Origin: Candidatus Obscuribacteraceae bacterium
Lineage (GTDB): Bacteria > Cyanobacteriota > Vampirovibrionia > Obscuribacterales > Obscuribacteraceae
Direction of reading: 5' to 3'
DNA: 64,000 nt
Assembly: GCA_044229845.1 (NCBI GenBank)
Contig: JBGASG010000005.1
Coordinates: forward strand, 256,001 to 320,000
The translations under genes were made by a program, and so were the position numbers. The number at the start of each line of letters is the position of its first letter. The stretch's first letter is position 1. Shown in pieces: positions 1 to 64,000 of the stretch. The notes below the pieces were generated by a model, which was given only the letters and a program-made list of their open reading frames with translations, was not told the DNA's origin and did no database searches.

Positions 1-2
1 CC

Positions 3-371
3 AACGGCGTCTTCACCCGCTGCCTGATTGAAGCTCTCAGCCAGGGCGGCACCGGCACCAAAATGAAGGATGCGTTCACCATATTGCAGGACAAGGTGCA
101 GCAAGAAGTAATCCACGACCGTGGCGTCGGACAGCGCCCCAACATGAAAATGAAATGGGACGGTGAGGACCTGGTTATCGGGGCACCACCGACAGTGGTA
201 CGCCCGGCGCCCAACGACCCGGAAGTTAAGGAAGCGCAAGCCACCACCACCGGCGGTGGCGGCGATGCGAAAGGACTGACAGGCGCCACCACTGCCAAGC
301 CGAAGGTGCCGACAGGCGCACCGACAAAAGCGAAATCACCGTTGCCAACAACCGGGAAAACTGCCCACTAG
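3..371 (+). CDS. C-terminal part of a caspase-family (peptidase C14-like) protein; 5' end lies outside the window
   Basis: Frame 3 is open from the window edge: NGVFTRCLIEAL...FTILQDKVQQEV...QRP. This parallels the C-terminus of the caspase at 12699 (NGVFTKHFIDGL...FKYTQTQVSAE...QIP). Ends in a Thr/Lys/Pro-rich tail. Confidence 0.7.
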   Translation, partial: NGVFTRCLIEALSQGGTGTKMKDAFTILQDKVQQEVIHDRGVGQRPNMKMKWDGEDLVIGAPPTVVRPAPNDPEVKEAQATTTGGGGDAKGLTGATTAKPKVPTGAPTKAKSPLPTTGKTAH

Positions 372-533
372 AATGTCGACGATCAGATTAGATTGGTCGC
401 ATAAAGGCGATAATCGCTTGTAAAGCGATTGACCCGGTTTGAGCATCTGACAAATAATTCTTTGTCGACCAAATGTAGCACGTGACAAGTGTTGATTTGG
501 TGGCGAGCTCTTTCACGAAAATGGGGTAGTACC

Positions 534-1280
534 GTGAAATTCCTGGGTTTTTTCCTCAGCCTTTTATTGATTGTGCAGCAGTCTTGCTATCAGCGGGGGT
601 ACGCTGCAGACGGCATAAACACGTCGGTTCCAGTCAACAAAATCGGCACCCTCTTGCTCGCCGACGCGACAGCCATCCTCACCAGCACCACCATCGAAGT
701 CACCACCAAAGGTCCGGACGGCAATCAGCAAACCGCCCTCAAAGGTCAGCTGCTCAATGCCACCACTACCGGTGGCACAATCAAAGCCATCGCCTACTTC
801 ACGGGTGGCACGCAATTCAGCAACCTCTGCACCGGCGGTCCGGGACGCGTGAAAACTGCGTCCGGTGACGTAGTCGAAGGTGCAATCAGCAATGTCAGTG
901 CTGAAGGTCTGACATGCGGCGGTCAGCGCATCGCCTCCTCCGATTTGAAGTGTGTCGACTCGCCCTGCGCTTTCGAGATGACTGCCAGCAGCAGCAAGAT
1001 TTCATTCAAGCACTGCACCGTCGCGGCGGCGGCGGAAAAGCCGACCAAGGTCAAGTCGGTCGGTGAACACCAGACTGCCAAACGAGTTCTTGTTGTGGTT
1101 GCCCTGCTGGCTATCGTTGCTGTCGCAGTAGCGGTACCGGTGGCAGTGGCATGCAGCAATCGCCATCATCACCGCACGCAACAACCGGTGTTCTTCCCGA
1201 CGCAGAGCAGCAGCCCTGCCCCGTCGCAACCTGTCAACGATTCCAGGTCTTCCTCGTCCAACTCGTCGTCGTCGCGATAA
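534..1280 (+). CDS. Hypothetical exported, Cys-containing protein with a C-terminal membrane anchor
   Basis: ORF with an N-terminal hydrophobic signal, a hydrophobic stretch VLVVVALLAIVAVAVAVPVAVAC and a His/Ser-rich tail. Start is uncertain (GTG 489 or 534). Confidence 0.6.
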   Translation: MKFLGFFLSLLLIVQQSCYQRGYAADGINTSVPVNKIGTLLLADATAILTSTTIEVTTKGPDGNQQTALKGQLLNATTTGGTIKAIAYFTGGTQFSNLCTGGPGRVKTASGDVVEGAISNVSAEGLTCGGQRIASSDLKCVDSPCAFEMTASSSKISFKHCTVAAAAEKPTKVKSVGEHQTAKRVLVVVALLAIVAVAVAVPVAVACSNRHHHRTQQPVFFPTQSSSPAPSQPVNDSRSSSSNSSSSR

Positions 1281-1293
1281 CTCGTTTTGTTTT

Positions 1294-2025
1294 TCATGCG
1301 CTCTGCGCCGACTCGTCGCAAGCCACGAACGCGCGGATGTCGCGCATGAGGTCGAGAATTGGTTTGCGCACCGGGGTTGGTGCAGGCAGTTTGAGCAGCA
1401 CCAGCATCGTCGACAGCAGCGAAGCGGAGCTGTTGATCAACGATGTAGTGCGTTGCCAGCCGAACGAATCATCGTGCAGCCAGAAGAAGAGAATACCCAT
1501 GTAGTAAAGCCAGAGCAGGCAGGGCAAGTCTTCCCGCAGTGCTTCCGGCGGCGTGTCCTCACAGCCTCGCATGACGTCGGCAAAGATTTCCACAGATCGC
1601 TCGCGCACGCTGCGCGTCTGCCGGCCAAACGGACTCAGTCGGCTTTGAGGCGAGCCTGCCACCGCAAAGAGACTGCTCAGTAGCGGACGATGAGGCTGCA
1701 ACACCGACAGGCAGGCGCTGACGGCTGCCACCAGTCTTGCTTTTAGCGATTTTTCCATGGCCATGGCTCGCAACGAGGACAGTACTTGCTGTTGGCACAG
1801 GTCTTCGTAGTATGCCTGCATCAGGTCTTCCTTGGACTGGAAGTAGTGATAAGCGTTGCCCAGAGACACCCCTGCCTCGCGGGCGATCAGCCTCATAGTC
1901 GTGGTCTCGTAGCCCTGCTTCTGAAAGAGCTCCAGTGCCGCAGAGAGAATGGTTTGGCGGGTGCGCTCACCCTTACCGGTTTTTGGTTCACCCACTGTTG
2001 TTGTTGTCTCTTTATGGGGTACCAT
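1294..2025 (-). CDS. TetR-family transcriptional regulator
   Basis: TRQTILSAALELFQKQGYETTTMRLIAREAGVSLGNAYHYFQSKEDL is a TetR HTH; divergent from the MBOAT gene. Confidence 0.95.
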   Translation of the reverse strand: MVPHKETTTTVGEPKTGKGERTRQTILSAALELFQKQGYETTTMRLIAREAGVSLGNAYHYFQSKEDLMQAYYEDLCQQQVLSSLRAMAMEKSLKARLVAAVSACLSVLQPHRPLLSSLFAVAGSPQSRLSPFGRQTRSVRERSVEIFADVMRGCEDTPPEALREDLPCLLWLYYMGILFFWLHDDSFGWQRTTSLINSSASLLSTMLVLLKLPAPTPVRKPILDLMRDIRAFVACDESAQSA

Positions 2026-2058
2026 GCCGGTAGGTCGCTCCGCTTTCTCATTAAGGAA

Positions 2059-2124
2059 TGAACGCGTTCACAACTAGCTTGACGCTAACCACAGTATAGC
2101 CTAACATAAAAGTGAACATGTTCA
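2059..2124. promoter_or_regulatory. Two TetR-like palindromic operators flanking a sigma70-type promoter
   Basis: TGAACGCGTTCA (2059-2070) and TGAACATGTTCA (2113-2124) are perfect palindromes. TTGACG (2079-84)-N17-TAACAT (2102-07) lies between them. Confidence 0.75.
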
Positions 2125-2171
2125 AATCTGATTCCGCAGCGACGGAGAAAGTCTCCTCAGGGAGGTGGACT

Positions 2172-3557
2172 ATGTTCTGGATTGCATACCTCATTTACTG
2201 GACCTTGCTTTTCGCGGTCACATTTCTCACTACCTCACACTGGAAGCCGCATTTGGGCAATCGGCGTCATGGGTTGGCTGCCTTGCTTATGGCCTCGTCC
2301 TACATAGCGGCAATTTTCGCTGTCGGTGGACACCTGGAACCCTGGCAGCGCCTGTTTCTCGGCTCAATCGGTCTGTTGCAAACCATCAAAACTGCGGCGG
2401 TGCTTGTTTCTCACCGGCAAATGGACTTGCCTGGCGTTCTTATATATACGACCGTCTGGCCGGGCGTGCGCACCATTCCGAAAACCCGCAATAAACCTGA
2501 TGGAGAGCGGTTGCCGGCGCTGGAGGCAATGTATAACCGCGGATACTGGACGTTTTGCTTCGGTCTTCTCCTGTCGATCATCACAGCGCTTGCGTACGAG
2601 CGCGTTCCCGCCTCGATTATCGGCTGGCTGGGTCTGGCAGCTGTTTTGACGACCATACATTTTGGCTATGCGCAACTTCTCAGCGCTTCCTTGCGTTTGT
2701 TGGGATTCGATGTCGACCCGCTCTTCGATGAGCCGCTCAAATCCGTATCCTGTCATGATTTCTGGAGCAGGCGCTGGAACCTGGCTTTCGTGCAAATGAA
2801 TCAAATCATTTTGATGCCGGCGCTTCGCAGTCGAATGCCCGTTGGGTTGGCGCTGTTTACCGCCTTTCTGGTCTCAGGACTGCTGCACGAGATCGGCATC
2901 AGCTATGCGGCGGGCACCGGTTGGGGCGGTCCGCTCTTGTATTTCACCCTGCAAGGAATCTGGTTTGTGGTCGAGCACCATCTGCGCTACCACAAAGTAA
3001 ATCCGCTGATATTGCGGATGGCCGCCTGGGTAGTGATTCTTTTGCCGTTGCCGTTGATTTTTACAGACGCGTTTCGCGCCGCTTTCATCGTGCCGCTCTT
3101 TGCCTGGCTGCACGCCGCGCTCACGTCGCATGACCTGAAGTGGTACATTGCCACTGCACTCTGGTGCGCCGCCACCGGCAACTTTTGCACCATGCTCGCC
3201 GGCATTCAGGTGCCCAGCCGCATGAACTGGAAAGAAGAATTCCAGCGACTCGGCGGTTTCAACCGCAAGATTCTCACCAACTATTACTGCTACATCGGAC
3301 TGATGATCGCTGCCTGGGGCACCATGACCATCGTTTTGCACGGCGACATGATGCGTGGTGAACGCGCCGCTTTATGGCTTGCAGGCTTGATCGCGACGTT
3401 CTGGAGCTTGCGCGTGATTGTCGATTTTCTCTATTTCAAGCCCTCCGACTATCCGCACGGCACCGACGTGGTCGTCGGCAAAGCGCTGCTAAGCACTCTC
3501 TTCATTTTGTTGTCGCTCTCGTACTGGGCATTAATCGCCTGGCATGCGCTTACTTAA
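2172..3557 (+). CDS. MBOAT (wax-synthase/MBOAT_2-like) membrane O-acyltransferase with an extra C-terminal membrane domain
   Basis: Motifs PL.S.S..DFWSRRWN and FLVSGLLHE; many TM helices; GGAGG RBS at 2161 before ATG 2172. Confidence 0.8.
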   Translation: MFWIAYLIYWTLLFAVTFLTTSHWKPHLGNRRHGLAALLMASSYIAAIFAVGGHLEPWQRLFLGSIGLLQTIKTAAVLVSHRQMDLPGVLIYTTVWPGVRTIPKTRNKPDGERLPALEAMYNRGYWTFCFGLLLSIITALAYERVPASIIGWLGLAAVLTTIHFGYAQLLSASLRLLGFDVDPLFDEPLKSVSCHDFWSRRWNLAFVQMNQIILMPALRSRMPVGLALFTAFLVSGLLHEIGISYAAGTGWGGPLLYFTLQGIWFVVEHHLRYHKVNPLILRMAAWVVILLPLPLIFTDAFRAAFIVPLFAWLHAALTSHDLKWYIATALWCAATGNFCTMLAGIQVPSRMNWKEEFQRLGGFNRKILTNYYCYIGLMIAAWGTMTIVLHGDMMRGERAALWLAGLIATFWSLRVIVDFLYFKPSDYPHGTDVVVGKALLSTLFILLSLSYWALIAWHALT

Positions 3558-4614
3558 CGGCAGCAGTGCTGTTGCGTTTGGCGAATTGTTGGATCGACTC
3601 GACCAGAGCTTGCGACAGTCCGACGTTCATCAAGTGATCGAACGTCACGGTTTTCACAAAGTCGTAGCGGGCACCTTTTTCCAGCAACCCGTAATCGAGA
3701 AAATTGAGAAAAGCCTCGCCAGCTTGGTCGTTGCCGCCAATCTGAAAAAACACCACCGTCACTTCATGCGGATCCTTCATGCGTCTCGACGCATTCACGA
3801 GCGTGGTTGCCACCATCATTGGCTCCCAGGCTGGGTGCGGGACTCCATCGGTGATCACAGCGATCAGTAGCGGTTTGGAGCCGGGTTGGCGGCGCACGAA
3901 AAACTCGTTAAGCCTGTCGGCCAGCGGCTCAGCTAATCTGGTGCCGCCGCGAAAGTTGGGATTTTCAAAAAGATCGGCGATATTGCCCGGCGACGAATTG
4001 TGATACACGTCATAGTTGGACGCGAACGCGGTGATCGTCAGCCCGCGCGGCACGTAAGGCACCAGTTGGCGGGATAAATCTCGGGCCTGCACACCGCACC
4101 AGTTCCAGCGAGAAAGCCCGCCCGGGCAGTCGTGACGGCGCATCGACATCGAACTGTCGACAATCAGTTCTACATCGTAATCGGCCAGCAAACGCACTGT
4201 TGATGTGGCTTTGCCCGGCAGGGTCGTCGTGGCTACTTTGCCGGGCAGGATAGTGGAATCCGCTCTTCCGGTCTGCAATTGCAAGGTGCCCGGGGACTGC
4301 TGAAAAGCCTCCAGTGCGTTTGTTTCGGCGTGCAGAGGCACTATGTTGCTCTTCACCCCGCCGGTAATCGTGTCCTTGAAAGGCACTTCAGGCGCCAGAG
4401 GCGGCATCGCATCGGGACGATGGAGGCGCTGCTCCTGGTCGGTCAGGATACGAATTTTGCTGGCGCCCAGCGTGTACGGCTGTTTGGCGCCGGACTCGTC
4501 GGCATGCGCCGGCGACGACACGGCGGACAGCACCACTGCAGCCCCAGTCAACGCTGAAACCATGAAATCACGAGTGAAGACGTCCATCAGGGCCAATTTT
4601 AACCAATATCTCAA
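3550..4614 (-). CDS. Secreted VWA-domain protein
   Basis: MIDAS motif DSSMSM, GGT, VITDG; signal peptide ending AHA (true start may be the ATG at 4563). Confidence 0.8.
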   Translation of the reverse strand: MRYWLKLALMDVFTRDFMVSALTGAAVVLSAVSSPAHADESGAKQPYTLGASKIRILTDQEQRLHRPDAMPPLAPEVPFKDTITGGVKSNIVPLHAETNALEAFQQSPGTLQLQTGRADSTILPGKVATTTLPGKATSTVRLLADYDVELIVDSSMSMRRHDCPGGLSRWNWCGVQARDLSRQLVPYVPRGLTITAFASNYDVYHNSSPGNIADLFENPNFRGGTRLAEPLADRLNEFFVRRQPGSKPLLIAVITDGVPHPAWEPMMVATTLVNASRRMKDPHEVTVVFFQIGGNDQAGEAFLNFLDYGLLEKGARYDFVKTVTFDHLMNVGLSQALVESIQQFAKRNSTAAVK

Positions 4615-4742
4615 GAGGTCTATAGCTTATAGACGCTCGGCATGGTCAAAAAGTTCAATTTGCACCGACAATTTCATGTTGCATTCATCGAACTGGCGAT
4701 GAATTATCAAAGGTCTGTCGAGCTGCTATCGGACTGGCGAAG

Positions 4743-4988
4743 TTATTGTTTCTTCTTGCTTTGAATGAAGAAGAAAATACCGCCAGCGACAACCCCGATA
4801 ATCAAACCGGGAATCCACATGACGGAGAAGTTGTCGCCGCCGCCGTGTGGTGCTCCGCCGCCTGCTGCCGGTGCGCCGCCCGGTTGTTGGGCAAGCGCTT
4901 GCTGAGCGTTATTCAGCAAACAAAGAACCGGAACCAGCAATGACGAAGCTTGATTTAGCCGCTTTTGAAAGTAGTGATTGGTCTTCAT
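4743..4988 (-). CDS. Small exported/membrane protein
   Basis: MKTNH start, signal-like segment, Gly/Ala/Pro linker, C-terminal TM helix followed by KKK. Confidence 0.55.
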   Translation of the reverse strand: MKTNHYFQKRLNQASSLLVPVLCLLNNAQQALAQQPGGAPAAGGGAPHGGGDNFSVMWIPGLIIGVVAGGIFFFIQSKKKQ

Positions 4989-5204
4989 GCCCAACAGTAT
5001 AAAGGAGAAGGGCCAAAAGGCAAGCATGTGCACAATGCAAAAGGTTGCTATGCGCCGCTGTGTTCTGCACATTGAGAAGATAGCGATCAGATGTCTCGCA
5101 CCATATTTGGTGCTGGATGCAAACGATGAATGAATGTGCCTTTTCGAGTGAGGTACAATGGCGCTCATTCTAGAATCCCGGTTTTCAAGGTAGCTAAGAA
5201 GCTC

Positions 5205-5759
5205 ATGCCTGCAAGAAACATTTTTTGGGTCGTCGCCCTGTTTATTCTCGGAGCGCTCGGACTGAGTCAAATGACCAGGCGGCGCGAGACGCTGGATGCC
5301 GTTCCGGAGTTAGACCTGGAGCGCTATCAAGGCAAGTGGTACCAGATTGCATTTATTCCGAACTGGTTCCAAAACAAGTGTTCAAGTCACGCCACCGCCG
5401 AGTACTGGTTGAACAGCGACGGCACGGTGAATGTGATCAACGCCTGCCAACGCAAAGACGGTGAAACTGAAATTGCCGAGGGGCTAGCCAAGGTCAATCC
5501 CAAGTACATGAAGAACAGTGTTCTCAAGGTCCGCTTCGGAAACTGCCCTCTCAATAACTTCTTGCCATTCATCTGGGGCGACTACTGGGTTATTGATCTA
5601 GATACCGACTACCGATATTCAGTGGTCGGCGAGCCTGGGCGCAAGTTTCTCTGGATACTGGGACGCGAGCCGCAGATGGACGAAATCACCTATACGCTCC
5701 TGCTCGACAAGATTGCCGGACAGGGCTATGACATCGAGCGCATAGTGCGCACCAACTGA
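5205..5759 (+). CDS. blc: Bacterial lipocalin (Blc-like)
   Basis: LDLERYQGKWYQIA, YWVIDLDTDYRYSVVGEPGRKFLWILGR lipocalin motifs. Confidence 0.9.
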   Translation: MPARNIFWVVALFILGALGLSQMTRRRETLDAVPELDLERYQGKWYQIAFIPNWFQNKCSSHATAEYWLNSDGTVNVINACQRKDGETEIAEGLAKVNPKYMKNSVLKVRFGNCPLNNFLPFIWGDYWVIDLDTDYRYSVVGEPGRKFLWILGREPQMDEITYTLLLDKIAGQGYDIERIVRTN

Positions 5760-5969
5760 GTCTCAGGAATCGCTGGTTGGGCGTTTCGCTTGATGCTGCT
5801 GTCCCGGGCTCACTTCATGACAATCCCGGTAATCCGGGGACCTTTTCCCAGGCGGCGATCAGGCAACGGCCGGCACTTTCGAGTCACGCATAGGCATTAG
5901 AGCTCGTGCATGGAACTTGTCGCAGCCGGTCCCGTCGCTTCATCCGTCAAAAGAAACCCCAAAAGAAGG

Positions 5970-7196
5970 ATGAACGCCGTGTTGCTTAACAGGAAAAACC
6001 AGTTTGCACTGAGCCTGGCCGCCACTTTGTTGGTGAGTGCCGGTGCCGGCACTGATTGCTGGGCATTCCATATCCCAGGGACCGGAAAGAAGGCGACAGC
6101 TGAAGAAAAACGCGCTGCTTCCGAAGCGAAGCAAGCCGCTAGAGACGCCAAAAAGGCCAAGCGGAAAAAGAAATCTCAAGAAGATATGGCTGCCGAACAA
6201 GCAGCCCAACAGATGAAGACGCTCTCAGCAGAAGCTCAATCTGCAGATGCTCAAGCAGCTGATTCTAGTGAGAAACGAGAGTTGCCTGCCGTGATCACAC
6301 CGGCTCCTGCACCAGTTGCAGTGCCGATGCAGGTCACCCCGCATGGTACTGTCACCAACGTCACTCCGACTGCCGAAGTCAACCTCAATGACAGCAAAGT
6401 CAGCGCGGAAGAGAAAAGGATTGACGAGCAGAACCGCGCCGCATCGGATGCGCGTGTCAATGAACAAGCAGCGGCCGCCAACAGAATCCCTGGAACGAAA
6501 GTCGACCCGGAAGATCTAAAAGAAGAAGGCGCTAAGAAAAAGGGCGGTCTTTCGCTCAATCCTATTACCTGGTTGTTCAAACCAGTGCTCAAGCTGCAGG
6601 AGCAATCAGTGCGGCTCGAGCAACAAATCATGAAACTGACCGGTCCGATTGCCGCATTGCAGCCATCGATGCTCAAGCTGGAACAAAAGATGGATGGTGT
6701 GCAGGGCACCATGGGTAATATGCAAAACACCCTCAAGGGCACCGAAAGCACCATGCAGTCAGTGCAAAAATCTATGGGTGGTGTCACTAACCAGATTGGC
6801 GGCATGAAAACTCAGGTCGTGGGAGTGCGCCAGGATATGCGCAGCATTCAGGGCGAGATGAACTCCATCAATAAAGACATCAATCAATTGCGCGACCCGA
6901 TTGAAGATCTTCGTTCGCCACTTATGGCAATACAAAAGCCGATTGCCGGAGTAGAAGAGCGCCTGTCCAAGCTAGATCAGCAACTCGCCGATCTGAAGGC
7001 GCTGATAACAATGGTGCTGACGTCGATATACATTGCCGCTGCAGTTGTCGCCATCGGTACTCCGGCAGCAGCGATTCTGGTCTGGCGCCACCGGGCGAAA
7101 ATATTGCCTAAAGCGTCACCAAGTGAGAAGCATGAGGAAGCCAAACTGGCTGCCGCCGGTGCCGAAGCAAAGCGTCAGGACGCTGATACCGTCTAG
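5970..7196 (+). CDS. Exported long coiled-coil protein with a C-terminal TM anchor
   Basis: Signal peptide, Lys/Ala-rich region, about 150 aa of Met/Leu heptads, C-terminal hydrophobic helix. Confidence 0.7.
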   Translation: MNAVLLNRKNQFALSLAATLLVSAGAGTDCWAFHIPGTGKKATAEEKRAASEAKQAARDAKKAKRKKKSQEDMAAEQAAQQMKTLSAEAQSADAQAADSSEKRELPAVITPAPAPVAVPMQVTPHGTVTNVTPTAEVNLNDSKVSAEEKRIDEQNRAASDARVNEQAAAANRIPGTKVDPEDLKEEGAKKKGGLSLNPITWLFKPVLKLQEQSVRLEQQIMKLTGPIAALQPSMLKLEQKMDGVQGTMGNMQNTLKGTESTMQSVQKSMGGVTNQIGGMKTQVVGVRQDMRSIQGEMNSINKDINQLRDPIEDLRSPLMAIQKPIAGVEERLSKLDQQLADLKALITMVLTSIYIAAAVVAIGTPAAAILVWRHRAKILPKASPSEKHEEAKLAAAGAEAKRQDADTV

Positions 7197-7202
7197 CCCC
7201 GT

Positions 7203-10200
7203 CTAGTTGTAATCATAGTTATCGGTGCCGTCGCCGTTTTCATCATTCGCCGGCGGCTCCGTCTTCGGTTTGTAGTCGTTCATGATCTCTTTGGAGATGT
7301 GCAGCTGGTTGCCGGTGTAGATCAAGTTAACGTCTTGAATGTTGTTTTCCTGGGCGATGCGATTAATCACTTCCCAGATCTGCTTGGCTGTAGGCTTTTC
7401 GATGCCCTGGCTGCCTAAGATGTCCGAGGCAATACGCCACAAGCAGTCACCGGATACGATGTCGTAAGTGTAGCTGCCGTCTTCGCCGACCTTGAATGTG
7501 CGTTTGCCGTGAGTGACGTCACCTTGAATGTCTTCATCAGGTGGGTTCTGTCCGGTTGCCACCTCAGTATGGCGGTGCAGGCTGCCGTCCGGGTTCGTGT
7601 AGGTGTAGCGGAAGTTGCCGTTTTGATCTACTTCCAGGTCGCGTCCGGGCATACCGTCCGAACTGCGCTTGAACATACCGGGATGCTCGGGGTCCGGCGT
7701 CCAGGTTTCGGTGGTGCGCGGCGATGAGCCGTCGGCGTTCTTGCTGTTGGGTGGAAACACTTGGGTGACTTTGGCAATTTTGCCTTGCTCGTCATATTCG
7801 AACTGGAAATAGTCGCCTTCTTTGTGCAGAACTCGAGTCACTTGTCTGGTGCCATCTGTCAGCAGTTTGCCTTCGACACGCGATCCGTCGAGGTTGACGG
7901 TGACGCGCACTGCTTGGTCGCCTTCTCCCAGGGTGTAAGAATAGGCACCGTTCTCTTCCGCTTTCACATCTTTGGCATCTTGAGCCTGGTCTGGGTGATC
8001 CTTCGGATAGACCTTGACGCCTGTCGGCTGTCCATCAGCTCCGTAGGTAACCTCTTCGACCATCGCTGGATTGACGGATGAATCTGTGTTGACAGTTTTC
8101 ACCAACTTATTGTTGGTGTCGATGCTGTCGGTACGGGTGTTGCCGTTCTTGTAGTGCATTTCAATCTGCTGGCTGTTATCCAGATTGCGTGTCACTTTCA
8201 CGTCGCCGGCCGGCGTTTCGAAGTGGTATGAATAACCGCCTTTGCCGTCTGGACCGACGTTCGTTGCGTCCATCTTGCTGCCGTCGGGACCGGTGCGCAC
8301 CCACTTGTCGCCTTCGCGAGAGAGGGTTTCCACAACTTTGCCGTCGACGGTGGTGGTAATCGACTGATACTCGCCTTTCTCGTTTTTCTTCACTTCGACG
8401 GTGGTGTTGCCGCGAATGAAGGTGTCGTCGCCGTTCACTTGCTCGATGTGCACGACATCGCCGGTGGTGGCTTTGAGGGCGCCGGTTTGCGGGTCGACTT
8501 CTACCTTATCGACTTTCTCGGATGTGTCTTCGTCGGGCATGTGGAGGACACGGCTGGTCTTGGTCCAGGTGCCGTCCGCATTGCGCCGGTAGTGTTCGCT
8601 GTATTCGTTGCCGTTACCCCAGGTGCGGCTGACACCGGACAGACCTTTGTCGTCGTAGGTGTATTTGGTGTCGGAGCCGTCTTTGCCTTTGGTTTCTACA
8701 ACTCGTCCCTGGCTGTCTTTGATGACGATGCTGCCGTCGGGCAGGGTTTGCGTTGTCGTTTGATCGGTGCCGTTGTTGCCGCCGTCGTCCGGAGCGGCGA
8801 TGTCTTTCGTGGTGCCGTCGCTCTTCAGGAGTACTTGAGATTTGTCGGCACGAGTGAACGTGACGGTGCCGTCAGGAGCGGCAGTGATCGAGGTGTACTT
8901 GTCGTTGGCGTCGTCTTTGTTGACCCAGCCGGCGTCGCTCTTGGTGTATGTCTTGCCGTTGGCTTGGATCTCGGTTGGATTTTCGGGATTGTTGATCTGG
9001 ACGCCGCGCGGATGGGTCGGGAAATCTACTTGCAGCACTTTGCCGTTTTGCAAGAAGACTCTGGAACCGTCCGGTCTCATGTTGATGTCGTATTCGCCGC
9101 CGCTGTCTTTCCAGTGGAAGCTGTAGCTGCCGTCGGCATTCACTTTCATGTTGGTAAGTTCGACCGGCGTGCCGTTTGTGTCCCACTTGTCGCCATCGCG
9201 ATGCAGAGGCAGACCGATGGTGCCTTCCGGCGGCGTGATTTTGCTGACTTTGCCTTCATTGTCGTATTCGAAGGTAGTCACAGCACCCTTGTACTCGACC
9301 TTGACCGGCTGCCCTTCGGAGTTGACGTGAATTTGGGCGCCATCAGCGCCGGTGATTACTTTGACTTCTTTGTTGTAATCGGTGTCATCGCCTAGAGTGA
9401 CCGGCGGTGCATCACCCGCGACTTCTTGGGTGGTGCCGTCGGTGTGATAAATAACTTGCGAGTTGTCGGCGCGTTTGAAAGTCACTGTGCCGTCAGCAGC
9501 AGCGGTAATCGATGCAAACTTATCGTTGTCGTCGTCTTTGTTGACCCAGCCGGCATCGGTCTTGACGTAGGTTTTGGAGCCATCGTTGACTTTGACTTCG
9601 GTCGGGTTCTCGGCATCATTGAAGGCGACGCCGCGCGGTTTGTTCGGGAAATCGACCTGGCGCAATTTGCCGTTCTGGAAGTAGAGCTGCGAGCCGTCGG
9701 TCTTGTTGGTAATGTCGAATTCGCCGCCGCCATCTTTCCAGTGATACTGGTAAGAACCGTCAGCATTAACGACCATGTTGGTGAGTTCGACCGGAGAGCC
9801 GGCGGCTTTCCATTGATCGCCTTCGCGGGTGAGCGGCAAATTTATGCTGCCTTCGGGCGGCGTGATCTTGCTGATTTTGCCGTCGGCATCGTATTCGAAT
9901 GTTGTAATCTGACCGCCGTGTTCTACTTTAATAGGTTGGCCTGCGGCATTCAGGTGCACGGTCGAACCGTCGGCCGTTGTTGTCTGGCTGGCTTCTTGAT
10001 TGGGATCGACTCTGTCTTGATCGCCGGTTGATGTCTGTCCGTCCAGATTTAGCTGTTGGCCGTCACCGCTGTCGTCGGGAACCGGAGCCGGTGCGGCAAC
10101 TATTTTGGCTACCGTGTGTTCGTCGCCGCTGGTGACAAGAATTCTTGTCGACTGACCGTCGTCGCTGTCCAACATCAATGTGCCATCGGCGAGTACGGTG

Positions 10201-11048
10201 CCGTGTTTGCCGGCAACATCGGTGGTGACTGCGTCGCCGTCTTTCGGTTTCACGACGACGGTCGCCAGAGCTCCGTCGGCGCCATATGTAAAGGTACGGA
10301 CGTCGCCGTTCGGATAGCGAACCTGTTGCACTTGCCCGCTGGTGCTGGTGGTAACTTCACTGTTGTCGGTTTTGTGCACAACGGTCGAGCCTGCCAGCGG
10401 TCCATCTTGATACTGGAAGCTGAATTGACCGAACTTATAACCGTCGAAATCGACTATGTTGGGTGAGGTGATTTTGGCGCCCGTAGTGGCTTCGAGCCAC
10501 TGACCGTTGGAGTCTGGATAATACATGGCACCATTGCTGATGCCGTTTATTTGTGACAGCTGCGCGCTGTAGTAATCGCGCATGAAGACGGTCTCGGAAT
10601 CCTGTGGTCCCAACCAGGATTGCATGTCGGGAGTGCCGGACGGCTGCGAATCGGTGCGTTGTCCGACGCCGGTTCTCCACACTTTCAGTTCGGCTTCGGT
10701 GATGTTGTGATCGTGGTCGGCGTCGATGTTGTCGAAGTTGGCTTTGAGAGCTGCGGCAGCCAGTTGATCTTGACCGTCTGAATTGGTCGCCAGACCGGCC
10801 ACGTCGTCCTGGCTGATGCCACCATCTGCGGCCAAAAGATTTTTGGCTCCAGCATCTTCCAATACAATGCCGGGCAGCAAATAAGTCAATTTGCCCTGCA
10901 GGTCGTTCATTGCTTCGGGAGTGTTGACACCATTTGTTTGAATGGTGGCATTAATCTCGTCATGAACGTGGGAATCTACTTTGCCGCCCGATTGTGCGAC
11001 TGCAGCTTCAACTTGATTGGCTGCTTGATCGGTGCCTGGTGAAGCCAT
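7203..11048 (-). CDS. 1281-aa YD/RHS-like repeat protein with an N-terminal EF-hand-like loop and a C-terminal LysM domain
   Basis: Repeated F.YDA.G motifs, DADHDHNITEAEL, and a LysM domain YDIVSGDCLWRIA...NNIQDVNLIYTGNQLHI. Confidence 0.85.
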   Translation of the reverse strand: MASPGTDQAANQVEAAVAQSGGKVDSHVHDEINATIQTNGVNTPEAMNDLQGKLTYLLPGIVLEDAGAKNLLAADGGISQDDVAGLATNSDGQDQLAAAALKANFDNIDADHDHNITEAELKVWRTGVGQRTDSQPSGTPDMQSWLGPQDSETVFMRDYYSAQLSQINGISNGAMYYPDSNGQWLEATTGAKITSPNIVDFDGYKFGQFSFQYQDGPLAGSTVVHKTDNSEVTTSTSGQVQQVRYPNGDVRTFTYGADGALATVVVKPKDGDAVTTDVAGKHGTVLADGTLMLDSDDGQSTRILVTSGDEHTVAKIVAAPAPVPDDSGDGQQLNLDGQTSTGDQDRVDPNQEASQTTTADGSTVHLNAAGQPIKVEHGGQITTFEYDADGKISKITPPEGSINLPLTREGDQWKAAGSPVELTNMVVNADGSYQYHWKDGGGEFDITNKTDGSQLYFQNGKLRQVDFPNKPRGVAFNDAENPTEVKVNDGSKTYVKTDAGWVNKDDDNDKFASITAAADGTVTFKRADNSQVIYHTDGTTQEVAGDAPPVTLGDDTDYNKEVKVITGADGAQIHVNSEGQPVKVEYKGAVTTFEYDNEGKVSKITPPEGTIGLPLHRDGDKWDTNGTPVELTNMKVNADGSYSFHWKDSGGEYDINMRPDGSRVFLQNGKVLQVDFPTHPRGVQINNPENPTEIQANGKTYTKSDAGWVNKDDANDKYTSITAAPDGTVTFTRADKSQVLLKSDGTTKDIAAPDDGGNNGTDQTTTQTLPDGSIVIKDSQGRVVETKGKDGSDTKYTYDDKGLSGVSRTWGNGNEYSEHYRRNADGTWTKTSRVLHMPDEDTSEKVDKVEVDPQTGALKATTGDVVHIEQVNGDDTFIRGNTTVEVKKNEKGEYQSITTTVDGKVVETLSREGDKWVRTGPDGSKMDATNVGPDGKGGYSYHFETPAGDVKVTRNLDNSQQIEMHYKNGNTRTDSIDTNNKLVKTVNTDSSVNPAMVEEVTYGADGQPTGVKVYPKDHPDQAQDAKDVKAEENGAYSYTLGEGDQAVRVTVNLDGSRVEGKLLTDGTRQVTRVLHKEGDYFQFEYDEQGKIAKVTQVFPPNSKNADGSSPRTTETWTPDPEHPGMFKRSSDGMPGRDLEVDQNGNFRYTYTNPDGSLHRHTEVATGQNPPDEDIQGDVTHGKRTFKVGEDGSYTYDIVSGDCLWRIASDILGSQGIEKPTAKQIWEVINRIAQENNIQDVNLIYTGNQLHISKEIMNDYKPKTEPPANDENGDGTDNYDYN
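8795..9980 (-). repeat. Internal tandem duplication of about 190 aa in the LysM protein
   Basis: Two copies (~9415-9980 and ~8795-9355) share TTFEYD..GK.SKITPPEG, PVELTNM.VNADGSY..HWKD.GGE, QVDFP..PRGV and DAGWVNKDD.NDK..SITAA.DGTVTF.RAD. Confidence 0.9.
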
Positions 11049-11202
11049 GACCGAATCACTCCTGGTAATTAAATGGATGAAGGAAGGTGGCGGGTGGAAT
11101 GGAAACGCGCAGATAGAAACTCAGCCAACTGGTAGTACTCGCTCCACGCTGGCTTAGCTTTTCGGGGATGCGAGGATATTACAGCGATCGCCCCACCGAA
11201 TC

Positions 11203-11220
11203 AGTACGTATTTACGTACT
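11203..11220. promoter_or_regulatory. Perfect 8-2-8 palindrome in a divergent intergenic region
   Basis: AGTACGTA-TT-TACGTACT lies between the LysM gene and the TPR-aspartyl protease gene. Confidence 0.55.
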
Positions 11221-11285
11221 TCCGGTTTGCTCAAAATTTCGGCGGGCTGGCTACAATTGCGTACAAGCGGAGGCAGGCACAGACA

Positions 11286-12515
11286 ATGGCTAGACGATGG
11301 ACTATTTCGCTTCTGACGGCTGGGTTTCTTACCCTTGCCGCTCCAGCGCTCAGTGCCGACCAGCTGGCTGAAGGAATACAGTTTTACAAGGCTGGAAAAC
11401 TGCCTGACGCCGTCAAGTCGCTGTCAGCTTTCATTTCCAGCCATCAGAACAGTCCGCAAAACTCCACCGCCTATTATTATCTGGCTTGCTGCTACTACCA
11501 GAGCGGGCAAACGGCAGAGGCAAAACGCCTATACGAAACAATCGCCAGCGTCTATCCGAAATCTGAGGAGGCGCGCACGGCACAACAAATGCTCGTGCGA
11601 CTGCAAGGTTCAGTTGGAGCGACAGGTGGCGCTGTTTCGTCGCCGGCAGTCGGTTCGGCTGCTCCCGCGAAGGCTGCTCCCGCCGTCTCTTTCGATGACA
11701 GTTCCGGCGATACAGCCGAAGAACGGCGCTACGAAGCCGAATACGCGGCGCTGCCGCAGTCAACTCGGGTGGTGTTCAAACGCGACGAAGGTGGACACAT
11801 GTACGTCACGGTCTGGCTTAATAACCGTCCCATCAAAGCTATCTTCGACACCGGCGCCCACGCACACTTCGGCTTGAACCACCTTTCGCAGGTCGGCATC
11901 TCGGTGCCCGCCAACGCCAAGACCAGTAATGCTTACGGGTGGGCCGGACGCCCCGTGCCCATTTGGCTCATGGACGCCAGCCTGAAAATGGGCGATATGA
12001 CGCGCCGGGTGCCCATCACCGTGGAGGAGAATATGGCGCTGGCGCCGCTTGTAGGTCAGGAGTTTTTGAAGGAGCTCCGTTATGAAATCGACGACAAGGG
12101 CGGCGTGATGACCCTAAGTAAGACCAGGACTAAGTCGGCTAGTCAATTTAACTCTATGTATGACGTACCTTGCATGCAGGTGGACGGCGACGACATGATC
12201 ACGCTGGAGGTGGAGGGCAAAAAGACGGTGGCGATAATAGATACAGGCGCCCAGGTAACGATTTTGAGTCCAGCCACCCTGGCTCAACTAGGTATTGAGA
12301 TTGACCCGAATGCCCCGCGGGTGGCGATTGGCGGGGTCGGCGGCAGCACTACCTGCCGGGTGATGGAGCTTGACCTGCAGGTCGGGCCGGTGCGTCGCCA
12401 GAATTTTCGCACTTTGATTGGTGGGGCGGCCGGGAACGCCATAGGGCAGGATTTTATGCAAGGATGGCGCTACACCGTGGACCACGATCGTCACCTGCTG
12501 CGCTTTTTCCACTAA
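11286..12515 (+). CDS. Secreted TPR protein with tandem retropepsin-like aspartyl protease domains
   Basis: Signal peptide, TPR helices, two DTGA motifs (AIFDTGA, AIIDTGA), each followed by a GQEFL/GQDFM motif. Confidence 0.9.
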   Translation: MARRWTISLLTAGFLTLAAPALSADQLAEGIQFYKAGKLPDAVKSLSAFISSHQNSPQNSTAYYYLACCYYQSGQTAEAKRLYETIASVYPKSEEARTAQQMLVRLQGSVGATGGAVSSPAVGSAAPAKAAPAVSFDDSSGDTAEERRYEAEYAALPQSTRVVFKRDEGGHMYVTVWLNNRPIKAIFDTGAHAHFGLNHLSQVGISVPANAKTSNAYGWAGRPVPIWLMDASLKMGDMTRRVPITVEENMALAPLVGQEFLKELRYEIDDKGGVMTLSKTRTKSASQFNSMYDVPCMQVDGDDMITLEVEGKKTVAIIDTGAQVTILSPATLAQLGIEIDPNAPRVAIGGVGGSTTCRVMELDLQVGPVRRQNFRTLIGGAAGNAIGQDFMQGWRYTVDHDRHLLRFFH

Positions 12516-12698
12516 CCAGCAACACTTTTTTGCAGCGCCATTTTGTGTTGTAATTCCAAATAGGTGCTGAGCCCGGGTCCCCCTAATTTCCCCGGCACTG
12601 GCCGTGATTGAGGAAACAGAAGAGCCACCGGCAGATTTACTGACCAGGACGTGGCAATATCAAATGAGGTCCGGCTTTCAAGCACGGCGGAGGAAAAA

Positions 12699-14420
12699 AT
12701 GAACGGTCTTAAGCGCGCGGGTGTAGGCTTTCTGGGATGTGTGATGGCACTGTCCATTTCGCTCGGGCAGTCAACACAGCAGGCGACAGCGGCGACACCG
12801 TCCCCCGGCGGAGCCGGCAACTCCCGCGGCATCCAAATTGGCGCCAAGGACCTGTTCTACAAACAGTTGTCCGACAATACTGGATACGCCCCCAAAGCCA
12901 CCGAGTACACTTCAAAAGCCCTCGAAAACAACGGCAAGCCGCAGACCATCTCCAACATGGGTCTGAATTTCTCTATCATGCGCGAACGCAACGGTCAGTT
13001 GCAGCAAGTCAGCAGCCAATCGGAATTTCGTAGCGGCGATGCTATTCAGTTCAAAGTCACGTCCAATATCGATGGCTACATGTATGTATTTCTGACCAGC
13101 GGCAGCACTGGCAAGCGTGCTCAGCTCTACCCGCCGCCTTCCGAGACCGGTCAGAATAAGATTCTCAAAGGCATCACTTATACCGTTCCCGAAAACGGAC
13201 AGCTCTGCTTCGACAACAATCCCGGTGTAGAAACACTGCAGTTGGCGCTCTCGCCAAAGCCGATGAATGCCGATGATGCTCTAAAAACCAGTCGCAGCAT
13301 CACCATCACTCCCAAGGATCACAGCAAAGCATCGGCGACGCTTGTGGCTTTCGAGAATGTCGATGAAGCCGCTCGCCAACACTTCTCCAAGCTGGGCATT
13401 ACAGGTAGTACCACGGCTGTCACCACTGATACTTCCAAACCGTTCACGGTCGACCTGGTTCTCCAGCACACAGACCTTAACGGCAAGCCGGCGGCTGCTG
13501 TTACCGCTTCCACAAATGGCTCCAACAAAATTGCTCTCAACTCGGGGGTTCCTGGAACGACTCGCACCTTGACGCCGACAACCAACCCTAACCTGTCCAA
13601 CGCCGGCGCGGTGGCGAAGGTGGCTGTCAACTCGCCTGTGCAAGACAAGTGGGCGCTGGTCGTCGGCATCAGCAAGTACAAGGACAACAGCCTCGATTTG
13701 CGGTTTCCGCACAAAGATGCCCAAGATTTCGCCAACTACCTGATCAAGGAAGGCAACTTCGCTCCCGATCACGTTCACGTCCTGACCAACGAGCAAGCCA
13801 CCAAAGAAAACATTCTCGATGAGATGGGCGAAAGTTTCTTGCCTATCAATGCCAAACCTGGAGATCTCGTAGTGGTCTACATAGCCAGCCACGGCACCTC
13901 GAAAGAACAGGACGTCGCGCAAGAAAACTTTCTGGTTGTGCACGACACCGACGTGCATCGGTTGTATGCCACCTCGATCAACATGAATGACTTCGTGCGA
14001 GAGCTCAAGAAGCGCGTCCAGACCGATCGCGTTCTACTCGTGCTCGATACCTGTCATGCCGGTTCTGCCGGTGACGGCGGTAAAGCGCTGCAAGTTTTTT
14101 ATGATCCGAAAAACCCGATTGCAGTCGGCACGGGACAACTGGTGATTGCCTCATCATCCGCAGCGCAAAAGGCGCACGATTCGATTCGTTATCAAAACGG
14201 CGTATTCACAAAACACTTCATCGACGGATTGCGTAAGTACGACGACATCGACTCGGTCTTCAAATACACCCAGACTCAGGTTTCCGCTGAGTGCAAAGAC
14301 TCATTCAAAGATTCGCAAATACCGCAGATCAAAGAAGGCGAGTGGAAGGGCAGCAAATTGGTTCTCAAGGCACCGCCGGCGAAGCCCCGCGGCGCGCTCA
14401 AAGAAGCCGACAATCAGTAG
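12699..14420 (+). CDS. Secreted DUF4384 + caspase (peptidase C14) protein
   Basis: FRSGDAIQFKVTSNIDGYMYVF (DUF4384-like); KWALVVGISKY; catalytic ASHG and LDTCHAG. Confidence 0.9.
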   Translation: MNGLKRAGVGFLGCVMALSISLGQSTQQATAATPSPGGAGNSRGIQIGAKDLFYKQLSDNTGYAPKATEYTSKALENNGKPQTISNMGLNFSIMRERNGQLQQVSSQSEFRSGDAIQFKVTSNIDGYMYVFLTSGSTGKRAQLYPPPSETGQNKILKGITYTVPENGQLCFDNNPGVETLQLALSPKPMNADDALKTSRSITITPKDHSKASATLVAFENVDEAARQHFSKLGITGSTTAVTTDTSKPFTVDLVLQHTDLNGKPAAAVTASTNGSNKIALNSGVPGTTRTLTPTTNPNLSNAGAVAKVAVNSPVQDKWALVVGISKYKDNSLDLRFPHKDAQDFANYLIKEGNFAPDHVHVLTNEQATKENILDEMGESFLPINAKPGDLVVVYIASHGTSKEQDVAQENFLVVHDTDVHRLYATSINMNDFVRELKKRVQTDRVLLVLDTCHAGSAGDGGKALQVFYDPKNPIAVGTGQLVIASSSAAQKAHDSIRYQNGVFTKHFIDGLRKYDDIDSVFKYTQTQVSAECKDSFKDSQIPQIKEGEWKGSKLVLKAPPAKPRGALKEADNQ

Positions 14421-14431
14421 CCAGGAAGGAT

Positions 14432-15376
14432 ATGACCTCACACTTTCGCGGTTGGGTATGCGCGTTCCTGTCGGTTCTCGTCATGTGCGCGGCTCCTGCC
14501 GGAAGTGGTGCCGAGTCTGGTGGCAAGAGCTTCATGTGGCGGGTCGGCGATGGGGACAGCCAGGTATACATCCTCGGTTCCTTGCACATGCTGAAGCCGG
14601 GTTTCTATCCACTGCCGCCTGAGATTGAAGAAGCATTTGCCAGGTCGAAAGCTCTGGTAGTCGAAATCGACGAGAATCAAGGCGATCCGTTGCAGCGACA
14701 ACTGCTGACTTTGCAGCGAGCTACGTATGCCGGGGACGAAACGCTCAGTTCACGCCTTTCGCCGAAGACTCGCGAAGCTTTAGAGGAGTATCTGGCTAAG
14801 AGCGGGCAGCGCGACATCGTTTTTCAAAAAATGCGACCATGGTTTGCTTCGCTTATGATTCTCATGAAGGAACTTGTGAAGGCTGGCTTCAATCCGCAAG
14901 AAGGCATCGACCGGCATTTTCTGACCGAGGCCAAATCGCAGAACAAAGAAGTGCTGCAGCTGGAGACCGCTGAGTTTCAAATCAAGCTGCTCTCCGACTT
15001 TCCTGAAGACCTGCAGGACAAGCTCCTCCTTTCGACTCTGGTCGGCGCCAAAGACATGGACAAAGAAGCCGAAGTGCTTGTGGAAGCCTGGCGGCGCGGG
15101 GACGCGCGTGCCATGAACGAAGCGATAACCAAAAACGAGCGCGAATATCCGGAATTGGAATCGGTGCAAAATAAGCTGCTCTACGAGCGCAACGGTCCGA
15201 TGGTGGACAAGATTGAGGGTTACCTGAAGGATGGTGGCACATATTTTGTCGTGGTCGGAGCCGGACACCTGGTTGGCGACCGGGGTATCATCGAACTTTT
15301 GCGGAAACGACAGTACAAAGTCGAGCAAATCAAGCGTGCTCCCGCCGGCGCCGCCACCACGAAGAAGGCAGACTAG
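14432..15376 (+). CDS. TraB/GumN (Tiki-like) family protein
   Basis: YILGSLH, GID, LETAEFQ, ERN, FVVVGAGHL motifs; signal peptide. Confidence 0.9.
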   Translation: MTSHFRGWVCAFLSVLVMCAAPAGSGAESGGKSFMWRVGDGDSQVYILGSLHMLKPGFYPLPPEIEEAFARSKALVVEIDENQGDPLQRQLLTLQRATYAGDETLSSRLSPKTREALEEYLAKSGQRDIVFQKMRPWFASLMILMKELVKAGFNPQEGIDRHFLTEAKSQNKEVLQLETAEFQIKLLSDFPEDLQDKLLLSTLVGAKDMDKEAEVLVEAWRRGDARAMNEAITKNEREYPELESVQNKLLYERNGPMVDKIEGYLKDGGTYFVVVGAGHLVGDRGIIELLRKRQYKVEQIKRAPAGAATTKKAD

Positions 15377-15517
15377 ACGGAGTCCAGGGGGCTTGAACCT
15401 CCTTTGTCGATTTAAACAAAAGTGTTTAAAGTCAAGAAGTAGCCTGTCGCCTGCCCGGATCAACAGAAGTGTTGATTTCGCCTAAGGCCGGATGAGGCAC
15501 CCAGCCTATGTGAGTTG

Positions 15518-15552
15518 AGCGTGATGCCAGCGTGATGCCAGCGTGATGCCAG
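15518..15552. repeat. 3 x 11-bp tandem repeat AGCGTGATGCC
   Basis: Exact copies at 15518, 15529 and 15540. Confidence 0.9.
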
Positions 15553-15727
15553 GATGAGCGTAGCGTGAGCGCCGTGGGCATTTGGCTACGGAAAGTGGAA
15601 AAGCCAAAAAAATACAGCTGTTTGACCGATAAAGTGTGTTATCGCGAGGCATACACGCATCTTGTGGGTACTATTCTTTCGTGGCCACTGTTAAAGGCCA
15701 TGTCTGACCCAGGGGTGCCCGTCGGAA

Positions 15728-17137
15728 ATGGGTGAGTTCGGAACAATCGAACTTGTGCTGGCTGTTGCAGCTGGTTTGCTTCTGGTTGGCGTGTTTGTGC
15801 TTCTCCAGGCGCAACGCGAGTTGACCCGCAAATACAGCCGGGAGCTGGCGCAAGCCGACCAGGCGATGCGGAGTCTCAGCGCTCAACTGGAGGACACCAG
15901 ATCGAGGCTGGACCAGCTGGCGATGGTCGACCCCCTCACCGACCTGGTCAACAGGCGCGGTCTGGAGCGCGTCCTTTCCATCGAGGTCAATCGGGCTAAG
16001 CGCGGCGGTTCGCCGATGGTGGCGATGCTGCTCAATTGCGACAACTTCAAGCGCCTCAACGATGTGCTTGGGCATGCGGTCGGCGACGTGGCGCTCAAAG
16101 AAATGGTGCAGCGCATTACCGGCACCTTGCGTCCATCCGATTATGTGGCGCGGGTCGGCGGTGATGAATTCGTGGTGCTGCTCACCGACACTCAATTTGC
16201 CGAAGCGATGATGATTGCCGAGCGCGTACGGCTGGCGGTGGCCGAAAGCCCGATTCGCAACTCGCACGACACGATTTTTCTCACCGCCAGTATCGGCGTC
16301 GCCTCCGTGCCTTATGAAGTCAACTCGGTAGAAGAGATCCTTTCCCTCACTCGCCATTCTTTGAAACGCAGTAAGGTTGCCGGCAAAAACAAGGTCTCGT
16401 CCGCGGACTACTTCAGTGCCACCACTAATGGTGAGGCCCCCGAAGTAGACATCGTACAGATTCTCGGCAAAGGTGAGTCATTCCGTTGTGTCAAGCACGG
16501 CATCTTCCGGCTCACAGACGAAACTAAAGTCGGTTACGAACTTCTGACGCGCGGTCCGGCCGGACCCTTCGAGGCGCCATACGACTTCTTTCGGGTTGCC
16601 ATCGAAAACAACATTTTGACGCTCGTCGACTTGCGTTGTTTGAAAGCCGCCATCGAGTTTGCCAGAAAACTTGAACCAGGCTTCAAGTTCGACGTCAACC
16701 TGTTTCCTTCCACGATTATAGACATACCGATTGAGACGCTCGTGTCGATGTTTCCTGAAGACAAGACGATGGGCACGTTTTGCGTGGAAATTTCGGAACA
16801 GCAGTTTATTGGCGATCCCAGTTACCTGCGCAACCACACCGCGGCGCTGAAGAAAGCCGGCGTGCAAGTGGCGATCGATGACGTCGGCTTCGGTCGCAGT
16901 TCTCTGGAAAGCCTGATCTTATTGGAACCGGATGTGGTGAAGGTCGACATCAAGTTTGTCGCCGGCATATCTATGGATCCGCAGAAACAACGTCTGCTCA
17001 AGCGCCTGATCGGCGTTGTGCAGGCACTGGGCGCGGAGCTAATAGCGGAAGGGATTGAAACCCGCGAAGACCTGCAGGTGCTCAAAGAGATGGGCGTCGA
17101 ATACGGGCAGGGCTTCCTGTGGGGCATCCCCAGCTGA
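15728..17137 (+). CDS. Membrane-anchored GGDEF-EAL c-di-GMP signalling protein
   Basis: N-terminal TM and coiled coil, DPLT, RPSD I-site, GGDEF, ELLTR, DDVGFG, AEGIE, QGF. Confidence 0.95.
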   Translation: MGEFGTIELVLAVAAGLLLVGVFVLLQAQRELTRKYSRELAQADQAMRSLSAQLEDTRSRLDQLAMVDPLTDLVNRRGLERVLSIEVNRAKRGGSPMVAMLLNCDNFKRLNDVLGHAVGDVALKEMVQRITGTLRPSDYVARVGGDEFVVLLTDTQFAEAMMIAERVRLAVAESPIRNSHDTIFLTASIGVASVPYEVNSVEEILSLTRHSLKRSKVAGKNKVSSADYFSATTNGEAPEVDIVQILGKGESFRCVKHGIFRLTDETKVGYELLTRGPAGPFEAPYDFFRVAIENNILTLVDLRCLKAAIEFARKLEPGFKFDVNLFPSTIIDIPIETLVSMFPEDKTMGTFCVEISEQQFIGDPSYLRNHTAALKKAGVQVAIDDVGFGRSSLESLILLEPDVVKVDIKFVAGISMDPQKQRLLKRLIGVVQALGAELIAEGIETREDLQVLKEMGVEYGQGFLWGIPS

Positions 17138-17147
17138 GGGTCGTGAA

Positions 17148-17990
17148 TTGCAAAACGGTGTTGGCTCATACTTTCAGGCAATCGATTCGGTCGACCAGTC
17201 GGTGCGGGACTACATCGAACAATCCCTGCATGTATTCAGTGCCTCCGGGCTCCTCAAGATTGCGGCTACGGTGGGCAAATGCCAGCAATTGCAATCGCAA
17301 AGTGTCAGCGACCAGTTAGATGAGCTGGAGCGCCAACGATCCAATCTCAAGGCACAATATGACCTGGCACCGGACCCAGCCCTCTCGGCCAAGCTGGATG
17401 ATCTGACAGAACAATTCCGTCGCGTTGATGCAGAGGTCGGCAGGCATGGCGATACGACGACTTTCTCTCGGCGCGAACTGGACACCGTAAGCAGACTGTT
17501 CAACCAGTGGGGAGCAGTGGCGTTCACGATTCGTGACGAGGGCACCAAGGTTGAAGCCAGACTGAACCTTTTGGTTGCACACCAGTTTGCCCATCACGTT
17601 AGAGAACTCCTCGCACCACACGTGAAGCAACGTGTTGATCAGTTGTTTGCCAGCCAACTGGCTGTCTGCGACCATGCAAATGAGGCGGGCGCACCAGAGT
17701 TATTGACGAGAGATCCGCAAAGCAAATCTGCCGATTTCAATGCCCGCCATTTTATCTCGGCTTTGGCCAGAACTAGTGTTGAGGAGTATTGGGCAGAGAG
17801 CGCAGCTGCGTTTTCCATCCAAACGTCCAGAGACAGCTTGCGGCTTATCGATTCTCAAATGTTTGAACTGCTCCGCGAACTTGTGCTCGCGCCAGACACC
17901 ATGGTCGCCGATCAATACCAGGAACATGTGCGCGCCGTGCGCCAAGGCAATGGTATTACGGCCGAGAGTGTCCAGAAATGTCTTGACTGA
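17148..17990 (+). CDS. Hypothetical protein with degenerate zinc-metalloprotease-like motifs
   Basis: HQFAH and downstream EEYWAE; TTG start just after the preceding stop with GAGGG upstream. Confidence 0.6.
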   Translation: MQNGVGSYFQAIDSVDQSVRDYIEQSLHVFSASGLLKIAATVGKCQQLQSQSVSDQLDELERQRSNLKAQYDLAPDPALSAKLDDLTEQFRRVDAEVGRHGDTTTFSRRELDTVSRLFNQWGAVAFTIRDEGTKVEARLNLLVAHQFAHHVRELLAPHVKQRVDQLFASQLAVCDHANEAGAPELLTRDPQSKSADFNARHFISALARTSVEEYWAESAAAFSIQTSRDSLRLIDSQMFELLRELVLAPDTMVADQYQEHVRAVRQGNGITAESVQKCLD

Positions 17991-18008
17991 ATTGGCCTTG
18001 AACGAGGG

Positions 18009-18875
18009 CTAAATTTGTTCCGGCTCGGGCTCTTGAAGAAAAGTGCGCACTTGCCAGAGCTCAGGGAAGGCGCGTTTTTCCAAAGTGCTGCGCAGGTAAC
18101 CGACCCCTTCGCTGCCGCCCGTGCCGCGCTTGAAACCGATGATGCGCTCAACCACGGTAACGTGGTGCATGCGCCAGAGGAATATTTGTTCATCCAGGTC
18201 CATGAGCGATTCGGCAAGTTCGTGCAGGTCGATGTTTTGCTCTGCGTGTTGATAGAGTCTTGCCAGTTCTTGAACGCGTTTGTCGTGTGCTGTTTGTCTC
18301 TCTTCTTCAGAGGCATTCTCAGCCGGCACCGGCATGTTGAAACCTTTGGTTTGCAAAAGCGCAAAATAGACCTCGCCAAGCGACTTCTGCGTATAGCGTT
18401 TCTTCAGTTGCGCGTAAGCTTCGCTGTCGTGTTTGAAATGCTCGAGCAACATCGGATGCCGCAGTCCAGCTAGAAATTCCACTTCGCGAAACTGGCTCGA
18501 TTGAAAGCCGCTGGCCGGACTCAAATGATTGCGAAACCCGAGAAATTCCCTGGGATTCATGGTTTCCAGAATGTGAATCTGCTGAACCAGCACTTTCATG
18601 ATTGCCACCACGCGGCGCACAAAGAAGTTCGCGCGGCGCACGTTGCCTTTCTCCATGAACCGAACCACGGTGTCGAGCTCGTGCAGAATCAGTTTGAACC
18701 AGAGTTCGTAAGACTGGTGGATGATGATGAAGAGCGGCTCGTCATGATGGGCCGGCTCCGACTGGCATAGCTGCAGCGCCTTCAGCTCGGCAACCTTGAG
18801 ATAGCCGTTGTAAGTCAGTCCGGGACGCTCTGTGTCGCTCTTCCCGTATTCCGGCGTGCTGGTCGGCTTAGCCAT
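18009..18875 (-). CDS. kynA: Tryptophan 2,3-dioxygenase
   Basis: HHDEPLFIIIHQSYELWFK, ASGFQSSQFREVEF, VERIIGFKRGTGGSEGVGYL. Confidence 0.95.
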   Translation of the reverse strand: MAKPTSTPEYGKSDTERPGLTYNGYLKVAELKALQLCQSEPAHHDEPLFIIIHQSYELWFKLILHELDTVVRFMEKGNVRRANFFVRRVVAIMKVLVQQIHILETMNPREFLGFRNHLSPASGFQSSQFREVEFLAGLRHPMLLEHFKHDSEAYAQLKKRYTQKSLGEVYFALLQTKGFNMPVPAENASEEERQTAHDKRVQELARLYQHAEQNIDLHELAESLMDLDEQIFLWRMHHVTVVERIIGFKRGTGGSEGVGYLRSTLEKRAFPELWQVRTFLQEPEPEQI

Positions 18876-18893
18876 TGTTGTCCCTCTTCCCTC

Positions 18894-20291
18894 TTAGTCT
18901 CCCGCCGGGGCTGGCGCGGGAGCTGATTCAACCTGGGTATTATCCTCGGCTGGAGGCGCTTCTTTTGGCTGATCGGGAACTTTTTTATCTTCAGGCGTTT
19001 CCGGCGTCTCTTCTGCCGGCGGCGCCTCTACCTGTTTGGGCGCGGGGTTCTTCTCGGGCTCTTTGTCCTTCTTGTCACTCTTTTTCTTTTTATCGCCCTT
19101 GTCTTTGTCGCCTTTGTCCTTCTTGTTGTCCTTGTCTTTCTTCTCGTCTTTGTCCTTCTTGTCTTTCTTGGCAGGCGCTTCTTTGCCTTTGTCCTTGTCC
19201 TTATCTTTGTCTTTGTCTTTCTTGTCGTCCGTGCCTGGTGCCGGTCCTTTCTTTTTGAGAGGTTGAATCGGTTTACCGGGTGCCAGGGGCAAGATGGCGT
19301 CGCGATCTACAGGCAGACCCTCATTGAGTACTGCCAGTTGATCGGGATGCTGCCGGTTGTAATCGAAAGCCAGATTGGATTCGTCCAGCGTCTTGCGCCC
19401 TTTCTTCACCAGGGCCGGGAAAGGCACTTGCCAGGTTTCCATAGTGATGGAAGTGGCATCGACTTTGAAAATCTTGAACTGGCACGGGTAGACATCCAGA
19501 CTGCTGGAAGAAACGTGCCAGACGTCCGCTTCCTTCTGCACTTTGTTGACATGAATGTGTCCGCTGATTACGAGGCGCACCTGCGAAAACGGAGCGATGA
19601 CTTCGCGCACCGATGCTCCGTCGGGAATGACATACCGCTCCCAGGGCGGTCCGCCGTCGAAGGGCGGTGGAGGCAGCAGCGGATGGTGGCAGAAAATGAT
19701 CGTGAAGTACTTTTTGTTTTTCTGCAGATCTTCTTTGAGCCAGGTGAGTTGCTCTTCGTTGATGCCACCGGCGGTGGTGTTGGGTATGCTGGAGTCGAGT
19801 CCGACGATGTGCACATCGGGCACCGGATTGAGTGACCAGTAAGGGTGTTCTGTTTCGATGCCGCGCCCTTTCCAGTCTGGTCCGAAGGTGCGCATCTTAT
19901 GCACGGTCTCGCCGATCAAGTCAGCTTCTCCAAGCACGAATGACCAGGGCGGATTTAAGCCCTGAACGATGTCGAGAAACAGCTGCCAGTTGACTTGCTC
20001 CTTGCCGACGCCTTCTACCTGATCGCCGCCGAAGACCACGAAATCGACCTTGGCCCCGTTCAGTTGTTTGACGACTTCTTGCAGAAAGAGCTGACTCTCT
20101 TGAGTCAGCTTGTAACTGTCGGGCAAGCCGTTGACCAGATGCACATCGGTCAGGTAGGCAAAAGAAAATGGTTGAAACGGTACTACAGCTTCGGCTACCG
20201 GTTGGGACAATGCGCCTAAAAACGGCAATCCGGCAAGTCCGAGCAGGAACTTGCGGCGACTGACCAATCTAAAGGTGTGATTACCATCCAT
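18894..20291 (-). CDS. Tat-exported calcineurin-like metallophosphoesterase with a Lys/Asp-rich tail
   Basis: SRRKFL Tat motif; TDVH, GGD, CHHP, SGHIH; the GNHD position reads GEAD. Confidence 0.85.
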
Positions 20292-20961
20292 GGCGGATTA
20301 GTGACATTACTTCAGCGCGAGTGGCCTGATTAGTTTGTACCATGCCGCGCAGGGCCGAAGTAATGGTTTTGGTACCCGGCTTCTTAATGCCCCGAATCGA
20401 CATGCAGAGGTGCTCAGCTTCCAGAACAACCGCCACGCCCTGCGGCTGCAATTTTTCCACCAGGGCATCGGCGATTTCGGTGGTCATGCGCTCCTGCACT
20501 TGCAGGCGTCGGGAGGCTAGTTCTACTACGCGGGCCAGCTTGGACAGCCCCGTGATGCGCCCCTGGTCTGGAATGTAGCCGACATGTGCGACACCCATGA
20601 AAGGCACCAGGTGATGCTCGCAGATGCTGGCAAATGGAATGTCGCGCACGAGAACCAGTTCGTCTGTCGATTCGCTGAACTCGCATGTAATCTCGCTGGC
20701 AGCGGAAAGACCGACACCGTAGAACAGTTCTTGATACATACGCGCGACCCGTTCTGGTGTTTCCAAAAGTCCCTCGCGTGTCACGTCTTCACCGACGGCT
20801 TCGAGAATCAGGCGAATGCCGGCAGCGATCTTCTCCTGGTCGACCTGGGCGGGCGCTTGCAGATTGCGCGCGGCAAGTGGTGAAGTCGTGGCGGTCTTGG
20901 TAGCCGATGCCGTGCAGGAAGCAGGCGCGAAATGGGTTTGCACGCTTGTAAAGGTCTCCAT
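20281..20961 (-). CDS. folE: GTP cyclohydrolase I
   Basis: [45 protein letters not shown]. Confidence 0.97.
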
Positions 20962-21295
20962 CTTGTTTCAATAAGCAAAATTTGAACAACAACTTCCCGC
21001 CATTAAACCCTACGGCGGGCGTTTGCGCGAGATTGCAGAAACGATAGCAAGTGCCTATCGATGGTGGCATGCTCGCATATTGCAGACGCGGCCGGTGCCC
21101 GATTTTCGGCGGCGCTTTGCAGACATTGCTGGTTTCTGCTGGCAAGCGCTTATTTATTGCACAGAACAATGAACGATATACTTGCTAAGCTCTGAGTTTC
21201 CATGCCGGTGACCAGGGTCACTCCCGTTTTGGGAAAGGCAATTAGCTATTAATAATCTCGGTCTTGGATGTCCACACAGTGAGGTTCTACGAAGA

Positions 21296-21751
21296 ATGAC
21301 AGCCGCTACTCTGGAAACCCTCGATGTCGTCAGAATCAGAGAACTGATTCCGCATCGTTATCCCTTCCTCCTTGTGGACCGCGTGACTTCCTACGAACCA
21401 GGCTTGCGCGCCAAGGGCTACAAAAACCTGACTGCCAACGAAGAGTTTTTCAACGGTCACTTCCCGTTCAAACCCATCATGCCTGGCGTTCTCATGGTGG
21501 AAGCGCTGGCTCAATTGGCCTGCGTTTGCATCATGCTAAAGCCGGAATATCAAGGTTATTTTGGTGCATTTACGGGCATCGACGGTTTCAAGTTCAGAAA
21601 CATGGTCACGCCCGGCGATCGGCTCGACATGGAAGTCGAGCTCTTAAAAATGAAAGGACCGATCGGCAAATTGAAAGCCACCGCTAAAGTCGGTGACGCC
21701 ATTGCTTGCGAAGGCGAAATCTCATTCGCCATGATCAAGCGCGAGTCGTAG
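21296..21751 (+). CDS. fabZ: 3-hydroxyacyl-ACP dehydratase
   Basis: PHRYPFLLVDRV, FFNGHFP..PIMPGVLMVEALAQ. Confidence 0.97.
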   Translation: MTAATLETLDVVRIRELIPHRYPFLLVDRVTSYEPGLRAKGYKNLTANEEFFNGHFPFKPIMPGVLMVEALAQLACVCIMLKPEYQGYFGAFTGIDGFKFRNMVTPGDRLDMEVELLKMKGPIGKLKATAKVGDAIACEGEISFAMIKRES

Positions 21752-21778
21752 AAGAGATAGATCAGTCGGAGACAGACG

Positions 21779-22636
21779 ATGCCTACTCAATCACAATCAC
21801 CCAGCATTCACGCATCCGCCATTATCGCCGGCGGTGCGAAAATACATGAAGCAGCGGAAATTGGACCCTATGCCGTCATCGGTGAGAATGTCACCATCGG
21901 CGCCGGCACCAAGGTCGGTGCCCACGCCATCATTGATGGTATCACCACCATAGGCGAGAATTGCAAAATCTATCCCGGTGCATCGCTTGGTCTGGAGCCG
22001 CAAGACTTGCGCTACAAAGATGAGCCGACCGGTGTAATTCTGGGCAACAACGTCACCATTCGTGAGTATGTGACCATCCACAGAGCAACCAATGAAGGGT
22101 TTACGGAAGTCGGCGACGACTGTTTCTTGATGAACTACGTGCATATCGCGCATAACTGCAAGCTGGGCAAGGGCGTGATCATGGCCAACAACACGCAGCT
22201 GGCCGGACACGTTCACGTAGGCGACAACTCGGTGTTTTCCGGTTTCTGCATTCTGCACCAGAACGTCCGCATCGGCCGCTTCGTGATGATGGGCGGCATG
22301 ACCGGCGCCCGTGTCGACCTGCCGCCGTTCACGATTTGCGACGGACGTCCGGCTTTCGTGCGCGGCATCAACGTCATCGGACTACGCCGCGGCAAAATGC
22401 CGCCCGACGTGCGTAACGCCATCAAGGCGACCTACAAACTGATTTACCGCAGTGAACTCAACCTCACCAACGCCATTGCTCGCATCGAGGAAGAGATCGA
22501 ACCGCATGCCGAAGTGAAGGAAATCGTGGAGTTCTTCAAGACCAGCAAACGCGGCTACGCCAGCGCCTTCGGTGTTTCCACCGAAGGGCGCCACGAAGCC
22601 AGCGTCATGGAAGACATCCCGATGGACGAGATTTAG
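21779..22636 (+). CDS. lpxA: UDP-N-acetylglucosamine acyltransferase
   Basis: Hexapeptide repeats, PQDLRY, IREYVTIHRAT, HIAHNC; follows fabZ. Confidence 0.97.
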   Translation: MPTQSQSPSIHASAIIAGGAKIHEAAEIGPYAVIGENVTIGAGTKVGAHAIIDGITTIGENCKIYPGASLGLEPQDLRYKDEPTGVILGNNVTIREYVTIHRATNEGFTEVGDDCFLMNYVHIAHNCKLGKGVIMANNTQLAGHVHVGDNSVFSGFCILHQNVRIGRFVMMGGMTGARVDLPPFTICDGRPAFVRGINVIGLRRGKMPPDVRNAIKATYKLIYRSELNLTNAIARIEEEIEPHAEVKEIVEFFKTSKRGYASAFGVSTEGRHEASVMEDIPMDEI

Positions 22637-22652
22637 TGCTACAAAGGAAACT

Positions 22653-24014
22653 GTGGATCATTCGAACGTCACCGAAACCTCGCTAGCGGAAGCACCGCTG
22701 GGGGGCGGCGGCTATCGAAGTCTGTTCAAAAACCGCCAGTTCATGGCTCTCTGGGTTGCGCAGGTCTGCTGCCAGTTTGCTGATCGGGCGGTCTTCGTTC
22801 TCTTTGTCGCCATCCTTACCGCCCAGGAAGCAACCAATCCCAAACTTGCTGAGCACGGTGCCGCGCAGCTGACCAGCTGGCTCTACGTGGCTTTTACCAT
22901 TCCCGCCATCATTCTCAGCCCGATTGCCGGAGTTTATGTAGATCGCTGGTCGCACCGTGCTGTTCTGGTGCTTTCCAACGTGTTGCGGGCATTTTGTGTG
23001 GGATTGATAGTCTTGCCGGCCGTGTCGAAGTCGGTCATGTTCGATTTCTTCCTGGCGTTTTTGATATCAATCGGTTCGCAGTTTTTCGGTCCGGCGGAGA
23101 CGTCTTCTATTCCGCGGCTGACTAAGAAGAATGAGCTCTACGCCGCCAACTCACTCTTCTTCACGACGATGATGATTGCGCTGGGATTCGGGTTTGCAAT
23201 CGGCGAACCGATCATCTCTCACATCGGATTGAAATCGGCGCCTATCTTCGTGTCCGGACTCTTCGTTCTCGCCAGCCTTCTGCTGCTTTCGATCTCGGAC
23301 AACACACCCAAGTCGTCCAGTCGCGATCCGTGGTGGGAAGAGCTGCGTTTTGGACTGTCGTACATTTCCAGCAATTCGCTGGTGTTCCGAGCGATTTTGA
23401 AAATCACGATTTTGTTCAGCACTATCATCACTTTGAACGTGATTGCGGTTGGATTGACCCAGCAAGTGCTGCATATTCAGCCCTTCCAGTTCGGCTATAT
23501 CGTGGCTGCTGCCGGTGTCGGAATGGCGCTCGGCAATTTCTGGGTGGGCCATTACGGGCACGCGATCCGTCCCAATCTCCTCGTCTTCAGCGGCTTCACC
23601 GGACTGGGCCTCTTCATGAGCCTGCTCGGCATGCTGGGGACAGTACAGGACGGCATTGCCTGGTCACCGGAACAGCTCGCTCAGCTGCATTCGATGATGC
23701 TGCCGGCCAGCCTGGTTCTGGCTGCCCTGGTGGGCGCTTCGTGCGCCATGGTGGCGGTGCCGACCCAGGCAGCTCTGCAGGCGGTAGTTCCCGAAGAACT
23801 GCGCGGCAAGGTGTTCGGCGCCCAGAACACGGCAATGTCGGCAGCCTCGACCATTCCTGTCGTTTTGGCTGGACTTTTGATTGACAACCTGCCGGGAGGC
23901 GTATCGTCGACGTTGTTCTTGATCGGCGTGCCCACGCTGGTAGTGGGCGCCTACCACCTGTTCCGCACTCTGCGCGGACTCGACCTGGTCCCTCAAGACG
24001 ACGATGAAGACTAG
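22653..24014 (+). CDS. MFS transporter
   Basis: About 12 TM helices, AGVYVDRW motif, VPEELRGKVFG; GTG start after AAGGA. Confidence 0.9.
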   Translation: MDHSNVTETSLAEAPLGGGGYRSLFKNRQFMALWVAQVCCQFADRAVFVLFVAILTAQEATNPKLAEHGAAQLTSWLYVAFTIPAIILSPIAGVYVDRWSHRAVLVLSNVLRAFCVGLIVLPAVSKSVMFDFFLAFLISIGSQFFGPAETSSIPRLTKKNELYAANSLFFTTMMIALGFGFAIGEPIISHIGLKSAPIFVSGLFVLASLLLLSISDNTPKSSSRDPWWEELRFGLSYISSNSLVFRAILKITILFSTIITLNVIAVGLTQQVLHIQPFQFGYIVAAAGVGMALGNFWVGHYGHAIRPNLLVFSGFTGLGLFMSLLGMLGTVQDGIAWSPEQLAQLHSMMLPASLVLAALVGASCAMVAVPTQAALQAVVPEELRGKVFGAQNTAMSAASTIPVVLAGLLIDNLPGGVSSTLFLIGVPTLVVGAYHLFRTLRGLDLVPQDDDED

Positions 24015-24051
24015 TTAAATTGCCAATAATTGATGAAACTGTTCCATTTAT

Positions 24052-25434
24052 GTGGATTGGTTGGATACACTGGTAGTGGCGTTTCCGCCACACAAAGACA
24101 TTCAGGACTCTATGCGATACCGGTTCTTATTGCTCGGACTGACCCTGGCGGCGTTTATCGTCATCAAAGTGATTGATTACGTGGTGCCCTGGCCGACGCT
24201 CATGTTTTTGCTGTGTGTGGCACTGGCCGTCATGATCACCCACTCGCTCTGGATGCTCTGGGCGCAAACTCGCTGGCAGCGACAACTGCGCCGTAACGGC
24301 GGCGAGATTTTAATCTCCGACGACCAGGCGAAGAGCTGGCAACCCGTCGTCGATATTTTGATCCCGGCCAAAAACGAATCGCGCGTCATCGAGACCACCG
24401 TGCGCAGGTTTTTCACCATCGACTATCCAAACTTCAATGTCTGGGTCATCGACGACGCCTCAACAGACAACACTGCAGACATTTTGAGAAACCTGCAAAA
24501 AGAGTTTCCGCGTTTGCACATCGTCAGCCGCGTGCCTGGTTCGCGTCCCGGCAAGTCAGCCGGTCTCAACGATGCTCTGGCGCTTTGCCGCGGTGAAGTA
24601 ATTGCCGTGTTTGATGCCGATGCGTATGTCGAGCCGGAATTTTTGCAAACTATCTTGCCGGTGCTGGCCCCCGAGGGTGTGGGCGCGGTGCAGGCGCAGA
24701 AAAAGTTTTACCCTCACCAGACTCAGTTGCTCGTCAAATGCCAGGCATCGGAATACGCCACCGACACCTACTTCCAGATGAGCCGCGACCTGATTGGCGG
24801 CACGGTGGAGTTGCGCGGCAACGGACAGCTGGTCAAGCGCGCTGCGTTGATAGACTGCGGCGGCTGGAACAACAACACCATCACCGACGACCTCGACTTG
24901 TCGATGCGGTTGCTGGTCAATAAGTGGGACATTCGTTTTTGCCCGCACGCCGTCGTCTATGAAGAAGGCGTTCCGACCTGGAAGGCGCTGGTTAAGCAGC
25001 GTCGCCGCTGGGCCGAAGGCAGCATTCGCCGCTATCTCGATTACATCTTTCCGATCAACTCGCCGACGCGCCTGTCATTTATCGAGCGCATCGATACGAT
25101 GGCATTTTTCTCGCTCTTCGGTGTGCCGGCGCTGGTGTTTTTAGAAGGCTTGAGCCAACTGGTTGCGTTGCTGACCGGGCAGCCTTTCTATCCCCGCTTT
25201 TTCTTCGCGGTACTGGCGGTGGTGCTCGCTATTTCTGCCACCAACTTCTTTATCGCCATGCGCTTCTATCAAAACAAAATGAGCGTCCCGGAAACCATGC
25301 TGCAAACCTGCATATCCATGGTCTATGTTTTCTCGCTCTGGATGCCGGTTGTCTTCGGCAGTTTCTTGCGAATTCTATTGACGCAGCATGCCTCGCAATG
25401 GCACCGCACCGAGCACGTCGGGACACACAGCTGA
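24052..25434 (+). CDS. mgdA: GT2 glycosyltransferase, monoglucosyldiacylglycerol synthase-like
   Basis: AKNE, DDASTD, GKSAGLN, FDAD, ELRGNGQ, GGWN..TITDDLDL and QRRRWAEG match cyanobacterial MgdA motifs as I recall them; start may be 24112. Confidence 0.75.
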   Translation: MDWLDTLVVAFPPHKDIQDSMRYRFLLLGLTLAAFIVIKVIDYVVPWPTLMFLLCVALAVMITHSLWMLWAQTRWQRQLRRNGGEILISDDQAKSWQPVVDILIPAKNESRVIETTVRRFFTIDYPNFNVWVIDDASTDNTADILRNLQKEFPRLHIVSRVPGSRPGKSAGLNDALALCRGEVIAVFDADAYVEPEFLQTILPVLAPEGVGAVQAQKKFYPHQTQLLVKCQASEYATDTYFQMSRDLIGGTVELRGNGQLVKRAALIDCGGWNNNTITDDLDLSMRLLVNKWDIRFCPHAVVYEEGVPTWKALVKQRRRWAEGSIRRYLDYIFPINSPTRLSFIERIDTMAFFSLFGVPALVFLEGLSQLVALLTGQPFYPRFFFAVLAVVLAISATNFFIAMRFYQNKMSVPETMLQTCISMVYVFSLWMPVVFGSFLRILLTQHASQWHRTEHVGTHS

Positions 25435-25446
25435 ATTCAGAGCTGA

Positions 25447-25665
25447 TTAGCTGGCGCGCTGCACACCTTGAATCAACTTAGACACTATGATCAAATCGCC
25501 GCACGTCTCAACGACGACCCAGTCGTCGTCCACGTCTCCGGTGGTGCGGGGAACGCTCACCTGGTCTCCGGTATGGAAGCCGTCGGCGTCGGGATTGAAT
25601 CCCTGAAGATGTTTAGTGGTGAGAGACTTAGTAATCATGTGCACAGAAGGCTGCTGCTGATGCAT
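25447..25665 (-). CDS. Small hypothetical protein or fragment
   Basis: Short ORF co-oriented downstream of the paralog pair, with plausible globular composition. Confidence 0.35.
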   Translation of the reverse strand: MHQQQPSVHMITKSLTTKHLQGFNPDADGFHTGDQVSVPRTTGDVDDDWVVVETCGDLIIVSKLIQGVQRAS

Positions 25666-25742
25666 GGCTGGCTGTCCTCGGGCGGGGATACCAAAACGAG
25701 TGGTTGCAGAGGTATGACGGAAGAGCTCTTGGTAAGTTCCCG

Positions 25743-26879
25743 CTAGCCTGGACCCTCATCAAAAGGACCTATGGTGCCGTTGGTGGCGCCCTGAAGCTGG
25801 GGATCTTGGGTCTCTCGGGCAATTGCTTCTTGTTCTTCGGCGCTGGCGGCTGTGTCGTTCTGTCCCTGCCACCGAAGAAACTTTGCATACTGATGCAAGA
25901 AACTTGCCTCTTCGCGATGACAGTTTCCGGCAGCTTTGAAATACGCATATGCCGACCAGGCTTCGGGCCAATCCGATTCTGCCTGACGTTTATCGCCTGC
26001 AGCGACACTGGTTATGAACGCCATGAGAGCACCTCTTTTCCTCGTGATCTGATCCATCGCGGGGTCTTGCATCCATAAAAATTTGTCGCGTGCCGCCCCA
26101 TATTCGCCGTTGGCCAGCTTACGACACCCTTCTCCCATAAGCTCTGAGCACGGGTCTTGAGCCAGTCCCGAACTGGCTGGTGATGCTAACCACGGCGAAC
26201 GAGTACCGGCCGCTGATTTGGCGAAGTAGTCTGCTGCCCGTTTGTCCTTCATGTGCTCGCACACTTTTGCGGCGATCAGAAAGAACTGTTTGTTCGAGTA
26301 GCTGTTGTACGGTTGTGGCTCTAAATCTTTTGACCGGAGCTCGAATTTTTCCTGGAGCAGCTGGTAAGCGTCATTCCAGCGTCCCTGTTTTGCGTATAGC
26401 GCGACCAGTATTTCAGTCGGTTCGCTGTTGAAATACATCTGGTGTTTTATCGATCGGCGATAGGCGGCGATAGCTCCATTCTCGTCGCCGCAGCAAAGTT
26501 TATAGTCGCCTTTGGCTGCGAATGAGCGTCCCAGCCAGGACTGCTTGTGGGCAAGTTTTGCTCTCAAAATACGCATTTCAATGCCGATGCCGGCAAGAGC
26601 GCGTTCAGTTTGAGACATGGAAGGATATGACCGCGAATCGAATTCGTAGAAGTATCCATTAGGACCGAGCCACCAGGACACAAAAAGCAGGCAGATCCCG
26701 GCAGCCAGCATTGCCACCACAGGTAATGTCGTCCACGTTTTTGGTCTGGCTGGATTGCTCGTTGGGGTTTGTCCGCTTCGATCGGACACGGGCAACGGGG
26801 ATGATGGCAGCGCCGGGGAAGTTTCTTCCAGGATCAGCTGCGGTTCTTGCGCAATGTCACAGTCTTGGCGATCTTTCAT
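25743..26879 (-). CDS. Single-TM, TPR-like hypothetical protein (paralog B)
   Basis: TM near the N-terminus, helical repeats; start overlaps the upstream stop (ATGA). Confidence 0.65.
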   Translation of the reverse strand: MKDRQDCDIAQEPQLILEETSPALPSSPLPVSDRSGQTPTSNPARPKTWTTLPVVAMLAAGICLLFVSWWLGPNGYFYEFDSRSYPSMSQTERALAGIGIEMRILRAKLAHKQSWLGRSFAAKGDYKLCCGDENGAIAAYRRSIKHQMYFNSEPTEILVALYAKQGRWNDAYQLLQEKFELRSKDLEPQPYNSYSNKQFFLIAAKVCEHMKDKRAADYFAKSAAGTRSPWLASPASSGLAQDPCSELMGEGCRKLANGEYGAARDKFLWMQDPAMDQITRKRGALMAFITSVAAGDKRQAESDWPEAWSAYAYFKAAGNCHREEASFLHQYAKFLRWQGQNDTAASAEEQEAIARETQDPQLQGATNGTIGPFDEGPG

Positions 26880-28093
26880 CGGTTGCGCTCTGTGTCGCTG
26901 TCGAGGTCAATTTGAATTTTGGCGAGACGTGGTCCTGCTGCTCTTTTCATAACTTCCTGCTCGTGCTCGGCGGCAGCAGCTGCTGCCTTCGTATCTTTGA
27001 TGTCGGTTAAGTATTGAAGGTAGACAGTCCAGAATGAAGCCTCTTCGACGCTTACACCCTCACCGTGATGCGCATTCAACTGAGTCTTGGTCAACCAACT
27101 TTCTGCTGCCATTGCATCTGGAAGAACCCGTGCCGCCTGGGTCTTATCTTCGCTGCGCACGCAGGAAATGAAGAGCCAGATTTTTGCCCTGGCAACTTGT
27201 GTCGGTGATGCGGATTTGTCGTTCAGCGCTTTCAAGAAACAAGCGCCGGAGTGGCTCGGGTCTGATTCCAGCCTGTTGATTCCCAGAGAGAGCCAGATCT
27301 CCGGAGCGTATCCGTCGGATGAATCGATGGCTGGATAGAGCTCTGGATCCAAATACGGAGCGACCTTGTAATTGTCGTCCAGTGTCATGACTGGAATGGT
27401 CTTTCCGATTTCGGCGGCGCGTTTCCAGCGTGCCGCATTGGCTTTGTCTCCGGCGACGGCATAGAGGTCGGCCGCTTCGGCCATCGTGTCGACTGAGTCA
27501 GCGCAAGGAAGGTGCATATCGTTATTTTGATCCAACTCGAAAAGCTTTAGCCGTCCGGCGACGTTGTTGGTGTCAATGTAATACTCCAGAAGCCGATCCT
27601 TCATGGACCAGAAGTTGATCCCTGCCAGATCGGGATCGGAGCTATGAAATCTCGGAGTCAGGTCTTCGTATATTTTGATGGCGCCGGCTCGGTCGTTGTG
27701 ATACCACTTGTAGTTGGCGAGATCCTGCAGGGCATTCATCTCTGCATACTGGTCTGCGAACAATCGTGCGCGGGCCAGCCTCAGTTGGAGATAGCCTGCG
27801 TCCCCTGGCGAGGTCCCCATTTTCTCAATGCGCTTCTCTTCCAGTGACGAGGTTTTTCCTAGCCAGTCATCGGCCAGGCTGAGAGTGATGGCCAGCGCGC
27901 CGGCGACCGCTATCAGCGGGAATTGTTTCCGACCCTCTGTTTTTACTGTCTGCCACCAGTTGCACCGTTCGGCGGCAGGTTCTGCCGGCGTCTGCTTCTG
28001 CGCGACACAGGCAGGGCTCAAGGCATCAACCGTGGAGTCGACCGCGGCATCTACCTGCTTCAGCTGGGGAGACTTGTCCCTGGTTGGTTTCAC
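26876..28093 (-). CDS. Single-TM, TPR-like hypothetical protein (paralog A)
   Basis: Same layout as paralog B; shared C-terminal motifs FI..V...DK.QA....P.A and EEASF. Confidence 0.65.
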   Translation of the reverse strand: MKPTRDKSPQLKQVDAAVDSTVDALSPACVAQKQTPAEPAAERCNWWQTVKTEGRKQFPLIAVAGALAITLSLADDWLGKTSSLEEKRIEKMGTSPGDAGYLQLRLARARLFADQYAEMNALQDLANYKWYHNDRAGAIKIYEDLTPRFHSSDPDLAGINFWSMKDRLLEYYIDTNNVAGRLKLFELDQNNDMHLPCADSVDTMAEAADLYAVAGDKANAARWKRAAEIGKTIPVMTLDDNYKVAPYLDPELYPAIDSSDGYAPEIWLSLGINRLESDPSHSGACFLKALNDKSASPTQVARAKIWLFISCVRSEDKTQAARVLPDAMAAESWLTKTQLNAHHGEGVSVEEASFWTVYLQYLTDIKDTKAAAAAAEHEQEVMKRAAGPRLAKIQIDLDSDTERNR

Positions 28094-28165
28094 GCACGAA
28101 TTGGCTTAGTAAAGGGGCTGCGCCCATCATAAGCCAGGGTTGCCAACAGGGCAAGGCTAATACTT

Positions 28166-28208
28166 AAAAAGACGGGAAACGGAGGGCTTGCGCTCTCCGT
28201 TTCTCGTT
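28166..28208 (-). terminator. Strong hairpin, probable intrinsic terminator (possibly bidirectional)
   Basis: GACGGGAAACGGAGGGC-TTGC-GCTCTCCGTTTCTCGTT; preceded by AAAAA (U-tract on the minus strand) and followed by TCTTTT on the plus strand. Confidence 0.65.
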
Positions 28209-28657
28209 TCTTTTCCGTCCATTGGCAAACTGTGGGCGCGACTGCGACATGTGCGGGCAAGCCGCGCGTCGCGCCTTTCCTCGAATTGGAGACTTGGATG
28301 CGGGGCCGAGTCTCGGGAGCTGTTCGGTTGCGGGGTGAAACAAGTGAGGCGATCTGGGCGAGAACGCCACATTGGGAGTCAGTTTATTGTGATGGTCTGA
28401 TTTCCCAGCTCCAGAATTCGAGAGAAACCTTTTGTGTTATCTTTGGCTGGCTCTTGCTGCCACTATCGGCGGTGATACCGTCGAGGATGGAGAAAGCGGG
28501 GCGCAGGAGGAACGGGCTGCAACTAAAGCCGAAGCTCGTTGCCAAGGATGGTTTAACTATATTTTGAATCCGGCTATCTTCAAGAGCCAGATCCAGATAG
28601 GTCCAGTAGTCCAGGGGCTAAAACGCCTCTCACAAACCCGGAAAGTAAGCAGCCGTC

Positions 28658-30139
28658 ATGGATATCGCCATCCCGCTCGATCCCAGCTCGACAACTCCTT
28701 TGCACGTACAACTTTACGAAGGGCTGCGAAACGCCATTGTCATTGGCCGCCTGGTTCTAGGACAGCGGTTGCCTTCGACACGGGAAATCTCTAAATCGCT
28801 CGGCATCGCGCGGGCGACGGCCAGCGAAAGCTACGCGCAGCTGCTCGCGGAAGGCTATATCAACACCGTCGACCGGTCGGGCACTTTCGTGTGCTCGAAA
28901 CTACCCGAGAGCCACATCCGTATAGACAATCCCCGCCAGGCGCCCACGCGCCCCGATGGACAGCGCACTGCCTCGTCATGGACGCCGCGGGAACGCTTTC
29001 ATTTATCTGATTACGGCAATGCCGTGGCCGATTGCGGATCGCTAGTGGCGGAGACGCGCATCAGTCTCGGTTGCCCGGCCTTTGATAACTTCCCGGCTTC
29101 AGACTGGGCGCGCATTATGAACCGCCATTTCAAGAATGCCGAACGGGGATTGCTGGACTATTCGATTGACGTTCTCGGTTACCGCCCGTTGCGCGAAATC
29201 ATCTCCGAATGGTTGAAGCAAGCCCGCGCCGTCAACTGCCATCCGGATCGCATCATTATTACGTCCGGGTCGCAGCAGGCACTAGATCTGGTGGCACGCG
29301 TTTTCGTCAATCGTGGCGATGAATGTGTCGTCGAGCATCCGGTGTTTTTAGGCATCAAACAGATACTCACCGCCAACGGTGCTCGGCTGCGTCCGGTGCC
29401 GGTCGACGAGGATGGGTTGCAAACCGACAAGCTGCCCGGCAAGGACGAGGGCATCAAGCTCGTCTACGTTACCCCTTCGCATCAATACCCCACTGGTTGC
29501 GTCCTTTCTATGGAACGGCGGCGGCAACTTCTGGATTGGGCCAACCAATCTGGTGCCTTCATTCTGGAAGACGATTACAACACCGAGTTTCGTTACGGCG
29601 CCCGTCCGCTGCCCTCGTTGCAGGGCATGGACGAGTCGGATTGTGTCATCTATACGGGCACCTTTTCGAAGAGTCTTTTCCCGGCGTTGCGCCTGGGCTA
29701 TCTGGTGCCACCAGAAGGACTGGTGGATATCATGGCTGATGCCAAAGTGCTCTCCGATAGACAGAGCCCGCTGCTCGAACAGTATGTGCTCGCGGATTTC
29801 ATGCGCGAGGGACTCTTCGAGCAACATGTGAGGCGTATGCGCGCCCTCTATGAAGAGAGACACCAGACTCTCTTGAAGTCTTTCAAGGAACATTTCGGTG
29901 ACCGCGTGCGCATATTCGGTGAAGAGGCCGGCATGCACGTTTTACTGCGACTGGACCTGGGTTTGAGCCGCGATGAAATACTGGATCGCTCCGGTGATTT
30001 CAGCCTCGAACTGGTGAGCACCAATCCTTTCTATATTGAAGAACCACCGGCGGTGCCCGAGTTTCTCGTCGGCTTTACCAACTACACACCGGCAGAAATC
30101 AAAAGCGCCGTCGAAAAGCTTGCCAAGGCACTCGTGTAG
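28658..30139 (+). CDS. GntR/MocR-family PLP-dependent transcriptional regulator
   Basis: N-terminal wHTH (RLPSTRE), YVTPSHQYPTG, EDDY, GTFSKSLFPALRLGY. Confidence 0.95.
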   Translation: MDIAIPLDPSSTTPLHVQLYEGLRNAIVIGRLVLGQRLPSTREISKSLGIARATASESYAQLLAEGYINTVDRSGTFVCSKLPESHIRIDNPRQAPTRPDGQRTASSWTPRERFHLSDYGNAVADCGSLVAETRISLGCPAFDNFPASDWARIMNRHFKNAERGLLDYSIDVLGYRPLREIISEWLKQARAVNCHPDRIIITSGSQQALDLVARVFVNRGDECVVEHPVFLGIKQILTANGARLRPVPVDEDGLQTDKLPGKDEGIKLVYVTPSHQYPTGCVLSMERRRQLLDWANQSGAFILEDDYNTEFRYGARPLPSLQGMDESDCVIYTGTFSKSLFPALRLGYLVPPEGLVDIMADAKVLSDRQSPLLEQYVLADFMREGLFEQHVRRMRALYEERHQTLLKSFKEHFGDRVRIFGEEAGMHVLLRLDLGLSRDEILDRSGDFSLELVSTNPFYIEEPPAVPEFLVGFTNYTPAEIKSAVEKLAKALV

Positions 30140-30548
30140 CCAATTATCGGACATGAATAACCGACGCATAAACAGCCTTTGTCAGTGGCTAAATTTGATT
30201 ATCCGTGTTGACAAGTTCAAGATTTAATTTTGCTGATCTCAAGTTTGTCACCAAAGATGGTGGCTCGCAAAACCCGCTGTAGGTGTGGTTTATAACCACT
30301 GGACATCTGTCGTCGATATGCTGACAATTCACGTGACGGCTCTTTGCGGAACAAATACAAACATTTCGCCTATGTGCGGAATTGTCGAATGCCCGTACCG
30401 ATGAGCTTTTGCGGTGACTGACAAATGGCTGCAGTTGTGGTGTGGTTAAAAGCAAATATAGACCTACGCAAGAAAATGGGTAAAATTGGTTTGTCCTGCG
30501 GCCTGCTGGGTCCAAGGAAGTTCAGATTGCTAAGAGATGGAGATTTGC

Positions 30549-30941
30549 ATGTTTAAGAAGTTAGCGACCTCCTTTTTGCTAGCCTCGGCTCTAGTTGGCG
30601 GTATTGTTTCTCCGACGTTCGCTGCGGATGAAACCACTTTCCAATCAGTCGTAATGTTTCCCGTGCGCCTGCTCGGTTCAGGCGTGGGCGCAGTAATTGG
30701 CGTTCCGCTGGGAATCTTCAAGGACAGCGTAAAAGGTTTTGGTATGGCCGCCGATTGGACAGCCGATGCGGTTGGCGATAAAGACAACAAAGTTTCGCAA
30801 ACGGTCGGTTGGATCGTGGGCGGACCGATTGGTGCTGCCGGCGGTGGCGTTTATGGTGCGTTTGACGGAATGTGGCATGGTATGAGCACCGGCTACGAAA
30901 AACCGTTCAGTTCCGATTCCTTCACCTACAAAGATGAATAG
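30549..30941 (+). CDS. Secreted glycine-zipper protein, paralog 1
   Basis: GGAG RBS, signal peptide, PVRL, GxxxG repeats, GYEKPFS. Confidence 0.8.
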   Translation: MFKKLATSFLLASALVGGIVSPTFAADETTFQSVVMFPVRLLGSGVGAVIGVPLGIFKDSVKGFGMAADWTADAVGDKDNKVSQTVGWIVGGPIGAAGGGVYGAFDGMWHGMSTGYEKPFSSDSFTYKDE

Positions 30942-30981
30942 CGTCCAACAAATGCTGGTAAAGGACTAACGTACAGATATA

Positions 30982-31012
30982 AACCGAGGGTGGTTTGATA
31001 CCATCCTCGGTT
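30982..31012 (+). other. Intercistronic hairpin without a U-tract
   Basis: AACCGAGGGTGGT-TTGAT-ACCATCCTCGGTT, a 13-bp stem with one G-U pair. Confidence 0.6.
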
Positions 31013-31031
31013 CCACGTGGTAAAGAGGCTT

Positions 31032-31421
31032 ATGAACAAGAAATTCCTTATTACTCTGATAGCCAGTGCGCTTACTATGGGAGCCGCGTTGCCGACATTC
31101 GCCGACGACTCGTCCCTCGATGATTTTGCTTCACTCGCCGGCACCTCGACGGCACTGGTAATCGACGTTCCTCAGGCGATGATTGTGGACACGTTGTGGT
31201 GGAGCCCTCTCCATGCGCAGCGTTCGCTCGCAGGTCATTTTGGTGATGACAAAGGTTTGACGCAGAACGTAGCAGCCTTCGTTCTTGGCGTACCGTGGGG
31301 CATGGTATGGGGCATCCCATCCGGCGCTCTGCGTGGTGCCAAGCATGCTTGCAGCTCGGGCTGGGAAAAACCCTTCAGCACCGAGTCTTTCATGGTTATC
31401 AACCAGGAAGAAAGCAAATAG
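31032..31421 (+). CDS. Secreted glycine-zipper protein, paralog 2
   Basis: Signal peptide, DVP, FGDDKG..QN, GWEKPFS. Confidence 0.8.
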   Translation: MNKKFLITLIASALTMGAALPTFADDSSLDDFASLAGTSTALVIDVPQAMIVDTLWWSPLHAQRSLAGHFGDDKGLTQNVAAFVLGVPWGMVWGIPSGALRGAKHACSSGWEKPFSTESFMVINQEESK

Positions 31422-31457
31422 TTCGGCTTTGAAGCAACATCTAGAGACGGTGAAATT

Positions 31458-31865
31458 ATGAAAAACTTGACCAAGGTTCTCGGAGTAACGGCAATGGTGA
31501 TGGCATCGGCCATCGCTCCCTGCCTTGCTCTTGATTACGAAGCCAAGCCAGTCAATTGGGTTCTTCAAAGCCCTGTCAGATTGGTTGGAGCGTTGACCGG
31601 CGTTGCGGTTTCCGGTGGCATGATGGGACCCATCAACCACGGTTACGGCGGCTTCGTCAAAGGCACGCACCACTGGGCTGAAAAGTTCGGTGATGAAAAA
31701 GGAATGGGACAGAACATGGCTGCTGCGCCTACCTTCGGCGTCGGCGGTATTGTTGTCGGTTCCGGCTACGGCGTCCTCAGCGGTATCAAGAACGGCTGGA
31801 GACAGGGCTGGGAAAAACCATTCAGCAGATGGTCCTACTTGAACACATACCAAGAAGGTAAATAG
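31458..31865 (+). CDS. Secreted glycine-zipper protein, paralog 3
   Basis: Signal peptide, PVRL, FGDEKG..QN, GWEKPFS. Confidence 0.8.
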   Translation: MKNLTKVLGVTAMVMASAIAPCLALDYEAKPVNWVLQSPVRLVGALTGVAVSGGMMGPINHGYGGFVKGTHHWAEKFGDEKGMGQNMAAAPTFGVGGIVVGSGYGVLSGIKNGWRQGWEKPFSRWSYLNTYQEGK

Positions 31866-31896
31866 TGGTCCGCCACGCTAGAGAGAGAGAATAAAG

Positions 31897-32346
31897 ATGC
31901 TTAAAAAGACGATCCTTACTTCCATGCTGGCAGCGGCGGCGCTTGTTTCTACAGTCGCACCTTGCTTTGCATATCCTGAGCGCCCAGAAGACTGGCGCGT
32001 TCAGTACGAAATCTACTACTTCCCAGTACGTCTGATTTCGATGGCTACCGGCATCCTCTGGGATGTACCAACGGCAGCCTTCCAAGATGGCATCAAAGGC
32101 GCCATCGGTGGAACCAAAGTCGTTGCCCGCAAACTGGGCAAAGAAGATGGTTTCTATGAATTGTCGGCCGGCGGCTTGGTTGGGGGACCAGTTGGTCTCG
32201 CCAGCGGCGCTGCTTACGGATTGCTTCACGGCTTCGGCTATGGCACCTGGCACGGCTTCATGGGCTACCAGAGCCCCCACAATGGCAGCCACGTCAGCCT
32301 GTTCCAGGGCAGACAATATGTCGTTCCTTACGATGACGACTATTAA
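31897..32346 (+). CDS. Secreted glycine-zipper protein, paralog 4
   Basis: Signal peptide, FPVRL, DVP, VGGPVG...G..YG...G; lacks EKPFS. Confidence 0.8.
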   Translation: MLKKTILTSMLAAAALVSTVAPCFAYPERPEDWRVQYEIYYFPVRLISMATGILWDVPTAAFQDGIKGAIGGTKVVARKLGKEDGFYELSAGGLVGGPVGLASGAAYGLLHGFGYGTWHGFMGYQSPHNGSHVSLFQGRQYVVPYDDDY

Positions 32347-32375
32347 ACCCGGACCCTGATGAGTGCAAATCTCAA

Positions 32376-32408
32376 GCAAGCCCCGGCTCCGGCTGGGGCT
32401 TGCGCTTT
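32376..32408 (+). terminator. Hairpin closing the four-gene cluster
   Basis: GCAAGCCCCGGC-TCCG-GCTGGGGCTTGC followed by a short T run. Confidence 0.6.
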
Positions 32409-32482
32409 GCAGGGGTGTACGAGAACATGGAGGTGTCCTCTTTTTCCCTTAGGGCGCAACAACACTTGTGTTGTTTTTGTTT

Positions 32483-32578
32483 TGTCGACTGTATCCGTTG
32501 TTGACTGGTCGTCAGATGCAATGGTCATACAGTTAACCAATCGACTCGTCGACTGGTACACCAGTCGTATTGTTAACA
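32483..32578. promoter_or_regulatory. Array A of phased 8-bp AGTCGACT-like boxes
   Basis: In-register octamers TGTCGACT, gtatccgt, TGTTGACT, GGTCGTCA, gatgcaat, GGTCATAC, AGTTAACC, AATCGACT, CGTCGACT, GGTACACC, AGTCGTAT, TGTTAACA. Confidence 0.75.
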
Positions 32579-32791
32579 GGTGAAATCATCAAGTGGAAAC
32601 GCTGTTTTCGTCAATCGCCCCTGAATCTGAGTCTCCATGCTGATTTTGCATAGAGGGCCGCAATGGCATGCCATCATATATGGTGGCACGGCGTGGATTT
32701 CCGACGGCAGACAAAATACGGGCGATTCCGTAAACTGATTAGGGGTTTCCCGTGAGAACATTCGGGCCATACTGATGGCAGTGCTCAGCAC

Positions 32792-34417
32792 ATGAATGCG
32801 GTTGCCCCTCACCTATTGGAGCCGGAGAAACTCTCCATGTTACGCGAAGATTGGCTTCCCGCCACGTTCTCCAAGGTTATCCACAAGCGCAGGGAATACC
32901 TGCGAATCTCGCAGGAAGAGCTGTCACAGCGCAGCGGACTGCATCGCACCTATATCAGCGACGTCGAGCGCGGCGCGCGCAATGTTTCTCTCAAAAACAT
33001 GAGCAAGCTGGCTGCGGCGCTCGAAATCTCGCCCTCAGCCTTGATGCGCTGGACAGAAATGCGAAATGCGAACGCGCTCGGCGGGTTGATTCTCGAACCG
33101 GAATTCCTCGCCTACCTCGATGGTATGGGCGCAGGCTACGTGCTGCTCGAACAGGGCGGTGCCGTCATCAATGCCAACGGAGTCTTTGCCGAGTGGCTTG
33201 CACGCTCAATCGAGACGCTTGTCGGTACTAGATTTGTTGAAACGGTCGCCGACGATGACCGCGCCAAAGTGCAAGCGGCCCTGGAAGCCGTCCGGGTCGG
33301 CACCTTCAAAGACGCACTGAAAGTGCGTCTGAAATTAGTGTCGGGCGAGTTGCTCCCTGTTCTCCTGCAACTCGACCCAATCAAGGATGAATCTGACGAG
33401 TACTCGATGACCCGCATCAATGTGTCTCAAAGTTCGACCGCAGCCGGCGCATCCTCGTCAGCAAGCGCCGAGTTACTGCCATTGTCCCGGATCGATGCTG
33501 CAAGTCTGGCGCCGCATGCGTTGCACAAGGCCATTAGCGGCGGCATTCCGATGGCGGCGATGGCAATCAAGGGCGATGTAATTTCGTTTTGGAATGAAGC
33601 AGCCCACGACCTCTTTGGATACTCCGTCAGCGAGGCGCTGGGCGCACCGGTGACTTTGATTGTTCCGGAGGCGAGGCTGCCTGAGCTCAATGATGTTTCT
33701 GCGCGTGCCCGCCAGGGATTTGCGCGACAGCAGCTGGATGTGCGCTACAAGTCGAAATCCAACTCACCGCTCAACCTCTCCATGACGTGCGTGCCGGTGC
33801 CTGATCTCGCTGATGAGCCGCAATTGCTTTGTTTCTTCAGCTGTGCGTCGCAGAGATCCAGTGGCACTGATTTCTTGTCGCTGCAACTAGCGGTGGTATC
33901 AGCTCTGGAAGAGTCAGAGTCGTTCACCGAAGCGGTGCCCGGCTTGCTTGCTGCTTTCGCGGGAGACCGCTTCCACTTTGCGATGCTCTGGTGGGTCGAT
34001 CCGGACAGCGGTCATTTGCGCCCCTTCGGGCACACCACCATCGATTTGCCACCAGATGCAGTGCAATCTTTGACCGAAGGCATTCGGTTTCTGAGCAACG
34101 GACTGCCCCGCATCGTCTGGGAAACGCGGCAACCCTTCTGGATTCCGGACGTCAGCCGAGAGCCTCGGTCGCGCCCGCAAGTCAGTGCCAATCAACTGGG
34201 ACTGGTGTCGGGCGTCTGGTTCCCGATCACCGTCGGACGAGAGGTCATCGGTGTTTTCGAGCTTTTGTCGAAGGACTCGCTGCCCCAGGACGATCAGACA
34301 ATTGAAGTCTTCAGTTCGCTGGGTTCCCGCATCGGGCGCAGCATCCTGCGAAGCGGCGAACGCCCGCGTATAAGTGAAACCGGCACCACCAGCCAATCAA
34401 AGCAAGTTGTAACCTGA
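32792..34417 (+). CDS. XRE-HTH + PAS + PAS + GAF one-component regulator
   Basis: SQEELSQRSGLHRTYISDVERGARNVSL HTH; PAS motifs (NANGVFAEWL, WNEAAHDLFGYS..EALG); GAF (GLPRIVWETRQPFWIPDV, FPI.VG.EVIGVFEL). Confidence 0.85.
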   Translation: MNAVAPHLLEPEKLSMLREDWLPATFSKVIHKRREYLRISQEELSQRSGLHRTYISDVERGARNVSLKNMSKLAAALEISPSALMRWTEMRNANALGGLILEPEFLAYLDGMGAGYVLLEQGGAVINANGVFAEWLARSIETLVGTRFVETVADDDRAKVQAALEAVRVGTFKDALKVRLKLVSGELLPVLLQLDPIKDESDEYSMTRINVSQSSTAAGASSSASAELLPLSRIDAASLAPHALHKAISGGIPMAAMAIKGDVISFWNEAAHDLFGYSVSEALGAPVTLIVPEARLPELNDVSARARQGFARQQLDVRYKSKSNSPLNLSMTCVPVPDLADEPQLLCFFSCASQRSSGTDFLSLQLAVVSALEESESFTEAVPGLLAAFAGDRFHFAMLWWVDPDSGHLRPFGHTTIDLPPDAVQSLTEGIRFLSNGLPRIVWETRQPFWIPDVSREPRSRPQVSANQLGLVSGVWFPITVGREVIGVFELLSKDSLPQDDQTIEVFSSLGSRIGRSILRSGERPRISETGTTSQSKQVVT

Positions 34418-34465
34418 AAGATGCTGGCGCAGCCGTGTCGCCTGATGGCGATGTCAACTGTTGTT

Positions 34466-34513
34466 TGTCGTATCGTAGTCCGTTTCACTAGTCGACAATA
34501 CGAATGTTGGTCA
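34466..34513. promoter_or_regulatory. Array B of phased 8-bp boxes upstream of the RHH gene
   Basis: TGTCGTAT, CGTAGTCC, GTTTCACT, AGTCGACA, ATACGAAT, GTTGGTCA; an extra out-of-phase TGTCAACT at 34452. Confidence 0.6.
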
Positions 34514-34633
34514 AAATCTGCCGCATCCTCGTGGAACAGAACCGGAGCGAACCGTCAGCAGCCCTTGGCGAATCCGCCGGCGAGTGCTATATTGTGTTCA
34601 GTGCAATTTGTAATCGCGTGAGTACAAAGTGTA

Positions 34634-35227
34634 GTGGGCGAGAAAACATCAAATATCAGCATACGCATCCCCGATGAGTACCGAAAGCGGCTCCAGCTGC
34701 AGGCGGACAAGAAGTCGATTAGCTTCAACGCCCACGTGCAGCGGATTATCGAGATTCATTTGATGAACTCGGGCTTTGGACCCACCTCGGTGACATCAAA
34801 CTCGGGACGGCTTTTCCAGATACGCTGCGAGCCCTATCTCGACAACGTTGACGAAACCACCTGGGCATACTTCATAGATGAGCCCAAGTACGAGAAGGAG
34901 CGCGCCTATTACTTGATCGGTATCGGCAGAACAATTCTGCGCGACTGGCAGGTGAAGGACAAATCCACCGTCTCCAAAGAAGTCGGACTGGCGCTGCTCA
35001 GCTACTACAACAGAAAAGGTTTGGAGGTCGATCGACTCGTCTGGAACCAATATCCCGGACCAGACAACGACGGCCGTCGGGTGCTTCAGGTCGCTGAAGT
35101 GCCCGAGACACTGGAAGAGTTTCTTGATCTATTGATGACCGACAAGTGGACCGACAAATTCGTTTCCCAGGACGAGAAGAGCCAGGATATGCGGAGGGGT
35201 CGACCAGAATCGGCACTGTATCGCTAG
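34634..35227 (+). CDS. Arc/MetJ-type ribbon-helix-helix DNA-binding protein with an unknown C-terminal domain
   Basis: N-terminal NISIRIPDEYRKRLQLQADKKSISFNAHVQRII fits the RHH pattern. Confidence 0.8.
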   Translation: MGEKTSNISIRIPDEYRKRLQLQADKKSISFNAHVQRIIEIHLMNSGFGPTSVTSNSGRLFQIRCEPYLDNVDETTWAYFIDEPKYEKERAYYLIGIGRTILRDWQVKDKSTVSKEVGLALLSYYNRKGLEVDRLVWNQYPGPDNDGRRVLQVAEVPETLEEFLDLLMTDKWTDKFVSQDEKSQDMRRGRPESALYR

Positions 35228-35431
35228 TTTCCCCGTAGTGCGTGAGGACGCACTGACCTATCGATGAATTAGAGCCAGGAGCACCACTCCTGGTGCTAGT
35301 GGCACGCGCGCTGAACACGCGTCTGCCTTTAGATAATGGCGCGAGCCTGACTCGCTCGCGCCTCCAGATCGGTGTACGCGTGCCTGGCACTCGTGCCCGC
35401 GGATTGTGGCGAAAACCTGAGGAGGTTCATC

Positions 35432-36295
35432 GTGCTTGCAGAATTTATCGCGTTATTCTTGTTGTTCTACGTATGGCATGGACTGGGTGTCACCGTCGGA
35501 TACCATCGCCTGATTTCACACCGCTCCTTCTCGTGCCCCAAGTTCGTCGAATACTTCTGGGTGTTGGCGGGATACCTCGCCTTCGAGGGGTCTCCTATCT
35601 GGTGGGCGACAATTCACAGAGCGCACCATCGGCATGCCGACACCAAGCTGGACCCGCACTCACCTCGGTTTGGGCTCTTTCACGCTCACGTCGGCTGGCT
35701 TATGGAAGCCGGTTATCCCGCGCATATCAATCCCGAAACTCAAGCCAAAGATCTGATCAAGGATCCAATCTATAGATTCCTCGAGCAGGGTGGACGGTGG
35801 CAACGAGCGCATCACGTGGCTGCAGTGCTCTGCATCGGATTCCGTTTGGTACTGTGGGCGCTGTGGGGTCCAATCCCGGCGTTGGCAAGTCTTCTAGCCG
35901 GCTTGGCTGTGCAACAGATTCCCTTCATGCTCAACGTCGTTTGCCACCTGCCCAAGTGGGGCTACAAAACATTTGCCGCTGCCGATGACAGCGTCAATAT
36001 CTGGTGGGTGGCGATCCTTGCAATGGGTGAAGGTTGGCACAACAACCACCATGCCAGCCCTGGTTCCGCTAAAACAGGTTTGATGCCGTGGGAATTCGAT
36101 CTCTCCTGGCTGACCATTTGCATGATGAAGCGTCTCAATCTTGTCGGTCGAGTCAATGTCGTCAGTCAAGAGGAGCTGACAATCAAGATGCTCGCCAAAG
36201 CCGCTAAGCAGCGTGCTAAGAATGCTCCCAAACTGCGGACGGCTCGCATCATCCGCGGTGCCCGGCATCTCACCAGTAAGCGAGTTGCATCCTAG
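35432..36295 (+). CDS. Delta-9-type membrane fatty acid desaturase
   Basis: His boxes GYHRLISH, HRAHH and GEGWHNNHH; DPHSP; GGAGG RBS before GTG. Confidence 0.92.
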   Translation: MLAEFIALFLLFYVWHGLGVTVGYHRLISHRSFSCPKFVEYFWVLAGYLAFEGSPIWWATIHRAHHRHADTKLDPHSPRFGLFHAHVGWLMEAGYPAHINPETQAKDLIKDPIYRFLEQGGRWQRAHHVAAVLCIGFRLVLWALWGPIPALASLLAGLAVQQIPFMLNVVCHLPKWGYKTFAAADDSVNIWWVAILAMGEGWHNNHHASPGSAKTGLMPWEFDLSWLTICMMKRLNLVGRVNVVSQEELTIKMLAKAAKQRAKNAPKLRTARIIRGARHLTSKRVAS

Positions 36296-36505
36296 CTTCA
36301 GCGACTCTTAACGACTTTTCAGCCACATCCCTGGACACGATGCTGAGGATGTGGCTGCGTCATACGGAAGAAACTCGATTAGCGTCTTTTTTGCGGTCTG
36401 AAACGCACTGCAGCGCCGCACGCGCTGATAATGTATATTATGTTTCACCGCCGGCGGTGCCGGCGAAATCGCTGGACCTTCGTATTTGCGTTTTAAGGCA
36501 CCTGA

Positions 36506-36967
36506 ATGCGAGCGATCCTCATCATCATACTAGCTGCCTCTCTCTGGGACCCTTCTATGCCCGCAGAGGCGGGTGGGGGTAGTGGGCTGGTCGCCCGGGT
36601 CAATCAATTAATAGACAAGCGCCAGAACGCCGAAGCCAAGAAGTTGGTCGATCAGGCGCTGCGAAAAAATCGTGGCGATGCTCGGGCTCATTTCGCAAAA
36701 GCGAAAATCTATGTATCCGAGGCCAAGATCGATGAAGGTGTCAGCGAACTTCATCAAGCGATTAAATATGACCCGCGCGACGCGGAGGCTTACTACTTGC
36801 TCGGTATTCTTGAGTTCACGCGCGGTCATCAACAAGAGGCAGCTGATGCCTGGCGCGAAGCCATGAAGTACAAACCGTCGCTTCGCCATGCAAAAGATTG
36901 CAAGTGCGGAAGCATCGATTCGCTGCTCAAACAATATCCGCCTCGAAAAAAACGCAAGACCAGTTAG
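36506..36967 (+). CDS. Secreted TPR protein
   Basis: Signal peptide; TPR motifs (AIKYDPRDAEAYYLLG). Confidence 0.8.
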   Translation: MRAILIIILAASLWDPSMPAEAGGGSGLVARVNQLIDKRQNAEAKKLVDQALRKNRGDARAHFAKAKIYVSEAKIDEGVSELHQAIKYDPRDAEAYYLLGILEFTRGHQQEAADAWREAMKYKPSLRHAKDCKCGSIDSLLKQYPPRKKRKTS

Positions 36968-37416
36968 CTGTTGTCGGAGCACAAAAGAGTTTCTTGAATG
37001 AAACGTTTTAGAGCTACCTTGGAAAAGGGAACCAGCAATAGACTGCCGATAGGATAGATGAGTAATCCAAGGGGCAGATAAAGCCAATCCCAGATTGTGG
37101 TGGGGTGAATGATGAACGCTTCCATCCCCAATCCGATAACAAGGAACGCCAGGGTCACCGCGAGTCCTAGCGGTTGCGCAAAGATTGTCGATCCGTGAAT
37201 CTCGACCGCAACCTTAGTTCCTGCGCCGTCGGATGTTGCTTTCGCCGAGAGCAGTGCGTAAGAGTTTGCATAATCAACGCGACACGAAAAGCCTAGTTTA
37301 TCGCCGGTCGCATCGCATGGACCGATCCGCGGAGCCATCTCCTTGCGGCTTGACTGCAGCTGTTCGATCAACTGATTGGGCGGCAACGGCACTTCAATCT
37401 CAAATGAGTCAGGCAA
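36964..37416 (-). CDS. Hypothetical membrane protein (2 TM)
   Basis: ORF fills the gap; two hydrophobic helices near the C-terminus. Confidence 0.5.
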   Translation of the reverse strand: MPDSFEIEVPLPPNQLIEQLQSSRKEMAPRIGPCDATGDKLGFSCRVDYANSYALLSAKATSDGAGTKVAVEIHGSTIFAQPLGLAVTLAFLVIGLGMEAFIIHPTTIWDWLYLPLGLLIYPIGSLLLVPFSKVALKRFIQETLLCSDNS

Positions 37417-37622
37417 GACCGGCTCCAGTGGCGAGACAGGAGAAGTATAGTCTGGTTAGACAACAGTCGCTTCCTGGGACAACCCGCTGCCCACCTCTAG
37501 CCCTCTGCCAGCGCGAAAATTACGATTTCATTCGTGATATCCCCATTGAGGACGTCCATCGGAGTCGATAACCTGGGTCTATTCCCTCACCGTGACCCAG
37601 CAAAGCTTTGAGGACCATAGGC

Positions 37623-40568
37623 ATGGCGGACGATCCGAGTACCGCGGTGCGTCAGTCTGACGCGCCCGCGCACGACAATATCTTCACGGAATTTGGGAGC
37701 TCGTTCTGGAGATCCGGCATTCAGAAGCCCCTTGCGGGCACTGGACAGCTGGTCGGACTGAGGACAGAAGAAGTTAAGACCGACGATAACGTCACGGGTG
37801 CTATGAAGGCAGCCAACATTGCGGGCGTTGCGGCGGGGCAATTGTTCGATATGGGACTGCTCGCGATTGGCGGCGGGAAAGTATTTAAGATGCTCGGGCT
37901 GCAATCCAAATTTGAATCGCAGATGGCCAGCACTTTGTTCATCAACGGCTTTACTGGTGCCATGTATGGTGGCGTTCTCACACCGGTAGCCGAAGGCGAC
38001 AGCCAGTGGAGCCGCATCGGACATGCCACCACCGAAGCCGGCACCTTCATGACGCTCGGTGCCGTTTCTCATCGCATGAATCAGGCTTTCGGCAAGGGAT
38101 TGCTCGCCACCCAGGTGGCTGATCTTGAAGCCGGCACTTTCAAGACGACTGCCATGCAATTTGGCGCCGGTGTTGGCGACCGCGCAATAGTGCATGCAGG
38201 AAGCGGCGCCGCGGCCGGCATCATCAACACTCAACTGGATACGATGATGCATGGTCATCTCGTTGCCGAACCGGACCAATACATCAACAACGCAGTCGGT
38301 TGGGCGCTCGGCAACGTCGTCCTGGGCGAAGGCGTGCATCAGGTCAAGGCAGGCACGCTGCTTGGTTTGAGAGAAACGCGCAAATTCCTCGGCACCACCG
38401 CCGAAGCAGAAGCAGCCGGCGACGCCAATGTGGCGCGCGCCAGAAGAGGCGGAGAGCCGCCGGAACTTGATCTGCGCAGCCTCAAAGAAATTGCTGCCAG
38501 TGGTGACGAGGCGCGCGTTAGAAAGCTGGTCGAACTCTATTATCCCGCGTTGCAAAAGGCGTTCCCGCTGCCGGGTGAAATCGAAAGCGTCGAAACGTAC
38601 GTCAAATATTTGATGGACCCCGAAATGAAGTGGGAAATGGAGCAGTTGCTCGGTCCCATTCAGGGCGGGCTGCAGTATCAAATTTTGCCCATCGAAGGCG
38701 GCACCAACATCAAGAACGCCGGCTGGCTCGAGCACATCTGGGTTGCCGATCACGTCCGCGAAGGCGGCTATGGTTCAGGCTTGCTCAAACACGTTCAGGG
38801 GCAGGTTGCCAAAAAGGGCGGCGATGTCACTTTCTGGGAATGGAACAACCCCGACAAGATGTCCGCGGCCGAACTGTTGGAAGACGCCAAAGGCGGTATC
38901 ACCACTCAAGACCGCGTCGGCTACTGGGCCAATCGTGGTGCTTATGTCGCCGTCGTCAAATCAACCGGCGAAATCGCACCATACTCGCAGCCCGGCATGG
39001 ATGGTCAGGAAGCGGTGCCGTATCTGTCGCTGGCATGGAGCAAGCCAGGCGGGCTCGATGGACAGACCATCCTGAAGAGCGACTATTTGAAGGTGCTGAC
39101 GTCCGCGCACAACACCATTACCGAAACGGCAAGCGATGCCACCGTGGCCGAGTACAAAGCCGCATTGGATGCGCTTCCGGACACCGAATTCCAGTTCATG
39201 AAACTGGCGGATTACGTCAAGCAGCGCACACAACTCCTCGAACAAGCGCGCCAAAACAATCCTGTGGAAGCCGATCAGCGCATCGCGCGCTGGCAAGGTG
39301 ATGACTTTACGCCGATTCAAGCACCGCGTCGCATGTTCGATATCGGTGATGCACCGGTTAACGATGAAGTGGCGAAAGCCGCTCAGTATCAGGCTCAGTC
39401 GACGTCTCCGTGGATGCGCACCGTCGATGCCAGCAAGCGTTTTCCGACGCTCACGGGTGAAGCCAACGCAGATACGGTAGTGGTCGGGTCCGGCATTGTC
39501 GGTCAACAGATCGCCGATACATTGGCCGGCATGGGACAGCGTGTGATCGTCCTGGAACGAGGCAGACTCGGCTCCGGCACATCCAGCATGATGGGAGCCA
39601 TGAATACCTTTGTTCCGGACACCGGCTTCGAAGCCATGGCCGAAGCTTACGGACCGCAGTTTGCCGAAATCATGCAGAGATCGATGGCGGCGCGCACTGC
39701 GACGGCTCGTCTCGGCATGCGCTACGGCGACTTCCAACCTGTAGATTCGTACAATATCGGCTACTCGCCAAATCACGAAGGCATCGCTGCCGAAGTGCGT
39801 CTGGCTTCCAAGTTCGACCCGTCTGTCCGTTTCTTGACGGGCGGCGATGCTGAAAAAGTATTTCCAACCGCACGCTCCGTCGGAATCTTCCCGGGTGAAG
39901 GCAACCTCAACCCGCGGCGCCTGCTGCTGGGATTGGCTAATTCCGGTCGCTTCACCGTTTTCGAAGATTCGCCCGTGGTTGGTGTCAGCCAGGCCAAGAC
40001 TGGTGATGGTGCCGATGTATTCACGCCTGCTGGCGTCGTCCACGCCAACAAAGTGATCTTTGCGACCAACGGTACGGTGACACCGTTCTCGTACCTCAAC
40101 CAGCACCTGACGCCTGTCCAGACATTCGCCAACGTCGGCGACATCAAAATGAAACTGCCCGGCAATTTCTTCGATGCGCCTGACGCAGCCGTCAGCGGCG
40201 AGCAGATACCGTTCTCCTACTGGCGCCAGTTCGGTCTGCCGCAGTTCGGTCCGACAGAAACGCTGATCGGCGGCACCGCCAAGTTCCTGGATACCGGCAA
40301 AGCTATGCCGTTTGAGCCGCAATTGAACGAAGTGACGCAGCGGTTGTTCGGCGTCAACGGACGCAATCAAGGCACCGCGCTGATCTTCACGTCCTATCGT
40401 GACGGTGTGCCGATTTATGCCATTCATCCTGAGTTTCCAGCCATGTCGATAGCCACCGGCGCTGGTGGCACAGGACTGGTGGGCGGTGGACTGCTGGCGC
40501 AGGCAGCGGCTATGGAAGCCAAAGGCAAAGTAGATCAGTTGCTGTCGCCCTATCGGTTCAACAACTAG
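37623..40568 (+). CDS. Multidomain protein: Gly/Ala-rich hydrophobic N-terminal region + GNAT-like domain + FAD-dependent (DAO-family) oxidoreductase
   Basis: WLEHIWVADHVREGGYGSGLL (GNAT motif A); VVVGSGIVG...VIVLERGRLGSGTS (FAD-binding); VFEDSPV, ANKVIFATNG, DGVP, TGAGGTG. Confidence 0.8.
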   Translation: MADDPSTAVRQSDAPAHDNIFTEFGSSFWRSGIQKPLAGTGQLVGLRTEEVKTDDNVTGAMKAANIAGVAAGQLFDMGLLAIGGGKVFKMLGLQSKFESQMASTLFINGFTGAMYGGVLTPVAEGDSQWSRIGHATTEAGTFMTLGAVSHRMNQAFGKGLLATQVADLEAGTFKTTAMQFGAGVGDRAIVHAGSGAAAGIINTQLDTMMHGHLVAEPDQYINNAVGWALGNVVLGEGVHQVKAGTLLGLRETRKFLGTTAEAEAAGDANVARARRGGEPPELDLRSLKEIAASGDEARVRKLVELYYPALQKAFPLPGEIESVETYVKYLMDPEMKWEMEQLLGPIQGGLQYQILPIEGGTNIKNAGWLEHIWVADHVREGGYGSGLLKHVQGQVAKKGGDVTFWEWNNPDKMSAAELLEDAKGGITTQDRVGYWANRGAYVAVVKSTGEIAPYSQPGMDGQEAVPYLSLAWSKPGGLDGQTILKSDYLKVLTSAHNTITETASDATVAEYKAALDALPDTEFQFMKLADYVKQRTQLLEQARQNNPVEADQRIARWQGDDFTPIQAPRRMFDIGDAPVNDEVAKAAQYQAQSTSPWMRTVDASKRFPTLTGEANADTVVVGSGIVGQQIADTLAGMGQRVIVLERGRLGSGTSSMMGAMNTFVPDTGFEAMAEAYGPQFAEIMQRSMAARTATARLGMRYGDFQPVDSYNIGYSPNHEGIAAEVRLASKFDPSVRFLTGGDAEKVFPTARSVGIFPGEGNLNPRRLLLGLANSGRFTVFEDSPVVGVSQAKTGDGADVFTPAGVVHANKVIFATNGTVTPFSYLNQHLTPVQTFANVGDIKMKLPGNFFDAPDAAVSGEQIPFSYWRQFGLPQFGPTETLIGGTAKFLDTGKAMPFEPQLNEVTQRLFGVNGRNQGTALIFTSYRDGVPIYAIHPEFPAMSIATGAGGTGLVGGGLLAQAAAMEAKGKVDQLLSPYRFNN

Positions 40569-40596
40569 GTGCGCGGTAAGCGCCAGTTAAATCGAA

Positions 40597-41232
40597 TCAG
40601 TTAATCGCCTGGTGCTGCTGCTTCTGCTGCCCGACGAGGATATCTAGAATCGCCGGTTCAATCCAGCCGCGGCGAATCAATAGCTCGCCGAGACTGTTCA
40701 TAGAAGTGCGTTGATCGAAGAGCACGATTTTGATCATGTCTGGATTGACGATTTCCATAACCATGGCGCGCCGTGTCGTATCGTCGACTGGCCGCGGCTC
40801 TCCGGCGAGGAAGATGTGCTGCCCCATCAACAGTCCGTCAAGCTCACTTTGCGACAGAAGCCGCTTCTCTTGCAGTATCTGTCCCAGCGGCAGGTCGATA
40901 TCTTGCTGCTCGTTGATGGCGGCTTCCAACTCATCCAGAGTGATAATGCCGGCGGCAACACAGATGTGGCCAAGCTTTGGATTGTAATTCTCTTGCTTGA
41001 CACTGCGTTCGTTTTCAACTTCTTGCTTGTGCTTTTCGCGGCTCGGGAGCTGATTTAGCACGTCATACGCGGCTTTGATTTTTATGCGCGCTTTGGCTGC
41101 TTGCCAGGCTGCAGGGCTTCCGGGCGTGAAGTTCGACTCATCAAAAGCTTTGCTCAAATACCGGTACGCCTCTTCCACAGCCAGATCGGAAGCGGTTTCC
41201 GGAATTCCCAGGACGACAAAATGGTTGGGCAA
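40597..41232 (-). CDS. J-domain-like protein with MshEN-like repeats
   Basis: HFVVLGI...AYRYLSKAFD...IKAAYDVL is J-like without HPD; KLGHICVAAGIIT..EL..A...Q, LGQILQEK, LGELLIRRGWI. Confidence 0.75.
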   Translation of the reverse strand: MPNHFVVLGIPETASDLAVEEAYRYLSKAFDESNFTPGSPAAWQAAKARIKIKAAYDVLNQLPSREKHKQEVENERSVKQENYNPKLGHICVAAGIITLDELEAAINEQQDIDLPLGQILQEKRLLSQSELDGLLMGQHIFLAGEPRPVDDTTRRAMVMEIVNPDMIKIVLFDQRTSMNSLGELLIRRGWIEPAILDILVGQQKQQHQAIN

Positions 41233-41349
41233 GGCTCTTTACCACTGGAACATACGTGTCTTTTAACTATACCCGGAAGGGACCTAAATGCCATCCTCTC
41301 TTGCGTTTACAAGGACTGAACAGACTTTAGGCGACATGATTTTACCGAT

Positions 41350-41485
41350 AGTCGTATTGTCGACGAGACGACCAGTCTACTGATACTTAATACAAATGTT
41401 GTATCAGTCGACGACTTGACAGTTCTACTAGTCGACCTGAGTTACCGTTGACCTGTCCAAAAGACACCAATTCGACAGTTGGACA
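41350..41485. promoter_or_regulatory. Array C of phased 8-bp boxes upstream of SulP
   Basis: AGTCGTAT, TGTCGACG, AGACGACC, AGTCTACT, three poor units, AGTCGACG, ACTTGACA, GTTCTACT, AGTCGACC, tgagttac, CGTTGACC, TGTCCAAA, AGACACCA, ATTCGACA, GTTGGACA, all in one register. Confidence 0.78.
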
Positions 41486-41631
41486 GGCGGACCCATCAAT
41501 GCCAGGGCAGGCGCAGCAAGCATAGTATTAGCGCTGCGCCCTTTCGGCGATTTGCAGCTTCCTGTATCGTTTAAATTCCTGCCACTAAACGGTTGCCGAC
41601 TAAATTCTCGGCGCCTCGCACTCTCGTAGCC

Positions 41632-44088
41632 ATGCAAATTCCAACCACGAAGAAACAACGCCTGATTGGATTTGACCTGCCATTTCTCATGGAAGAGTGG
41701 CGGCAAATGTTCAACCCGGCAAGTTTGCCTAAAGATATCTGGGCTGGCACCACTGTCGCACTGGTGGCATTGCCTCTGAACCTGGCTCTGGCAGTGGCTG
41801 CCGGGGTCCCACCCGGGGTTGGTATCGCTACTGGTATCACAGCCAGCGTCATCGCTTCCATGCTCGGCGGACAGAAGTATGCTATTACCGGACCCGCGGC
41901 AGCCATGGCTGTGATCCTGGTGCAGATCACGGCGCGCTACGGCATCAGTGGGATCTGGCTGGTCGGGCTTCTCGCCGGCATCATGCAGGTTACCGCTGGG
42001 TTGCTGCGTCTCGGCCGATTGATCTCTTACATACCGATGCCGGTGATTACCGGTTTTGCAAATGCAATCGGCATACTGGTGGCATTTAACGCCCTGGATG
42101 GTTTCATGGGCATGCCATTGAAGAAGCATGCTCCAGGCGCTGCGCCGGCTGTAGCGCATGAGATCATCCCCAAGTTTATCCTTGATGTTCAGCACCTCGT
42201 CCAGGCCATACTGAAAGGGCAGGCAAATCACGACGCGCTGATCATCGGCGGATTGACCCTCGCGGTCGCAGTCGTAGTACCGCGTTTAACTAAAGCAATT
42301 CCCAGTCAGCTGGTGGCGATCATTGTCGGTACGGTGGCATCTGTGGTGCTCGGCTATCAAATCCCGCGAATTGTTGATGTTGCGCCGCTTACTGACGCAT
42401 TGCCGGTTCTGCAGATGCCCGTCCTGCCATGGGATGCGTTCGGTCTACTCTTTGCCGCCGCCTTCACGGTGTTCATGCTGGGATCGATCGAATCGCTGCT
42501 GTCGGCATCGGTGGCAGACGGGATGACGATGTCCAAAAAACATCATGCCGATCAAGAACTGATCGGACAGGGCTTCGCAAACGTGTTCATGCCTTTCGTG
42601 GGTGGAATACCTGTGACGGGCGTCATTGCGCGTACTGCGATCAATGTCAGGGCAGGCGCACAAACCAGACTGTCCGGAATTGTGCATGCTGTTGTGTTGA
42701 CTGTACTGATTGTGTTTCTCTCAAAATATGCCGAGCAAATCCCTCTGGCAGCGCTGTCGGCGATTCTCATTCTGACTGGCTTTCGATTGTTCGAATGGGA
42801 CGAAGGCCGCGAAATCTGGAAAGCTTCGAAGTTGGAAGCGTGGGTGATGATACTCACAACAGTAGTCTCGGTGCTGGTCGATCTGACAGCCGGTGTGCTC
42901 GCCGGGCTGCTCTTCACGTGCGGACTGTTCATCAAACAAATGAGCGAGTTGCGTCTGGTGTCGGCAGCTGAGACAGACGGTGGTGAGAATCTCTCGCCGG
43001 CTCTCAACATGCCGTGCTGCAAATTTGCTCAGACATTTTTGGTCGATGGACCGCTGTTTTTCGGTGCGGCTGAACGCTTTACTGAAAACATTCTGCAGGT
43101 GCAGGACGTGCGCGTGCTGGTTCTCGACATGAGCCAGGTCAATCATATGGATTTGACCGGAGTAGAAACGCTCCTTTCGGTGCACCGCCAACTGGAGCGC
43201 AAAGGCGCGCGCATGGTGCTGGCGGCATTGCCGACTCAGCCGCTTGAACTGTTGCGGCGTACGAAAGCGATGAACGAAATCGGCGAAGAAAACATCTTCC
43301 GCGATCTGACGCAAGCCAACATCGAGGCCCATGTTGCGCTGCTCAGCAGCAGCTGTTCTGATTGCGCAGTCGGACTAGATCCCAGCAAGAAGCCAGCCGG
43401 TCCACGTGACTGCAAGATGCGCTCCGCTCTGCTGGCGGACAACAGTCCGCTGATCCAGGTAGTCAAAGATCGCCTCTTGAAGAAGGATGTTGTGGCACCG
43501 CCTGTAGTGGCGGACGTACAGGGGCGGCTGGTAGTGGTGGATGACGAGTCTAAGATCCCCGGCTTTCTCAGGGGCAGTCCTATCGAAGTATTGTTGCGGG
43601 CACAAAACTTCCGCGGCACCGAAATTCCATATGTTGCCAGACCTGAGCTTTTAATCGGTATGTGTGTCGACTATGGCAAGACAGTCATGTTGCCCAAAGT
43701 ATGGGCGCATGTTATACGGCGTGAAGGAGCCAGCATGCAGGGCAGCGAATTCGCTATTGCTCTGTCTGTAGCGGACGGCGTCAAGTACATGGCATTGATC
43801 GCGCATGATGACTGCGCCATGGGCAATACAGTCGAGCACAAAGACGCTTTCGTCAAAGCGATGACCGGCAACCATGGCTGGGATCCGGAGCAAGCAAATG
43901 GTTTCTTCGATATATACGTTCGATCTCCAGATCTGAATACCGAAATCGACTTCATCATGGAAGAGAGCGCTCGGTTGCAGCGGCTTTTCCGCGGTATTTT
44001 GGTGATACCACTTGTTTACAAAACTGAGAGCGACCAGCTGTATTTGGTCAGTGAGTGGCTATCCGGGCGCTTGGAAACTGCCGGCTAA
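41632..44088 (+). CDS. SulP/SLC26 anion (probably bicarbonate) transporter + STAS + beta-carbonic-anhydrase-like domain
   Basis: DIWAGTTVALVALPLNLALA, GPAAAM, ESLLSA, QELIGQG.AN; STAS GPLFFGAA..DLTG; C-terminal IGMCVD...IAHDDC. Confidence 0.9.
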   Translation: MQIPTTKKQRLIGFDLPFLMEEWRQMFNPASLPKDIWAGTTVALVALPLNLALAVAAGVPPGVGIATGITASVIASMLGGQKYAITGPAAAMAVILVQITARYGISGIWLVGLLAGIMQVTAGLLRLGRLISYIPMPVITGFANAIGILVAFNALDGFMGMPLKKHAPGAAPAVAHEIIPKFILDVQHLVQAILKGQANHDALIIGGLTLAVAVVVPRLTKAIPSQLVAIIVGTVASVVLGYQIPRIVDVAPLTDALPVLQMPVLPWDAFGLLFAAAFTVFMLGSIESLLSASVADGMTMSKKHHADQELIGQGFANVFMPFVGGIPVTGVIARTAINVRAGAQTRLSGIVHAVVLTVLIVFLSKYAEQIPLAALSAILILTGFRLFEWDEGREIWKASKLEAWVMILTTVVSVLVDLTAGVLAGLLFTCGLFIKQMSELRLVSAAETDGGENLSPALNMPCCKFAQTFLVDGPLFFGAAERFTENILQVQDVRVLVLDMSQVNHMDLTGVETLLSVHRQLERKGARMVLAALPTQPLELLRRTKAMNEIGEENIFRDLTQANIEAHVALLSSSCSDCAVGLDPSKKPAGPRDCKMRSALLADNSPLIQVVKDRLLKKDVVAPPVVADVQGRLVVVDDESKIPGFLRGSPIEVLLRAQNFRGTEIPYVARPELLIGMCVDYGKTVMLPKVWAHVIRREGASMQGSEFAIALSVADGVKYMALIAHDDCAMGNTVEHKDAFVKAMTGNHGWDPEQANGFFDIYVRSPDLNTEIDFIMEESARLQRLFRGILVIPLVYKTESDQLYLVSEWLSGRLETAG

Positions 44089-44171
44089 TCGTATCTTAGA
44101 GGATTGCACTAGATTCCAAGGCTGTTTGCGGCAATGATGTAATCCTCTTGTCTACAAACTAATGAGCGCGA

Positions 44172-45341
44172 ATGACTAAGGAAAAACTGGTTTATCTGGC
44201 TATTGCCATCGTTTTCTGTGGAGCCCTGCTGTCGTATTTTGCGAGACCAAAAGCGCCTCACCTCGAACTGGTATCACCGGAACAAATCTCACCGGGAGTG
44301 ATCGCTGAATACGCTTCCGCCAACAGCAACCTTGCGGAGCACGTTCTCAACTCCTATGGACTGGCTCTTGTTCTCGTGCAGAGCTCTTATTCGCCGGATA
44401 ACGCCACCGCTCTTGAAGCCTTGCGCTCGTGGGCTCGCGATAACTATGTGGCTGACAAAGGTTTCTTGCATCCGATCTCGCTGGAACAACATGAAAAGCC
44501 GGCCGACACCGTATTTGGTGCTTTCACCTACAACGTCCTCGGTGGACCGTATTATTTCTTGCGCAGCAAGGTCGGCGATCTGGTGCGCTCGCGCATCGCG
44601 ACATTCCAGGAGTCGCAGCGCTACATCAGTGTTTCGGACGCGTACTTCGAACTTTTCGGCGACGATCCGGAAGCCGCAGTCTTGTTGGCTCGTTATCAAT
44701 CAGACCGGGCCAAACTCTCACTCGACGTCGTGATGTCGAGTCTCGTTTGGGGAGTGTTCACGGTCGGTTCTTTGATCTACATCTTCACCGCCGAGTGGCG
44801 AAAATATCGATTTATTCGCCTGCAGAAGTGTCTGGCATTTCTCTGGTTGATGCTCGGCGCTTCCTACTTTATTTCAGCCACTGTGCATAATGAGGTGGGT
44901 ACGGTTCTCTCTGCGCTGCTGGCCACCGCCGTTGGACTGTATTCGCTGCGTCCCTGGTTCCTTCACATCAATGCGCACGGCATCGATGGTGTCAAATTCC
45001 TGCACACCAATCCACTCTTGATCGCTTTGTTTACATGGGCAACGTGGTCCTTGATCTGCATGCAGATGCTGAGCTGGATGAAGACGCCGTTGACTGCAAC
45101 TCCAGATCCGTTGACCTTGTTGTTCTCCGCGGTGACCGGTGACTTCATGCACGATCACTCCGCCGAGAAGGCAGTGGTGAAGCATTTCATTGCCTTGCTC
45201 TGGGTGGTCTGTGTGGTCTGGATCATGTGGGTCCGGCACCGTGATGGACAGTCTTTCGTGGAAGATCGACTGATCGAACATTTCCGAGAAGAAGGTCCGA
45301 TTGCAGGCGACCGCGAGCCGGCGTTGACCTCGCGCCGCTAA
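44172..45341 (+). CDS. Hypothetical multi-TM protein with a periplasmic N-terminal domain
   Basis: 389-aa ORF with an N-terminal TM and several C-terminal TM helices. Confidence 0.7.
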   Translation: MTKEKLVYLAIAIVFCGALLSYFARPKAPHLELVSPEQISPGVIAEYASANSNLAEHVLNSYGLALVLVQSSYSPDNATALEALRSWARDNYVADKGFLHPISLEQHEKPADTVFGAFTYNVLGGPYYFLRSKVGDLVRSRIATFQESQRYISVSDAYFELFGDDPEAAVLLARYQSDRAKLSLDVVMSSLVWGVFTVGSLIYIFTAEWRKYRFIRLQKCLAFLWLMLGASYFISATVHNEVGTVLSALLATAVGLYSLRPWFLHINAHGIDGVKFLHTNPLLIALFTWATWSLICMQMLSWMKTPLTATPDPLTLLFSAVTGDFMHDHSAEKAVVKHFIALLWVVCVVWIMWVRHRDGQSFVEDRLIEHFREEGPIAGDREPALTSRR

Positions 45342-45367
45342 GTGGTGCGTCAGCCCGGCAGGCAGTC

Positions 45368-46498
45368 ATGAGCGATCAAATAGCGCAGCGCATTGGACGG
45401 GAGTTGGACGTCTCCAATCTTTGCGAGCTTCTGGCTGAGAAACTGTCTGGCGCCGATCTGCACTCGTTGTTGCTGGCAGTGTTCAAGCGCCGCATCGGCG
45501 AAATTCTGCCCGCGCGACTGACGCAGGACAATGCCGCTACGCTGGCGAGCAATGTCAGCGGACGCTTGTTGAACAAAGTCGATCAAATGGCATTCGAAAT
45601 TGCGTCGCGCTTCGAAGCAGTGGAGCTATCGCCCGTGACACCACTTGGTAGCGTGGCGGTTTTGACGGGACTTGATCAGGGCAACGTCCTCAGCACAATC
45701 AGAGCGCTGGAATGTGCTTCGGATCCTACTATCGGACTTGCCTTGGAATGCGCGAGATTGCGCAGGAAACAAATGGATCGTAGAGAACCTAATCGCCTTT
45801 GCACCAGCCAGCGCGTGCTCAGATTTCCCCTGCCTTCAACCCCTGGTTATTCAGCCCATTTCAAATTGCTGTGTATGGTGAGCGCTGGGCGCGACATAGG
45901 TTCGTTCGGCTTCGAAGTGGAAGCACTGCGGGAGCACATCGACTTCTATCTAACCTTCGTCAAGAATCTTCGAGCGATCGGTTTTTCATACTCGCATATT
46001 GCTGTGCAAATCTGCGATACGCGCGTGGTGTCACATCTTTGTGCGCGTTCCAATATTGATCGCGACAACATCAAAGCCACGGTCCGTGCGCGCGACTCGC
46101 AAAGCTCCGAGCGATTGCTGGAGAAATATTCAATCGATTGGCCGAAAGCGATGAAGTCGCCGGCAGAGGAGTTAGCTGCATACGATCTCCCCGAACACCT
46201 GATCAGGCACATGAGTCTGATACAACAGGATGTCTGCGATGTTTTGCAAGGCATTCATGAAGGCGTCGAGTTTAGTTTCAACCTGCGCAGGCTGACAGGA
46301 CTGGGCTACTACGACGGACCATGTTTTCACATCAAAATGACCAACGATCGCGGTGAGTCATTTATGCTTGCCGACGGTGGTTTCGTGCAATGGACGCAGC
46401 GCCTGCTCGGCGACAAGAAGGAGCGTTTACTCACCAGCGCCATCGGGATCGAGCTTCTGTGTCGTCTGTTCCGCGTTGAGGGCGATACTGCAAAATGA
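45368..46498 (+). CDS. Hypothetical protein with class II aminoacyl-tRNA-synthetase-like features
   Basis: GLGYYDGPCFHI...LADGGF...SAIGIELL resembles the C-terminal strands and motif 3 of HisRS/HisZ. Confidence 0.6.
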   Translation: MSDQIAQRIGRELDVSNLCELLAEKLSGADLHSLLLAVFKRRIGEILPARLTQDNAATLASNVSGRLLNKVDQMAFEIASRFEAVELSPVTPLGSVAVLTGLDQGNVLSTIRALECASDPTIGLALECARLRRKQMDRREPNRLCTSQRVLRFPLPSTPGYSAHFKLLCMVSAGRDIGSFGFEVEALREHIDFYLTFVKNLRAIGFSYSHIAVQICDTRVVSHLCARSNIDRDNIKATVRARDSQSSERLLEKYSIDWPKAMKSPAEELAAYDLPEHLIRHMSLIQQDVCDVLQGIHEGVEFSFNLRRLTGLGYYDGPCFHIKMTNDRGESFMLADGGFVQWTQRLLGDKKERLLTSAIGIELLCRLFRVEGDTAK

Positions 46499-47001
46499 GT
46501 CAGGCAGAGATACGCATTGTCAATCTGGATGACTTCGATGCTTACTGGGCGCTGCGGTTGCGCGCGCTCAAAGAAGAGCCCGAGTCATTCGGAAGTTCAT
46601 ACGAAGAAGCGGTGACGCGACCGCGGGCGGACGTCGAAAAAATGATCGTCGGTCCCGGCGGCGGATTTGTTCTTGGTGCATTCGCGCCGGAACTCGTCGG
46701 TGTCGTCGGCATGTTTTGTGCCCAGGGACCCAAGGAGAAACATAAGGGCGGTATCTGGGGCATGTATGTAGCGCCTGATTTTCGGGGGCAAGGATTGGGC
46801 CGCGCTCTGATGACGAGAGCCATTGCGCAGGCGCGGAGCGTCGCACTGATTGAAGAGTTGAGGTTGTCCGTGGTCACAACTAATGAGTCAGCGTACAAAC
46901 TCTATCTCTCGCTGGGATTCACCGAATATGGTGTCGAGCCGCGCGCTCTGAAACTTGGCGGCAAGTATCTCGACGAATACATGATGGTGCTGCGCCTATA
47001 G
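46495..47001 (+). CDS. GNAT-family N-acetyltransferase
   Basis: GMYVAPDFRGQGLGRAL, NESAYKLYLSLGF; ATGA overlap with the upstream gene. Confidence 0.93.
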   Translation: MSQAEIRIVNLDDFDAYWALRLRALKEEPESFGSSYEEAVTRPRADVEKMIVGPGGGFVLGAFAPELVGVVGMFCAQGPKEKHKGGIWGMYVAPDFRGQGLGRALMTRAIAQARSVALIEELRLSVVTTNESAYKLYLSLGFTEYGVEPRALKLGGKYLDEYMMVLRL

Positions 47002-47499
47002 CGCCGACAGCATCGCTCCGATGTAATTGCAGATGACTCCGAAAATGGTTCCGTAGGACATCTTGTCGAGCCGCTTGGCGCGGAGCGATTTGACTTGTTG
47101 GTTCGCTTCCAGCTTTTTGGCTGCCCATTTTGCATGAATGCAGACCAGTGAAGTGAACATGCACGCAGACCCGATAATCAGAAGCACGAACTCAGCCCAT
47201 ACGCGCAGATCGGCAAGTCGCGGCGGCCAATGAGGCCCGAAATAATCCAGACCGGTCATGGTCTCCTTCGACAAAGCAAACATGGACAGAGACGCCATGA
47301 TCACGCCTATGGCGCAAACAAGCCACAGACCCCAGCCACGCGGCAAAGGCGCGGAAGGTGGACCACCGCCGCCGGCGTAACCGACTGGCTGACTGTCCAC
47401 AGCGGCGGTTGCGTCGTCACCAGGCAGCGCTTCCAGATGTGGACGGGAGTGAATTTCGCGTTCAGGCTGTTGCATTTGTTTCGGCTGTTCGGTGCCCAA
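46996..47499 (-). CDS. Hypothetical membrane protein (3 TM)
   Basis: AGGAG RBS before TTG; three hydrophobic segments. Confidence 0.6.
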   Translation of the reverse strand: MGTEQPKQMQQPEREIHSRPHLEALPGDDATAAVDSQPVGYAGGGGPPSAPLPRGWGLWLVCAIGVIMASLSMFALSKETMTGLDYFGPHWPPRLADLRVWAEFVLLIIGSACMFTSLVCIHAKWAAKKLEANQQVKSLRAKRLDKMSYGTIFGVICNYIGAMLSAL

Positions 47500-47572
47500 A
47501 TTCTCCTATTGCCATCTTATCTGCGCTGGATCGATCTCTGTCTTCTCGAAACAATTCCTTCAGGGTATGTCG

Positions 47573-47698
47573 TGCACCAGTTTCGAGTGCAAGACTGTCC
47601 AATTCTGCACTCGAAACTGATGTCAAGAGCTAGTGCAAAATCTGTCAAGAATGAATTCGAGTGCAAAAATCCGGATTCCTGCACTCGAAACTGGTGCA
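47573..47698. repeat. 126-bp nested inverted-repeat element (REP/MITE-like)
   Basis: Perfect 19-bp terminal IR TGCACCAGTTTCGAGTGCA...TGCACTCGAAACTGGTGCA; two internal TTCGAGTGCA-N14-TGCACTCGAA units. Confidence 0.8.
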
Positions 47699-47800
47699 AC
47701 GACTTGGACTCGAAGGCGAGACGTGAACCGGAACCGACTCAGGAGTCGATGGGTGCCGGCTGGAATGCCAGGATTGCTGTCCGCGGATAAAACCCTACGG

Positions 47801-47902
47801 GTATAGGTAATAGCCTATACATTGACAAGGTAATAGGTAAAAGCATATAATCGCTAATATGTTATAACAGATACAGTTCCAGAGCTATAGGTAATAGCCT
47901 AT
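47801..47902 (+). promoter_or_regulatory. hipBA promoter with HipB operators
   Basis: TTGACA (47822)-N18-TATAAT (47846); palindromic ATAGG-TAATAG-CCTAT at 47803 and 47887, with a variant at 47833. Confidence 0.85.
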
Positions 47903-48218
47903 GCCAGCCTCCAAATATTCAATCCAGCCGACCATCGACGTGCTGCGTTCCGCGCGGCAGAACCGTCGCATGAGTCAGGGCGAGCTGGGGCAGGCGATGG
48001 GTTTGCCGCAGAGCCATGTCTCAGACATCGAGCACGGCAAGAAGGATATTCGCCTCAGTACATTGATCGAGATGGCGCGCGTGTTGGGACTGGAACTGCT
48101 CCTGGTGCCACGCGAAATGGTACTGCCGGTGGAGACGCTCATTCATGCGTCGCCATCCGAAGACTTGCAGGAGCGCCCGGCTTACGCGCTTGATGATTTG
48201 AATCGAGATGAAGAATGA
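47901..48218 (+). CDS. hipB: XRE-family antitoxin
   Basis: MSQGELGQAMGLPQSHVSDIEHGKKDIRLSTL; translationally coupled to hipA. Confidence 0.85.
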   Translation: MPASKYSIQPTIDVLRSARQNRRMSQGELGQAMGLPQSHVSDIEHGKKDIRLSTLIEMARVLGLELLLVPREMVLPVETLIHASPSEDLQERPAYALDDLNRDEE

Positions 48219-49477
48219 GTCAAACGATGAACGAACTTAAGAGAGCAAAAGCTTTTGCAGGCACCGAGACCCTGCGCATCTATCTCAACGAAACTCCCGT
48301 TGGGATTCTGTCGCTGTTGCCTGGGGACACCAGCGTTTTCGCATTCGACGATGATTACGTCCAGGATGCGCGGCGGCCGACTCTCAGTTTGTCTTTTAAG
48401 TCGGCGACTGGACAGTTGATGACGCGGGTAAAGCCTCGGCGGACAAAACTCGATCCGTTCTTTTCCAACTTGCTCCCAGAAGGGCACCTTCGCGATTACC
48501 TCGCCAACAAAAGCGGCATCAACAAGGAGCGTGAGTTCCTGCTACTGGCAGCGCTGCGCGATGACCTGCCCGGTGCGGTGCGCCTTGAGCAGGCGAGCGA
48601 TGCCGACACCACGCATGACCTGTCTGATGTGATGCACGTCGATCACGACGACGGTCCGTTCAGCTTTTCGCTGGCGGGTGTGCAACTGAAGTTTTCCGCC
48701 GTCAACGAAGCGAAGGGCGGGCTGACAATCCGCGCCTCCGGATCTGGTGGCAACTGGGTCGTCAAGCTGCCGTCATCGGCCTATGATTCCTTGCCCGAAG
48801 CGGAATACTCGATGATGACACTGGCTCGCCTGTCGGGCATCGAAGTTCCGCAGATCAAATTGGTGGACACCGCTTCTGTCAAAGGTCTCCCAATTGATTT
48901 GCCGCCATCGTTCGGTCAAAGCCTCGCGATTGAGCGCTTCGACCGTGGACCTCGCGGCAAGCGCATCCACGCCGAAGACTTCGCACAGGTATTCGGGCTG
49001 TATCAGGGCGACAAATATGGCAAGGCGAGTTATGAAAACATCGCCTCCGTACTTTGGGCGGAAGCGGGCGAAAATGATGTGAAGGAGCTGGTGCGCCGCA
49101 TCGTTTTCTCAACTCTAATCGGCAATGCCGATATGCACGTAAAGAACTTCTCTGTTCTCTATCAAGACACCATCCATGCGCGTCTATCGCCCGCGTATGA
49201 TCTGGTGCCGACGATCTTGTTTATGCCCAGTGATCTGACTCTAGGGCTGTCGCTCGGCAAGACCAAAAAGATGTACGACATCAATCTGGATGTGATGAAG
49301 AAGTTCGCTGCCAGCGCCAGAATCCCCGAGCATCTAGTGCTTCAGACCAGTCAAGAAACTGTCACCGCTGTTCGCGATGCATGGACAAAGAACAAATCTG
49401 ACTTTCCGCTGTCGAAGAAACAGGTAGAGTCCATCGAAAAACATATGGATGCGATTCCGCTCGCACACGATCAGTAA
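48215..49477 (+). CDS. hipA: HipA-family serine/threonine kinase toxin
   Basis: PFFSNLLPEG, SLAGVQLK, IERFDR, HAEDFAQ, GNADMHVKNFS, LSPAYD. Confidence 0.95.
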   Translation: MSQTMNELKRAKAFAGTETLRIYLNETPVGILSLLPGDTSVFAFDDDYVQDARRPTLSLSFKSATGQLMTRVKPRRTKLDPFFSNLLPEGHLRDYLANKSGINKEREFLLLAALRDDLPGAVRLEQASDADTTHDLSDVMHVDHDDGPFSFSLAGVQLKFSAVNEAKGGLTIRASGSGGNWVVKLPSSAYDSLPEAEYSMMTLARLSGIEVPQIKLVDTASVKGLPIDLPPSFGQSLAIERFDRGPRGKRIHAEDFAQVFGLYQGDKYGKASYENIASVLWAEAGENDVKELVRRIVFSTLIGNADMHVKNFSVLYQDTIHARLSPAYDLVPTILFMPSDLTLGLSLGKTKKMYDINLDVMKKFAASARIPEHLVLQTSQETVTAVRDAWTKNKSDFPLSKKQVESIEKHMDAIPLAHDQ

Positions 49478-50658
49478 TCAACGGTGCGCCAGTCGCTGGA
49501 ACTTGTTGTGCAGGTCCCACGAATAGAACATCTCGAACGAATCCGTGTTGTGCCCGAACCCATAAAGTCGTTGACGATGAACGCGGTGCTGTCCGGCGAC
49601 CAGATAACATCCACATTGCGCTGGTAAGTGAACACCGGCGTGCCGGCTTTGCTGCCTTTCTTGGTCAGAACCAGTTGGTGATTATCTAGTTGCTTTGGAT
49701 CGAAGTATTTCTTCGATGGGATGTTTCGTCCTAGCGATTCATTGATGTTTCTCACGGTGAACAAACCGTTTGGCGAAACTATCTCGGAGGCATCACCAGG
49801 AAAGTTTTGCGAAAAACCAACAGCCGAGGTCGAACTCGATGCGAAAACGGCAATGAACATTGCGCAAATCATAGACGCGACCACACGCCAACCGATCGAC
49901 TTGATCACGCCCAGAGCAATCAATTGTTCTTCCGCCGCCAGGAGTTCTCGCGCGACCTTCACACCAGTTTCGTTCTTGACCAGGAATCTCACCGGGTTGC
50001 GAAACAGATATGCGCAACTGCTCTCCTCCAGAGTGGAGAATTCGCGTTGTAGCGCGGCGCGCATCTCATCCGACCGCGACAGATTATGTGCGACGAAATA
50101 ATAATCGTTCCACTGCGACAGCGCATCGCCCGAGACGTGCTCTTTCCCCTGCTCGTGTCCATGTTTGTGATCGTGCTCGTTGTGCATGAGACCTGCGGCT
50201 CGCAGCAAGTCCTCCTGTTGCTTCAGCCAGGTCGCTGTGACCTGGTCCGCCAGCTCGGGAGCGAATTCCTCCAGCACCACCTTGCCGTCGGGTTTCAAAA
50301 GCGCCTTCGCAGCCTTGACTGCATCCGGCATCGGATTGACGTGGTGCAGGCATCGCGAAAACAAAATCACGTCGTATGGCGCATCACATTTGTATTGAAG
50401 AATATCAGCATGTTCGACATCAACACCGCGAGCTCTCGTGTTGTTCACCGCTTCTTCGTCGATATCAATCGCTTTGATGCTAACGTTATGTTTCATCAAA
50501 GCGGCTGCTAAGTCACCGTTGCCGCAGCCGACTTCGAGCAGGCGTAACTCCGGACTCAGCGGCAGGTTGCTTCTGAGAAACTCCATCGAGTGTTCCGTCG
50601 CAACATCAACCGGGCGAAATGCCACGCCCTCGAATCCGCCTCTTTGTGTTTTCATCAT
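49471..50658 (-). CDS. Class I SAM-dependent methyltransferase with an atypical C-terminal extension
   Basis: LLEVGCGNG, YDVILFSRCLHH, LKPDGKVVL; the extension begins with a signal-peptide-like segment. Confidence 0.8.
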   Translation of the reverse strand: MMKTQRGGFEGVAFRPVDVATEHSMEFLRSNLPLSPELRLLEVGCGNGDLAAALMKHNVSIKAIDIDEEAVNNTRARGVDVEHADILQYKCDAPYDVILFSRCLHHVNPMPDAVKAAKALLKPDGKVVLEEFAPELADQVTATWLKQQEDLLRAAGLMHNEHDHKHGHEQGKEHVSGDALSQWNDYYFVAHNLSRSDEMRAALQREFSTLEESSCAYLFRNPVRFLVKNETGVKVARELLAAEEQLIALGVIKSIGWRVVASMICAMFIAVFASSSTSAVGFSQNFPGDASEIVSPNGLFTVRNINESLGRNIPSKKYFDPKQLDNHQLVLTKKGSKAGTPVFTYQRNVDVIWSPDSTAFIVNDFMGSGTTRIRSRCSIRGTCTTSSSDWRTVDY

Positions 50659-51713
50659 CTAGAACCGCCGGCTTTTACGGGAGCCAGTTCAGACGCGAGT
50701 GCCTTGATGCGGTTTGCGGCTTCCTCGATATCTGCCTTGGTGATGCCGTCGTGGGTGACGGCACGAATGCCCTGCGTGCCTTCCACACCCATCAGGACGC
50801 CTTTCAGTTTGAGACGGGTTGCAAAATCGGAATTCGCGATACCCGGAACCTTGATGTTGAAGAAGACCATGTTGGTGCGTACCGCAGGACTCACCACATC
50901 CAGCTCCGGCACCGCCGCCAAAAGGTCGGCGAGCAACTGCGCATGCTCGTGATCCTCCGGCAAGCGCGCAATCATTTTCTCTAAGGAAACGATGCAGGCT
51001 GCCGCCAGCACACCCACCTGGCGCATGCCACCACCCAGGACCTTGCGCATACGGCGCGCCTCTTCAACAAAGGCACGCGTACCGCACAGGATGGAACCCA
51101 CCGGCGAAGCGAGCCCCTTGGAGAAACACATCTGTACCGAGTCGGCATCTTCAACCAATTTGTCCAGGTCGATCTTCAATGCCACGGAAGCATTAAAAAG
51201 CCGCGCGCCGTCTACATGTAGTTTCAACCCATTCTCGTGTGCAATGCGCGCAATTGACTTGATGTGCGACACAGGCAGCGGATTGCCGTTCCAGGTGTTT
51301 TCGATGCAGATCAGTTTCGTCCGCGCGCAGTGGACGTCTTCGTGCTGTATGGCGTTGAGCACCGCATCCAGATCCAGCGTGCCGTCTGCGTTGTTAGGCA
51401 CCATCCGCAGTGTTATGCCACCGAGCGTCGCGGCACCGCCCTGCTCCCACAATGAAATATGCGAATGCTGGCCGACGATTGCCTCGTCGCCGCGACCGCA
51501 ATGTACCAGCAAGGCAATCAGGTTGCCCATGGTGCCACTGGACACGAACAGCGCAGCTTCTTTGCCGCATATCTTCGCTGCCATGGCTTCCAGGCGATTG
51601 ACAGTGGGATCCTCCCCGTAAACGTCGTCGCCCACTTCGGCTTTCAGCATTGCCTGACGCATCTCGTCGGTGGGGACAGTGACCGTATCACTGCGTAGGT
51701 CGATCGTTTTCAT
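50655..51713 (-). CDS. ltaE: Low-specificity L-threonine aldolase
   Basis: IDLRSDTVT, GDDVYGEDPTV, SGTMGN, HVDGARLFNA, FSKGL..PVGS. Confidence 0.96.
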   Translation of the reverse strand: MKTIDLRSDTVTVPTDEMRQAMLKAEVGDDVYGEDPTVNRLEAMAAKICGKEAALFVSSGTMGNLIALLVHCGRGDEAIVGQHSHISLWEQGGAATLGGITLRMVPNNADGTLDLDAVLNAIQHEDVHCARTKLICIENTWNGNPLPVSHIKSIARIAHENGLKLHVDGARLFNASVALKIDLDKLVEDADSVQMCFSKGLASPVGSILCGTRAFVEEARRMRKVLGGGMRQVGVLAAACIVSLEKMIARLPEDHEHAQLLADLLAAVPELDVVSPAVRTNMVFFNIKVPGIANSDFATRLKLKGVLMGVEGTQGIRAVTHDGITKADIEEAANRIKALASELAPVKAGGSR

Positions 51714-51759
51714 GATGACTATTTCCGCTGGGGCATTTGGAACTTGCTACTATAGCGCA

Positions 51760-52680
51760 ATGAAGTTTCAACGCATTGCCTGTGTGGACAACGTTAATCT
51801 CACTCCTGAGGCGTACAAGCGGCTCGCAAAGCTGTCCAAAGTCGAGTTCATACCGTGTCTTGCCGATCCCAAAGATACTGCGCAGCTCACTCAGCAGGTT
51901 GACGGTGCAGATTGTCTCTTGGTCAGTTGGCGCACCCGTGTCGACGAGGAAGTGATGGCGCGGCTGCCCGCCCTGCGCTACATCGGCTTGTGTGCGTCGA
52001 AGTACACCAATCCAGAAGAAGGTAACATCGACCTCGAAGCCGCGCGTCGCCGCGGCATCACCGTGTCAGCAGTGGGGCAGTACGGCGACGAGGCGACCGC
52101 GGAATTTATCTTCTGCGTGTTGCTCAATCTGTTTCGCGGCATGCAACCGACCCGCTGGAGTGACACGGCTTGTGAATTGCACGGCAAGTCGCTGGGGATT
52201 ATCGGCATGGGCGCCATGGGGCAGCATGTCTTGAAGCGCGCGATCGGCTTCGGCATGGATGTGCACTACTACAGCCGTACGCGTAAGCCTGAGAGTGAGC
52301 AACTCGGCGCTCGCTATGCGTCGAAAACCGAGGTATTGGCAGCCAGCGACATCATTTCTTTGCACGTCCCTAAGGGCATCAGCGCCATGACGGCCGATGA
52401 CTTCTCGACCATGCGACCGAGATCGGTGCTCATTAACACATGCCTGGGGATCGTCTTCGCTCCCCAGGATCTGGAGGACTGGTTGAACAGTCCCAGTCAC
52501 TTTGCAGTCATGGATGAATCGGCAGACGAGAGCTACAGAAAGTTTCGTTCACGCACCAATGTCATCTACCCGAACGTGGTGGCGGGCCGAACTGCAGAGT
52601 CCCGCCAGCGCCTCAGCATTCAGGTGCTGGACAATGTGGAAGCGTTTCTCACCGGTATTCCTCAGAACGTAATTAATTGA
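51760..52680 (+). CDS. D-2-hydroxyacid dehydrogenase family protein
   Basis: ELHGKSLGIIGMGAMG, DIISLHVP, LINT; the usual Arg and His catalytic residues are not evident. Confidence 0.8.
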   Translation: MKFQRIACVDNVNLTPEAYKRLAKLSKVEFIPCLADPKDTAQLTQQVDGADCLLVSWRTRVDEEVMARLPALRYIGLCASKYTNPEEGNIDLEAARRRGITVSAVGQYGDEATAEFIFCVLLNLFRGMQPTRWSDTACELHGKSLGIIGMGAMGQHVLKRAIGFGMDVHYYSRTRKPESEQLGARYASKTEVLAASDIISLHVPKGISAMTADDFSTMRPRSVLINTCLGIVFAPQDLEDWLNSPSHFAVMDESADESYRKFRSRTNVIYPNVVAGRTAESRQRLSIQVLDNVEAFLTGIPQNVIN

Positions 52681-52783
52681 CGCCTTCGTGCTGTAGCCAA
52701 GAGCAAATTCATCTCGACTGAGCGTATATTTCTCAGGATGTAAAACAGCGACAGCGCTGGACGTGTCAAGAGAAACTACGAAT

Positions 52784-53569
52784 ATGGATTTGAACCTTAA
52801 AGGCAAACGAGCGCTGATCACCGGTGCCAGTTATGGATTGGGACACGCTTGTGCCGACGTTCTAGCCGGCGAAGGCGTTAACGTCGCAATATGTGCACGC
52901 GATAAAGCCAAGGTCGAAGCGGCAGCCAAAGAGCTGGCGGGCAAACATAGCGTCAAAGCGGCTGGTATCGCAGCCGACCTGACGAAAACAGAAGACCTCG
53001 AGCGATTAGTAAAAGAAGCGAGAAAGCAGATTGGTGGCATCGATATTCTCGTCGTCAGCACCGGGCATCCGCCCACCTACCCTTTCACTTCCGCCACTGA
53101 TGAGCACTGGCAGCAGGGCACCGATCTGGTTTTGAAGCCGCCGATCATGTTGACCCGCCTCGTGTTGGAAGAGATGAAGTATCGCAAGTACGGCCGCATT
53201 ATCTTCATCGGGTCTATCTTTGGCTTGGAAGCCGAGAAATCTTCCGTGGTGCAAAGCACCCTGCGAACCGGACTCAACGCTCTGGCCAAGTGCATCGCCA
53301 GTGAAGTCGCTCCCGATGGCGTGACGGTGAACGTGGTCTGTCCTGGCTACTTCGAGACACCGCTGGTCTACGACCTGGCCAAGCAATATGCCGACAACGG
53401 TAACTCGGTGGATGAAGTCTTGAACGAGTGGCGAGCCTATTCGCCGGTGAGATGTTTCGGCAAGCCTGAAGATCTGGGAGCGCTGGTGGCGTTTCTGGCC
53501 TCGCCGCGCGGCGAGTTTATGACAGGGACTACCGTCACCATGGATGGTGGCGCGGTCCGCAAGTACTGA
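52784..53569 (+). CDS. Short-chain dehydrogenase/reductase
   Basis: TGASYGLG, VTVNVVCPGYFET, GKPEDLGALVAFLAS, MDGG. Confidence 0.93.
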   Translation: MDLNLKGKRALITGASYGLGHACADVLAGEGVNVAICARDKAKVEAAAKELAGKHSVKAAGIAADLTKTEDLERLVKEARKQIGGIDILVVSTGHPPTYPFTSATDEHWQQGTDLVLKPPIMLTRLVLEEMKYRKYGRIIFIGSIFGLEAEKSSVVQSTLRTGLNALAKCIASEVAPDGVTVNVVCPGYFETPLVYDLAKQYADNGNSVDEVLNEWRAYSPVRCFGKPEDLGALVAFLASPRGEFMTGTTVTMDGGAVRKY

Positions 53570-53579
53570 CGTTGAGGAA

Positions 53580-54857
53580 ATGACCTTGGCTAAGCAAAAT
53601 CAACTGAAAACCACATGCTGCATCGTGGGCGGTGGTCCGGCAGGGCTGATGTTGGGTTATCTGCTGGCCCGCGCCGGCATCGATGTGCAGGTACTGGAAA
53701 AGCATTCGGACTTCCTGCGCGACTTTCGCGGGGACACCGTACACCCGTCGACGCTCAATTTACTCGATGAGCTTGGCATTCTCAAAGATTTCCTGGCATT
53801 GCCCTTCGACAAGACTGAAGAACTGGGCGGTCAGATCGGTGATGACTTCATCGTGTTCGCCGACTTCAGGCGGATCAACGCCAAGTGCAAATTCGTTGCT
53901 TTCACGCCGCAATGGCATTTTCTCAACTTCCTTGCCGAGAAGGCGGCTGCCTTCCCAGGGTTTCACCTGCAAATGGACACCCAGGCAACCGATCTAATGG
54001 AGGAAAACGGCAAAGTCGTCGGCGTCAAAGCAGAGACCAAAAGCGGCACCAGCCTGACTGTCAAAGCAGACCTTGTCGTGGCTGCCGACGGTAGAGCATC
54101 TCTGATGCGAGAGAAAGCCGGATTCAAAATAATCGATGTCGGCGCACCCATGGACGTGCTCTGGATGCGCATGTCTCGGAAGGAATCAGATCCGCCGCAG
54201 ACGCTCGGACGCATTCAGATGGGACTGCTGTTTATCATGCTCAATCGTCATGATTACTGGCAGTGCGGTTTTGTCATTGCGAAGGGCAAGCTGGAGCAGC
54301 TGAAGGCCGATGGATTGGACAAACTGCGCCAGCGCATCAGCAGCATCGCGCCATTTGTGAGTGACCGCGTCGACGAGCTGAAATCCTGGGACGACATCAA
54401 ATTGCTGACCGTGAAAGTCGACCACCTGGAAAAATGGTATCGCGACGGATTGCTTTGCATCGGCGACAGTGCACATGCCATGTCGCCGGTCGGTGGGGTT
54501 GGAATCAACCTGGCGATTCAGGATGCGGTGGCAGCTTCGAACTACTTGCAAGAGCCCTTGAAGCATGGGTGCTGTGACGAGTCGGATCTGGAGCGTGTGC
54601 AGAAGTGGCGTATGTATCCGACTCGCATGACGCAACGTCTGCAGGTAGCAATCCAAAACGCCGTGATCAAGCCGACTCTCGAAAGTGCCGGGCCGGTTAA
54701 GGTGCCGGCGGCGGCGCGGATATTCCAGCATGTGCCTGCAGCGCGCGCCTTGCCTGCCACCATACTCGGTATTGGGTTCCGCCCGGAACACATTCGTCCG
54801 ATTCCGCTGCATCACAGGTGCGAGCAGAAAGACAAAACCCCGGCTGCCGTCGGTTAG
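53580..54857 (+). CDS. FAD-dependent monooxygenase/oxidoreductase (UbiH-like)
   Basis: IVGGGPAG, DFRGDTVHP, AADG, IGDSAHAMSPVGGVGINLAIQDA. Confidence 0.93.
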   Translation: MTLAKQNQLKTTCCIVGGGPAGLMLGYLLARAGIDVQVLEKHSDFLRDFRGDTVHPSTLNLLDELGILKDFLALPFDKTEELGGQIGDDFIVFADFRRINAKCKFVAFTPQWHFLNFLAEKAAAFPGFHLQMDTQATDLMEENGKVVGVKAETKSGTSLTVKADLVVAADGRASLMREKAGFKIIDVGAPMDVLWMRMSRKESDPPQTLGRIQMGLLFIMLNRHDYWQCGFVIAKGKLEQLKADGLDKLRQRISSIAPFVSDRVDELKSWDDIKLLTVKVDHLEKWYRDGLLCIGDSAHAMSPVGGVGINLAIQDAVAASNYLQEPLKHGCCDESDLERVQKWRMYPTRMTQRLQVAIQNAVIKPTLESAGPVKVPAAARIFQHVPAARALPATILGIGFRPEHIRPIPLHHRCEQKDKTPAAVG

Positions 54858-55486
54858 ATGCCAAACTTATAGTCGATGACCGGCGCGCCGTCAGGCGTTT
54901 CTTCCCCGAATGGTTTTTCCGGCAGAGTTCCGACGTCTGCGGTCAGCGAAGCGGCTAACTGGGTTGGCAGGGCTGCGACCAGGTAAAGCAGTTGCACTGG
55001 CAATTTGAGATCGCGCAAGTTGATCTCTGTGACCGTTACGCCCCAGGTCCTCGCGGAGCGGTTCACGAGATCGAGGCAACGGCGTTCTAAAGCGCGCAGG
55101 TCGCCTACGCTTTCTCTGACTGTGCACTGCGGCAAGACACTGTTGAGCACGCTGCCCACCAACTGCGCTGTGGCGTCATGGGCATCGAACGTCTCGGTTA
55201 CCGCCTTCATGGGGTCATCGATTACATAAGAGTACGTTCCGCTGACGATGCTCTGTTTTGCCGCGCCGTCAAGGGTGACCGCGGGCAACGGCATGGAACG
55301 CGGCACTATATTGATTTTCCTGGCCATCTGGAGAAACGGCCAGACAAACACCAGTCCCGGTCCAACCACCTTACTGGCTCGGCCGAGATGGAAGACGACC
55401 AGGCGCTCGGTGTCGGGAACCCGGCGCGCGGCATAGAGGAGGAACACTCCTACGAGCAGCAGCGGCCAGAAGATTTCGCCCGGCAT
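54854..55486 (-). CDS. SPFH/band-7 (stomatin-like) protein
   Basis: ERLVVFHLGR...GPGLVFVWP, WGVTVTEINLRDLKLP. Confidence 0.85.
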   Translation of the reverse strand: MPGEIFWPLLLVGVFLLYAARRVPDTERLVVFHLGRASKVVGPGLVFVWPFLQMARKINIVPRSMPLPAVTLDGAAKQSIVSGTYSYVIDDPMKAVTETFDAHDATAQLVGSVLNSVLPQCTVRESVGDLRALERRCLDLVNRSARTWGVTVTEINLRDLKLPVQLLYLVAALPTQLAASLTADVGTLPEKPFGEETPDGAPVIDYKFGI

Positions 55487-55591
55487 GATTTGTTTGTCTC
55501 ACACGACAGAAAGCGGATTGTACTCCCAATTTTGGGGCTTCCGTTGCCTGCCCGGGTCATGACATGTAGACCCATGTAGAATTATCTGCAG

Positions 55592-55675
55592 GCCTTTGTG
55601 TCGGAACTGGTATACGAGACGCACTTAAAATGCGTTGCCCGTAAGGGATTGAGGGTTCGAGTCCCTCCAAAGGCA
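55592..55675 (+). tRNA. tRNA-Leu (anticodon TAA); CCA not encoded
   Basis: Acceptor stem GCCTTTG/CAAAGGC-A, D-loop GG, anticodon arm ACGCA-CTTAAAA-TGCGT, long variable arm, T arm GAGGG-TTCGAGT-CCCTC. Confidence 0.95.
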
Positions 55676-55881
55676 GTCTTTTAAGTTCTCATTACATCAT
55701 CTGTACAGCGCCCGGGCGGGCGTTGCGGGCGTCGATTATCCGCCACATTGCCCGCTTATAACTTGATGCCATGGGAGAAACCGTCATAATTCGTTCACTC
55801 AAAATCCGGTTTCCGTTGTACGTTATTCCTGACGCCTGGAGTTTCTGCACAATGATGTTTGATCGGTCCACTACAGCTTCC

Positions 55882-56181
55882 ATGCCCAAACCTGTAACCG
55901 CCTCGGGATCCCATCGAGTCACCGGGATTATCGAGCTTGCCGACGGTAAGGAATTGCATGTCGACGTCATGCAAAGCTACGGCAGCAACGGACAGAAGCG
56001 TGCCGCTATGCACGATGTTCACCAGATGAAAGTCGTACCCTGGGTGGACGAGCCCAAGGGCAAGGCGCCTGGATTCTTTTCCACCATGGCTGGTCGCGTG
56101 GGCGGATTGGCAGTATGCAGCGCCGTCGTCGTTCTGGTTTCCTGGCAGATTGGCGTCTGGTTCGCCATCATAACTCGCTAA
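55882..56181 (+). CDS. Small hypothetical protein with a C-terminal TM helix
   Basis: ORF with a hydrophobic C-terminus; start uncertain. Confidence 0.5.
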   Translation: MPKPVTASGSHRVTGIIELADGKELHVDVMQSYGSNGQKRAAMHDVHQMKVVPWVDEPKGKAPGFFSTMAGRVGGLAVCSAVVVLVSWQIGVWFAIITR

Positions 56182-56201
56182 CTCTTCGCTCAGGTCTTAG
56201 T

Positions 56202-58055
56202 ATGCCGCACCGAATGTGGTGCAGACAGGTATTGGTCAGTTTCTTGGCTGCCTGTGCTCTTCTCCTGAACTCTGTTCCGCCAATCTTCGCTCTGGAGACT
56301 GCCATGGCGGGACAATTCCCCGTACCTGATAAATACAAGGTGACGGCGAGCTTCGACAAGGAGAAGTATTTCCTCGGAGAGAACGTGCTGCTGCACTTCT
56401 GTGTCGAGAATACCGGCGCGCAACCGTTTTCTGTCGATGCCGGGGGCGACTATCGGGGAGCCGCGCGTCACCTGCGATTTAAGGTGACAGCAGTGGACGC
56501 GAGCGGAAAGGCTGCGCGCGATCCGCATCCCGCCAGCTATTGCATGGGCGGACTCAGTTCGTCACCGTCACTGAAGCCGGGCGAGAAGTTTTATGCCTCG
56601 TTACCCTTGATGCGTTACTGCGCCATAGATGCGCCCGGCACATACACTGTCACCGTCAGTCACGACCTGGGTTGGAAGCTTGCTGGGAAGAAACCTCCGA
56701 TAGCCTCCACCACAATCACGTTTGTGGCGCCCTCACCCGCCGAAGCACAGGCAGTCGTCGACAGGACGGCGAAACTTCCCGCCGATGGAAACAGCGTGTT
56801 CGGCAAGCGGACGGACGATTACGAGGACTTCAGCACACTGGCTTATCCAGTGTACTTTCCTATCTTGATGAAGCGATTGAAGACGACTGCCACAACCACT
56901 GCCGAGGACGAAGCCAATAAGCACACTCTGGAAGGCATCGGCGCCATCGCTACTTCGGAAGCCACGCATGCGTTGCTAGACCTTGCCGGCGGCAGCAACC
57001 CGAAACTGGCGTTGGAGGCTGCCGGTTATCTCAACCTGCGCCTGCCTGACCCGCAATTGACAGGAAAACTCGGCCCGCGCAACGTTTTCGAAGACCCGCA
57101 GAAAAGTGAGCGCCAATGGCTGGTCAAACATGCCTGGCGACCGGAGTTTGTGCCCGCGGTGCGCAAATTGGCGCGTGCCTATTTAAAGAGCAGCGACAAG
57201 CAACACATAGTAATGGGAGCATTTATGCTTGAGTGCGTCGGCACCGCCGATGACATCACGCCACTGACGGCGGCGCTCGATAAGGCTATCGAACAAACTA
57301 AGGGAATGAAACTGGAAGAGGGCATCTATCCCCGTCCTCGAGGTGCGGTCGCTGAACTGATGCGGGCAGCGGAGGTTCTGTCTAAACAACAGCACGCTCC
57401 GCCGACGACCAACCCGAAAACACCGGGCGAAGCGGTTCTGTTTCTCACCGCCATCGGTGCTGATAGAAAGTTTCGTCCATCGGGCTGGCAATCGGTCTAT
57501 GCGCGGTTGCTAAAGCACGAGTTGCCTTATGTTCGTGAGGTGGCACTGAACAACTTACCTTCGCCTACACCTGCGGAATTCAGAAAGCAGGTTGCGGACT
57601 TGCTGCTTGATCCCGAAGTCGACACACAGATTGCGGCGTGCCATGTCGCAGAGAAGGAGGTCGACTCCACGTTCAAGGGACCACTTTTGAAAGCGCTGCA
57701 GCAGGGCAAGGAAGAATGGCTTCTCCGTACGGCGCTCAACGCGGCGGCCAAGCAAGCTGTTTACAGTCAAGCCCTGATAATCCTTGCCGAGCGACTTGAT
57801 GAGCCGGGCATGACGCAGCACAGTTTTGACTTACTACTCGGTATCTTTACCGGCGCGCAGGGTTGGGGTAGCAACAAAGTTCCGGATGCTGCGGACGGTG
57901 CCAGGATGAAACCACTTTGGCTGGCGTTCTTGAAACAACACGCGAAGCAGATAGATGCGGGACAGCAGATCAAAATCGGTGATCCTGCATTGAGCAAAGA
58001 GATGTTTCCTGCAACCTTCCAATTCAATCTATCGGGCGGCAAGAAATGGCCATGA
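56202..58055 (+). CDS. Secreted protein with an Ig-like N-terminal domain and HEAT-like repeats
   Basis: Signal peptide; beta-rich N-terminal domain (LKPGE, APGTYTVTV); helical repeats (LLKHELPYVREVAL, LLLDPEVDTQIAAC). Confidence 0.75.
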   Translation: MPHRMWCRQVLVSFLAACALLLNSVPPIFALETAMAGQFPVPDKYKVTASFDKEKYFLGENVLLHFCVENTGAQPFSVDAGGDYRGAARHLRFKVTAVDASGKAARDPHPASYCMGGLSSSPSLKPGEKFYASLPLMRYCAIDAPGTYTVTVSHDLGWKLAGKKPPIASTTITFVAPSPAEAQAVVDRTAKLPADGNSVFGKRTDDYEDFSTLAYPVYFPILMKRLKTTATTTAEDEANKHTLEGIGAIATSEATHALLDLAGGSNPKLALEAAGYLNLRLPDPQLTGKLGPRNVFEDPQKSERQWLVKHAWRPEFVPAVRKLARAYLKSSDKQHIVMGAFMLECVGTADDITPLTAALDKAIEQTKGMKLEEGIYPRPRGAVAELMRAAEVLSKQQHAPPTTNPKTPGEAVLFLTAIGADRKFRPSGWQSVYARLLKHELPYVREVALNNLPSPTPAEFRKQVADLLLDPEVDTQIAACHVAEKEVDSTFKGPLLKALQQGKEEWLLRTALNAAAKQAVYSQALIILAERLDEPGMTQHSFDLLLGIFTGAQGWGSNKVPDAADGARMKPLWLAFLKQHAKQIDAGQQIKIGDPALSKEMFPATFQFNLSGGKKWP

Positions 58056-58056
58056 G

Positions 58057-58695
58057 CTACTGCGTTGGCTGCTGACCGGCTGTATTTGTGCTTGCTCGAT
58101 CTGCTGGTGGATGCGCAGCTTGCGGCGTGTCGACGCTGTTAGCCGGTCTTTGCAGAGTTTCCCGATAAAGCTTCCAGTCTCTGTCCAGCGTAATGTCCAG
58201 GTTGAGTTTGGTTTCGGTCCCAGTCTGTAGCGCACGCACGGTGCTGGTGACTGCCTTGGGATCGGCGGTATAGAAAATGAAAGTGCGCACACCTTCGTTG
58301 GTGACTACACCGGCGAACAGCGAGCGCTGCTTGTTTTCCAATTGGGCAGCCAGCAGGTCTTCGACGTTATTTAGATCCTGGAAGATGTGCTGGTCCTGTG
58401 GCATGCCGGTATCGTCTGCCTTATACGGAACGCTAATCGATGCCGCGTACGGGTATTCAGCGGGCGCGACTCGCTTGTCGAGTGCCACCGCCTGCCGGAT
58501 GAAGATCGGCTTACCGTCCACCTGTCCTTCCGCCACTGCCCAGGGCTCGAAGCTTTCCTTTTGCCCGGTAGTCGTGGACTGCGGTGCCGGTACTTGCGTT
58601 TTCTGCGAAGCACAGCCTGATAAAACTAGTGAAACAGCCAGGGACACCAGCAGCGCACGGCTGCCACCGCCGGCGATGTTAGCGGGCGGCCGCAT
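58057..58695 (-). CDS. DUF695-like lipoprotein
   Basis: Lipobox LSGC; GMP....L..VED, GVVTNEGVRTFIFY, D.DWKLY. Confidence 0.75.
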   Translation of the reverse strand: MRPPANIAGGGSRALLVSLAVSLVLSGCASQKTQVPAPQSTTTGQKESFEPWAVAEGQVDGKPIFIRQAVALDKRVAPAEYPYAASISVPYKADDTGMPQDQHIFQDLNNVEDLLAAQLENKQRSLFAGVVTNEGVRTFIFYTADPKAVTSTVRALQTGTETKLNLDITLDRDWKLYRETLQRPANSVDTPQAAHPPADRASTNTAGQQPTQ

Positions 58696-59596
58696 ATTGC
58701 GGTGCCTTGACTTTGCTCTCCAGGGTGCCGATGCCCTCGGCATGCATGGTGATCACGTCGCCGTCTTTCAGCCAGGCATATTTAGCCGGTGTGATCACTT
58801 CACCGGATTGGGGGTCGAGCTTGGCCGTGAACTCGGCGATGCAGCCACTGCCGACGGTGCCGCTACCGATAACGTAGCCGGCGTGCATGGTGATGTTTTG
58901 TTGTCCCAACCAGGCCATGATGCGCGGGAAGTTCCAGGCGCGTTTCTCGCCGGTAGTCGGATGTGTGTGGTAGATGGTGTTGTAATTGGTGCGGTTGCGT
59001 TCTTCGCCGTTGACGGTGAGCACCATCTCCATGTCGAGCACGCCGTTTTCATCCATCTTGAAGTTCTTTACAGGCACCACTTTCGGTCCGAAGGTTTTGC
59101 CCATGATCGATTTGCTGTTGCTCGGTCCCAGACCGGCGATGTCCTTCATCTGGATGTCGCGGGTCGACCAGTCGTTGAGAATCGTCAGGTAGCAATGCTC
59201 CTTGAAGAACTCAAGGGCTTCCTTTTCATTCGTTAACAGCTGTGTCTTGCCGATGATGCAGGCGATTTCAAATTCGTAGTCGGCAGCCTTGGTGCATTCT
59301 GGGATGGTGACATCCTCGCCGGGTCCGAAGACTTTTTCGGGCGGCAGGTCGGCGATGTAATAGGCGGCATGGTCGTACCAGCCCGGCCAGATGCTGGTGC
59401 CGCGTTTGTCGCGAATCTGGATTACATGTTTCTCAAAGCCCAGAAAGTCCATCAGCATGAAGGGTTGCGGAATCTCGGCATCGAGAAACTTGACGGTTTT
59501 GACTTCGCGTTTGATCAACATGGGACTCTGCTCCTGACCTGATAGACCTGATTTATGGGCAGCGCATATCTTACAATCTTCTGCGGATTGGTTCAC
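58679..59596 (-). CDS. Fumarylacetoacetate hydrolase family protein
   Basis: DF..FEKH, DYEFEIACIIG, ILNDWSTRDIQ, SK, IGSGTV; start could be 59521. Confidence 0.9.
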   Translation of the reverse strand: MNQSAEDCKICAAHKSGLSGQEQSPMLIKREVKTVKFLDAEIPQPFMLMDFLGFEKHVIQIRDKRGTSIWPGWYDHAAYYIADLPPEKVFGPGEDVTIPECTKAADYEFEIACIIGKTQLLTNEKEALEFFKEHCYLTILNDWSTRDIQMKDIAGLGPSNSKSIMGKTFGPKVVPVKNFKMDENGVLDMEMVLTVNGEERNRTNYNTIYHTHPTTGEKRAWNFPRIMAWLGQQNITMHAGYVIGSGTVGSGCIAEFTAKLDPQSGEVITPAKYAWLKDGDVITMHAEGIGTLESKVKAPQYAAAR

Positions 59597-59616
59597 CGAG
59601 GGTTTCTAACGAAATC

Positions 59617-59985
59617 ATGAAACACAGTGAGGCTTTCGAGAAGCTTGTAGCCGAAGTCATGCCCAGAATCAAAGAGATAACAATTGAAGACGTCCGCAAA
59701 AAGCAGGGCGCGGGCGAGCAATTTCACTTTATTGACGTGCGGGAAGACAATGAATTTGCGGCTGGGCGCGCCACAGGCGCGATGCATGTAGGTCGCGGTA
59801 TTCTGGAAAGAGACATAGAGAAGCATGTGCCCGACAAGGGCGATGAGATCGTTCTCTATTGCGGTGGCGGCTACCGCAGTGCGCTCGCTGCGGACAACCT
59901 CCAGAAGATGGGTTACACCAACGTACTGTCCATGGCCGGCGGCATCAGAGGCTGGCGCGAACGAGGTCTCCCGGAGGACCACTGA
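59617..59985 (+). CDS. Rhodanese-domain sulfurtransferase
   Basis: IDVRE, YCGGGYRS, MAGGIRGW. Confidence 0.93.
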   Translation: MKHSEAFEKLVAEVMPRIKEITIEDVRKKQGAGEQFHFIDVREDNEFAAGRATGAMHVGRGILERDIEKHVPDKGDEIVLYCGGGYRSALAADNLQKMGYTNVLSMAGGIRGWRERGLPEDH

Positions 59986-59987
59986 TT

Positions 59988-61052
59988 TTGAAGGCTGTCC
60001 TGGTTGTTTTTGTTCTGCTGCTGGCTATAGGTGGCGCCGGCGGCTGGTGGTTCTGGAGTCAAATTACGGAGCCGCACGCACATTTCATGGGCGGCGAGCG
60101 AGTTGAGATTACCGAGGGCTCGACCACCGAGCAGATTGCCGAACAACTGAAAACGGCGGGCATCATTACAGAAACGCTGCCGATGCGGGTTTACATCAAA
60201 CTGACTAATGCTGCGCCACGCATTAAGGCAGGGACGTATGTATTCGAGTCTCCGATCAGCAGTATGGATGTGGTGAAGAAACTGGAACAGGGCGGCATGG
60301 CCGGCTCCGCGAAGTTGACCGTCATCGAAGGCTGGAACCGCTGGGATGTCGCGAATGCGATGGCTGCCGTGCCGCAGTTCAAGATGACGAAGGAGCAGGC
60401 AATGGCTCTGGTCAACGATCCGCGACCGATCAAAGATATGGATCCAGCCGCCAAGACTTTGGAGGGCTACTTGTATCCCGACACTTACTTCATTACGTCG
60501 AAGACGACTCCCAAGGATCTTGTATTGGCGATGGTGAATCGCTTCAAAGAAATCTGGAAGACGCGCTTAGTCGATGCTGCGAAGCGCCGCAAGATGACAG
60601 TGCACAACACAGTCGTGGTGGGGTCTCTGGTAGAAACGGAAGCGAAGATTCCCGGTGACAGGCCGAAAATCGCGTCGGTCATCTATAACCGTCTCAACAA
60701 AAACATGACCTTGAGTCTCGATTCGTGCATCGTGTATGCATCGAAGGAAGCCGGCAAATGGCACTACGACGGCAAGGTGTATCAGAGTGATCTCGATCGC
60801 AAGACGCCATACAACACCCGCATGTACACAGGCTTGCCGCCTGGTCCGGTCGGCTCACCGCGCGTTGAGTGCATGGAGGCGGCGCTGGATCCGTCGAACA
60901 CGACCTATCTCTATTACGTGCGTAACCCGGATAATTATGATGGCGCGCACAACTTCTACTCGACGCCGGAGTCGTTTGAATATGGCGTGCAAGCGTTGCG
61001 CAACTGGGAAGCCAAACAACAAAAACCGCAACCCACCAAGTCGGGCAGCTGA
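59988..61052 (+). CDS. mltG: Endolytic transglycosylase
   Basis: N-terminal TM, LEGYLYPDTY, SLVETE, IASVIYNRL, PYNT..Y.GLPPGP. Confidence 0.93.
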   Translation: MKAVLVVFVLLLAIGGAGGWWFWSQITEPHAHFMGGERVEITEGSTTEQIAEQLKTAGIITETLPMRVYIKLTNAAPRIKAGTYVFESPISSMDVVKKLEQGGMAGSAKLTVIEGWNRWDVANAMAAVPQFKMTKEQAMALVNDPRPIKDMDPAAKTLEGYLYPDTYFITSKTTPKDLVLAMVNRFKEIWKTRLVDAAKRRKMTVHNTVVVGSLVETEAKIPGDRPKIASVIYNRLNKNMTLSLDSCIVYASKEAGKWHYDGKVYQSDLDRKTPYNTRMYTGLPPGPVGSPRVECMEAALDPSNTTYLYYVRNPDNYDGAHNFYSTPESFEYGVQALRNWEAKQQKPQPTKSGS

Positions 61053-61060
61053 AGTCGTGT

Positions 61061-61167
61061 TGCTGGATCCGCACATTTTCGGCACGCGCGTGAGCAGTTT
61101 TCGTGTGTGAGCGCCGATTTTGATGCAAAACTGAGCACCGAACCGCTGAAAATGTGCGGATCCGGCA
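61061..61167. repeat. Long inverted repeat between convergent genes
   Basis: GGATCCGCACATTTTC (61065-80) / GAAAATGTGCGGATCC (61148-63) is a perfect 16-bp IR; inner CAGTTTT...AAAACTG pair. Confidence 0.75.
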
Positions 61168-61196
61168 CACCTGTTCGAAGGGCAAATCGACTTGGG

Positions 61197-62162
61197 TTAA
61201 ACGCGCTTTTCTTCGCCGGGCTTCTGCAGTTTCTTCCCGATCTTGTCCAGCATCTTCACTTGCTGGGTGCTGCGGCCGCCTAGAGCTTGCGCCATCTCTG
61301 ACATCGACTTGTAGCGGTCCTTTGGATCCTTAGCCATCGCCTTCAGCACTACTTGCGCCAGCGAGTTAGGCACCGACCACGCGTCAGACATAGCCGGCGG
61401 CTCTTCGGTGCAGTGTTTGGCGTTGAGTTCGGCGGGGTTATCGCACTTGAACGGAATGCGTCCTGTCAGAGCTTGATAGAGTATGCATCCCAGTGCGTAG
61501 ACGTCCGCACGTCCGTCCACTGGCTTGTGCTGACGCTGCTCGGGGCTCATGTAGAGTGGGTGGCCGATCACCTCACTGGCAGTTTCCAACTTGCTTTGAT
61601 CGTCATCGTCTTCGAGCGGTTTGGTGCGTGCCGAACCGAAATCGATAATCTTAATGGAAGCCATTTCATCCATGTTGTGGATGATGATCTCGTCCGGGTT
61701 GAGTCCGCGATGCACGATGCCCAGTTGGTGGCATTGCTGCAATGCGTTACAGACAAGCTGGAAGACGGCAATCGCAGTTTGTGGCGGCATCGGTCCGCCG
61801 TCATCGAGGAGCTTCGTGAGGCTATGTCCTGGAGCCAGTTCCAGTACTAAATATGGACCGACAGCTTTGCTCAGCGACATTTCACTGAAGCCGATCACGC
61901 CGGGATGACTGATTGCGTCCAGCACCTTAGCTTCTTGATTGAATCGCCGTACCGAAACTGCTGAAGAAACCAGCTGCGGGTTGAGAATCTTCAGGGCTAC
62001 CGACTTGTCGTCGGTTCCGTCTTTTGCTTTATAGACGCGGCTTGTGCTGCCGGTTCCCAGAAGACCAACCAGCGTATATCTGTCATCGATTTTGGTGCCG
62101 ACTAGAGACTCCGGTGCATGTTCGCTGTCGGTCTGCATGGTAGGACTTGCCTCGTTGTACAT
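61197..62162 (-). CDS. Hanks-type Ser/Thr kinase-like protein, probable pseudokinase
   Basis: VALK, DFG, YMSPEQ and DVYALG are intact; the catalytic loop reads HRGLNPDE instead of HRDLKPxN. Confidence 0.88.
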   Translation of the reverse strand: MYNEASPTMQTDSEHAPESLVGTKIDDRYTLVGLLGTGSTSRVYKAKDGTDDKSVALKILNPQLVSSAVSVRRFNQEAKVLDAISHPGVIGFSEMSLSKAVGPYLVLELAPGHSLTKLLDDGGPMPPQTAIAVFQLVCNALQQCHQLGIVHRGLNPDEIIIHNMDEMASIKIIDFGSARTKPLEDDDDQSKLETASEVIGHPLYMSPEQRQHKPVDGRADVYALGCILYQALTGRIPFKCDNPAELNAKHCTEEPPAMSDAWSVPNSLAQVVLKAMAKDPKDRYKSMSEMAQALGGRSTQQVKMLDKIGKKLQKPGEEKRV

Positions 62163-62224
62163 ATACGTAGGGCAGCAATATTAGCAGCCCGCGGCAGTAA
62201 GTGTTCAGGGAGGCGCTTGGCTTC

Positions 62225-63076
62225 CTACTCGGCTTTGAGCAGCCCGTGTTTCTCGCAGAGTTTCTTGTAGGTTTCCAGACCGGCGGCGTGCCGTTCTGTG
62301 TAGTCGAAGTTGAGAAGCCGCTTGTAATAGATAGTCAGTTCGCCGCGGGTCAATCCGCTGCGTTTGGTAGCTTCGTCAATAACTTCGTTGAAGCGATGTC
62401 CCAGTCCAAGGTTTTTGGCACGGGTCAGGGCATCGACCATGCGGTCGAACTCGAATGGACGCTCTTGCTTCCAGTCATTGCGAGCGGCCCAGACGCCGAA
62501 CACCATGGGCAGATGGAACTTCTGCATCCACCACTGACCAAGATCGATCATCAAATAGTTGCCTGCCCATTTCTCGTTGAGTGAAAGAGCTTGATCGCCG
62601 ATCAAAAGCGCACCGGCAACTTCAGGTTTTGTCATGTCTGGTTCGGGCGTCGCGATGATTTTCGGGCGCACACCAAATTGCTCGGCGAGCAGCACTTGCA
62701 GCAAGTTGACCGAGGTGGCTGAACTCGAACTGGTTTGAATAATCTTGCCGTTGAGATTGGCTGGTTCTTCCTTGGCGAAGAACAACACGCTGCCGACAGG
62801 GCCTACACACGATATCGATATGTTAGGCACCAGAGATAGTTCCTTCGCCTTCTGCAGATAGAAGAACGAACTCATGGCGCTGACGTCAAGCTCTCCGCGC
62901 AGCACGCGACGGTTGAGGGCGGCCGGGTCGGCGCTATATGTGGTGGCATTGACCGGGACGTAATGTTTCTCCAGTGGTACCACAATCGGCAGACTGTTGA
63001 TAAACGATATCTGTCCGAGGCGTGTGGTGGCTGGAGACGGGGAGAACAAGATGCCGTTCTGTGTTGTCGTAGTCAT
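62225..63076 (-). CDS. mqnA: Chorismate dehydratase (futalosine menaquinone pathway)
   Basis: RLGQISFINSLP, GPVGSV, SSATSVNL, LLIGDQAL, DLGQWW...LPMVFGVWA. Confidence 0.92.
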   Translation of the reverse strand: MTTTTQNGILFSPSPATTRLGQISFINSLPIVVPLEKHYVPVNATTYSADPAALNRRVLRGELDVSAMSSFFYLQKAKELSLVPNISISCVGPVGSVLFFAKEEPANLNGKIIQTSSSSATSVNLLQVLLAEQFGVRPKIIATPEPDMTKPEVAGALLIGDQALSLNEKWAGNYLMIDLGQWWMQKFHLPMVFGVWAARNDWKQERPFEFDRMVDALTRAKNLGLGHRFNEVIDEATKRSGLTRGELTIYYKRLLNFDYTERHAAGLETYKKLCEKHGLLKAE

Positions 63077-63443
63077 TCTGTCCTATCACCGAACACGGTG
63101 CGGGTGCCAACAGTGTAAGAATACACCAGTGGTTGCGCGGTGATAGTGAAGGCTCTGTAAGCAGAAAGTCGACTTCAGCAAGCCGAACACGACAACGAGC
63201 ACAGCGGGTTTTGCTGTGCGGTCCATGCTGTGCTACTGGCGGTGGCGCAAAAGAAAGGGGAGGAGGCCGGAACAACATTTGGTAAGCTTCACGAGGCCTC
63301 GCTCCCATAACTTATAAATCATGTTTCGCACGTCTTGTCAAGAGGCTGCTGAAAGTCTCTTTTCTGCACTCCTGGCGGTATCGCCGCTAGCAAAGATTCG
63401 CCTAGTCGATATACAATCTGCGGCACTTACGAGGGCCTAAGTC

Positions 63444-64000
63444 GTGCGGATGGTAGATCTGATAGTCGCCAAGCGGAATGGCAAAGAGCATTCACGCGAG
63501 GAGATCGACTTCATCGTCAAAGGTGTCATGGACAAATCGATCGAGGATTACCAGCTGTCTGCCTGGCTGATGGCGGTTTGCTGGCGCGGCATGACCATGG
63601 ACGAGACAGCTCATCTGACCGACGCCATGGCGCGCTCGGGAGAGCTAATTGACCTCTCTTCCATTGGTCCTCTGGTCGGCGACAAGCACAGTACGGGCGG
63701 CGTCGGGGACAAAACGACGCTGGTCTTCGTGCCCATGCTGGCGGCGGCGGGCATTCCGATGGCCAAACTTTCGGGTCGCGGACTGGGACACACAGGCGGC
63801 ACCATCGACAAACTGGAAGCTATCCCGGGATTCAAGACCGAGCTGTCTATAGACCAGTTCGTCAAACAGGTGAAAGACATCGGTCAGGCGATTGGCGGGC
63901 AGACCCAGGACCTGGCGCCGGTGGACGGCAAGATGTACGCGCTTCGCGATGTCACCGGTACCGTCGAATCGATTCCGCTCATCGCGGCTTCTGTCGTCTC
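63444..64000 (+). CDS. pdp: Pyrimidine-nucleoside/thymidine phosphorylase; 3' end lies outside the window
   Basis: Read directly from GTG 63444: [72 protein letters not shown]. Confidence 0.93.

Follow-up and report, generated by a model that had tools for sequence, protein, structure and literature searches.

The window, a 64,000-nucleotide stretch of DNA, comes from a genome of Candidatus Obscuribacterales (Melainabacteria), uncultured non-photosynthetic relatives of cyanobacteria. It holds three intergenic arrays of short boxes, A, B and C, none of which was assigned a strand. Array A (32483..32578) consists of 12 abutting units in one register and follows the terminator-like hairpin of the upstream gene, approximately 210 bp before the gene for an XRE(HTH_3)-PAS-PAS-GAF protein (32792..34417, plus strand). 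Array B (34466..34513) is short, with 6 units, and separates the end of the XRE gene from the promoter of a gene encoding a 197-aa protein with an RHH-like N-terminus (34634..35227, plus strand). The promoter-like site of the RHH gene, TTGGCG-17-TATATT, is followed by a conserved TGCAATTTGTA / GTACAAAGTGTAG element (34565..34633 for the whole, plus strand), and in two runs RNA contigs begin at 34624, within this region. The module partner of the RHH protein, a desaturase, is encoded at 35372-36295. Array C (41350..41485, 17 units) occupies the divergent region between a gene for a 211-aa J-like protein (40597..41232, minus strand), which is accompanied by arrays in other genera, and a SulP-STAS transporter gene (41593..44088, plus strand). 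A 389-aa membrane protein that belongs to no Pfam family is encoded at 44172..45341 (plus strand). The J-like gene has a promoter-like site, ATGGCA-17-TATAGT, at 41266..41294 (minus strand), and RNA contigs from four metatranscriptome runs end at 41172-41246.

The unit of all three arrays is an abutting 8-bp box, nGTnnACn, in a common register, with GTCGAC as the best box. The first-pass annotation had described three octamer arrays held in a single 8-bp register, and reading the regions in register confirmed this description. The longer words it reported as shared are likewise present at the stated positions: GACTGGTCGTC is found at 32503 and recurs as the reverse complement at 41367, and the same relation holds for TCGTCGACTG at 32546 and 41405. 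Tandem Repeats Finder reported nothing at the arrays; they are phased degenerate boxes rather than recent tandem copies. Within the arrays lies a 14-bp core formed by two adjacent boxes, for which the family sequence is GTCGTATTGTCGAC. The exact core occurs as a single copy in the assembly, at the J-gene-proximal end of array C (41351..41364, unstranded); the center of the same array contains the palindrome ATACAAATGTTGTAT. The core word of array A, GTCGTATTGTTAAC (32564..32577, unstranded), has two mismatches to the family core and is found at the array end facing the interior of the locus, where G001 has the exact core. Array B, which is kept in G001, has the core GTCGACAATACGAA at 34491-34504; another core within it, degenerate and oppositely oriented, is GTCGTATCGTAGTC. 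Array B is among the four core copies with at most one mismatch in the assembly, where 1.5 are expected.

The arrays were scored with a weight matrix trained on 282 units from the arrays of other genera, chosen through matches to GTCGAC. The matrix consensus is n-G-T-C-G-A-C-n, with T2, A5 and C6 strongest; the best conserved positions within units are T2 and A5. When the 5.16-Mb assembly was scanned in windows of 10 phased units, arrays A, C and B scored 51.1, 46.5 and 27.6 bits, respectively. The next best window reached 19.3 bits. The controls, for which the real genome was scanned at periods 7, 10, 11 and 13 and the reversed genome at all five periods, gave 23.3 bits at most. Arrays A, B and C are the sole such arrays in this genome. 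A cruder scan, requiring at least 4/8 phased hexamers with at least 5/6 matches each to GTCGAC, returned seven loci at period 8 versus 1, 0 and 0 at periods 7, 10 and 11; on reading, only A and C among these were array-like. With dinucleotide shuffling, none of 2000 shuffles reached the observed score for any of the three arrays. Array A scored 57.7 bits at period 8, and periods 6, 7, 9 and 10 gave no more than 6.0 (shuffle mean -3.4, maximum 19.6), array C scored 73.6 bits (shuffle maximum 22.7) and array B 29.4 bits (shuffle maximum 18.1). Exact GTNNAC matches fall in one phase in 6/6 cases in A and 5/5 in C. Array B has only two exact matches and is the weakest array, resting mainly on its core word.

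Phased arrays recur beside orthologous genes across many genera of the order, with a near-invariant 14-bp core and a single register over 6 to about 35 units. Among 52 J-like loci, at least 5/8 phased boxes were found in 36 and an 11-mer core in 33. With the matrix, whose training set was 22 arrays from those same loci, 49/52 have an array of at least 24 bits and 31/52 have two or more. In 3/3 loci outside the training set (G013, G041 and G016) the J-like gene has arrays on either side. In 8/25 loci, the 1.5 kb around the best J-like copy contain no array of at least 24 bits. The core sits at the array end that faces the J-like gene, with weaker boxes outward; it was located in the J-proximal third of 28/34 upstream arrays and in the J-proximal half of 18/21 downstream arrays. 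Its orientation relative to the genes varies, as both occur. Many genomes carry a second array beyond the J-like gene or operon; in some genera, as in G063, it lies between two convergent gene ends and not in a promoter region. All of the sequences compared come from metagenome-assembled genomes, among which close relatives do not count as independent.

The 8-bp phasing is also evident from comparisons among these loci. Successive exact GTNNAC matches inside arrays are separated by multiples of 8 in 120 of 132 cases, and at period 8 the modal phase takes a share of 0.90, versus 0.29-0.51 at periods 6, 7, 9 and 10. Inside arrays, indels of 8 bp are in excess, with 30 cases compared with 15 for 7 bp and 7 for 9 bp; alignments of related arrays also contain many 1-3-bp gaps, a number inflated by lax gap penalties. 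Across 62 array pairs, which are not independent, the mismatch rate was 0.11 at T2 and 0.10 at A5 compared to 0.20 and 0.23 at the two spacer positions. Compared with G000, array C of G001 has deletions of 1 bp at two places and of 8 bp at one, so a single register does not hold throughout that array.

This pattern leaves very little room for the view that the arrays are non-functional, as decayed tandem repeats or mobile-element remnants. Such an origin might be suggested by locus L091, where about 35 units with a 16-bp super-period show recent 16-bp tandem expansion, and by a reverse transcriptase gene beside one locus. Against it, the same core holds the same position at the J-like gene across many genera with protein identities of 30-50%, conservation is periodic and position by position, and the genome has no other array copy.

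The first-pass annotation had grouped the desaturase, the XRE gene and a SulP-carbonic anhydrase fusion into one regulon, possibly with a CO2/bicarbonate or redox theme. This grouping is not conserved, and the arrays go with the J-like gene instead. At SulP ortholog loci, an exact 10-mer, GTCGACAATA or TATTGTCGAC, is found 120-300 bp upstream in 16/31 cases and phased arrays (at least 5/8) in 10/31, and SulP loci that lack an adjacent J-like gene have no array (L035, L036, L045-47, L051-52), which shows that the arrays follow the J-like gene and not SulP. Nor was support found for the supposed fusion: the 250-aa C-terminal domain of the SulP-STAS protein matches no Pfam family, and no carbonic anhydrase hit was obtained for it in Pfam at E values up to 1. 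Relatives of the 389-aa membrane protein (cluster c1) are directly divergent from the J-like gene in 25/52 loci.

The J-like protein was modeled with a pLDDT of 91.9 and has a J-domain fold at residues 1-78 and an MshEN-like module at residues 84-141. Foldseek matches to J-domains had target-normalized TM scores of 0.6-0.87 and rmsd values of 1.4-2.2 over 66-74 residues, with E values of just 0.04-0.6; VIA Z-scores were 7-9.4. A Pfam DnaJ match is present in 18/43 relatives, and the HPD motif for Hsp70 stimulation is absent from the translated protein. The second module (model residues 83-141) superposes on 5htl_B with a Z-score of 11.1, an rmsd of 1.4 over 58 residues and 31% identity, and on 8pdk_A with a Z-score of 9.7 and 33% identity. 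Its fold resembles the MshE N-domain or PilF GSPII-B, and the protein contains RLGxxLxxxGxIxxxxLxxAxxxQ, which we take to resemble the MshEN-type motif. The module is predicted to bind c-di-GMP. The J-like family is acidic, with a median pI of 4.7 and 41/43 members below pI 7.

Considering which protein might bind the arrays, the first-pass annotation had favored the RHH protein, with one dimer per box and co-regulation of the RHH gene itself, the desaturase, the XRE gene and SulP. Array B does lie upstream of the RHH gene in this locus, about 50 bp before its promoter-like site, and an RHH-like N-terminus is indicated by profile (HicB, E 0.0012; FitA-like RHH, E 0.08) and by a model in which residues 7-42 form two helices with a pLDDT of 72-85. 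This arrangement does not extend to other genera, where none of 13 ortholog loci (L003-L015) has at least 5/8 phased boxes upstream of the RHH gene. A different conserved motif is found there, in which a -10 box (GCTATAGT) is accompanied by the TACAAnTTGTA palindrome and, ahead of the start, by 1-3 copies of ACTACAAA; this motif is present in 11/11 non-genus loci inspected. The TGCAATTTGTA / GTACAAAGTGTAG element of the present locus is likely the operator of the RHH protein itself. Resemblance of ATACAAATGTTGTAT, at the center of array C, to the TACAAnTTGTA palindrome means that the RHH protein could touch array C in this genus. The co-occurrence data also argue against a general role at the arrays. 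The RHH gene was not found in G090 (95% complete), G094 (98%) and G019 (89%), all of which keep arrays (L053, L054 and L059), whereas all three genomes of genus g5 have the RHH gene and lack both the J-like gene and the array. The desaturase follows the RHH gene in 12/14 loci, and the two form a separate conserved module that is not tied to the arrays. Ortholog upstream regions and co-occurrence thus fail to support the earlier assignment; the neighboring RHH protein is probably not the binder, and regulation of all three arrays by it is very unlikely.

The XRE-PAS-PAS-GAF protein had been offered as the alternative binder, and its gene does sit between arrays A and B. It would bind the 14-bp core as a helix-turn-helix dimer and sense a signal through its PAS and GAF domains; the core can be written as GTCG-N6-CGAC, with half-sites one turn apart, which is the geometry of a dimeric HTH operator. 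We consider this assignment highly improbable. The core and arrays occur in many genera, whereas the full-length protein was detected only in G000 and G001 among 41 genomes searched, and a 14-bp dimer site does not account for as many as 35 phased boxes. Among HTH-only relatives, the nearest are small paralog-like proteins with 46-62% identity, and L018, the locus of the best of these, is without an array. The XRE gene is genus-specific cargo; an unrecognized small XRE paralog may be encoded elsewhere.

Could the arrays act as RNA, in the form of UTR elements recognized by an RNA-binding protein or of attenuators, or as stacked, overlapping ECF-sigma-type promoters (AAC ... CGT)? In genus g16 the upstream array reaches within 5-40 bp of the J-like start codon, and the units TGTTGAC, GTGAAC and CGTC/CGTAT presumably resemble ECF -35 and -10 words. 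Fold z-scores are mildly negative, at just -1.6 to -2.9 on either strand; neither strand folds markedly better than the other, and the predicted structures vary between loci. Rfam returned no family at gathering score between 32000 and 42000, its one weak row (32376-32403) lying outside the arrays, and no array lies under the RNA contigs of the four runs, although contigs cannot prove absence. We regard a role as RNA or as stacked promoters as most improbable. Because the core occurs in both orientations, no Rfam family reaches gathering score and the folds are weak and not conserved, double-stranded DNA is likely the target of the putative binder.

Known systems offer three points of comparison. 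Met boxes are tandem abutting 8-bp quasi-palindromes with the consensus AGACGTCT, present as 2-5 per array and bound by MetJ. The present arrays share with them abutting 8-bp quasi-palindromes with a central CG in one register, and single boxes that are degenerate, so that the signal is carried by the whole array. This layout implies one dimer per box with neighbor contacts. They differ in the box itself (nGTCGACn / nGTnnACn), in their length of 6 to about 35 units, in having a distinct conserved two-box core with polarity, and in being paired around one gene. Their neighbors encode the J-domain/MshEN-like protein, SulP, the membrane protein, XRE-PAS-GAF and RHH-desaturase, and are not methionine genes. 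A search of G000 (88% complete) for MetJ (PF01340) gave no match at E values up to 0.1, with a positive E. coli control. MetJ and met boxes in Gammaproteobacteria are the subject of a comparative paper (PMC4239095).

The second comparison is with plasmid RHH operator and centromere arrays such as the ParG boxes of TP228, the omega heptads of pSM19035 and ParR/ParB repeats. These are cooperatively bound into a filament-like complex and may flank the operon they serve, as parC1 and parC2 of pB171 flank par2. Both kinds of array are long runs of short phased repeats next to or flanking an operon. By analogy with ParG, omega, ParR and pB171, the paired arrays could be architectural or centromere-like sites that form a filament or loop for positioning or insulation, and not classical promoter operators. 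Two arrays bracketing one small gene unit with inward cores, second arrays between convergent gene ends in some genomes and lengths of 17 to about 35 units would all suit such a role. Unlike the plasmid arrays, those described here have a period of 8 bp and a GTnnAC skeleton and are vertically inherited within one order, with gene order inherited across genera. They are chromosomal, the contigs that carry them in G090, G063 and G092 measuring 3.2 to 7.0 Mb; one array is always in the divergent promoter region. Ten representatives of recurrent neighbor clusters from the 52 loci, drawn from a survey of ORFs of at least 70 aa, contained no DNA-binding domain in Pfam. They were TPR, deaminase, receiver, GNAT, reverse transcriptase or metallo-beta-lactamase proteins or had no family, and included neither a ParA- or ParM-type NTPase, nor a small DNA-binding gene, nor an adjacent RHH and NTPase pair. 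A purely architectural role is therefore unlikely in our estimate. Third, the looping operators gal OE/OI, lac O1/O2/O3 and deo resemble the present sites in that the regulated unit lies between two sites with a common recognition core, which are 1-9 kb or less apart. Here each site is a long phased array and not a single dimer or tetramer operator, and looping is proposed.

Taken together, the arrays are real, unique in the genome and recurrent at the J-like gene, and are therefore likely docking platforms for a DNA-binding protein. The met-box-like operator reading of the first-pass annotation is borne out to the extent that the arrays depart from random sequence, keep phase and are conserved beside orthologous genes of other genera. 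We propose, with a probability of roughly 0.6, that they are conserved Obscuribacterales cis-elements that go with, and in most cases bracket, a J-domain/MshEN-like gene and likely serve as cooperative platforms for a sequence-specific DNA-binding protein. They are likely phase-dependent, cooperative operator arrays that nucleate at the core and act in pairs. A small dimeric protein would read one GTnnAC box in one major groove, in the manner of an RHH-type beta-ribbon, nucleate on the two-box core and extend along the weaker phased boxes through neighbor contacts 8 bp apart, following a MetJ-like logic. Two arrays may then be bridged into a loop. This binding would control transcription both of the J-like gene and of the membrane-protein or SulP operon divergent from it. 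The binder would be encoded elsewhere in the genome and would be neither the RHH protein (34634) nor XRE-PAS-PAS-GAF. A more elaborate version, which we put forward tentatively and with considerable doubt, is an order-specific device in which the cores face inward, the long arrays are filament-coated and bridged, and the J-like gene is held in a switchable DNA loop. If true, such a loop device enclosing a c-di-GMP-receptor-like J-domain gene would have no described counterpart on bacterial chromosomes.

To our knowledge, there is no experimental knowledge of gene regulation in the Melainabacteria (Vampirovibrionia), the non-photosynthetic sisters of cyanobacteria. The literature naming Obscuribacter or Melainabacteria that our search found concerns phylogeny, ecology and metabolism, and the search found no paper naming Obscuribacter on operators, regulons, cis-regulation or tandem repeats. 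As cis-elements the arrays are unusually clear and conserved, they are easily synthesized, and they make sharp predictions of 8-bp phase dependence, nucleation at the 14-bp core and pairing; they should therefore be good bait in a DNA pull-down or DAP-seq search for the binder. A conserved module is also indicated, consisting of the J-domain/MshEN-like protein, the membrane protein and sometimes the SulP transporter, a module that may link c-di-GMP signaling to transport in this lineage.

The units of the three arrays, A (32483-32578), B (34466-34513) and C (41350-41485), all resemble AGTCGACT, and writing them out as blocks of eight confirmed that the abutting 8-bp boxes, nGTnnACn, hold one register within each region. 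Array A reads TGTCGACT GTATCCGT TGTTGACT GGTCGTCA ... AGTCGTAT TGTTAACA, and array C reads AGTCGTAT TGTCGACG AGACGACC AGTCTACT .... Exact GTNNAC matches fall in a single phase in both (6/6 in A and 5/5 in C). The longer words that the first-pass annotation described as shared between arrays are likewise present where it placed them. Array A lies 3' of a terminator-like hairpin and approximately 210 bp 5' of an XRE(HTH_3)-PAS-PAS-GAF gene (32792-34417). Array B is located between this gene and that of a 197-aa RHH-like protein (34634-35227), which is followed by a fatty-acid desaturase gene. Array C separates the 211-aa J-like gene (40597-41232, minus strand) from a SulP-STAS transporter gene (41593-44088). 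A 14-bp two-box core sits at the right end of array A and the left end of array C, so that the cores face inward. Array B is short, rests mostly on the core word and on a further, degenerate core that is oppositely oriented, and is an extra internal site. Separately, a near-palindrome, CCATCATATATGGTGG, at 32671-32690, approximately 100 bp 5' of the XRE-PAS-PAS-GAF start, is kept in G001, the other genome of this genus, and may be an operator or promoter part of that gene.

To guard against circularity, an 8-column weight matrix was built exclusively from other genera (282 units, 22 arrays). When the 5.16-Mb assembly was scanned in ten-unit phased windows, arrays A, C and B scored 51.1, 46.5 and 27.6 bits, respectively, and the next best place scored 19.3 bits. 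The maximum among the controls, periods 7, 10, 11 and 13 together with all five periods on the reversed genome, was 23.3 bits. A, B and C are the sole such arrays of the assembly. Over the extents assigned in the first-pass annotation the period-8 sums were 57.7 (A), 29.4 (B) and 73.6 bits (C), and periods 6, 7, 9 and 10 gave at most 9.8 bits over the array regions. All three arrays also passed the comparison with dinucleotide-preserving shuffles that the annotation had proposed: in 2000 shuffles per region none matched the observed sum, the maxima being 19.6, 18.1 and 22.7 bits for A, B and C. A lenient genome-wide box count (at least 4/6 matches in at least 5/8 units) was dropped and superseded by the weight-matrix scan, as it returned 33 loci at period 8 versus 29-44 at periods 7, 10, 11 and 13.

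G001, the sole same-genus genome compared, is collinear with the window over 29001-45999, with 37461-40590 missing, and is 90-93% identical outside this stretch. The missing 3.1 kb carries a 986-aa ORF (37608-40568) whose C-terminus is a DAO (FAD-dependent oxidoreductase) domain. All three arrays were found in G001. Array B and both ends of array A are conserved, and the middle of array A is rearranged. Array C is 93% identical; having lost 1 bp at two places and 8 bp in a further deletion, it is not in a single register throughout in G001.

SulP had been proposed as one of the genes under shared control, as a fusion to carbonic anhydrase. The fusion finds no support in Pfam, which gave no carbonic anhydrase match for the SulP C-terminus at E values up to 1. 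Among 104 family genomes, 50 encode a full-length SulP ortholog. An exact 10-mer, GTCGACAATA or TATTGTCGAC, lies 120-300 bp 5' of SulP at 16 of 31 loci (chance approximately 0.003 per locus), and phased boxes reach 5/8 at 10 of the 31, with unrelated loci reaching at most 4/8. At locus L048 the array comprises 17 regular units. Another locus, L091, carries approximately 35 phased units (1994-2305) derived from a 16-bp super-unit, GGTGAACT GTCGGACG, which shows that array growth by tandem duplication in 8-bp multiples is possible. Arrays are absent from the SulP loci that no J-like gene adjoins (L035, L036, L045-47 and L051-52). Genus g16 has arrays though none of its six genomes (0/6) has a SulP ortholog.

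The J-like gene is the better anchor. Among 52 loci found by alignment of the J-like protein, 36 have 5/8 boxes and 33 the 11-mer core. The weight matrix, which some of these loci helped to train, finds an array scoring no less than 24 bits in 49/52 and at least two arrays in 31/52. At loci outside the training set (G013, G041 and G016) arrays flank the J-like gene on both sides. Two genomes, G063 and G092, each carry just two exact copies of the 14-mer core, one to either side of the J-like operon, and one-mismatch matches elsewhere are coding sequence. At 25 of the 52 loci the divergent gene, instead of being SulP, is related to the one for the 389-aa membrane protein encoded 3' of SulP in the window. 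The J-like gene is present in 94 of 104 family genomes and in both genomes searched from the sister family, and was found in none of 118 genomes from other families of the class. An array lies within 1.5 kb of the best J-like copy at 17 of 25 loci. Genera g1, g9, g16, g19 and g21 have array-bearing genomes, and arrays are lacking in g5 and g49 and at the J-like loci of g41. At two loci a reverse transcriptase (RVT_1) gene lies directly 3' of the J-like gene (L110, 3565-5049; L115, 3569-5053), probably belonging to a group II intron.

Across these arrays the strongest box positions are T2 (0.75), A5 (0.73), C6 (0.69) and G1 (0.59), with CG preferred at the centre, and 120 of 132 spacings between successive exact GTNNAC matches are multiples of 8. 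Mismatch between related genomes is periodic, at 0.11 for T2 and 0.10 for A5, compared with 0.20 and 0.23 for the spacers and 0.19 for the centre (62 non-independent pairs). Gaps of 8 bp are in excess, alongside many of 1-3 bp, but this is weak evidence for a phase constraint, as gap penalties were lax and the pairs are not independent. The core, GTCGTATTGTCGAC, is conserved far above the remainder of the array. It consists of two adjacent boxes, or in an alternative reading GTCG-N6-CGAC, and weaker boxes extend outward from it. The core lies at the end toward the J-like gene in 28/34 upstream arrays, and in the J-proximal half of the array in 18/21 downstream arrays. These comparisons establish the phase, core, polarity, pairing and periodic constraint of the arrays.

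The model of the J-like protein (pLDDT 91.9) predicts a J-domain fold for residues 1-78, a part that contains no HPD motif. Residues 83-141 resemble the MshE N-domain, which binds c-di-GMP (5htl_B, 31% identity, Z 11.1, rmsd 1.4 over 58 residues), and, by structure comparison, also PilF GSPII-B. The family is acidic (median pI 4.7). Metatranscriptome contigs from four runs in three studies cover the J-like, RHH and desaturase genes. Neither the arrays nor SulP are covered, and the XRE gene is for the most part uncovered too; as contigs are no evidence of absence, these gaps are uninformative on expression. Coverage of the J-like gene extends up to 41172-41246, in agreement with a promoter-like site, ATGGCA-17-TATAGT (41294-41266, minus strand), though contig ends are weak evidence. 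Array C lies roughly 90-230 bp 5' of the predicted J-like start. Beyond SulP, a HipA-like kinase gene (48215-49477; HipA_C and Couple_hipA domains) and the 105-aa ORF ahead of it resemble a toxin-antitoxin pair of the HipBA type (47901-49477).

The first-pass annotation favoured the RHH protein as the binder, with the XRE protein as the alternative; neither proposal is supported. The RHH protein (69-99% identity, 86 of 104 family genomes) has array-free surroundings in other genera and a different conserved upstream motif instead: a -10 box GCTATAGT, a palindrome TACAAnTTGTA, and one to three ACTACAAA repeats immediately 5' of the start codon (L003-L015). The desaturase follows it at 12 of 14 loci. 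In genus g19, G090 (95% complete), G094 (98%) and G019 (89%) keep arrays, and no RHH gene was found in these genomes of 89-98% completeness; genus g5 has RHH, and both the J-like gene and the arrays are missing. Considering its own upstream motif, its pairing with the desaturase, arrays without RHH in g19 and RHH without arrays in g5, RHH-desaturase (34565-36295 in the window) is a separate, family-wide two-gene module, likely a desaturase operon with autoregulation of its own, that happens to lie between the arrays in this genus. The RHH model (mean pLDDT 54.9) was too poor for a fold search. An inverted repeat within array C (41380-41408), CTGATAC ... GTATCAG around ATACAAATGTTGTAT, resembles the palindrome 5' of RHH genes, with a centre of 3 bp rather than 1 bp, and is kept in G001. 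Some 250-290 bp 5' of the RHH gene at L013 (G021), five 7-bp tandem CCGTTAA units lie between inverted GTTCAAC/GTTGAA words, a period unrelated to that of the 8-bp arrays.

Only the window's genome and G001 have the XRE-PAS-PAS-GAF protein in full length. Neighbour clusters (ORFs of at least 70 aa, 52 loci) yielded no DNA-binding domain in Pfam searches of 10 representatives. The J-like protein itself, acidic and with a J-domain plus MshEN-like fold, was rejected as unlikely. RHH_1 (PF01402) has eight matches elsewhere in the window's genome, none near the arrays. Since the RHH protein is separate, the XRE protein genus-confined and the recurrent neighbours without a DNA-binding domain, the binder is probably encoded elsewhere in the genome.

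We infer a dimeric protein that would read one GTnnAC box per major groove, nucleate on the two-box core and polymerise along the phased weak boxes; MetJ-like logic provides the analogy for nucleation and polymerisation over phased boxes. Both arrays of a pair may be bridged. Met-box, ParG and omega arrays work in a similar way, but the element described here is not a member of these systems and is chromosomal. Its box differs from the met-box, and MetJ, considered as a binder, belongs to a family not found in this genome; unlike in ParG/omega systems, no adjacent RHH/NTPase pair was seen beside such arrays. It is unusual for polar arrays to bracket a single gene, and titles and abstracts yielded no published work on regulation in this lineage. 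That the arrays act as RNA was rejected: Rfam returned a single weak match below threshold, which falls on the terminator hairpin (32376-32403), and single-strand folds are unremarkable. The main rival is an architectural, centromere-like role, and two observations sit poorly with a simple operator, namely that the second array is in some cases placed between the ends of convergent genes and that array C of G001 tolerates 1-bp indels. Under the nucleating-dimer reading, binding would govern expression both of the J-like gene and of the divergent transporter or membrane-protein operon.
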